NCBI GenBank assembly: GCA_041659405.1
Contig: JBAZYK010000007.1
Location: 57,126 to 89,125, forward strand
Direction: 5' to 3'
Length of the DNA: 32,000 nucleotides
Source: Candidatus Altimarinota bacterium
GTDB lineage: Bacteria > Patescibacteriota > Gracilibacteria > UBA1369
The notes beneath the pieces were generated by a model. That model searched no databases. It had not been told where the DNA came from and worked only from the letters and a program-made list of their open reading frames with translations. Both the position numbers and the translations under genes were made by a program. This document shows positions 1 to 32,000 of the stretch, in pieces; positions within the stretch are counted from its first letter, which is position 1, and every line of letters starts with the position of its first letter.

Positions 1-162
1 GCCAATTTTAAGGTTGGCTCTAAGGTTTTCGGGTAATTCTTTTAATGGCCAAAAGATTCTTTCTTGGGAGCTTTGGATTTCCATTACAACAAAGTCACGA
101 TCGATTCCGGCGACCGTGACTTTTGTTGTTAATGATATTTTGTTTGAATCCAATAAATCCAT
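1..162 (-). CDS. Partial CDS (first 54 codons, runs off the window edge): small hypothetical protein, DUF3006-like
   Basis: Minus-strand ATG at 162, 23 nt after the hppA stop, open to position 1. My translation is MDLLDSNKISLTTKVTVAGIDRDFVVMEIQSSQERIFWPLKELPENLRANLKIG. The G-I-D-R-D-F-V-V-x-E ... LPE pattern resembles DUF3006-type small proteins (from memory). It is below the ORF-track length cut-off, and a plus-strand frame is also open here. Confidence 0.35.
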   Translation of the reverse strand, partial: MDLLDSNKISLTTKVTVAGIDRDFVVMEIQSSQERIFWPLKELPENLRANLKIG

Positions 163-185
163 TTTTATTTTTGAGTAATCTTGAT

Positions 186-2312
186 TTATTTAGTTACGAT
201 CATGGCAGCGATGATTGGCGCAATAAGTAACGCAATCGTGTTGATAACCTTAATTAAAGAGTTAATAGCTGGGCCGGCAGTGTCCTTGAAGGGATCACCA
301 ACAGTATCACCAACAACGGCAGCTTTGTGGGCATCCGATCCTTTTCCACCAAAGTGACCGCTTTCAATATATTTTTTAGCGTTATCCCAAGCGCCACCAC
401 CTGTACACATTTGAACGGCGAGAAGGAATCCCGAAAGAATAACTCCACCAAGTAAACCACCAAGAGCCAAAGGCCCAAGTACAAATCCAACAATTACAGG
501 ACTTAAAACGGCAAGTGAAGCAGGGAAGATCATTTGTTTTAATGCGGCTTTGGTTACAATGTCCACGCAACGGCCATATTCCGGCTTTTCTTTGCCTGTC
601 ATGATCCCTTTGATTTCACGGAACTGGCGACGAACTTCTTCAACTACTTTATAGGCAGTGATTCCTACTGATTCCATACAAGCGGATGCAAATAGGAAGG
701 GGAGTAATCCACCAAGGAAAAGTCCAATTAAAACGCGGTAATCGGCAATATCAAAAATGAATTTCCCCATTTGTGGAGCATGTGCACTTAATTCTTCTGT
801 ATAAGCCTGGAAGAGTACCAAGGCGGCAAGCGCAGCTGAACTGATGGCGTAACCTTTGGTAACGGCTTTAGTGGTGTTTCCAACTGCATCCAAAGCATCG
901 GTGTTTTTACGAACTTTTTCTGGAAGACCGGCCATTTCCGCAATACCACCGGCGTTATCTGTAATAGGGCCATAAGAATCAGTAGCAATAACCATTCCTG
1001 TTGTAGAGAGCATGGCAACAGCGGCAATCGCGATTCCATAAATTCCACCACTTGCACCAAGAGCTGAAATTGAACCAAAGTAGTAAGAAAGGAAAATTCC
1101 TACAACAATTAAAATTACCGGCAAGAAAGTGCTTTGTAAGCCAACTGCCAGGCCAATGATCACGTTTGTTCCGGCACCGGTTTCTGAAGCCTTGGCGATT
1201 TTTTTAACCGGAGAATAAGCGGTTGAAGTGTAGTATTCAGTGATGATGGTAATAAAGAAAGTGATACCAAGTCCCACCAAACCTGCATAGAAAATGTTGA
1301 TGTCACCAATGAATCCCTGAAATTTTATTCCTAAGTATGGGATATCCAGGCCTTGCGTTGCAACATAGAAACCGATTGCGGAAATAATACCGGTTACGAG
1401 CATTCCCTTATATAGGGCGCCCATGATGTTTTTCTTTTTACCAAGTTTAACAAAGAAAGTTCCAACAATAGAAGCAACAACGGCGATTGAACCAAGTGCC
1501 AAAGGATATTCAATTCCTGCTGAACCGATTTTGTCTAACAATGTGGAAGAAGCCAAGATCATGGCTGCAATCAAAGTAACGGCATATGTTTCAAAAAGAT
1601 CTGCTCCCATACCTGCGCAATCACCAACGTTATCACCAACGTTATCGGCAATTACAGCCGGATTTCTTGGATCGTCTTCCGGAATATTTTTTTCTACTTT
1701 TCCCACAATGTCCGCTCCAACATCTGCAGCTTTAGTGAAGATTCCTCCACCAATACGGGCAAATAATGAAATAAGTGAAGCACCAAAACCAAAACCGACC
1801 AAGAGTTTTGGAGTATCGCCAATGGAAACGCCCAAGACGTTTACGAAAAGATAATAAAATCCGCTGACACCAAGTAAAGCCAGGCCCACTACTGCAAGAC
1901 CTGTAACGGATCCGCCTTTGAAAGCTACGGAAAGAGCTTCTTGAAGACCTTTCTTAGCAGCTTCGGCTGTTCTGACATTGGCTCTAACGGAAACACTCAT
2001 ACCAATGTAACCGGCCAAACCGGAAAATAATGCTCCGGCGATAAAACTAACAGCTGTAAGTATATTGTCGTTGTGTTGACCTTTTGGTAGAACAAACGCC
2101 AAAACCAGGAAAATCACAATTGCGAATGGCAAAATCGTGATTGATTGTCGATTGAGGTAGGCCATTGCACCTTCCTGAATCGATTTACTGATTTCAATCA
2201 TTTTTTCGGAACCACGTGGTTTTTTCATTACGCTGACGACCAAAACGACAGCATATAAAAGAGCCAAGATGCTAATACCCATAGCGATCGTTGGGACGGA
2301 GAGAACGGGCAT
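186..2312 (-). CDS. hppA: Membrane-integral H+-translocating inorganic pyrophosphatase, K+-independent subtype
   Basis: 708-aa polytopic protein with canonical M-PPase motifs: [27 protein letters not shown] and [22 protein letters not shown]. The GNTTKA motif carries Lys rather than Ala at the K+-dependence position. Confidence 0.95.
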
Positions 2313-2488
2313 AGGTTAGACGATTAAGAATTAAAAATTACGAATTTAGGGCTTTGACTTTTACAGTTGCATAGTTTAGCGCAACTTGTCATTTCTATAA
2401 AATCTTTCGTATTACTTTGATTTGATAATGTTGTGGATTTGTGGTTTTACTAGAGTTGTTCAAACAATTAACAATTAGTAATTAAGAA

Positions 2489-3364
2489 TTGATGATGATG
2501 GATCTTTCGATTGATTTTGGCGCTTCTACAATTGATGTGATTTATTGGGAAGGCTTAATAGAGAGAAAATTTCTGTGTATTAAAAGTTTTGAGCGTGCCG
2601 AGTTTTTTGGCGATCACGATTTAAAGAAGTTTTTTGAGCGTGCGGAAATCAATTTGAAGAAAATTGAGAAAATTTTTGTGACCGGAGGAAGAAGCCGACT
2701 TTATCCCGATAAAATTGGTGGGGTGCTTTTGGTTAAGATTTCGGAAATTGAGGCAATTGGAAGAGGTGGATATTATATGTGGAAAACAGATGAGGCATTT
2801 GGTAAACGGCAAAAATCCATAACTCAAAATTTTTTGGTTGTGAGTATGGGCACCGGGACTTGCATGGTTCAGGTTGAGGTTGATGAGAAAGGTTATGTTA
2901 AAAGTCAGCATGTGGGTGGGACCGGCGTTGGTGGCGGAACGTTTATGGGGCTTTCTAAATTACTGTTGGCCGAAAAAGATCCACAAAAATTGCAGAAACT
3001 TTTTAAGAATGGAAATAAAGATAAGGTGGACTTAAGTGTGAAAGATATTATAGGTAGTGGAATTGGTTTGGTTCCTGCGGACGCGACTGCTTCCAATTTG
3101 GGCAAACTGGCGCGTGAAGTTGATTTTAGTGATGCTGATTTGGCTTCCGGAATAGAAAATTTGATTGGTCAGACGATTGGGATTTTGGCTGTTTTTGCGG
3201 CGAAGGCTTCCGGCAGTTCCTGTATTTTGCTCACAGGTAAGCTAACAAGGATGAAAAGTATTGTTCGGATAATTCAGAAAATTGGGGGAATTTATCAGGT
3301 TCCCATCTTCTTGCCGACTGACGCCGCGTACGTTGGATCATTTGGAGCTGGATTTTTTGGCTAA
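2489..3364 (+). CDS. coaW: Type II pantothenate kinase (CoaW / Fumble family)
   Basis: ASKHA-fold signatures line up with S. aureus CoaW as I remember it: DFGASTIDV (phosphate-1), VSMGTGTCMV, HVGGTGVGGGTFMGLSKLLL, VDLSVKDIIG, ATASNLGK and a C-terminal GSFGAGFF. It sits next to panB/panC/coaBC. A TTG at 2489 is followed by three ATGs from 2492, so the exact start is uncertain. Confidence 0.78.
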   Translation: MMMMDLSIDFGASTIDVIYWEGLIERKFLCIKSFERAEFFGDHDLKKFFERAEINLKKIEKIFVTGGRSRLYPDKIGGVLLVKISEIEAIGRGGYYMWKTDEAFGKRQKSITQNFLVVSMGTGTCMVQVEVDEKGYVKSQHVGGTGVGGGTFMGLSKLLLAEKDPQKLQKLFKNGNKDKVDLSVKDIIGSGIGLVPADATASNLGKLAREVDFSDADLASGIENLIGQTIGILAVFAAKASGSSCILLTGKLTRMKSIVRIIQKIGGIYQVPIFLPTDAAYVGSFGAGFFG

Positions 3365-3406
3365 TACTTTATACAATGCGAATGTCTTTATAATTTTTTA
3401 TACACT

Positions 3407-4102
3407 ATGGAAAATCAAAATCATCAGGGTCATGAAAGTGGTACTCATCATAAGGCGGATGCCGGGAATTTCTTTAAAGATTTACCTCCAATTCCAAAAA
3501 TTGACTTTAAAAGTGTGAATTTAAAGAATCTTCAAAATGGTCTTGGTGATATTTTCGAGATGGTGAAAATGAATAAAGCTAAAATGCATGAAGTTGCAGG
3601 CCGTGAACATGAAGGTGTTGGCGTGGCTTTGGTTTATTTGCTGGTTGCTCAATTGGTTGCGTCTTTGGGTGGAGTTGTTTTTGGTTATCAAATTCCGCTT
3701 ATTGGTTCTTTTCATACATCTTTGGGACAAGCTTTGCTTAATTTTGTTTTGCAGGCTGTTTGTTCTGTAGTTGGGCTTTATTTTGTGCAATTTGTTGCTC
3801 AAAAGTTTGGTGGAAAAGGCTCATTTACGGGTTATTTTAGAGTAATGGGGTATCTTTCCGTTTTGAGCATTTTTGGATTTCTAACTTTCTTGCCAATTAT
3901 TGGAATGTTGGCCGGTTTGTGGATGTTGGTGCTTTCTTTTGTTGCACTTAAAGAAATTCATCAGCTTTCTAACGAGAAGACTGTGTTTACGTTTGTAATC
4001 GCATTTGTAGTAATTTTCGTAATTTCTGCAATACTTAGTAGTTTTGGGATGGGGTTTGGGGGAATGAATTATACCGGAAGTCGTGGATTTACTCTGAATT
4101 AG
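3407..4102 (+). CDS. Multi-pass membrane protein, tentatively Yip1-domain-like
   Basis: 231 aa. A polar His-rich N-terminus of about 70 aa is followed by about five hydrophobic helices (VGVALVYLLVAQLVASLGGVVFG, ALLNFVLQAVCSVVGLYFVQFVA, FRVMGYLSVLSIFGFLTFLPIIGMLAGLWMLVLSFVAL, VFTFVIAFVVIFVISAILSSF). This topology is typical of Yip1/DUF1282-type proteins. The family call is from pattern memory only. Confidence 0.55.
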   Translation: MENQNHQGHESGTHHKADAGNFFKDLPPIPKIDFKSVNLKNLQNGLGDIFEMVKMNKAKMHEVAGREHEGVGVALVYLLVAQLVASLGGVVFGYQIPLIGSFHTSLGQALLNFVLQAVCSVVGLYFVQFVAQKFGGKGSFTGYFRVMGYLSVLSIFGFLTFLPIIGMLAGLWMLVLSFVALKEIHQLSNEKTVFTFVIAFVVIFVISAILSSFGMGFGGMNYTGSRGFTLN

Positions 4103-4111
4103 TTTTTTGTT

Positions 4112-4945
4112 GTGGTAAAAATTGAGGATATTAAAGCGCTTAAGGGTAATCGTAAGCTGACAATGCTAACGGCTTATGATTATCCTACGGCCAAAATTTT
4201 AAGTCGTGCCGGCGTTGATATGCTGCTTGTTGGTGATTCACTTGGAATGGTGGTTTTGGGTTATCCGGATACAAAATCGGTAACATTGCAGGACATTGTG
4301 CGTCATGCGGGGGCGGTGGTGCGTGGAAACCTTGCAGCTGTTGCTGAGTCCAAAGTGCGGGAGCCAGATTCAGCGGCGCGGGATGCAGATGGAAATGTCG
4401 GTAGTTTTGTTGTTGCGGATATGCCGATTCACACAACAGATACAGTGGGGATGGCATTAAGAAATGCCCGTTATATTTTGGAGGAGACCGGCGTGGATGC
4501 TGTTAAAATTGAAGGTGATCCGCATATTGTAGAAGCTTTGGCCGGTGCCGGAATTGCGGTTATGGCTCATACGGGACTCAAACCTCAACAGGCGGAAAAA
4601 TATGGTCTTACCGGAAAGAGTTCAGATGAAGCTGAAGCGATTTTTGCGGAAGCGGTGGCTTTGGAAAAGGCTGGGGCGTTTGCTTTGGTTTTGGAATGTA
4701 TTCCAAGTGAGTTGGCAAAGAGGATAACCGGCGTGTTGAAAATTCCGACGATTGGAATTGGGGCAGGGAAAGATTGTGATGGTCAGGTTTTGGTGAGTAG
4801 TGATCTTTTGGGATTATATGATGATTTTAAGCCAAAATTTGTGCGCAGGTATGCTGATTTAGCGACGGAAATTTTTAATGCTACGAATCAGTTTAAAAAA
4901 GATACCGAAAATGGTACGTTTCCGGCGGAAAAGGAAAGTTTTTGA
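4112..4945 (+). CDS. panB: 3-methyl-2-oxobutanoate hydroxymethyltransferase (ketopantoate hydroxymethyltransferase)
   Basis: GTG start. Classic PanB motifs are present: KLTMLTAYDYPTAKIL, MLLVGDSLGMVVLGY, VKIEGD, HTGLKPQ, LVLECIPSELAKRIT and IPTIGIGAG. It carries a ~24-aa insertion relative to the canonical core (see findings). Confidence 0.95.
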   Translation: MVKIEDIKALKGNRKLTMLTAYDYPTAKILSRAGVDMLLVGDSLGMVVLGYPDTKSVTLQDIVRHAGAVVRGNLAAVAESKVREPDSAARDADGNVGSFVVADMPIHTTDTVGMALRNARYILEETGVDAVKIEGDPHIVEALAGAGIAVMAHTGLKPQQAEKYGLTGKSSDEAEAIFAEAVALEKAGAFALVLECIPSELAKRITGVLKIPTIGIGAGKDCDGQVLVSSDLLGLYDDFKPKFVRRYADLATEIFNATNQFKKDTENGTFPAEKESF

Positions 4946-4986
4946 GTTTGTACGAACAAAAAACTGCTTTTGATCATCATTCAAAT

Positions 4987-5883
4987 ATGGAAATAATTAC
5001 ATCCAGAAAGGCGATGCGGGTTTTGACTTCCGATCTTAAATCTAAGGGGCGGAAAATCGGTTTTGTGCCAACGATGGGCGCTTTGCATGAAGGGCATTTA
5101 AGTTTGGTGCATAAGGCTCGGGCAGAAAATGATGTTGTGGTTGTAAGTATTTTTGTGAACCCGACTCAGTTTTGTCCGAATGAAGATTTTGCCAAATATC
5201 CGCGCGATTTGGGGGCGGATCAGGCTTTACTTACGCCATTTGTTGATTATCTTTTTTATCCTTCAGTTGCGGAAATGTATGGGGAATCGCACGAAGAGTT
5301 CGTAGTAGGAAGTTCGTCGGGAAATGCGACCGGAAATTTTTTGAGTTTTGCAGTGGGGGATTTGGGAAAGTGTTTATGTGGCTTATCTCGGCCGCAGCAT
5401 TTTGAAGGAGTGGCTTTGGTTTTGAGTAAATTGTTAAATATTATTCAGCCTGATCGGGTTTATATGGGGCAAAAAGATTTTCAGCAAACGGTGGTGGTGA
5501 AGCATTTAATTGAAGAGCTTTTTTTTGAAACTGAATTGGTGGTTTGTCCAACAATTAGAGAGGAAAATGGTTTGGCCATGAGTTCCAGGAACGTTTATTT
5601 GACCGCAGAGGAAAGGGAAAAAGCGGCGTTTATTTATAGGGCGTTGCAGCAAGGAAAAAAGTTGGTTGAAAGTGGACAAAAGGATCCTAAAAAAATAATT
5701 GCCGGAGTGAAAGTTTTTTTAAGTGAGCATGGATTTGATAAGATTGATTATGTTGATTTGCGGAAGGGCAGTTCTTTGCAGGAAGTGTTGGAGGTCGAGA
5801 GTGAAAAAAATGGTAAAATTGTTTTGGCACTGGCGGTTTTTTTAGGGAAAACACGTTTGATTGATAACTTATTGATCTTTTAA
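4987..5883 (+). CDS. panC: Pantoate--beta-alanine ligase (pantothenate synthetase)
   Basis: GFVPTMGALHEGHLSLV (HxGH nucleotidyltransferase motif), VVSIFVNPTQF, RPQHFEGV, YMGQKDFQQ and MSSRN. The ORF track starts at TTG 4942. ATG 4987 (MEIITSRKAMRV...) aligns better with the N-terminus of known PanC proteins. Confidence 0.93.
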   Translation: MEIITSRKAMRVLTSDLKSKGRKIGFVPTMGALHEGHLSLVHKARAENDVVVVSIFVNPTQFCPNEDFAKYPRDLGADQALLTPFVDYLFYPSVAEMYGESHEEFVVGSSSGNATGNFLSFAVGDLGKCLCGLSRPQHFEGVALVLSKLLNIIQPDRVYMGQKDFQQTVVVKHLIEELFFETELVVCPTIREENGLAMSSRNVYLTAEEREKAAFIYRALQQGKKLVESGQKDPKKIIAGVKVFLSEHGFDKIDYVDLRKGSSLQEVLEVESEKNGKIVLALAVFLGKTRLIDNLLIF

Positions 5884-5892
5884 TGTCTGCGA

Positions 5893-7239
5893 ATGAAGTT
5901 GAAAAATAAGAAAATTTTGCTGGGGATCAGTGGCAGTATCGCCGCTTATAAAGCGCCGGAACTGGTCAGGCTTTTGCAAAAAAATGGAGCGGAAGTTACT
6001 GTGATTATGACGCAAAGTGCGCAAAAATTTGTGAGCGTTTTGGTGTTGGAAGCGTTGACTGGAAAGCCGGTTTTGAAGGATCTTTTTGAAGAAGGTTTTA
6101 AAAGTCACATCCATCCGATTCGGGAAGCAGATGTTTTGTTGATTGCGCCTGCGACTGCAAATTTGGTTGCGCGTTTGGCTTATGGCTTGGCGGATGATGT
6201 GGTGACTGCTGCGGCGTTGGCGGCCAAAATTCCGGTCTTGATTGCTCCGGCAATGAATACGGCTATGTGGGAAAACCCTTTGGTTCAGGAAAATATCCAA
6301 AAATTGCGAAAAGTTTATAGAGTGATTGATCCTGAGAATGGTTCACTGGCATGCGGAGAAGAAGGTGAAGGCAGGTTGGCGAATTTGGAGATGATTGTTG
6401 ATGAGGTGGTTCGGGCGATAACTCCTCAAGATTTACAGGGGCGGAAAGTTTTAATTACCGCAGGAGCAACCCGTGAATTTTTGGATCCGGTGCGATTTAT
6501 GTCCAATGGCTCAAGTGGGAAAATGGGCTTGGCTTTGGTCAAAGAAGCTTATTATCGCGGGGCGGAAGTTACGGTGATTGCGGCGAAAGTTGAAGTCGAT
6601 TTTCCTGCGTACATAAAATTGATTTCGGTTGAGTCTGCCGAGCAAATGTTGGAAGCGGTGGAAAAAGAATTTGGCGACAAAGCGAAGAATGCCGATAAAA
6701 ACGCTCGTGGGGTTGTTCAAAATTCCGGAACTTTTTTGGCGAAGGCTCCTGATATTTTCATTGCGGCGGCGGCAGTTGCCGATTATAAGTTTGCTGAAAA
6801 ATTCCCCAAAAAAATGAAGAAAAATGCAAAATCGGTTAGTTTGAAGATGATTCCGAATCCGGATATTTTGGAACGAGTTTTGGCTTGGCGGGAAAAAAAC
6901 ATAAAGAACTTAGGTTTGGGAAAAAAGTCTGGAACAGGCAGGAATGCTAAAAACTTAAATTCTTTTTTGGTTGTTGGTTTTGCTTTGGAAACGGCCACTT
7001 CAGATCAAAATTTAATAAAATTGGCGCAGCAGAAACTTTCCAGAAAAAAAGTTGATCTTTTGGTTGTTAATTCAGAAAAGGCGATTGGGTCCAATAAAGC
7101 GGAATTTTTGTTTTTAACGCCTGGGTCTAACATGCACAAAGTGCCTATTTATGCCGCGATAGTGAAAAAAGTTGGGTTTTCCTCCAAGGAAGATGTATCA
7201 CGCAATGTTTTTGACCATATAGTCAAATCCTTTTCATAA
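5893..7239 (+). CDS. coaBC: Bifunctional phosphopantothenoylcysteine decarboxylase / phosphopantothenate-cysteine ligase
   Basis: The N-terminal flavoprotein domain has KILLGISGSIAAYKAPELVRLL, VLLIAPATANLVARLAYGLADD and PAMNTAMW. The C-terminal CoaB domain has VLITAGATREFLDPVRFMSNGSSGKMG and AAAVADYK. Confidence 0.93.
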   Translation: MKLKNKKILLGISGSIAAYKAPELVRLLQKNGAEVTVIMTQSAQKFVSVLVLEALTGKPVLKDLFEEGFKSHIHPIREADVLLIAPATANLVARLAYGLADDVVTAAALAAKIPVLIAPAMNTAMWENPLVQENIQKLRKVYRVIDPENGSLACGEEGEGRLANLEMIVDEVVRAITPQDLQGRKVLITAGATREFLDPVRFMSNGSSGKMGLALVKEAYYRGAEVTVIAAKVEVDFPAYIKLISVESAEQMLEAVEKEFGDKAKNADKNARGVVQNSGTFLAKAPDIFIAAAAVADYKFAEKFPKKMKKNAKSVSLKMIPNPDILERVLAWREKNIKNLGLGKKSGTGRNAKNLNSFLVVGFALETATSDQNLIKLAQQKLSRKKVDLLVVNSEKAIGSNKAEFLFLTPGSNMHKVPIYAAIVKKVGFSSKEDVSRNVFDHIVKSFS

Positions 7240-7265
7240 AATTTGACTGTTCATGGGCGTTTTTT

Positions 7266-7296
7266 GGCTTTTGTGCATTATCAAAAGGGCTTTTTT
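7266..7296 (+). terminator. Weak candidate intrinsic terminator after coaBC
   Basis: GCTTTTG (7267-7273) / CAAAAG (7282-7287) forms an AU-rich stem with an 8-nt loop, followed by GGC and T6 (7291-7296). The stem is weak and overlaps the next promoter candidate. Confidence 0.3.
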
Positions 7297-7306
7297 CTGT
7301 TAAAAT
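7278..7306 (+). promoter_or_regulatory. Candidate sigma70-type promoter for the 707-aa gene
   Basis: TTATCA (7278-7283), 17 nt spacer, then TGtTAAAAT with an extended -10 (TAAAAT at 7301-7306). It lies 26 nt upstream of ATG 7332. Confidence 0.35.
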
Positions 7307-7331
7307 GATAAGAATATAAAAAACCCAGTTT

Positions 7332-9455
7332 ATGGCAGACAATCAAGGTGGCCAGTCCCAACAGGATCAAAATAAAATCAGTAATCCTTCGGAGAAGGGG
7401 AAGCCGCTAGAACAAAATCAGCAAAAAACTGTAGAAACTCCGGCAAAGAAACGTCGTCGTAGACGTCATCGCCGAAGTAAATTGAATGTGCTTAAACAGG
7501 ATGTGCAAAAGCAAAATGCGCCTTCATCTACGCAAAAACCTGATTTGGAGAAATCACCTAAACCTGCTCAAAAAAACAGTTTAAAAAAGGTTGAAAAAAC
7601 CGTTCAGGCGAGAAAGCCAAAGAAACCGGTTCAGCCAGCACAGCTCGAAAAACCCAAAAAAGTCACTTCGCCTGCTAAGCCTGTACTGCCGAAGCAACCA
7701 GCACAATTCGAAAAAAATGAAAAAACCGCATCGGCCGAGCCTGTAATGTCAGAGCAACCAGCGGAGCCGGAATTGGCAGGTTCTACGCAACCGGTACATG
7801 AAGAAGCCTCGTATGTGCCTACTTATCCGGAACAGGGGGTAACTTTTACTCATGTTCCTGATGGTGAATTGCCGGCTGCTACTCCAGCGGAGGAGCCTTT
7901 AGTGGAACCTCAACAGCAGGCGGAAGATGTTAGTGCTGAGCCACAATCTGAACCAAGTGTTGAGCCTCAAGTTGATCTTCAGGCCGAACCACAGCCACAA
8001 GCTGAACCAACTCCTGAACTTCAACCAACTGAACCTCAACCAGAACTTCCTTCGGAACAACCAATTCCCGAAGTTCCAGAACATGTGTACGAATCTTCGT
8101 TTGTGCCTGCGCACGAGGCTTCAAGTGAACTGACACCCGAACCTGCACCTGAAGTTCTAAGTGAACCGGAACCTTCATATATGTCCGAAGTCCAGGCTGC
8201 ACCTGAACCTGCGCCCGAAGTTTCAGTTGAACCAACTTCAGAACCTGAATCTGTGCCAGAACCGAAATCCGAACCCGCGCATGAACCCGAACCTGAACCA
8301 CAATTTGCGCCGGAGCTGCCAACCGATGCTTATCCTTCAACATCTCAACATCAACCGGCTCAAATACAGGAAATTCCGGTTTCATTTAATCCAAAAGAAG
8401 AGCTTGCTAATGATTGGGACAGTATCCATGAAGCCCGCAAATCAAACACGGAACGCGTGGAGGATCAGCATTATGAAGTATTGGATGAAAAAAAGGACGG
8501 CAGCAATAATCATGAAGCTGCAAGTCAAGGTGGTGGCAGTTTTTCCGCTTCTGTAAAAGAAAATTGGCAAAAGCTTTCCGGCGGACTTGGTGGTGCCGGC
8601 TCCGGTATTTTTAAAACCTGCCTGATGCTGGTGGTTGTTATAGGTTTACTTTATTTGGCTTTTACTTTCCAGCTTTATCAACGGGTTTATGATTGGGGTT
8701 GGAATTTACTTCATCCGCCAAAGCCACCGGTGGTTCAAGTGGATTTTAAAGAGGAAAATTTGGTTGAGTGGGGCGTTCAACAGGCTTTACTTTTTGGCTC
8801 CAATAACGGACGCGTTCAAGATAGATTGCGCAGTGAAATTTGGGATGCGTTTTATTTTGGAAAGTTGGCGGAACCAAAAGCCGAAGGTGAAATTGGCCTA
8901 ACTTCAGCTTATTATTTTGGAACATTGCAGGATATTTTGGCTGAGTCCAATCGTTTCATCGCTTATGTTCAACAATTACGAGAAGTGCAGTCCATGTATC
9001 AGATTGACGTTTATGGAATGCTCGATCAGGTTACCGACAGAGGTACAAAATTGTTTGATTATTTGAAGCAATTGCAGGATGCACGTAATCAAACCGATCA
9101 ATTCAATAAAGAGCTTTCAGTGGAAGTGGATAATTTGAAGATTTCCTTTAATAGTTTAACTCCGGATAGTACCCGTTTTGAAACTGATTTCTTTGTATCG
9201 TTGCAAAATTTGGCCGGTGAAAAGTCTGACTTTTTGTTGAAGAGCTTTGTGGATGTGGCTCAAAAACAGGCAAGTCTTAAGGCCAGACTGGCTGCTTTGC
9301 AAAGATTGCAGCAGTATTATACTCAGGCCTTGCAGCATCTGGATGTTCGTATTAAGGCTGTGGACAGCAATAAAGAGGCTTTAGTCAATGGTATCCATGT
9401 GACCAATATTCCGGGTGCCAACTTGAATATTATTATCCCGGGGACGGCTCCTTAG
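7332..9455 (+). CDS. Hypothetical single-pass membrane protein: basic N-terminus, ~300-aa Pro/Glu-rich disordered region, one TM helix, helical C-terminal domain
   Basis: 707-aa ORF. It contains KKRRRRRHRRSK (aa 39-50), a P/E/Q/S-rich region (aa ~135-330) and a TM helix IFKTCLMLVVVIGLLYLAFTFQLY (aa ~426-449, nt 8607-8678). The C-terminal ~250 aa has heptad-like Q/L-rich stretches. No recognisable family motif. Confidence 0.8.
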   Translation: MADNQGGQSQQDQNKISNPSEKGKPLEQNQQKTVETPAKKRRRRRHRRSKLNVLKQDVQKQNAPSSTQKPDLEKSPKPAQKNSLKKVEKTVQARKPKKPVQPAQLEKPKKVTSPAKPVLPKQPAQFEKNEKTASAEPVMSEQPAEPELAGSTQPVHEEASYVPTYPEQGVTFTHVPDGELPAATPAEEPLVEPQQQAEDVSAEPQSEPSVEPQVDLQAEPQPQAEPTPELQPTEPQPELPSEQPIPEVPEHVYESSFVPAHEASSELTPEPAPEVLSEPEPSYMSEVQAAPEPAPEVSVEPTSEPESVPEPKSEPAHEPEPEPQFAPELPTDAYPSTSQHQPAQIQEIPVSFNPKEELANDWDSIHEARKSNTERVEDQHYEVLDEKKDGSNNHEAASQGGGSFSASVKENWQKLSGGLGGAGSGIFKTCLMLVVVIGLLYLAFTFQLYQRVYDWGWNLLHPPKPPVVQVDFKEENLVEWGVQQALLFGSNNGRVQDRLRSEIWDAFYFGKLAEPKAEGEIGLTSAYYFGTLQDILAESNRFIAYVQQLREVQSMYQIDVYGMLDQVTDRGTKLFDYLKQLQDARNQTDQFNKELSVEVDNLKISFNSLTPDSTRFETDFFVSLQNLAGEKSDFLLKSFVDVAQKQASLKARLAALQRLQQYYTQALQHLDVRIKAVDSNKEALVNGIHVTNIPGANLNIIIPGTAP
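7730..8310 (+). repeat. Low-complexity coding repeats (EP/PE/QP-rich, e.g. PEPAPEV duplicated)
   Basis: Reiterated GAACC(T/A/G) / CCNGAA codon strings. TPEPAPEVLSEPEP and APEPAPEVSVEPTSEPE are near-duplicates. Spurious ORFs are open in several other frames here (7899-8556), as expected for biased repeats. Confidence 0.6.
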
Positions 9456-9464
9456 CCAAACAGG

Positions 9465-9493
9465 TTGTTTTTTGTTGCTTTCGGGGTTAGAAT
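9465..9493 (+). promoter_or_regulatory. Candidate sigma70-type promoter for relA
   Basis: TTGTTT (9465-9470), 17 nt spacer, TAGAAT (9488-9493). It lies 31 nt upstream of ATG 9524. Confidence 0.35.
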
Positions 9494-9523
9494 GCGGCTG
9501 AAAAAGCGACTTATTTAGCTTTT

Positions 9524-11797
9524 ATGGTCACTATTGATGAGATCATCAAGAGGGCTAGTGAATATATTCCGGAGATTGATTCAGCGCGGGTTCGTTCTGC
9601 TTATGAATATGCTGAAAAAGCTCACTTGGGGATGTACCGTTTTTCCGGTGACAGTTGGATGACCCACATTTTAGCGGTGGTGGCTATTTTGCTTTCTTTT
9701 AAGCCGGATGAGAATACGATTATTGCCGGTTTTTTGCATGATCTTGCCGCATCTCCATCTTACGATTTAAATGAAGTAAAAGAGAAGTTTGGTAGTGATG
9801 TAGCGTCTTTGGTTGAAGCGATGGTTAAGGTTGATCATTTACGTCTTCGCACTACCAATTCCGATCTGGAAACGTTGCGCAGTATGTTTTTGGCAATTGC
9901 CGAAGATTTAAGGGTTGTTTTGATACGTTTGGCTGATCGTCTGCAAAATATGGAGACACTGCAATTTGTGCAGCCAAGCAAAAGGAAATCGATTGCACAT
10001 GAAACTTTGGAAATTTATGTTCCGATTGCTTCCAGGCTTGGTATTTATACCTTAAAAACCCATCTGGAGGATTTGTGTTTTCAATATCTTTATCCTCAAC
10101 AATATGAGGATATTAAAAACCAGCGTGATGAATATATGCGTAGAAAAGAGAAAGTTATGGAGTTTATTATCCAAGAGTTAAAGACTTTTTTGGTTTCGCA
10201 TGGCGTGCAGGCCGAGGTAGAGGGCCGTCTTAAAAATCTTTTCAGTATTTATCATAAACTCAAGGCAAAAAACCGTACTTCCATTCAGGAACTTTTTGAT
10301 ATTTTTGCGATTAGAATTATTTTGCCGACTCGTTTAGATGATAAAGGAGTGGAAATGACTGATCATCTTTATGCCGTTTTGGGATTGATTCACAGTAAAT
10401 GGGTTCCTTTAGCCAATCGGTTTAAAGATTATGTGGCGATTCCTAAACCCAATGGTTATCGCAGTCTGCATATTGCGGTTATTGGGCTTGCTCCAAAGCC
10501 GTTAACCCAGCCTACGGAAATTCAGATTCGTTCTCGGAAAATGCATGACCAGGCTGATTTTGGCTTTGCGGCGCATTGGTTTTATAAAGAAGATCCTAAA
10601 TTTAATTCAAGAGACAAACTTTCTTTGAAGAAGTTTTTGAATGAGGATAGCCGTTCCGTATTGCAAAAGGATTGGTTGACGGGTTTGGCCAGACTTCATC
10701 GTGATCTTAATCCGAATAGCGAGCTTTTGAAACCTTTAAAAGTAGATCTTTTTGATGATCGTATTTTTGTTTTAACACCTTCCGGGGAAGTTCGGGATTT
10801 GCCTAAAGGTTCAACGCCGGTTGATTTTGCTTATGCCATTCATACGGATCTTGGAAATTGCTGCTTTGGGGCAAAGGTCAATAATGTGATTGTTCCCTTA
10901 AATTATCATTTGAAAAATGGGGAAGTTGTTGAGGTTATAACCAGAAACAAGCCATCGCCAAAATTGCACTGGCTTTCGTTTGTTAAAACAGCTCATGCCA
11001 AAAATAAAATCAGAAGTTATTTAAAGGGCCTTGATGTTGAAAAAAGTTTTAAGGACGGAAAGCAGATTTTAAATAAAGCTCTGGAGAATTTGGGACTTCC
11101 CGAATTGGATGACAATTTAAGTTTATTGAAGAAATACGATCATCAGAAACTTTCTTTAAAAGATCGTAAACTTTTGGTGGAAACTATTGGTGCCGGGGCG
11201 TTGCCGGTTGCGGCTCTTATCAAGAAGCTGTTTGAGCATGAACCGCCTAATAATGGCTCGATGCAGCGGAATGTGGAAATATTTTCGGGAATAGCTCCTT
11301 CCACGGTTTTGCCAAAAGTTGCTTCCCATATGTTGACTAAAAACATTAAGGAGCAGATTTTTATTGCCGGAGAAACCGGCTTGCCATACAAATTATCGCT
11401 TTGTTGTAAGCCAAGTTTTGGTAGTTCGATAGTTGGTTACGTTTCACGCGGAGGGGCCGTGCGTATTCATCTGCAAAAATGCAAATTTCTAAAAAATGCT
11501 TATATGGACCGTGTGCTGGAGGCGAGCTGGGGTCCGACTTTGCAGCAAAGAAAAACTCCAATGAGAATGCTGATCAGTGCCGTGGATCGGGTTGGTTTAA
11601 TTCGCGATATTGCCGATGTAATTGCCGGTTTTAATGTGAGTATTTTGGATTTTTCCTTAAAAGAAAAAATGGATACCGTGATTCAAAGAGAAATGGTTTT
11701 GGAAGTTTCCGATTCAAAACAGTTTGCAAAAATTATGGAAAAACTGATGCAGGTCAGAAACGTGGTTAAGGTTATGCCTGCAGGTGATGCCGTTTAA
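9524..11797 (+). CDS. relA: Long RelA/SpoT-homologue (p)ppGpp synthetase with a degenerate hydrolase motif, TGS and ACT domains
   Basis: Synthetase motifs are intact: GRLKNLFSIYHKLKAK, FDIFAIRIIL, YRSLHIAV and EIQIRSRKMHDQADFGFAAHWFYKE. TGS domain: IFVLTPSGEVRDLPKGSTPVDFAYAIHTDLGNCCFGAKVNN. A C-terminal ACT-like domain has VDRVGLIRDIADVIAGFNVSI. The HD region reads FLHDLAASP where LLHDVVEDT is expected. Confidence 0.9.
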   Translation: MVTIDEIIKRASEYIPEIDSARVRSAYEYAEKAHLGMYRFSGDSWMTHILAVVAILLSFKPDENTIIAGFLHDLAASPSYDLNEVKEKFGSDVASLVEAMVKVDHLRLRTTNSDLETLRSMFLAIAEDLRVVLIRLADRLQNMETLQFVQPSKRKSIAHETLEIYVPIASRLGIYTLKTHLEDLCFQYLYPQQYEDIKNQRDEYMRRKEKVMEFIIQELKTFLVSHGVQAEVEGRLKNLFSIYHKLKAKNRTSIQELFDIFAIRIILPTRLDDKGVEMTDHLYAVLGLIHSKWVPLANRFKDYVAIPKPNGYRSLHIAVIGLAPKPLTQPTEIQIRSRKMHDQADFGFAAHWFYKEDPKFNSRDKLSLKKFLNEDSRSVLQKDWLTGLARLHRDLNPNSELLKPLKVDLFDDRIFVLTPSGEVRDLPKGSTPVDFAYAIHTDLGNCCFGAKVNNVIVPLNYHLKNGEVVEVITRNKPSPKLHWLSFVKTAHAKNKIRSYLKGLDVEKSFKDGKQILNKALENLGLPELDDNLSLLKKYDHQKLSLKDRKLLVETIGAGALPVAALIKKLFEHEPPNNGSMQRNVEIFSGIAPSTVLPKVASHMLTKNIKEQIFIAGETGLPYKLSLCCKPSFGSSIVGYVSRGGAVRIHLQKCKFLKNAYMDRVLEASWGPTLQQRKTPMRMLISAVDRVGLIRDIADVIAGFNVSILDFSLKEKMDTVIQREMVLEVSDSKQFAKIMEKLMQVRNVVKVMPAGDAV

Positions 11798-12558
11798 TAG
11801 TCAACGTTGCTTAATCCGGCAATGACTTTGGGACTGCGCATTTCCTGGTCAAGATAGTTGTTCAAAAACTGGTTACTGATTTGTTGGAGCCTGTTTTTTT
11901 GCAATGAATCCATGCGGATATTTTTTTGGGGTTTATCCTGAAAAGTAAGATGGGCAATCAGTTTGATAACACTAAAGTCAATTTTGCTTGGCTTGATTAG
12001 CTTGTGGCTGCATTCATCGCAGCTTAAATGCCCGTCCTGATTAAGCCAGACGTTGGGTTGCCCATTAGTTTGCAGCCAGGGTTTATGGCAGAAGGAACAG
12101 TTTTTAATGTCGGGCAGAACTCCCATGAAATTGAGCAATTTTAGTTTAAACTCTTCTATTTCCAGAAAATATTGTTGGCCGTTATTGATTTGGGTAAGCG
12201 TTGATTCAAGCAGTTGATAAAGTTCCGCGCCGTGTTCATCCGAATAAGTACTCTTTTCAAAAATTTCCAAAAGCAGCATGGCGAAAAGCGATTTCTGCAG
12301 ATCCGCACGGATGGCTTTAAAGTTGGTTTCGGTCTGGCATTGCAAAATGGTAAACCGGTACGGAGTTTGATAAAGCTGAAAATTACAGATGTTAAGGGTT
12401 TCCAAATGTCCACAAAACGAACTGGTTATTTTACGTGAACCTTTGGCCGTTGCTTTGATTTTGCCGAGTTCAGGACTAAAAAGAGTGACAGCATAATCAA
12501 ATTCGCTGCGCTGCTCTTTTTTCAGGATGATTCCTTTGGTGTGATGTTGTCTTTGCAT
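11794..12558 (-). CDS. recO: DNA repair protein RecO
   Basis: An N-terminal OB-fold pattern (TKGIILKKEQRSEFDYAVTLFSPELGKIKATAKGSRK) plus a C4 zinc motif (CSFCHKP...LSCDECS). Its stop overlaps the convergent relA stop by 4 nt. Confidence 0.85.
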   Translation of the reverse strand: MQRQHHTKGIILKKEQRSEFDYAVTLFSPELGKIKATAKGSRKITSSFCGHLETLNICNFQLYQTPYRFTILQCQTETNFKAIRADLQKSLFAMLLLEIFEKSTYSDEHGAELYQLLESTLTQINNGQQYFLEIEEFKLKLLNFMGVLPDIKNCSFCHKPWLQTNGQPNVWLNQDGHLSCDECSHKLIKPSKIDFSVIKLIAHLTFQDKPQKNIRMDSLQKNRLQQISNQFLNNYLDQEMRSPKVIAGLSNVDY

Positions 12559-12563
12559 AGCGC

Positions 12564-13535
12564 TTAATTAACCGTCAGTTTACCTTTTAAATATTGTTGG
12601 ACCGCGGTAAAACTGCTGATTATTCCAATGATAACCGTAATGACCAGTTCTGCAAAAAAGACTTTATCCAAATTAAGATTGCTGTAAAAAGTCCAAAGAT
12701 TGCTTTCTTGAATGTTGATGCCTTTGCCCACAAGATAGAGAAAAGTCAGACTCAAGAAAACGGCAAAAACGCTGTAAAGTATGCCCTCAAAAATAAAAGG
12801 CAGGCGAATGAAATTTGGTGTAGCGCCCACCAATCGCATAATATAAATTTCGTTGCGGCGGGTGTAAATGGTCAGCTGGATTGCGTTTATAACGACCAGT
12901 GTTCCTCCAACTACAAAAACCAGCACGATCCAGAAAATAATTTGGCGTACAAATTGGTTGATGCGGGTAAGGTTATCCGTAACTTTGGAAAGTACAATGT
13001 TTTCGCTGTTGTTTCCTATTGCTGTGGTTTCATTATTATTGAGTGAGTTTTTGAATTCACTTTTTTTAAGGAAATCCTTAATTTTCTGATAGTATTCAGG
13101 TTTTTCCATCATGATGCTGACGCTTGGAGGAAGGGGATTTGCATTGAACTTTTTTAAAAAGTCTGCAGTTTGTGGCTGACTTTTGCTCACAATTTGCAGT
13201 GCGGCTTCCTTGGAAGTATATTTAACGCTTTTTACTCCCTGGACTTTTTGCAAAGCAGAAATCAGATTTTGGGCTTCATAGAAAGAAATATCGTCTCTTA
13301 AATCAACCACCATATCAACGTGCTCGCCCAGAGTTTGCAGAGCCTGATTGGTGATGGAATAGACGGTTAAAATCGTGTTAAAAATAAACAAAATTACCGC
13401 CATAACAATAATGGTAGCCAGCGATAAAAATTTGTTTCTCCAGAAGTTGGTCAGTCCCAAATTGAAACTTCGGCCCAAAGAGATGAGCAGATTTTCGTTT
13501 TGTACTTCAATTTGTGTTGGTTTTGTTTTGTTCAA
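12564..13535 (-). CDS. ftsX: Cell-division permease-like protein FtsX
   Basis: The topology is TM1, a ~130-aa extracytoplasmic domain, then three TM helices. The characteristic YIMRLVGATPNFIRLPFIFEGILYS segment is present. No ftsE is adjacent. Confidence 0.9.
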   Translation of the reverse strand: MNKTKPTQIEVQNENLLISLGRSFNLGLTNFWRNKFLSLATIIVMAVILFIFNTILTVYSITNQALQTLGEHVDMVVDLRDDISFYEAQNLISALQKVQGVKSVKYTSKEAALQIVSKSQPQTADFLKKFNANPLPPSVSIMMEKPEYYQKIKDFLKKSEFKNSLNNNETTAIGNNSENIVLSKVTDNLTRINQFVRQIIFWIVLVFVVGGTLVVINAIQLTIYTRRNEIYIMRLVGATPNFIRLPFIFEGILYSVFAVFLSLTFLYLVGKGINIQESNLWTFYSNLNLDKVFFAELVITVIIGIISSFTAVQQYLKGKLTVN

Positions 13536-13565
13536 GATGAGGTGTTTAAAGTCTTTTGATTTTGC

Positions 13566-14051
13566 TTAACCAGCGATTTGCTCACTTGTTTTGAGGCTTG
13601 TTGATAAGCTTATAGGGTCTTTTCCTAGTATGGCTTTTCTTAAGAGTGAAGATTTGTAAACTTGCGGTTCGTATGATTGCAGTCTTTCAACCATCGCGTT
13701 AAGTTTAAGGTCAATCAGGGTTTTTTCCAGTCGTTGGGTGAAAACGAATTGGTCATACCCAAGCGCAATTACATCCGGACGGAATTTTTTTAAAACTTTA
13801 TGTTTATCGTTATGATACCCAAGCACGACTTTATCCGCGATGCCGCTTTTTTTAACGCTTTTTGCTCTTTGGCGTTCATTGTCGTCGGGTTGGCGTCCTT
13901 TGATTTTGCGGACGGTCTCATCACGCGCAATTATCACAATAAGATATTCGCCCAGAGCTTTGGCCTGTTTTAAGTAATTTTCGTGACCTGCATGAAATAG
14001 ATCGAAGGTTCCGAAAGCGATAACTTTTTTTAGAGGTGTCGTATTATTCAT
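13566..14051 (-). CDS. Cytidylyltransferase-fold nucleotidyltransferase, RibL-like (archaeal-type FAD synthase / FMN adenylyltransferase)
   Basis: GTFDLFHAGH (HxGH) and LIVIIARDETVRKIKGRQP closely mirror the M. jannaschii RibL segment LIVIVARDETVKKLKGRKP as I remember it. TagD- or PPAT-type activity cannot be excluded from sequence alone. Confidence 0.65.
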   Translation of the reverse strand: MNNTTPLKKVIAFGTFDLFHAGHENYLKQAKALGEYLIVIIARDETVRKIKGRQPDDNERQRAKSVKKSGIADKVVLGYHNDKHKVLKKFRPDVIALGYDQFVFTQRLEKTLIDLKLNAMVERLQSYEPQVYKSSLLRKAILGKDPISLSTSLKTSEQIAG

Positions 14052-14052
14052 G

Positions 14053-14358
14053 TTATTTTATTAATTTATCCGGTACGAAGATGTTAATATACAAAAGTCC
14101 AAAGAAAATGGAAAGGGTAATAAAAATGAACAGGTTTCCGATGTTTTTCTGTTTTTCGGCTTTTATGCCGCAATAGATTGTGGCAAAGCCATAAATCAGG
14201 GCACTGATGGCAAAAGGAATTTCCAGAATGTGGTTGATGATGGTGGAGGTCGGCAAAAAGTACAGATTGGTCATCATTAAGCCTGAAATTATGTGTCCAA
14301 GGCCTAAAATCACAAAGAAAATGAGTGCTACTTTTTTAAGATTTTCGTTGTTTTGCAA
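14053..14358 (-). CDS. Small hypothetical membrane protein (3 predicted TM helices)
   Basis: 101-aa ORF with a TTG start. Its stop is 1 nt from the start of the downstream RibL-like gene. Hydrophobic helices: VALIFFVILGLGHIISGLMM, ILEIPFAISALIYGFATIY and LFIFITLSIFFGLLYINIF. Confidence 0.55.
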   Translation of the reverse strand: MQNNENLKKVALIFFVILGLGHIISGLMMTNLYFLPTSTIINHILEIPFAISALIYGFATIYCGIKAEKQKNIGNLFIFITLSIFFGLLYINIFVPDKLIK

Positions 14359-14541
14359 GGGGGTGGCTTAAAATAAGGTTAAAACCGGGTGAGTTATTGC
14401 GCGAAGTGGCTATTTTTATCGTGTGCGGGCTGTGCTGCTTGTGTGCTTTTTTGTAAATTGGCGCAGCATGCTTTTTGTGTGCCCAAAAACCTGGTTTATT
14501 ATAGTGTTTGTTTAGGGAATTGTCTATTTTTGAGTGATGAA

Positions 14542-14570
14542 TTGCCGTCAATTATTTTTTCGAGTATACT
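14542..14570 (+). promoter_or_regulatory. Candidate sigma70-type promoter for gatCA
   Basis: TTGCCG (14542-14547), 17 nt spacer, TATACT (14565-14570). It lies about 60 nt upstream of the gatC ATG. Confidence 0.4.
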
Positions 14571-14630
14571 CAGGCTGTTTTTTGCCTGGGGCGTTCTTTG
14601 CGCTCCATGCTTTATGCCTAATTTCTTCCT

Positions 14631-14921
14631 ATGCTTTCACAAGACCAGGTTCGTCATATAGCCAAGCTAGCCAGACTCGGGGTAACCGATGCGGAAGTGG
14701 AAAAATTCGCACATCAACTCAGCGATATTTTGGGATATGTGGAAAAGTTGGAAAAAGTTGATACCAGCAAAGTTCAGCCAACTTCCCAAGTTACCGGTTT
14801 AAAGAATGTGATGCGTGAAGATGTTGTACAAAAAAGTTGTACAAAGGAGGAGATGCTTGGCTGTACAGAGCTCCCCGTTGAGGCTGAACAAATCAAGGTT
14901 AAGCCAGTGATGAATAATTAA
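14631..14921 (+). CDS. gatC: Asp-tRNA(Asn)/Glu-tRNA(Gln) amidotransferase subunit C
   Basis: Classic GatC pattern: VRHIAKLARLGVTDAEVEKFAHQLSDILGYVEKLEKVDT...V.PTSQV. It is 96 aa and lies immediately upstream of gatA. Confidence 0.92.
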   Translation: MLSQDQVRHIAKLARLGVTDAEVEKFAHQLSDILGYVEKLEKVDTSKVQPTSQVTGLKNVMREDVVQKSCTKEEMLGCTELPVEAEQIKVKPVMNN

Positions 14922-14951
14922 ATTGTTCAACTATTTTTAATATTAAATTAG

Positions 14952-16409
14952 ATGCTCTCAAATCTTACTCTCGCTGAAGCTCATCAGGGTCTAAAGGAAA
15001 AGAAATTTTCTTCGGTTGAACTTACGACTGACTTACTCGGGCGAATCGAAAAATTGAATCCGGCTTTGAATGCTTACATTACTGTTAGCAAAGATGAAGC
15101 TTTAAAGATGGCTAAAGCGGCCGATGAAGTTATTACAAAAGGAAACTTGGTTAGTCCTTTAACCGGCATTCCTATTGGTGTGAAGGATTTAATTAATACC
15201 AAGGGCGTGCGCACAACCTGCGCTTCGGGTATTTTAAAAGATTTTATCCCGCCTTATGATGCAACGGTTATCGAAAAATTGAAGGCCTTGAATTATGTGC
15301 TTGTTGGAAAAACCAATTTGGATGAATTTGCTTGTGGAGGATCGACCGAACATTCTTATTTTGGACCGACTAAAAATCCCTGGGATTTGGAACGTGTTGC
15401 GGGAGGATCTTCCGGTGGTTCCGCTGCTGCGGTTGCGGCTGATATGAGTTTTTATTCACTTGGAACAGATACCGGTGGATCAATTCGTGAACCGGCTTCT
15501 TTTTGTTCCGCGGTTGGTTTGAAGGTTACTTATGGACGTGTTTCGCGCAGTGGCGTAACGGCATTGGCTTCTTCCTGGGATACGATTGGGCCTTTTGCCA
15601 AAACCGTTCAGGATGCTGCGCTTGTTTTGAAAGCAATTGCCGGAAAAGATCCAAAAGATGCTACAACTTTGCAGGCTGAGGTTCCTGATTATGCTGCCAA
15701 TTTGGGCAAATCAATCAAAGGCTTAAAAATTGGTGTGCCAAAGGAATATTTTGGGGAGGGGATTGATCCGGAAGTTGAAAAGTTGGTTCGTGCGGCCTTG
15801 AAAGAATATGAAAAAATGGGTGCGATTTTGAAAGAGGTGAGTTTGCCTTATACTTCCTATGCGATTGCGGTTTATTACGTGGCAATGCCGGCTGAACTTT
15901 CGGCTAACTTGGCTCGTTTTGATGGAATTCGTTTTGGTTCCAAGCCTAAAGAAGACGTGAAATCTTTGGTGGATTATTATTATCAGGCGCGCAAAGAGGG
16001 TTTTGGTGACGAGATCAAGCGCCGCATTATGATTGGGACTTACGTTTTGTCCGCAGGTTATTATGATGCTTATTATTTGAAGGCGCAGAAAGTTAGAACT
16101 TTGATTATTCAGGATTTTGAAAATGCTTTTAAAGATGTGGATGTTTTGATGTCGCCGGTGGTGCCTTTCCCGGCTTTTAAAGTCGGTGAAAAACAGGATC
16201 CACTTAGTATGTATTTGGCGGACGCTTTAACGATTCCGGTAGATGCAGCGGGTATTGCGGGTTTAAGTTTGCCTTGTGGATTTACTGCCAGTGGCTTACC
16301 GGTTGGCTTGCAGATTATTGGTCCACAATTAAGTGAGGGCCTGCTTTTGAACACAGGCGCCGCTTACGAACAAGCTACCGATTGGCATAAACAAAAGCCA
16401 AAGCTTTAA
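14952..16409 (+). CDS. gatA: Asp-tRNA(Asn)/Glu-tRNA(Gln) amidotransferase subunit A
   Basis: Amidase signature GGSSGGSAAAVAA...GTDTGGSIREPASFC. The N-terminus (L...EL....L.RIE..NP.LNAYI) is typical of GatA. Confidence 0.95.
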   Translation: MLSNLTLAEAHQGLKEKKFSSVELTTDLLGRIEKLNPALNAYITVSKDEALKMAKAADEVITKGNLVSPLTGIPIGVKDLINTKGVRTTCASGILKDFIPPYDATVIEKLKALNYVLVGKTNLDEFACGGSTEHSYFGPTKNPWDLERVAGGSSGGSAAAVAADMSFYSLGTDTGGSIREPASFCSAVGLKVTYGRVSRSGVTALASSWDTIGPFAKTVQDAALVLKAIAGKDPKDATTLQAEVPDYAANLGKSIKGLKIGVPKEYFGEGIDPEVEKLVRAALKEYEKMGAILKEVSLPYTSYAIAVYYVAMPAELSANLARFDGIRFGSKPKEDVKSLVDYYYQARKEGFGDEIKRRIMIGTYVLSAGYYDAYYLKAQKVRTLIIQDFENAFKDVDVLMSPVVPFPAFKVGEKQDPLSMYLADALTIPVDAAGIAGLSLPCGFTASGLPVGLQIIGPQLSEGLLLNTGAAYEQATDWHKQKPKL

Positions 16410-16503
16410 GCTGTGCCCAATCGCCTTCTTTTCCTTGATCAACTTTAGAAGCTGCATCAATAAGATCTTTTTGTCCTTCTGGATTCATAAATTTAAAATT
16501 AAA

Positions 16504-17391
16504 TTAAAATAGTGAGACCTGGTTTTCTTCCTTCTTTTCTTCGGCCGCCGTTTCTCTAACTCGCTCAGTTTTTTCTGCTTGATTAGCTTTAATTGAGGCC
16601 TGTTTTCTGGCCGAGTTTGCCATTAACTCTTCGGCTGAGAGCAATAATCCGCTTTCTAGCTTTTGCATCAAATCACAAAACTCCCAAGTCATCTTAAAAA
16701 TTGCGCGCTGGGTGTTGGCGATTTCCGGACTTTCAATAATCATGCCGATTAGCTCATCCTTAAAAGAAATAATGGCAACTTTGTTATCGTAAATATTGAT
16801 TTCATTGGTGAAGTTGAATTTTTCTTTGGAGATCAAACGAATCTCGCGGAAATTTTCGGTGTCGTGGCTGTGAACCATGCGTCCGTGCTCATCATCCGGA
16901 GCGATTCCACGAAGATGAATTTGTTTATTGGCGCGTTGTGTAACATAATCCTGGTCATAAGTTGGCCAGTGTAAGCGGATTTCCTGAGAGTTGGCATAGT
17001 TTAAAATTTCGGTCTGGCTGGTAAGAGTATCGGCATAAATGGCTTTAATACCTTCAATTCCTTCGTAGTATCTTACGGTTGGGTGAACGGTAACGCCGCC
17101 AAGACGTTTAAGGTCAGGTAGAGCTTCTTCAAAATCTTTCGAACGTTTTTTGATTTCCAGAGCCACAATTTCGGGATCAGTCGCATTGAAATATTTGACC
17201 TTGGCTTTAGTTATAAAGTTGATAAGGCCTTTTTTAATGAGTTTTTCCAGAATGTCGTAAGTAGTGACACGATTGATTTTGGCTTTTGCCGCAATCACGG
17301 AAACCGGACTGGAGCCAAGTTCAAGGGCGGACAAATAAACTGCCGCTTCTTTGCTGTTGAGACCGATATTTTCGACGATGTTTGCGAGCAT
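16504..17391 (-). CDS. TrmB-family transcriptional regulator (winged HTH plus C-terminal sensor-like domain)
   Basis: N-terminus MLANIVENIGLNSKEAAVYLSALELGSSPVSVIAAKAKINRVTTYDILEKLIKKGLI matches the TrmB HTH pattern. The start is placed at ATG 17391. The 29-codon upstream extension in the ORF track (to 17478) looks non-native. Confidence 0.75.
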   Translation of the reverse strand: MLANIVENIGLNSKEAAVYLSALELGSSPVSVIAAKAKINRVTTYDILEKLIKKGLINFITKAKVKYFNATDPEIVALEIKKRSKDFEEALPDLKRLGGVTVHPTVRYYEGIEGIKAIYADTLTSQTEILNYANSQEIRLHWPTYDQDYVTQRANKQIHLRGIAPDDEHGRMVHSHDTENFREIRLISKEKFNFTNEINIYDNKVAIISFKDELIGMIIESPEIANTQRAIFKMTWEFCDLMQKLESGLLLSAEELMANSARKQASIKANQAEKTERVRETAAEEKKEENQVSLF

Positions 17392-17568
17392 AGTAAATCG
17401 ATTAATAATTAATTCAATCCTAACAAGACTTCTTTTTTTCAGGAAGATGAATGTTCTTTTTTGACTTGTATGGATCACGCAAAGATGTCGTAGGAAATTT
17501 CTACGAGCGTGGAGGCTGGTGCGTACTAGGAAAAGCTAGCAGAGGGGAAGTTCAAAGCCGCGCGCTTA

Positions 17569-18795
17569 CTATCGGCAAAGTTCCACGATAAATTTTTCCA
17601 GGGTGAGTCTGAATTCGCTGATGTCGCCGGCAGTCATTTTAATTTTGCCGCTTTTAAAATCGGTATCAATCTTCAAAAGTAGACGGTAAATTGCGTCCAG
17701 TTTTTGGGTCGTGAAATTTCTGCATTGGCCCATTGAAGCTTCAATCACATAAGGGTTCTCTTTCATTTTGGCGGCGATTGCGTTTTTGTTCATTTTTCGC
17801 TTCAGGCAATCGTCAATCTGGATCAGAATTCTGAATTGTCTTATAATCATGGCAAAGATCTTCATGATTGGTTCTCCGCCTTCAAGCAGGGTATAAAAAG
17901 TTCGGAGCGATTCTTTGGCTTTCTTTTGGCCGATGTAGTCGGTGAATTTAAAAATCGAAACGGAAAGATTTGGGTTGGCCAGTTTTTGAATGGCTTCGGC
18001 GGTGATGGCGGCGGGAGCGGTGGCAGATGCGAAAGAAGCACTGTGTGCTGGCGTTGCGGCAACTGTGAAACTCGCGTTCGCCGGGGGCGCGGGAGCCAAG
18101 TTCGCGGAGGTTGCCGAATTCGCTGATGGCGTGGGCGCTGAGTTGTCACTCCCGCAGTACAGCACCAATTTTTCAACTTCCTGTTTCATTTGCCATAAAT
18201 TTGGCCCAACGATTTCGGCTAATAGCTGCGCTTCTTTAAGGCCGATGGTTACTTGTGGGCGTGCCTGCGTTTGCACCAGCGAAGGTTGGTTTTGGTTTGC
18301 GCTACCTTGCGCTTGTGCCTGCCCATCTTGCGCATGGCCATGCGACTGTCCAAACTTTGCTGATTTTTGCGCGACTTCTTTTTGGATCCATTGAGTCAGC
18401 CTGGCTCCAACTAAAAAATTAAAGTTTTCAACTTGGGCAACTTTTTTGAGTTTTTTATAAAGGGTCATGCGGGCGTCCGGCTTTTTTTCTTCAATAAAAA
18501 CCAAAATATTATGATCGGGAATATTCGCCAATTTTTCGGCAACGGCCTTTTTGTTTTCATCTTCGCCTTCATCCAAAAAATTATTTACAATTGTGAGTTT
18601 TTTCTCGCTTAAAAAGGGGACTGAGTTCAGGACTTCATTAAGCTGGGCGGCCGTCAAATCTCCGCCATCCAAAATATTAATGTTGATATCGCCATATTTT
18701 TTTTCAAACTGATCCCGCCAATGCTTACTTTTTTGGTAAGCGGAATAGGTGTCTTCGCCACAGAAAAGGAAAATGTTTGAAGGAGTTTGGGGCAT
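17569..18795 (-). CDS. holA: DNA polymerase III delta subunit
   Basis: IFLFCGEDTYSAYQKSKHW...ININILDG...LNSVPFLSEKKLTIVNNF is the canonical HolA N-domain. The start is placed at ATG 18795 (MPQTPSNIF...). The 81-codon upstream extension in the ORF track runs through a stop-free GC-rich spacer. Two GC-rich low-complexity inserts are present (see findings). Confidence 0.85.
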   Translation of the reverse strand: MPQTPSNIFLFCGEDTYSAYQKSKHWRDQFEKKYGDININILDGGDLTAAQLNEVLNSVPFLSEKKLTIVNNFLDEGEDENKKAVAEKLANIPDHNILVFIEEKKPDARMTLYKKLKKVAQVENFNFLVGARLTQWIQKEVAQKSAKFGQSHGHAQDGQAQAQGSANQNQPSLVQTQARPQVTIGLKEAQLLAEIVGPNLWQMKQEVEKLVLYCGSDNSAPTPSANSATSANLAPAPPANASFTVAATPAHSASFASATAPAAITAEAIQKLANPNLSVSIFKFTDYIGQKKAKESLRTFYTLLEGGEPIMKIFAMIIRQFRILIQIDDCLKRKMNKNAIAAKMKENPYVIEASMGQCRNFTTQKLDAIYRLLLKIDTDFKSGKIKMTAGDISEFRLTLEKFIVELCR

Positions 18796-19053
18796 GTTTG
18801 AGTGGTAGGATTTGTGATTTGTTATTTTTCGGGCTGCTGCGACGTTTTGCTTGTTGCGCTTGTGCGCGCGGCGTTGTGCGTTGTTGTGCATGTCGCTCGC
18901 TTGCGTGGGCAAGGCGTTTTGCGTAAGCTTGCACGGGCATTGTTGCGCCTTGGTGCTCGCCTGTATGTTGCTGCATGAATGTAGCACAAAGAAATTTTTG
19001 CGCCAACGGACATTGTGTGGCAAAAATTGTGCAATCACGACCGCTTACGTGGC

Positions 19054-20421
19054 TTAGTGTACCCCTTCCATCGATTTTTTTCTAAACCAACTCACCATTT
19101 GATCAACTTTAAATTTCGGCGCCCGCTCGTCCGCCCGCAACTGTAATTTCCAGTTTTGCACACCGGTTTGCGCATCTATCGGTTTCATTTCCTCATTTTT
19201 TATCAGCCCATGGTGAGCAAGTTGATGGTGTATTTTGCATACTGGCACAATGTTTTTGTGATCATGTTCTAGCGAAAATCTTTTGGTATGATGCTTGTTT
19301 TCGGCTGGCTTGTTGCAGCCGGGGTATCCACACATTTCATTATATTCAACTTTAAGTTGTCGCTGAGTTTCGATTGAAATGTAGTGCGTTATCTTTTTTT
19401 GCGCCTGCGGTGATTCGTGTTCATTGGATTGTGATGCTTGTTGCGATTGTTGCGTGAGATTAAGTTCTGGTTTCAACTTTACTTGAATACTTTTATTGTT
19501 CAGGATGGGTGTTTTTTGTTTTGTCGATGCCGATGCTGGTGCTGGTGCTGGTGCACTGTTACTCTTTGCTGGCATTTCAGTTCTTTCTTTCGCCATTTTC
19601 AAAAACTCTTCCATTACGTCTTCCCAGTTAAGCGCTTTCTTCTGCTGTTTCTCCAATTTAAACTTAAATAGTCTAAGTTTCCCTTCAATCTCCGGTCGCA
19701 CAAAAATTGTGATGCTTGCTTTTTGAAAATTTCCTGACATATTCGCGGCTTCGTTGACGAAGCCCTGAATTAAGGCTTGCTGTTGCGGAGTATTTGACTT
19801 GGATTCAAAAATATTTTGTTGTAACTCTTGCCCATTTTGCATTGTTTTTTCCAAAATAGAGTTTGGTTCGCACTTGGCTTGTGGACTCATAGCCTTCAAC
19901 ATCTCCTGATTTCGAATTTCACGGACAAATGTTTGTAAGGTAACCAGGCTCATACTTTTCAATTTATCAACCCAAAAATCCTGTGTTTCTGGCTCTACAA
20001 TGTTGGCTACAATTTCCAATTTGGCCCATCCACATTCAAGCATGAGTGCCATTAACTTTGGCTTATCTTCAAGCTTTTGTGCGACATTCAAAATTCTATT
20101 CACGATTTCAAAACCCATGCCGGCCAACTTTGCCGCAAATTCGCCTATGGAATGAAAGCCCCAATCACGACAAATGCATCTTTTGTTCACTTCAATCAAA
20201 TAAACTGCGAATTGTCGCTGTAATTTGCGAATATTTGCTCCGCAGTTCTGGCACAAGTGTAGCAATTCTTTATTGGAAAGTTTTTTGACCTCGCTCAATC
20301 CTGTATTGGAAAGTTGCGCGCTTTCGCCTTGTTGTGCGATTTTGTTTTGTCCTCCAGTTGAGACTTGTTCAGATTTTTGTGATGTCTGATTTTGTCCTGA
20401 TTGTGTTTGAAAATTGGTCAT
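19054..20421 (-). CDS. HNH endonuclease-domain protein with a long N-terminal helical region (DUF222/REP13E12-like architecture)
   Basis: The C-terminal HNH/zinc motif CGYPGCNKPAENKHHTKRFSLEHDHKNIVPVCKIHHQLAHHG spans aa 364-405 (nt 19207-19332). The N-terminus carries a CxxC (LCQNCG). A low-complexity APAPAPASAS linker is also present. Confidence 0.8.
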   Translation of the reverse strand: MTNFQTQSGQNQTSQKSEQVSTGGQNKIAQQGESAQLSNTGLSEVKKLSNKELLHLCQNCGANIRKLQRQFAVYLIEVNKRCICRDWGFHSIGEFAAKLAGMGFEIVNRILNVAQKLEDKPKLMALMLECGWAKLEIVANIVEPETQDFWVDKLKSMSLVTLQTFVREIRNQEMLKAMSPQAKCEPNSILEKTMQNGQELQQNIFESKSNTPQQQALIQGFVNEAANMSGNFQKASITIFVRPEIEGKLRLFKFKLEKQQKKALNWEDVMEEFLKMAKERTEMPAKSNSAPAPAPASASTKQKTPILNNKSIQVKLKPELNLTQQSQQASQSNEHESPQAQKKITHYISIETQRQLKVEYNEMCGYPGCNKPAENKHHTKRFSLEHDHKNIVPVCKIHHQLAHHGLIKNEEMKPIDAQTGVQNWKLQLRADERAPKFKVDQMVSWFRKKSMEGVH

Positions 20422-20460
20422 ATTTATTTTGGTTATTGGATGCGGGAATTTGACTGTTTG

Positions 20461-20489
20461 ATATTAGAATCTTGTTCCTCTAAAGCCAA
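20461..20489 (-). promoter_or_regulatory. Candidate sigma70-type promoter for the HNH gene
   Basis: The minus strand reads TTGGCT (20489-20484), 17 nt spacer, TAATAT (20466-20461). It lies about 40 nt upstream of ATG 20421. Confidence 0.35.
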
Positions 20490-20595
20490 AAAATCCATAC
20501 TAAGTTTCTAAATTCTGATGACGAAAATGGCTAATGTTTTATGGGTGAGTGTATGCTCACCTATGGAGGGGTTTAATTGGCGATGGGCGAAAATT

Positions 20596-20718
20596 GGAAG
20601 AAACCTAATGGACAATTGGGAGGCATGGAGATTGTTTCGTTGCTGATGTTTTGTGGTTGAGAAACTTGATGGATAATGGAGAGGCGTGCTGGATTGTTTC
20701 GTTGCTGATGTTTTGTGA
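20596..20718. repeat. Tandem direct repeat, two units of 61 and 62 bp with degenerate flanking copies
   Basis: Unit 1 is 20596-20656 and unit 2 is 20657-20718. The last 26 nt (GATTGTTTCGTTGCTGATGTTTTGTG, 20630-20655 and 20692-20717) are identical. The first ~35 nt are related but diverged (GAAAC[CT]T[AG]ATGGA[CT]AAT.GG.AGG). Weaker echoes occur at about 20556-20595 and 20719-20745. Confidence 0.6.
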
Positions 20719-20744
20719 TTGGAGGTTTGCATTTGATTGTGTTA

Positions 20745-20772
20745 ACAAAAAGCCCCCAATTTCTTGGAGGCC
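20745..20772 (-). terminator. Rho-independent terminator closing the giant-protein operon
   Basis: The minus-strand RNA reads G-CCUCCAA-GAAA-UUGGGGG-C followed by UUUUUGUU. This gives an 8-bp stem (one G.U pair), a GAAA tetraloop and a U-tract, about 120 nt after the stop of the 1506-aa gene. An A-tract on the other side allows bidirectional function. Confidence 0.6.
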
Positions 20773-20890
20773 GTTTGAAGTTTGCCCACTGGGGGTAGTT
20801 CGTGTTGGCTTGTGGATGAGTGTGTTTGTGCGCCTCTGTTGCTGTCTGCACTTTGTGTGCGATGCGCTTGCCCACTTTCGTTTGAGCAAC

Positions 20891-23800
20891 CTATCTCGCC
20901 GTAATTTCGGATTTCACGTCGACCAAATCTTGCAGACCTGGAGGAGTGTTGATGAAAATTCTTGCATCAGTGCGGAGGACGACGCTGCCTTCATTCAAAG
21001 CCGGATCGCCGGAGAATACACGCATCTTAAGTAATGGCTGAATGTCACCATAAACCGAGCCTTTAACTGTTAATTGAACTTTAGATTGTTCACCTGGGAG
21101 GCCCTTTTTGCTGCCGGAGATGAGTTGGCCTTTTGGCTGTGTTTTAATTACGGTATTGCCCTGAACAAAGATTACCGCGTCGATCTCTTTAACATTTGGA
21201 GAAATATAAACGTTTCCGTTCAAAACTACGAATGCAAGAGCGGCGGTGTCACGTGGGCTGCAATAACTTTTGTTGCAAACTCCTCCAATAATAATATCAT
21301 TGGTAATGTATAGATCGTGACCATCGACAATGAAAGTTTTGGCACCCTCACCGTCTTGTGTGAATTTATTTGTTCCGCTTTGTCCAACATAAAGGTCGCT
21401 CTTTGCTCTGCGATAAACGCCATCAATGCCGAAGACGTCTTTTAGGTCATTTGCGGACTTAAGTTCTTGACCTTTGGCCTTACCGATGTTGCTGCCTTCA
21501 GCGCTGTCCAAATTCGCATCCCATCGCGCAATACGTTTGATATTTTCTTTCATAGTATTGGTGATGACTCCTTTATCCCAATTTTTGCCTGTGGTTGTGT
21601 TTAGTTTGATTTCGCAAACCTGGCTGGAAAGGTTTCCATTTTGGGCGTAAAGGTTTTGAAGTTCGGCATTGTCGTTGTCAGCTCCGCCTTGGCAAACTTC
21701 ATGGTTAATAGTTACGGTTTTTCCTTCACCAGTTTTTGGAATAACTGGTGTTGGTGGCGTGATCGTGCGGATAATAATACCCGTTGTGGATTTATATGGA
21801 GAACATTTATTAATGTTAATGCCATAATTCATGTCGGTTTCCAGATAAATATCACCGGAAGCACGGCTTAGAATATACTGACAGAAGATTTGAACGGTTG
21901 CTTCATTGCTTGTGATTGGCAATTGTCCAAAATTGAAATTATCAACCCATGCGCTGGTAATTTCAGTTGTGTTTACATATTTTTCTTCACAGAATCCCAA
22001 TAGACAGCCTGCATCATTGATTTTTGTTTCATCGATTAGTCCATCATAAGTAATGGTAACTTGGTTGCTGACTTTTACAAGATTTAAACCTACTGTTGAG
22101 CCAATATCTCCATTATAACAATGCTCGATAATGTTTTTATCGCATTCAAAAAGTTGAGATCCGTTTTCGACAACTTTCATGTTGTTATGGTATGAAATGT
22201 GTCCTCCGTCAGTGTTGCCGTCTAGTCCCGGACGTAATTCAGCATTGAATCCATTTCCTGCGATCTTATCAAGCAGAACGGCACTGGTGTTTGGAGAACC
22301 CGGAGTGAAAATTAAACGGTAGTTAACAAGGTTGCCAGCTGGATAAACATCCAAAGGCGCTATTGTTAAAGTCTTTTTAAATCCGCTGACGTTTCCAAGA
22401 GCGGCAAGTCCTTTAACTTCTTTTGTAATTGTTGGAGGAACCGGAGGAGTTGGAGGAACCGGAGGCAGAGGAGTAACGTTTGCGGTACAACTTGTTCCTG
22501 GAATATTGGCTGTTAACGCTTCCCCTGGATTAGCAGTAGTACAAGCACTTCCGGTTGGGGTACCATTACTCCATACTACTTGATTGGCAAAAGTTGGAGG
22601 TGTGACATTGGCACAATAAGTATTGCTATTGGGTTGTTGAACCAGAGTCATGCTTTGGCAAACTCCTTGTGGAGGAGCTTGTGGAACAGTAAAGTTGGCT
22701 TTACAAATATCGCCAACCGGAATTTTTGGGTCGCTTTCAATAACTATTGCGGTAACGGTTCCACCTGTTGCAGCAACGTAAGTATATTGGCAAGTTGCTG
22801 GAGCGGCGAAAGTTACACTCTTGTTTGGTTGTTGACTTGCAACGGTTGGAGCGGCTGCTGCACATTCGTTTGGTGCGCCTGGAACCGCCTGTAAATAACC
22901 ACCGCCACTTTTGCTCCATTGTATCTGAGTTGGGTTTGGAGCTATTTGATTGGTTGGACTTACGCTTAAGATATAGCTTTGTCCATCCACGAAATTATTG
23001 TTAAATTGTGCAACCGGAGTTCCATTTACTGCCAGGTTCAAAGCTGTACAAACATTTGGTGCAGGTTTGCCCGGAGGAGAAATCTGAATTGTATCCGCAC
23101 ATTGATTAACTTTAAATCCATCGTTTTTGTCGTAACCGAAAACGGTGATGGAAGTGTTGTCAGTCTGGCTTACTCCCGTGAAAGTTGTTTTGTCATTGTC
23201 GTGAGTTACAGTAAGAGGATTAGCAGGTCCTAAAACTTTTTTGCTAAGTGCATCAATGGCTGTAAATTGGCCTGTTTTGACGCTGTTTACAGCGCCGGCC
23301 CAATCATAATTCAAATTAAGTCCGGCGTCTTTATCCACAACCAGATACAAATCTTTTAATGGATAGTTTTTCAGATCATCGGAACTCAATGAATCAGGAT
23401 ATTGCTTGCCGTTGCCATAAATCTGCAGACTGTGGCAAATAGGAAGTGGTTTTGCCTGTGGTTTGATTACCACTTTACAGGAAGGAACCTGATATTTGGC
23501 GTCGGTTGGCATGATTGTGACTGTAGTATTTGCGCCTCCACTTGTATAAGAAACCTTGGCGGTTCCGTTTACAGTTGAAGCGTTTACAGGAACACCTTTG
23601 CCGTCTTTTCCGGCATCAAATAAACCTTTTGCTTTGCCATTTTCCAAGGCGTTGAAGTTTACTTTGCCTGTGTAAGTTACCGCTTTACCATTTTGATCCT
23701 GAAGATTTACAGTCGCGGTAAAATTAGTTTTTTTGGTAGCATCAAAAGGAGTCGGCGTAAAATCCACCGTGATGTTTTTACAAGTAATTGACGGTTGTTT

Positions 23801-25411
23801 TGGTGGTGGAATAGGCAGTGCAGGGATCACAAGTGAAGCCTTACATTTGCTAAGATCAATAGGTTGCAGGTTATAGGCAGAAGAAATAGCATCAACTGTG
23901 ATCAAGGTTGGAAGTGCTCCTGTGCTACCTGTGTAATAGGTATCAGTATCATCAACTGGATAACCAAGAGCTTGAGAGAAATTGTCCACATCGGTATATG
24001 GTCGGCCGGAATCTTTAGAAGTTGCGCTATCGGCAAAGAAACCGAATGGATCAAGAGTTAATTTGTTTGGATCCACAACGTTGTTTAGAACAGGAGTGTT
24101 TTGCTGAACGAGTGCGTTTGCCGGGGCAAGATTAGCATTCGCCTTTCCCGGGATTTGCGCAGGGTTTGGGCTTCCGGCTAAAGCCAAGAAATTGTTGGAT
24201 AAAAGATTGTTTTGAAACGGGTTGCCGTTCAAATTTACGTTTGCCGGACTAAATGGGTTTCCTTTGGATTCTTGAGCATTCCAAGTGTAATCAAGATCAA
24301 CTTTTTTGCCGGCTGGAGTGAAAGTCGGTTTTACATTGAAAGTAACCGGTTTTCCAGCAACCCAAGAACTTGGAGTGATGGTAAGGTCAACGCAGGCGAT
24401 GGGTTGGACTACAGGGGCGGGGGTTTTCCAGACTGTTCCAACTACACCGATTCTAAACCAATAGTATTCTTTTCCTTTTGAACTTGGATCCCATTGATCT
24501 TTTACCAGTACGTGAGTTTGTTCAACTCCTGCAACATTTGAAGCTGGAGTTGTACACCATTGACCATCGTAATTTGGCACGCTGTTTGGGACACCATCAT
24601 TGGCGCATAGTGGAGGAACGTTGTTTAAAACGTCTTGTTTGGAAACGGTACTCTTCTTAATTGCTAAATGTCTTATTAAAGCTCTTGAGGTTGTTGTGGC
24701 ACTCCATACTGTTTTAGCTTGATTTCCCAGGCTACTTTTTACAGTCATTTTTACTCCTGTTCCATAAAATCCATGAACTGTTGGTAAACCTGGATTTGTT
24801 CCCCAAAAATGTGGTCTTCCCTTTGAATCATTTGCAAATTTCCATGTAACGACTCCGGTATTTTTATCAAAAGTAATTTTTGTTCCTCCCCAAATATTAA
24901 TGTCTGATTTTGTTACACAACCTGGTGTTTCATAGATTTTATTATTTTGATCAGGTGTTAAACAAACTATTTGATTTAAATCAGTATTTGTTAATGCATC
25001 TTGTTCAAGAATTATCTGCATACTATCCATGTAACCCATGTAGTAAAAATCATCTTCCAAATCGGCATTGTGATAAATGTGAGTATGGATAGCTTGTGGA
25101 ACTTTAATGTTATCGATTCCAGGCTCATTTTTTAACTGATTATCATTATAAACCGGAGGTTGTGGCTTATATTGATTTGGATATTCAATATGGGAATAAC
25201 AAGCAGGGTTGTTGGTTCCTTCCATAAGATTGAACCATTTTGTATCGTATGGACTGGCTACCTGTCCGCTGGGATTATATGGGTATACTCCCAATGAACA
25301 TGCACTATACGATAAGCTGGTATTAACTGCAGCGTTAGCGGTTTGCATGGTGAGTAAAAGCCCTAAGAGAGCTGATATAACTCCAATTTTTCTAAATTTT
25401 ACATTGAACAT
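20891..25411 (-). CDS. Giant secreted Cys-rich modular surface protein (1506 aa), function unknown
   Basis: Sec-type signal peptide MFNVKFRKIGVISALLGLLLTMQTANA/AV. The protein is rich in T/N/P/G. It contains reiterated ~125-aa modules bounded by Cys / Pro-linker / Cys junctions and a PPVPPTPPVPPT linker. It also has a DUF11-like ITKEV...YRLIFTP segment and a C-terminal beta-rich region. No LPXTG motif and no C-terminal TM helix. Confidence 0.85.
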   Translation of the reverse strand: MFNVKFRKIGVISALLGLLLTMQTANAAVNTSLSYSACSLGVYPYNPSGQVASPYDTKWFNLMEGTNNPACYSHIEYPNQYKPQPPVYNDNQLKNEPGIDNIKVPQAIHTHIYHNADLEDDFYYMGYMDSMQIILEQDALTNTDLNQIVCLTPDQNNKIYETPGCVTKSDINIWGGTKITFDKNTGVVTWKFANDSKGRPHFWGTNPGLPTVHGFYGTGVKMTVKSSLGNQAKTVWSATTTSRALIRHLAIKKSTVSKQDVLNNVPPLCANDGVPNSVPNYDGQWCTTPASNVAGVEQTHVLVKDQWDPSSKGKEYYWFRIGVVGTVWKTPAPVVQPIACVDLTITPSSWVAGKPVTFNVKPTFTPAGKKVDLDYTWNAQESKGNPFSPANVNLNGNPFQNNLLSNNFLALAGSPNPAQIPGKANANLAPANALVQQNTPVLNNVVDPNKLTLDPFGFFADSATSKDSGRPYTDVDNFSQALGYPVDDTDTYYTGSTGALPTLITVDAISSAYNLQPIDLSKCKASLVIPALPIPPPKQPSITCKNITVDFTPTPFDATKKTNFTATVNLQDQNGKAVTYTGKVNFNALENGKAKGLFDAGKDGKGVPVNASTVNGTAKVSYTSGGANTTVTIMPTDAKYQVPSCKVVIKPQAKPLPICHSLQIYGNGKQYPDSLSSDDLKNYPLKDLYLVVDKDAGLNLNYDWAGAVNSVKTGQFTAIDALSKKVLGPANPLTVTHDNDKTTFTGVSQTDNTSITVFGYDKNDGFKVNQCADTIQISPPGKPAPNVCTALNLAVNGTPVAQFNNNFVDGQSYILSVSPTNQIAPNPTQIQWSKSGGGYLQAVPGAPNECAAAAPTVASQQPNKSVTFAAPATCQYTYVAATGGTVTAIVIESDPKIPVGDICKANFTVPQAPPQGVCQSMTLVQQPNSNTYCANVTPPTFANQVVWSNGTPTGSACTTANPGEALTANIPGTSCTANVTPLPPVPPTPPVPPTITKEVKGLAALGNVSGFKKTLTIAPLDVYPAGNLVNYRLIFTPGSPNTSAVLLDKIAGNGFNAELRPGLDGNTDGGHISYHNNMKVVENGSQLFECDKNIIEHCYNGDIGSTVGLNLVKVSNQVTITYDGLIDETKINDAGCLLGFCEEKYVNTTEITSAWVDNFNFGQLPITSNEATVQIFCQYILSRASGDIYLETDMNYGININKCSPYKSTTGIIIRTITPPTPVIPKTGEGKTVTINHEVCQGGADNDNAELQNLYAQNGNLSSQVCEIKLNTTTGKNWDKGVITNTMKENIKRIARWDANLDSAEGSNIGKAKGQELKSANDLKDVFGIDGVYRRAKSDLYVGQSGTNKFTQDGEGAKTFIVDGHDLYITNDIIIGGVCNKSYCSPRDTAALAFVVLNGNVYISPNVKEIDAVIFVQGNTVIKTQPKGQLISGSKKGLPGEQSKVQLTVKGSVYGDIQPLLKMRVFSGDPALNEGSVVLRTDARIFINTPPGLQDLVDVKSEITAR
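22434..22465 (-). repeat. 18-bp tandem duplication encoding the PPVPPT PPVPPT linker
   Basis: On the plus strand, GGAGGAACCGGAGG occurs at 22434-22447 and again at 22452-22465 (period 18). This lies inside the 1506-aa gene. Confidence 0.6.
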
Positions 25412-25438
25412 TTTTGTGTTGGGTTAATTTTTATTTTT

Positions 25439-25588
25439 TTATTCATGGGAAATTTCCGTCTGCGCGTTTGTACTTGGTGAAATATTACTAGTACTGTTGT
25501 TTGTGTTTACCAGTAATTTAAAACCAATGATTGCAATGATGACGATTAGCGCAACTAGAAGTAATATTTTATAGTTTATTTTTTTCAT
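25439..25588 (-). CDS. Unannotated 49-aa single-pass membrane micro-protein between the two giant genes
   Basis: My translation from ATG 25588 to TAA 25441-25439 is MKKINYKILLLVALIVIIAIIGFKLLVNTNNSTSNISPSTNAQTEISHE. It has a basic N-terminus, a ~20-aa hydrophobic helix and a polar tail. It starts 17 nt after the 1867-aa stop and ends 27 nt before the 1506-aa start. It is below the ORF-track cut-off. Confidence 0.4.
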   Translation of the reverse strand: MKKINYKILLLVALIVIIAIIGFKLLVNTNNSTSNISPSTNAQTEISHE

Positions 25589-25605
25589 AAATTTATTAAA
25601 TTAGA

Positions 25606-28600
25606 TTATTCGTATTTTTTAGTTGTGTCTACTTTTCCGCTTGGATCTACGCCTTGGGCAACTTGGTTGGTATCTCCGACTATTGGATTATTTGTTGGTA
25701 CTTTTTTACCCGGTGGAATTCCTGTAGGAGGTGGAATTATTTCACCTTTAGGGCCTTCCGGTTTACCGGCTATACCGGCTGCAAAACCAAGTGTTAAAGT
25801 GTTGTGCTGGGTTGTTGAAGATGCTTCTGCTACGCTGGTACCTTGGCCTGCGTATCCTGCAAAGGCGCCGACTTGTTCTGTGCGGATTTCCAAACCTAAT
25901 TTTTCGTTAATCCAGTTGGAATAGTTTGTACATTTTTTGTAAACTCCATCAAATGTTTCAAGTTTCCAAACAAAACGGAAATCGGGATGTTTTGGATCCA
26001 GATATGCTTCCTTGCCTTCTGCTTGAGCTTTACGGATTCCTTCCAGAAGTTTGTAAAGTTCTTGTGCGGCTTTCACTTCATCTGTATTTAAGGCTGTTTT
26101 TTGATTTGCCACTATATCAATAACAATATCTCGGTATTCATCCTTGCTGAAGAGGCCTTGTGTAGCTGGGTTTTCCAATAAACCGGTTATTTGTAGGGTA
26201 AGTGGATTACTTAATAAGTTTTTAATTTTTTCCTGAGAGTTGAAATCTCCTTTGTCTTCAGCCATAGCCTCCATCGGACTAAAAGATTCCATGACGAATT
26301 TGGCCATGTCCGCTTCGATTGTATTTGGGGTTTGTAAAGCCTTGGAATATTCCACTCCACCTAAAAGTTTTTTGTCTTGATCTTCATCTTTGGTATAAAG
26401 TGTTCCTCTAAATCCACGTTCACCTTCGGTACTTGCCATGGATAAGAAACGGTCAACTTCTTTTACGTTAACTGCTCCTGTGTCGCTGTTAATATCAACA
26501 CCCTTAACACGATCTAGAGCGTATGCAGACAAAAGTTCCGGGGCGCTATTAATGCGGCGTGGGTCTTCAGCTTTCGGGTATTTTGCCTGATTTCTTTCCA
26601 CTACATCTTTAAAGCGTTTTTCAGTTGTTTTGCGGGTTCTCTTAAGTTGGTCCAAGAAGGCTGCTTGTCTTGCTTTTGGATCTTTGATCTTATCAAGTTC
26701 AGTGAATGATTCGTCAACCAATAAACCTCTGATAAGGTTCAGTTCGGCAAGATTTGGGTTTGTTCTATTGTGTTTTTCCGCCCAATCTTTATTAATTTTT
26801 GTTGTTAATTCTTTATAATCAGCAGAATCAGTTTCTTTATTACTAAGTCTGCGGTAATCCTTTTTATTTGCCTTTTCGAAGTCTTGCGCAAATTTTACAT
26901 AGTCTTGGTATTTGGATTCGTCAATTTTCCCGATTGTTTGTTTGAATGTATTAATATTTTTTTCAGTTCCTGCAGAATTTTTTCTTGCTTCAAATTTCTT
27001 GAATGAACCATCATCAATCTTAAATCCTGAAGCAGCTGCATCGGTAAGCATACAGTCGGTTGTTTGTGGGTGGAAGCCTGTTTCTGGTTTCCAGCCTTCA
27101 CCTCTTGTTGAAACTAAAACTCTTGGAGCCTGGCGATATATTTCCATTCCGGGAGTATTTGGTTGATCGCTTATTGTAATGATCGACACAAAGCTTGCGC
27201 CCGCTTCTTTTGGAAATGGATATTCAAAGTTGCTTCGTTTAATTGTAAGCGGATTTTCCGGTTTGAAATCTGAAGCAAGGAAAACGCGGCCTCCTTCAAA
27301 GACGATTCCACCTTTTGCCATTGCCGGATCTACAGCAAGTTCAAAATTTCTTTTTTCGTCATGTGGAATTAATAGTTCAAATAATTTTTTGGTTGGATCA
27401 TATTGAACTTTTAATCTAAGAGGTTCGTAAAGTGCATTAAGGCTGACTTCCAGTTTTTGGATAGAATCGATATTTTCAATAGGCGCGGTTTGTAATGGTT
27501 TTGTTGCATCTTTTACAAGAACCATTCTACCTTCTATACCTGCTGCTATATTTCCAGATTTTTCATTTAGGAAAAGAATACGTTTTTCTTCATCATTTCT
27601 GTCTTCTGTTTTTTTATTTAAAATAGAAATGAGTTGTTCTCGATCAATTTCTGATTCCATTTGTTCAGTCGATTTGTCTGATCTGAAATAGGATTTACGG
27701 TCATCGGAAAGTGTGAAATCAGGACTAATTCCAAAGACGAATTTTCCTTCGTTTGTTAGACCGAAACCAAAACTTGCGCCATTAAAGCCGGTTGGGTCGT
27801 AATTTTCCTGAACTGTTTGAACGAGATCTTTTCTTAAATTATTGTAAGCAATAAGGATCTTTTCTTGGTCGTTTAAGGCAGTCCTATCTTGTTGTAAAAT
27901 GGCGCTTCTTAACCGTGGATTTCGCATAATTGCAATTGTTTTTGCCCGTGGATCTGTAATTAGATCAATGTTGGTAAATCCAAATGCTTTCAATCCATCA
28001 TCCAGTGCTTCACGCATTTTGTATTCATGATTTTTCTTGTATCCATATACAACACCAGGTAATAAGCCAAAGTTGGTGGCAACTATGCCGACACTAACTT
28101 TGTGTTTATAGCCTGAGCTGTCTGTTCCAAGGTCTATACCAAGTGCAAGGCCTGCGCCTCCGCCAAGTTTTAAACCTTCTTCACTGACTCCAAAGCCAAG
28201 GCTTGCGCCACCGATGATACTAAAATTAACGTTTCCAATATGGCCAATAGGTGCGGTTTCGTATCCGGCTCCTGTTCCTACAGCAGCACCTACTTCACCT
28301 GTTTTCAATCCAATTCCAAGGCCTGTACCTCCACCAAGGAATAAAGTTCCATATTTGCCGTTTTCGCCCAGTTCAACCGGAAAGTTTAATGCTATGCCTA
28401 AACCAAGAGTCTTTGTATTAGCGTCATATCCTACAACCGGAATTACAGGAATAGCTTTAGAAACTGTTGTTTTAACTTCTTTTTCTAATTCAGCGCCTTT
28501 TAAGCCTTGTTTTATGTAATGTTTTCTTATGGCATTTTCAAAATTTTGACGATCTGCTTCTGGAAATTTGTAATAATTTGTTAAAGCTTCGGCGTATTTC

Positions 28601-31209
28601 TTATTAACATCGGTTTTTCTGAGATCTTCTTTTTGGGCAAGATCTAATACAAGGCCTTTTTGGATCATTTTAAAGATTGCCTGGTTTTCTTGTGGATGGC
28701 CAAGTAATCCAACAAGTTGGTAATCTGGAACTTTAGAAACATCATAAACTCCATCTTGATCTTTTGTAATACCTAAAAGTCCTTGTAATTCTGCTTCTAC
28801 CTGTTGGCGTTCTGTATCGTTAGGGTAGAGGACTCTTAGTCTGGATAGACCGGTTTGTAATAAATTACGGAATTGATTGAAAACAATTGTCTGATCAAGT
28901 TTTCCATTTTTAAGACCTCCGGCCTTTTCAACCATTTCCTTGAATTTAGCATTGGCATAAGAGCCGTTCATGTGCATTAAAGTTTCTTTGGCATCGTATT
29001 TTTTATCGACTTGTTCCAAAACATCGTTCCAACTTCTATCACCAATTTCATCGGGAAATACGTTTTGAATATATTGTCTAAGTTGTAAGTTTTCAGGGCT
29101 ATAATCTGTGATGTGTTCTGGTCTGCTCCTTAAGGCACGGCTTTCTTGTAATGCTCTTTCGTCGAGTTGCATATTTTTCAAGCCAAGGCCCAGTTTCGTG
29201 GTGCCAATAACCAAGTTTTTATAAAAATTTAAAATGTCAGGCCTGGAAGCATATTCTGGTTTGGCGAATGCTCCTTGATAAAACCTGTCAAATTCAGCTT
29301 TGGCATTGTCGTAGTTTATTAAAGGTGTAACCGCATCTCTAAACCATTTTGCGATGGTATTTTTATTACTATTTGGGTCACGATCACCACTGACCAATTC
29401 AGCTTCGTTGAAAGTCTTTTCGTTGGAATAGCCATTTTGACTTACGTATAAGCCTCCACCTGGATAGTTATAGATGACGATTTTTCCTTCATTGTTGATC
29501 TTGGCACGATAGAGATGGTTTTCAAATTCAAAATCGACAACCATAGCTGCGCCTCCTTTTTCTCTGTACTTATCGGATAATTTAGCATTTTCGTATGCTC
29601 CTAATTTTGTCAAAAAGCCCATGGCAAGATGACGGGCAGTTAAAGTATCTCCCTGATATTCTGGATTATGAAAAGGTGAATATTGATCTGAAAATTTTTC
29701 TTCTCCGTTTAATTGATCCATGGCAAACGGAACTTTTTCAGCGGAATAAGAAGGCATTCTAACTCCTGCCTCTTTCATTAAAATATTTACAAGATCAGCT
29801 GTAGTGAAGTTTTCATCTGATCCTTTTGTAATTGTCTTGTTGATTGCTGTTCTAAGTTTGTCTGGATCTTTTTTAAGATGTTCAAAGATCGGTTCATCCA
29901 TGATAATTCCTTTTAGTGCGCGTATTCCGGCAATGGCGCCGTTGGCCCATACTTCAGCCCATTTCTCCTTGTCGTCTAAAGCTTCAACAATTTTTGGGTC
30001 ATTGATCTGGAATGTTGTTTCTCCTTCGCGGAAGTTTGTGGTAAAAAAATATTTTTCACGATCTTGCGCGATTTTTTGATTCTCTCCTTGTCTGCGTGCA
30101 GTGCCTTCTTTTTCTTGTTTATCTTCACGGCCAGGGATATCTTTTTCTTTTGGAATTAAAAGATAGACGGTGTTGTCTGATCTTAAAGCCTTTTCTTTTG
30201 ATAAAAAGGCGAAGTAATCTTCATATTTTAAATTGAGGTCCCTTAGTTTTTGAATTTTAGGATAATTTTTAAAAGCTACTTTTTCATTAGGATTTATAGC
30301 GTCACGTAAAGCTTTTTCAAGAGTTTGACCTATTTCCGGTTTAATTTTGAATTTCCCGACAATTTCGTGATTTTTAAACAATTGATATTCAGCATTATCC
30401 TCGTTTTTTTGATCTACTGTGATTTTTCCTTTTTCAGGAGTTTTTTCTGTTTGTGCAGTGTAAATAATAGTTGTATCAGCAAGCAGTGGAACTTCAGTTC
30501 CGTCTCTTTTAACAAATTTACCGTTTTTATAGGTGAGAAAATAACTTTTGGTCTCAGTAGAAGGTGCTAAAACCTTAATTTTATCACCATCTTTTAATTG
30601 AGTTTTGAGAATTCTTGTAACTTCATCTCTATTTTGATTATTAACAACGATTGGCTTTTCTCTGCTTTTAGTAGTTGTAACCTCAGGTACTTTTTTTCCT
30701 TTTTCGCCTACTGATTCTTGAGTAGGTGGATGTGGTAATTTTGGTACAATTGCAAAACTTTCCCAGGTAAGTGAGCTTTTATCATTTTTTTCAAAACTGA
30801 TCCTCCCGTTTTTTAATATAATTTTACTTACATTTTTTTCACCTAATTCTTTCCAATATTGGTTCAATGTTAATGATGTTCCTTTGTTTTTCCCCTGTTC
30901 TTCAAAGTTGGCTAGTAGATCTTTATAATACGGATCTGCTAAAATAAGAGCATTTTTATAAGCTTTTTTGGCTAAATTACGCAATGTTTCCTCAATTTTT
31001 TTTGGGTCTTTATCAAAATTAACTTCGGCATCACCTGGTGGTATTTTCATAAGCTGTTCAGCCATGCTGTCCAGAATGTCCTTTGGTCCTTCTGGTGCTT
31101 TTTGTTTGCTGGTTTCTTTCCCTTCCTCAAAAACCGCCCTCTTCACCAAGCTTTCGTCCGCTCCGGGGATGCAGTTTTTTAACTGTAGGAATTTGTTGTT
31201 TATTTTCAT
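25606..31209 (-). CDS. Giant hypothetical protein (1867 aa), no signal peptide, Lys/Glu-rich with a central glycine-zipper-like segment
   Basis: Uninterrupted 5.6-kb ORF. The N-terminus MKINNKFLQLKNCIPGADES is not hydrophobic, and there are only 3 Cys. A Gly-rich core spans aa ~922-1057, and the C-terminal tail is Gly/Pro-rich. I could find no Walker A, HExxH, YD/Rhs or RTX motif. Confidence 0.85.
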   Translation of the reverse strand: MKINNKFLQLKNCIPGADESLVKRAVFEEGKETSKQKAPEGPKDILDSMAEQLMKIPPGDAEVNFDKDPKKIEETLRNLAKKAYKNALILADPYYKDLLANFEEQGKNKGTSLTLNQYWKELGEKNVSKIILKNGRISFEKNDKSSLTWESFAIVPKLPHPPTQESVGEKGKKVPEVTTTKSREKPIVVNNQNRDEVTRILKTQLKDGDKIKVLAPSTETKSYFLTYKNGKFVKRDGTEVPLLADTTIIYTAQTEKTPEKGKITVDQKNEDNAEYQLFKNHEIVGKFKIKPEIGQTLEKALRDAINPNEKVAFKNYPKIQKLRDLNLKYEDYFAFLSKEKALRSDNTVYLLIPKEKDIPGREDKQEKEGTARRQGENQKIAQDREKYFFTTNFREGETTFQINDPKIVEALDDKEKWAEVWANGAIAGIRALKGIIMDEPIFEHLKKDPDKLRTAINKTITKGSDENFTTADLVNILMKEAGVRMPSYSAEKVPFAMDQLNGEEKFSDQYSPFHNPEYQGDTLTARHLAMGFLTKLGAYENAKLSDKYREKGGAAMVVDFEFENHLYRAKINNEGKIVIYNYPGGGLYVSQNGYSNEKTFNEAELVSGDRDPNSNKNTIAKWFRDAVTPLINYDNAKAEFDRFYQGAFAKPEYASRPDILNFYKNLVIGTTKLGLGLKNMQLDERALQESRALRSRPEHITDYSPENLQLRQYIQNVFPDEIGDRSWNDVLEQVDKKYDAKETLMHMNGSYANAKFKEMVEKAGGLKNGKLDQTIVFNQFRNLLQTGLSRLRVLYPNDTERQQVEAELQGLLGITKDQDGVYDVSKVPDYQLVGLLGHPQENQAIFKMIQKGLVLDLAQKEDLRKTDVNKKYAEALTNYYKFPEADRQNFENAIRKHYIKQGLKGAELEKEVKTTVSKAIPVIPVVGYDANTKTLGLGIALNFPVELGENGKYGTLFLGGGTGLGIGLKTGEVGAAVGTGAGYETAPIGHIGNVNFSIIGGASLGFGVSEEGLKLGGGAGLALGIDLGTDSSGYKHKVSVGIVATNFGLLPGVVYGYKKNHEYKMREALDDGLKAFGFTNIDLITDPRAKTIAIMRNPRLRSAILQQDRTALNDQEKILIAYNNLRKDLVQTVQENYDPTGFNGASFGFGLTNEGKFVFGISPDFTLSDDRKSYFRSDKSTEQMESEIDREQLISILNKKTEDRNDEEKRILFLNEKSGNIAAGIEGRMVLVKDATKPLQTAPIENIDSIQKLEVSLNALYEPLRLKVQYDPTKKLFELLIPHDEKRNFELAVDPAMAKGGIVFEGGRVFLASDFKPENPLTIKRSNFEYPFPKEAGASFVSIITISDQPNTPGMEIYRQAPRVLVSTRGEGWKPETGFHPQTTDCMLTDAAASGFKIDDGSFKKFEARKNSAGTEKNINTFKQTIGKIDESKYQDYVKFAQDFEKANKKDYRRLSNKETDSADYKELTTKINKDWAEKHNRTNPNLAELNLIRGLLVDESFTELDKIKDPKARQAAFLDQLKRTRKTTEKRFKDVVERNQAKYPKAEDPRRINSAPELLSAYALDRVKGVDINSDTGAVNVKEVDRFLSMASTEGERGFRGTLYTKDEDQDKKLLGGVEYSKALQTPNTIEADMAKFVMESFSPMEAMAEDKGDFNSQEKIKNLLSNPLTLQITGLLENPATQGLFSKDEYRDIVIDIVANQKTALNTDEVKAAQELYKLLEGIRKAQAEGKEAYLDPKHPDFRFVWKLETFDGVYKKCTNYSNWINEKLGLEIRTEQVGAFAGYAGQGTSVAEASSTTQHNTLTLGFAAGIAGKPEGPKGEIIPPPTGIPPGKKVPTNNPIVGDTNQVAQGVDPSGKVDTTKKYE

Positions 31210-31288
31210 AGGTTTGTTTGTTTAATTTTTGTTTATAAGTGTGAGGGAGGGGCTGTGTGCTGCGCTTTGGCTGGCACATGTGCGTTTT

Positions 31289-31792
31289 TTACCTTTTGTT
31301 CTTGTTTATTTCTTCCAGTAAATCTTCCAATTGTTTTTTGGCATCAACGATCTTTTGGGCGCGTTCCATGACGCGTTGATCGTAATAGCTTGAATGTGCT
31401 TCAAAAACGATTGGTTGTGTATAAGGGGTAATGTCGATGCGCTCTTTTTTGCTGTTGTAAAAGCTTAAATGTCCGTCTTCAATGTTTAGTTCTTTACAGC
31501 CTGCATCCGCCATTTTTTCCCAGAAATCTTTAATTCCGACTTCGGGACTTAGTGTTTCTGTTAATGATTTTACGATGGCTTCTTCATACGCACGGCGATT
31601 AAGTTCATCGGTTGGGAAAGTTTTTTCGGCAAGAGCCTGTAAACTTTTGTTCATTTCGCCGGGCAAAAATTTGGCAGTTGCGTTGTATTGTTGCCATTGA
31701 TTTTCTTCCGCAACGCGAGTCTGCGTTCGCTCTCCAAAACTGGATGCTTTAGCGGCTTTTGTGTTTTTTTTGTTCACAGTTGTAGTTGCCAT
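31289..31792 (-). CDS. Hypothetical 167-aa soluble protein, first gene of the giant-protein operon
   Basis: ATG start 44 nt downstream of a strong promoter. It has a basic N-terminus and a C-terminal helical tail (KKQLEDLLEEINKNKR). Residues ~89-122 weakly resemble aa ~117-150 of the 1867-aa protein. Confidence 0.7.
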   Translation of the reverse strand: MATTTVNKKNTKAAKASSFGERTQTRVAEENQWQQYNATAKFLPGEMNKSLQALAEKTFPTDELNRRAYEEAIVKSLTETLSPEVGIKDFWEKMADAGCKELNIEDGHLSFYNSKKERIDITPYTQPIVFEAHSSYYDQRVMERAQKIVDAKKQLEDLLEEINKNKR

Positions 31793-31835
31793 AAAGTTTG
31801 TTTTTTAGAGTTTTTAGAGTTTTAGAAATCTTTAA

Positions 31836-31864
31836 ATTATAACAAAATAAGCTCAAATGGTCAA
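31836..31864 (-). promoter_or_regulatory. Strong sigma70-type promoter with extended -10, driving the giant-protein operon
   Basis: The minus strand reads TTGACC (31864-31859), 17 nt spacer (ATTTGAGCTTATTTTGT), TATAAT (31841-31836). A TG two nt upstream of the -10 gives TGtTATAAT. This is the best consensus match I found in the window. Confidence 0.55.
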
Positions 31865-31918
31865 TTACATGGCTCACCCCTTTCCAAGATTTCAAGGAAC
31901 AAAAGCCGAAATAATGGC

Positions 31919-32000
31919 TTAGGAGTCTGCAAAAATAACTTTTAAGTCAAGTGGTGGTTCAGCGGTCATTTCATAGAGCTTTTTGAGGCCTCCAAGCAGG
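31919..32000 (-). CDS. Possible 3' end of an upstream minus-strand gene (partial, 26 codons plus stop)
   Basis: The frame entering from the window edge reads ...LLGGLKKLYEMTAEPPLDLKVIFADS* with stop TAA at 31921-31919. It is too short to identify. Confidence 0.25.
   Translation of the reverse strand, partial: LLGGLKKLYEMTAEPPLDLKVIFADS

Follow-up and report, generated by a model that had tools for sequence, protein, structure and literature searches.

A conserved four-gene cassette of Peregrinibacteria encodes two giant proteins that may build a cell-surface complex

Introduction

Large, Cys-rich extracellular proteins that vary between strains have been described in Peribacteria, where a role in attachment was proposed for them (Anantharaman et al. 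2016, PMC4736985). The class is loosely drawn and includes a 14-gene cluster at ~7% Cys. Here, we analyse four adjacent genes, termed A to D, in a 32,000-nucleotide stretch of DNA (the window). An earlier note, made from the sequence of the window, had described these genes as an ORFan operon and suggested that they specify an envelope or host-interaction apparatus.

Large clostridial and TcA-type toxins are giant, signal-less proteins whose pore-forming region is central and hydrophobic, and they have a small membrane protein as neighbour. The terminal organelle of Mycoplasma combines HMW2-type giant scaffolds, which carry Pro-rich acidic domains, with P1-type surface adhesins. Ig-like stalks are generic and are no proof of adhesion. 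To our knowledge, no member of the Peregrinibacteria has been cultured, and we know of little on how CPR bacteria attach to or exploit other cells outside the type IV pili of Saccharibacteria.

Results

Four genes are bracketed by a conserved promoter and terminator

A, B, C and D form one minus-strand block of ~11 kb. The four co-directional ORFs lie exactly where the earlier note had placed them, with gaps of 79 nt (A-B), 17 nt (B-C) and 27 nt (C-D):

31828..31864, minus strand: promoter, with the -35 box TTGACC at 31864-31859 and the extended -10 box TGtTATAAT at 31844-31836
to 31828, minus strand: conserved element TTAAAGAT downstream of the -10 box, part of the promoter
31289-31792, minus strand: gene A, 167 aa
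25606-31209, minus strand: gene B, 1867 aa
25439-25588, minus strand: gene C, 49 aa
20891-25411, minus strand: gene D, 1506 aa
20743..20772, minus strand: intrinsic terminator, with a hairpin at 20772-20751 followed by TTTTTGTT

Each of the four genes ends in TAA or TAG and is free of in-frame TGA; their boundaries are thus valid under code 11 or code 25. For the same reason, code 25 (TGA read as Gly), considered in view of the label 'Gracilibacteria', is irrelevant to the cassette.

The promoter (TTGACC-17-TATAAT with an upstream TG) scores 11/12 against the consensus, the top value in 20-32 kb. To call it the best in the window, as had been done, is defensible, since the only other site that reaches 11/12 (14526-14498) lacks the TG. 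A TGnTAnAnT-NN-WNWGAT element lies 33-63 nt upstream of the ATG of A in 18/20 related loci and has just 3 further matches in the 897 kb scanned. Synteny with the locus of a near-identical strain (L001) ends immediately upstream of the -35 box, and the upstream gene is closed by a small hairpin (31920-31903). At the other end of the block, the terminator has a 9-bp stem with 5 G-C pairs and a 4-nt loop, and a hairpin and T-run stand 40-95 nt past the D stop in ~21/23 related loci. The terminator proved real and is the best-scoring site in the block; it is not the only textbook example in the window, as had been thought, because a comparable one lies at 14421-14446 on the plus strand. Neither a consensus promoter nor a strong terminator was found when the 79-, 17- and 27-nt gaps were scanned. 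Conservation of the bracketing promoter and terminator favours a single transcription unit, and we infer that A to D are co-transcribed. Expression is probably strong and constitutive; the near-consensus promoter and the terminator, both conserved, give an indirect hint of a high level.

The cassette is a lineage-restricted core feature

The cassette occurs in ~38 species-level Peregrinibacteria/Peribacteria genomes and was found only in this lineage of CPR bacteria. The order A-B-(C)-D is constant across the loci (L001-L043), mostly between tpiA and holA-trmB-gatCA, and wherever a locus includes flanking sequence, a giant ORF stands immediately upstream of D. Nearly all related loci with sufficient flank contain the four families together and in this order, in line with the dedicated apparatus envisaged earlier. 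Inherited vertically and fixed in its chromosomal position, the cassette belongs to the core genome and is no accessory island. We consider it very unlikely that A to D are four functionally unrelated, lineage-specific neighbours: although C can be lost, order, orientation and tight spacing are kept even where B is <20% identical, a single conserved promoter precedes A and a single terminator follows D, and A is paralogous to the N-terminus of B (see below).

The label ORFan had to be dropped. For D, there are 17 homologs in databases and 38 loci in genomes, and an exhaustive HMMER search of 1.84e9 representatives yielded 82 clusters of the B family at 50% identity, nearly all 1600-2600 aa long and otherwise fragments. 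A word-indexed search with B, also with an alignment as the query, returned only B itself, one relative at 79% identity and P0020; the B orthologs were recovered via the genomic context of D and the exhaustive search. A, B and D are instead three protein families that are restricted to the lineage and carry no annotation in current databases. For A-D, no match in Pfam, NCBIfam, PADLOC or PHROGs rose above noise, the PADLOC anti-phage defence models matching no cassette protein, and relatives of D (18), of A (17) and of B (4, all distant) fared no better in curated family libraries. Among all PDB chain sequences, profiles of D (18 sequences) and A (17) had no significant match, and profiles of B (5 and 33 sequences) matched nothing below E 0.04, the best matches of B standing at E 0.2-2. 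A motif scan agreed with the earlier note that Walker A, HExxH, YD/Rhs, RTX GGxGxD and canonical LPxTG motifs are absent from the cassette proteins, and S-layer, RTX/MARTX, Rhs and anchored-adhesin families gave no confident match to B or D. ABC/MFP genes and a dedicated secretion ATPase were not found in the window.

Could the block be the remnant of a mobile element or prophage, with B as a tape-measure-like giant and D as a tail-fibre-like, Ig-rich protein? Tape-measure proteins are long, helical and signal-less with Gly-rich hydrophobic segments, Ig-like domains are common in phage fibres, and the structural model of a D ortholog (see below) matched DUF11, Big-1 and FN3 proteins in a viral structure library. 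However, A, B and D have no PHROG match, tblastn against 50,697 phage records gave no match, and D relatives are absent from IMG/VR. Moreover, chromosomal position and flanks are constant in dozens of species, the flanks are housekeeping genes with no integrase, capsid or terminase gene nearby, GC across B is only slightly below that of the flanks, and dN/dS indicates purifying selection on A, C and the core of B. A phage origin is thus largely refuted, and we regard it as extremely improbable.

D is an exported, Cys-rich protein with predicted Ig-like domains

D (minus strand) is laid out as follows:

aa 1-27: signal peptide
aa ~28-335: conserved N-domain
aa ~336-985: variable, Cys-bounded Ig-like repeats
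aa ~986-1506: conserved C-domain

The Sec signal peptide of D reads MFNVKFRKIGVISALLGLLLTMQTANA|AV, and a signal-peptide-like N-terminus is present in 18/18 D family members. D contains 30 Cys (2.0%, vs 0.83% in neighbouring proteins), and the Cys count is even in 17/18 members. The complementary localisation signals claimed earlier were recovered: D has the signal peptide and the Cys residues, C has a single strong TM helix, and both signal peptide and TM helix are missing from A and from B.

The model of a D ortholog (P0008, pLDDT 67.6) is all-beta with tandem Ig-like domains. Its best Foldseek match was to the Ig-like domains of PrgB (E 1.9e-9), with further matches to Bap, the N2 domain of Cnm, BcpA and the MG domains of alpha-2-macroglobulin. 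Pfam signatures stayed below threshold: Big_2 matched one family member at E 5e-4 and Invasin_D3 matched the D of the window at E 0.15 only, and no Cna_B, DUF11 or Big signature rose above threshold in D or its relatives. The signal peptide, the Cys content and the model, with its Ig-like fold resembling adhesin and pilin stalks, suggest that D is extracellular. We found no recognisable wall or membrane anchor in D, be it an LPXTG motif, an SLH domain or a C-terminal TM helix, which speaks against an envelope complex, and Pfam and NCBIfam showed no SLH or other known wall-binding domain in D or its 17 relatives. The C-terminus (...DLVDVKSEITAR) has no hydrophobic segment. The sole IPKTG, at residue 1224, was rejected as a sortase signal: it is internal rather than C-terminal and is unconserved.

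D varies strongly between strains. It is 82% identical to its counterpart in L002, where neighbouring genes are at 90-97%, and its N-terminus is only 41% identical to that of L001. D and B both have a dN/dS of 0.29, compared to 0.06-0.12 in neighbouring genes, and residues 801-900 of D reach up to 1.2. Such sequence-derived rates resemble those of surface proteins.

By analogy, D may form an S-layer-like coat or fibril as the principal cover of the cell, with giant B as a cytoplasmic or membrane-peripheral scaffold for its export or anchoring and C as the transmembrane link. Several features of the cassette would suit such a coat: (i) the promoter and terminator are strong and conserved, as is typical of coat-protein genes; (ii) the position in the core genome is fixed; and (iii) the end domains of D are conserved and its middle is variable. 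However, D lacks an SLH or other known S-layer anchoring domain, and its 30 Cys contrast with S-layer proteins, which are usually Cys-free. We return to the scaffold below.

B is a signal-less giant with a constrained Gly-rich core

Three regions stand out in B:

30775..31209, minus strand: N-terminal module, aa 1 to ~145
28015..28467, minus strand: predicted Gly-rich amphipathic beta core, aa ~915-1065, ~150 aa
25609..25812, minus strand: C-terminal tail, aa ~1800-1867, Pro/Gly/Thr-rich

Both a signal peptide and a TM helix are missing from B, and a signal peptide was found in 0/33 family members. It is poor in Cys (0.16%) and depleted relative to housekeeping proteins (0.2% vs 0.83%), which we count in favour of a surface role. 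Its composition is K/E-rich and mostly alpha-periodic; together with the missing signal peptide, this makes B look cytoplasmic and argues against its being part of an envelope complex. Within the N-terminal module, a short [KR]-x-[VI]-F motif (aa ~15-30) and a Pro/Glu/Lys linker accompany an ~85-aa domain that A also has. The extreme N-terminal motif and the module are conserved across the B family; between close strains, the module is the fastest-evolving part of B (dN/dS 0.64-0.74). The last 67 aa contain 15% Pro and 15% Gly, similar Pro/Gly-rich tails end all B orthologs examined, and the tail is probably disordered.

The beta core would comprise ~8-10 strands of alternating hydrophobic and Gly residues. 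The family-averaged beta-periodic hydrophobic moment has its unique peak here (0.92-1.0); elsewhere in B, it is 0.28-0.66 in nearly every bin, with 0.89 reached at aa 1251-1300. The core is also the most Gly-rich part of B, its sole net-hydrophobic region and, with a dN/dS of 0.07, its most constrained part. A model of B built from a three-sequence alignment was unusable (pLDDT 35), with long beta hairpins at low confidence in the core; the beta core is therefore read from sequence periodicity alone. On this basis, it appears to be a constrained, membrane-type segment.

What might such a segment do? By analogy to toxins, B could be a pore-forming or host-membrane-inserting effector exported via a non-Sec route, its Gly-rich beta hairpins entering the membrane of a target (host) cell, with C as a small holin-like protein or export helper, A as a chaperone mimicking or binding the export module at the N-terminus of B, and D providing attachment. 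The B family would then combine a missing signal peptide with a conserved N-terminal module that is duplicated as A, and the ~150 aa of hydrophobic/Gly strands match a small beta barrel or hairpin bundle in size and pattern. The strong constraint on the core, the Cys depletion and the very fast divergence of B (~24% identity where GatA is at 88%) point the same way, as do a membrane micro-protein and an exported adhesin-like protein in the same operon. In spite of these features, we think an effector unlikely: searches of PDB and Pfam gave B no sequence or profile similarity to any toxin, translocon or barrel, no catalytic or effector domain could be detected, the window lacks a dedicated secretion ATPase, C is missing from a whole subclade, and the beta core is predicted from periodicity only. 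In addition, the cassette is a single-copy core locus, unlike the variable accessory loci typical of toxins. Still more doubtful is a fuller version, in which B would be a new giant, non-Sec-exported protein whose core inserts as a barrel or pore in the host membrane, D would tether the cells and A would be decoy or chaperone to the N-terminal export module of B, the three forming a hitherto undescribed host-contact and feeding device specific to Peregrinibacteria.

The same features bear on B as the scaffold of a D coat. A K/E-rich, alpha-periodic protein without signal peptide and with a Pro/Gly-rich acidic tail would suit a scaffold. However, B diverges to ~20% identity where neighbours are at 70-90%, which is unexpected for a cytoplasmic scaffold, as is its Cys depletion, and a beta-amphipathic Gly-rich core is no known trait of cytoskeletal scaffolds. 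We therefore judge the coat-and-scaffold arrangement improbable as well.

A resembles the N-terminus of B and C is a membrane micro-protein

A lacks both a signal peptide and a TM helix, and a helix forms its C-terminus. When the A family was aligned to the N-termini of the B family, hhalign gave a probability of 98.1% (E 7.9e-14), and the common domain includes a predicted strand motif, I-x-x-G-x-L-x-F. A lies upstream of B in ~22 loci and has a dN/dS of 0.03. Thus, A is a paralog of the module at the N-terminus of B and evolves slowly.

C is a bitopic micro-protein: its N-terminus is basic, its single TM helix has a KD maximum of 3.17, and its tail is polar. In 22 loci, or 20 once identical sequences are merged, a C-like ORF of 48-72 aa with the same architecture separates B from D, and C is identical in L002. 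One subclade lacks C, and its B-D gap is 14-47 nt. We considered a TM helix in B that compensates for the loss of C and rejected it, as there was no correlation across loci. That a whole subclade can dispense with C counts against an envelope complex.

Discussion

The operon most likely builds an envelope or cell-surface complex with a likely role in attachment, a reading in which we place about even confidence. How could such a complex be organised? D would be exported by Sec and stabilised by disulfides, its tandem Ig-like domains making up an extended fibre or coat; docking to the envelope or to a partner would fall to its conserved end domains, and its variable middle and C-terminal half would point outward. 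The topology and location that we infer for B are those of a giant partner that would engage a membrane via its conserved ~150-aa Gly-rich amphipathic beta core, while its helical arms and Pro-rich tail would provide a scaffold or spacer. A and the N-terminus of B probably share a binding partner, A being an assembly, chaperone or regulatory subunit, and C would be a single-pass membrane adaptor. The four products would thus associate physically, and the biological role of the cassette would be to attach to, or interact with, another cell or a surface.

The surface or envelope role suggested in the earlier note fits the Ig-like model of D and the elevated dN/dS of B and D, whereas episymbiont attachment or membrane attack, also named there, goes a step beyond these data. 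Vertical inheritance at a fixed housekeeping position suits a structural coat equally well as a host-interaction device. The cassette, which takes up ~0.8% of a genome of roughly 1.3-1.5 Mb, offers a defined and testable candidate for the principal envelope or host-contact structure of the lineage; were it merely a surface coat, it would still be the first defined coat operon for this lineage. What sets it apart is the combination of a putative exported, strain-variable Ig-like fibre with an unclassifiable giant whose constrained core appears to be of membrane type.

Comparison with known systems

D fits the description of the Peribacteria proteins: it comes from the same lineage, exceeds 1000 aa, carries a signal peptide, and is Cys-rich and strain-variable. 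However, D has only 2% Cys, and B, which has no signal peptide and 0.16% Cys, falls outside the class. The four-gene cassette, a signal-less giant such as B, the A-B paralogy and the conserved promoter do not appear in that study (PMC4736985).

D has a Sec signal peptide like the stalk adhesins and pilins of Gram-positive bacteria (PrgB, Bap, Cnm, BcpA; MSCRAMM), and its model, a string of Ig-like beta sandwiches, resembles theirs in fold, although no Cna_B, DUF11 or Big signature supports this in sequence. Unlike these proteins, it has no C-terminal LPXTG motif, TM helix and basic tail, nothing known matches its conserved N- and C-terminal domains, and disulfides delimit the domains of D. D also differs from SLH-anchored S-layer proteins, as it has no SLH or other known wall-binding domain. 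RTX/MARTX toxins differ in having GGxGxD repeats, for which the cassette shows neither motif nor RTX Pfam match, and in their ABC/MFP genes, which are missing from the window; Rhs/YD-repeat toxins differ in that the cassette has no YD motif or Pfam match. As in type VII LXG/WXG100 systems, a small protein (A) is paralogous to the N-terminal module of its giant neighbour, but A and B have no WXG/LXG Pfam match and no WxG by regex, and no EssC-type ATPase was found in the window.

The likeness of B to large clostridial and TcA-type toxins is organisational only: a giant, signal-less protein, a Gly-rich hydrophobic segment in its middle between helical regions, and C adjoining. B has no sequence or profile similarity to these toxins and no glucosyltransferase, protease or receptor-binding repeats, and the cassette is core and vertically inherited. 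HMW2 of Mycoplasma has no homology to B and is a continuous coiled coil, in contrast to the beta-amphipathic Gly-rich core predicted for B. The terminal-organelle operons offer an analogy in that a host-dependent bacterium with a small genome again pairs a giant, signal-less, helical protein with a Pro-rich tail and a large adhesin-like protein that is exported. The canopy-and-stalk pair SlaA/SlaB provides a second analogy, for the case in which D forms a coat and B its scaffold.

Gene layout and predicted transcription unit

Four minus-strand genes, named A to D in order of transcription, make up the cassette. Their positions and the A-B, B-C and C-D gaps (79, 17 and 27 nt) match the earlier note exactly.

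31289-31792, minus strand: gene A, 167 aa
25606-31209, minus strand: gene B, 1867 aa
25439-25588, minus strand: gene C, 49 aa
20891-25411, minus strand: gene D, 1506 aa
31864-31836, minus strand: promoter TTGACC-17-TATAAT with upstream TG, 11/12, top score in the block
20772-20751, minus strand: terminator, 9-bp stem followed by TTTTTGTT, best-scoring site in the block

Are the four genes transcribed together? The promoter had been called the best in the window; it does rank first in the block and carries the TG, but another 11/12 site, lacking the TG, occurs elsewhere in the window. Directly downstream of the -10 box (31836) we found a conserved element, TTAAAGAT. The extended -10 plus conserved start region, TGnTAnAnT-NN-WNWGAT, is present with TTGnnn 17 nt before it in 18 of 20 related loci, 33-63 nt 5' of the A ATG, and has only 3 further matches in the 897 kb scanned. 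Between the window and the related locus L001, similarity 5' of A starts just upstream of the -35 box. The terminator is not the "only" textbook one, as had been claimed, further good site(s) being present in the window; about 21 of 23 loci have a G+C-rich hairpin followed by a T-run 3' of D. Promoter-like and terminator-like matches inside the block were at chance level, and the three intergenic gaps contained none. Thus, the conserved promoter and terminator, the chance-level internal matches and the signal-free gaps support a predicted single transcription unit.

The leader of A (31793-31835) contains a direct repeat, AAACTCTAAAAACTCTAAAAAAC. Most genes in the window have no Shine-Dalgarno sequence in the 30 nt before the start codon and carry A-rich leaders instead. 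Upstream, a co-directional ORF (31865-32000, minus strand) ends at ~31925 (...KVIFADS*), with a small hairpin (31920-31903) just after it; relatives instead have a divergent gene in this upstream place, tpiA in most and an unassigned gene in L001.

Because the source MAG is labelled Candidatus Gracilibacteria (protein WC843_04305), we considered genetic code 25. No in-frame TGA occurs in any of the 23 main ORFs in the window, TGA is the stop of a single one (panB, overlapping the panC start), and all four cassette genes end in TAA or TAG. With no in-frame TGA and with these stops, the cassette boundaries hold under code 11 or 25. Despite the Gracilibacteria label the organism reads as code 11, and the relatives closest to it carry the labels Peregrinibacteria/Peribacteria.

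Genomic neighbourhood

The annotated flanks (H+-PPase, panB, panC, dfp, relA, recO, ftsX, coaD, gatCA, trmB-like, holA) bear out the housekeeping setting described earlier; searches of the window for tRNAs and Rfam families returned none. The stretches 186-7239 and 13566-14051 hold a membrane H+-pyrophosphatase, a Fumble-type pantothenate kinase, panB, panC, dfp (coaBC) and coaD; the pantothenate/CoA pathway thus looks nearly complete, an unusual feature in CPR bacteria. The holA gene (17569-19038, minus strand) is called at 489 aa from a GTG start, compared with 325-340 aa in relatives; since its alignment spans only residues ~61-489, the start is probably over-called by ~60-150 aa. A 707-aa ORF (7332-9455, plus strand; 0.14% Cys) drew no match from Pfam, PADLOC or PHROG. 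Next to relA, relatives have an unannotated ORF close to it in size (647 aa in locus L003, 708 aa in L007), and the 707-aa ORF is another conserved lineage-specific unknown.

Distribution and synteny

The cassette had been described as ORFan, a label that does not hold: its genes have relatives, restricted to one lineage. For D, a word-indexed protein database returned 17 homologs, and scanning two peptide patterns across GTDB species representatives located 38 loci, all in MAGs labelled Peregrinibacteria, Peribacteria, Gracilibacteria, Altimarinota or Patescibacteria. B was nearly undetected by the word-indexed search; an exhaustive HMMER search using a profile of the B C-terminus against 1.84 billion representatives recovered 82 clusters at 50% identity (54 at E <= 1e-10), nearly all 1600-2600 aa long, or fragments.

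Conserved co-occurrence, proposed earlier as a check, was observed: the order was constant in all contexts fetched, with first a gene of ~165 aa, next one of ~1800-2300 aa, in many cases one of ~50 aa, and last a D homolog. The usual site lies between divergent tpiA and holA-trmB-gatCA-coaD-ftsX-recO-relA. Nearly every locus with sufficient flank yielded A-B-D to HMMs built from orthologs, and in the four apparent exceptions an ORF of 1596-2067 aa still lies directly 5' of D.

Between the D terminator and holA, the window carries a 455-aa and a 74-aa ORF (19054-20732, minus strand). The former contains 2% Cys, with a weak PHROG match to HNH endonucleases (E 9e-6) and a weak, sub-threshold Pfam match to Rtr1/RPAP2. 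Both are absent from loci L002, L003, L005 and L012, where holA directly follows D, and the pair looks like a strain-specific insertion.

Evolutionary rates

Identity to the window in L001/L002 is 90-97% for housekeeping proteins, 98% for A, 100% for C, 79% for B and 82% for D. The corresponding values in L003 are 71-92% for housekeeping proteins, 77% for A, no match for C, ~24% for B (over the aligned N-terminal part) and ~50% for D (over the C-terminal 860 aa). The D N-terminus of L001 is 41% identical to that of the window, and B on the same contig 79%.

By the Nei-Gojobori method, overall dN/dS is 0.29 for both B and D, against 0.06-0.12 for housekeeping genes, 0.03 for A and ~0 for C. Within B it is 0.07 over the Gly-rich core (aa 927-1026) and 0.64-0.74 over the first ~200 aa; in D it reaches 1.2 at aa 801-900.

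Thus, B and D are under relaxed or locally diversifying selection, and A, C and the B core are tightly constrained. The rates of B and D are those typical of exposed proteins.

D, a predicted exported all-beta protein

Every D family member has a signal peptide. D contains 30 Cys (2.0%, versus 0.83% in neighbouring proteins), and the Cys count is even in 17 of 18 relatives, which fits disulfide pairing in an exported protein. Alignment shows (i) a conserved N-domain (aa ~28-335) with a WSATTTSRA motif and an HxHxYxN...D pattern (residues 109-138; window ~24998-25087, minus strand), whose invariant H109, H111, N115 and D138 hint at a site for metal binding or catalysis; (ii) a variable set of Cys-bounded modules, which explains the 1190-2094 aa length range of the family; and (iii) a conserved C-domain (aa ~986-1506) containing FCQYILTRAAGDIFLE.

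An AlphaFold2 model of P0008, a 1190-aa D ortholog, built from an 18-sequence alignment, is all-beta (pLDDT 67.6), with good confidence over residues 100-880 and low confidence just upstream of the 109-138 site. Foldseek against the PDB matched it to tandem Ig-like proteins (PrgB Ig-like domains, E 1.9e-9), and further to alpha-2-macroglobulin MG domains, Bap, the Cnm N2 domain, BcpA and CfaE; a viral structure library returned DUF11, Big-1 and FN3 proteins. Together with the signal peptide and Cys features, these matches suggest that D works like an extended Ig-like stalk or fibre. We searched D for an LPXTG sorting signal, a C-terminal TM helix and an SLH domain and found none; membership as an anchored adhesin was rejected on the first two and as an S-layer protein on the third.

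B and its paralog A

B orthologs are collinear yet just 15-24% identical across the clade. B has no signal peptide and no clear TM helix (maximum KD19 1.48), balanced charge (K+R 273, D+E 274) and 0.16% Cys (family median 0.22%). Family-conserved features are an N-terminal module ([KR]-x-[VI]-F at residues ~15-30, then a Pro/Glu/Lys linker), a core (aa ~915-1065) in which Gly alternates with hydrophobic residues, downstream blocks (YPFPKExGAS...SIITISDQP at ~1330-1350, GVYxxCxNYS at ~1755-1765) and a Pro/Gly/Thr-rich C-terminal tail. The core is the most Gly-rich and the sole net-hydrophobic region of B; its family-averaged beta-periodic hydrophobic moment peaks at 0.92-1.0, against 0.28-0.66 nearly everywhere else, with a second high bin at aa 1251-1300 (0.89). 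An AlphaFold2 model of aa 801-1867, unreliable at pLDDT 35 from three sequences, places long beta hairpins within the Gly-rich segment, with helices outside it. B profiles found nothing significant among PDB sequences, and B, unclassifiable, could be something new.

Where does B reside? It may be cytoplasmic-peripheral, or it may leave the cell by a route other than Sec. Composition and the absence of a signal peptide would favour an intracellular B, and the cassette could then encode a surface coat plus a cytoskeletal scaffold, which we consider unlikely. Cys depletion, speed of divergence and the beta-amphipathic core would instead favour exposure; such a B could be an effector that forms pores or inserts into host membranes, aided by helper proteins, a reading that we likewise consider unlikely.

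Aligned profile to profile, five A orthologs and six B N-termini matched at 98.1% probability (E 7.9e-14, 83 columns), A residues 31-114 pairing with B residues 55-142. In more basal lineages A also retains the extreme N-terminal motif of B, e.g. '...KFVFQKMEKPSAQ'. From the shared domain and this motif we conclude that A duplicates the whole B N-terminal module; it matches no known family. Two tandem A-like genes in L017 (2581-3558) and a 442-aa protein that carries the A domain in L007 (1-1680) indicate repeated duplication or expansion of the small paralog.

C orthologs (48-72 aa) combine a basic N-terminus with one TM helix and a polar tail, and occur in 22 loci (20 once identical sequences are merged). 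C is missing from a sister subclade, whose B-D gap measures just 14-47 nt, and no TM helix making up for its loss was found in B. Most C and several B proteins (L001-L040) end in a small polar tail closing on Glu (...NAGE, ...SANE, ...ATE); in the window, Glu just before the stop lies at 25439-25444 (C) and 25609-25614 (B). These tails could be a protein feature or reflect constraint from the A-rich intergenic translation-restart region.

Interpretation

The motif absences noted earlier were reproduced by regex on the four proteins. The finding is real, and the cassette parts are unannotated families. Chance adjacency is rejected by the conserved synteny, promoter, terminator and A-B paralogy, and a prophage or tape-measure origin by searches of PHROGs (A, B and D), of 50,697 phage records with tblastn and of IMG/VR (D), none of which gave a match. 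The data point to a vertically inherited single-promoter operon for a lineage-specific envelope or surface complex, in which D, exported and rich in disulfides, would form an Ig-like fibre or coat, the giant B would act as its partner and meet a membrane via the beta core, and A and C would be accessory subunits.

Our literature searches found no description of the cassette, the B family or the A-B paralogy. That a CPR genome encodes giant hypothetical surface proteins will not astonish a specialist; the conserved operon, constrained beta core and decoy-like paralog are unusually concrete experimental handles. The cassette is best filed with the loci for large surface proteins that have been suspected in CPR bacteria before. 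Peribacteria are reported to encode extracellular proteins that are large, in many cases Cys-rich, and variable between strains, with a possible role in attachment (Anantharaman et al. 2016, PMC4736985), a descriptive class that D fits; Moreira et al. 2021 (PMC8080830) made a similar point for Vampirococcus and its giant membrane proteins.
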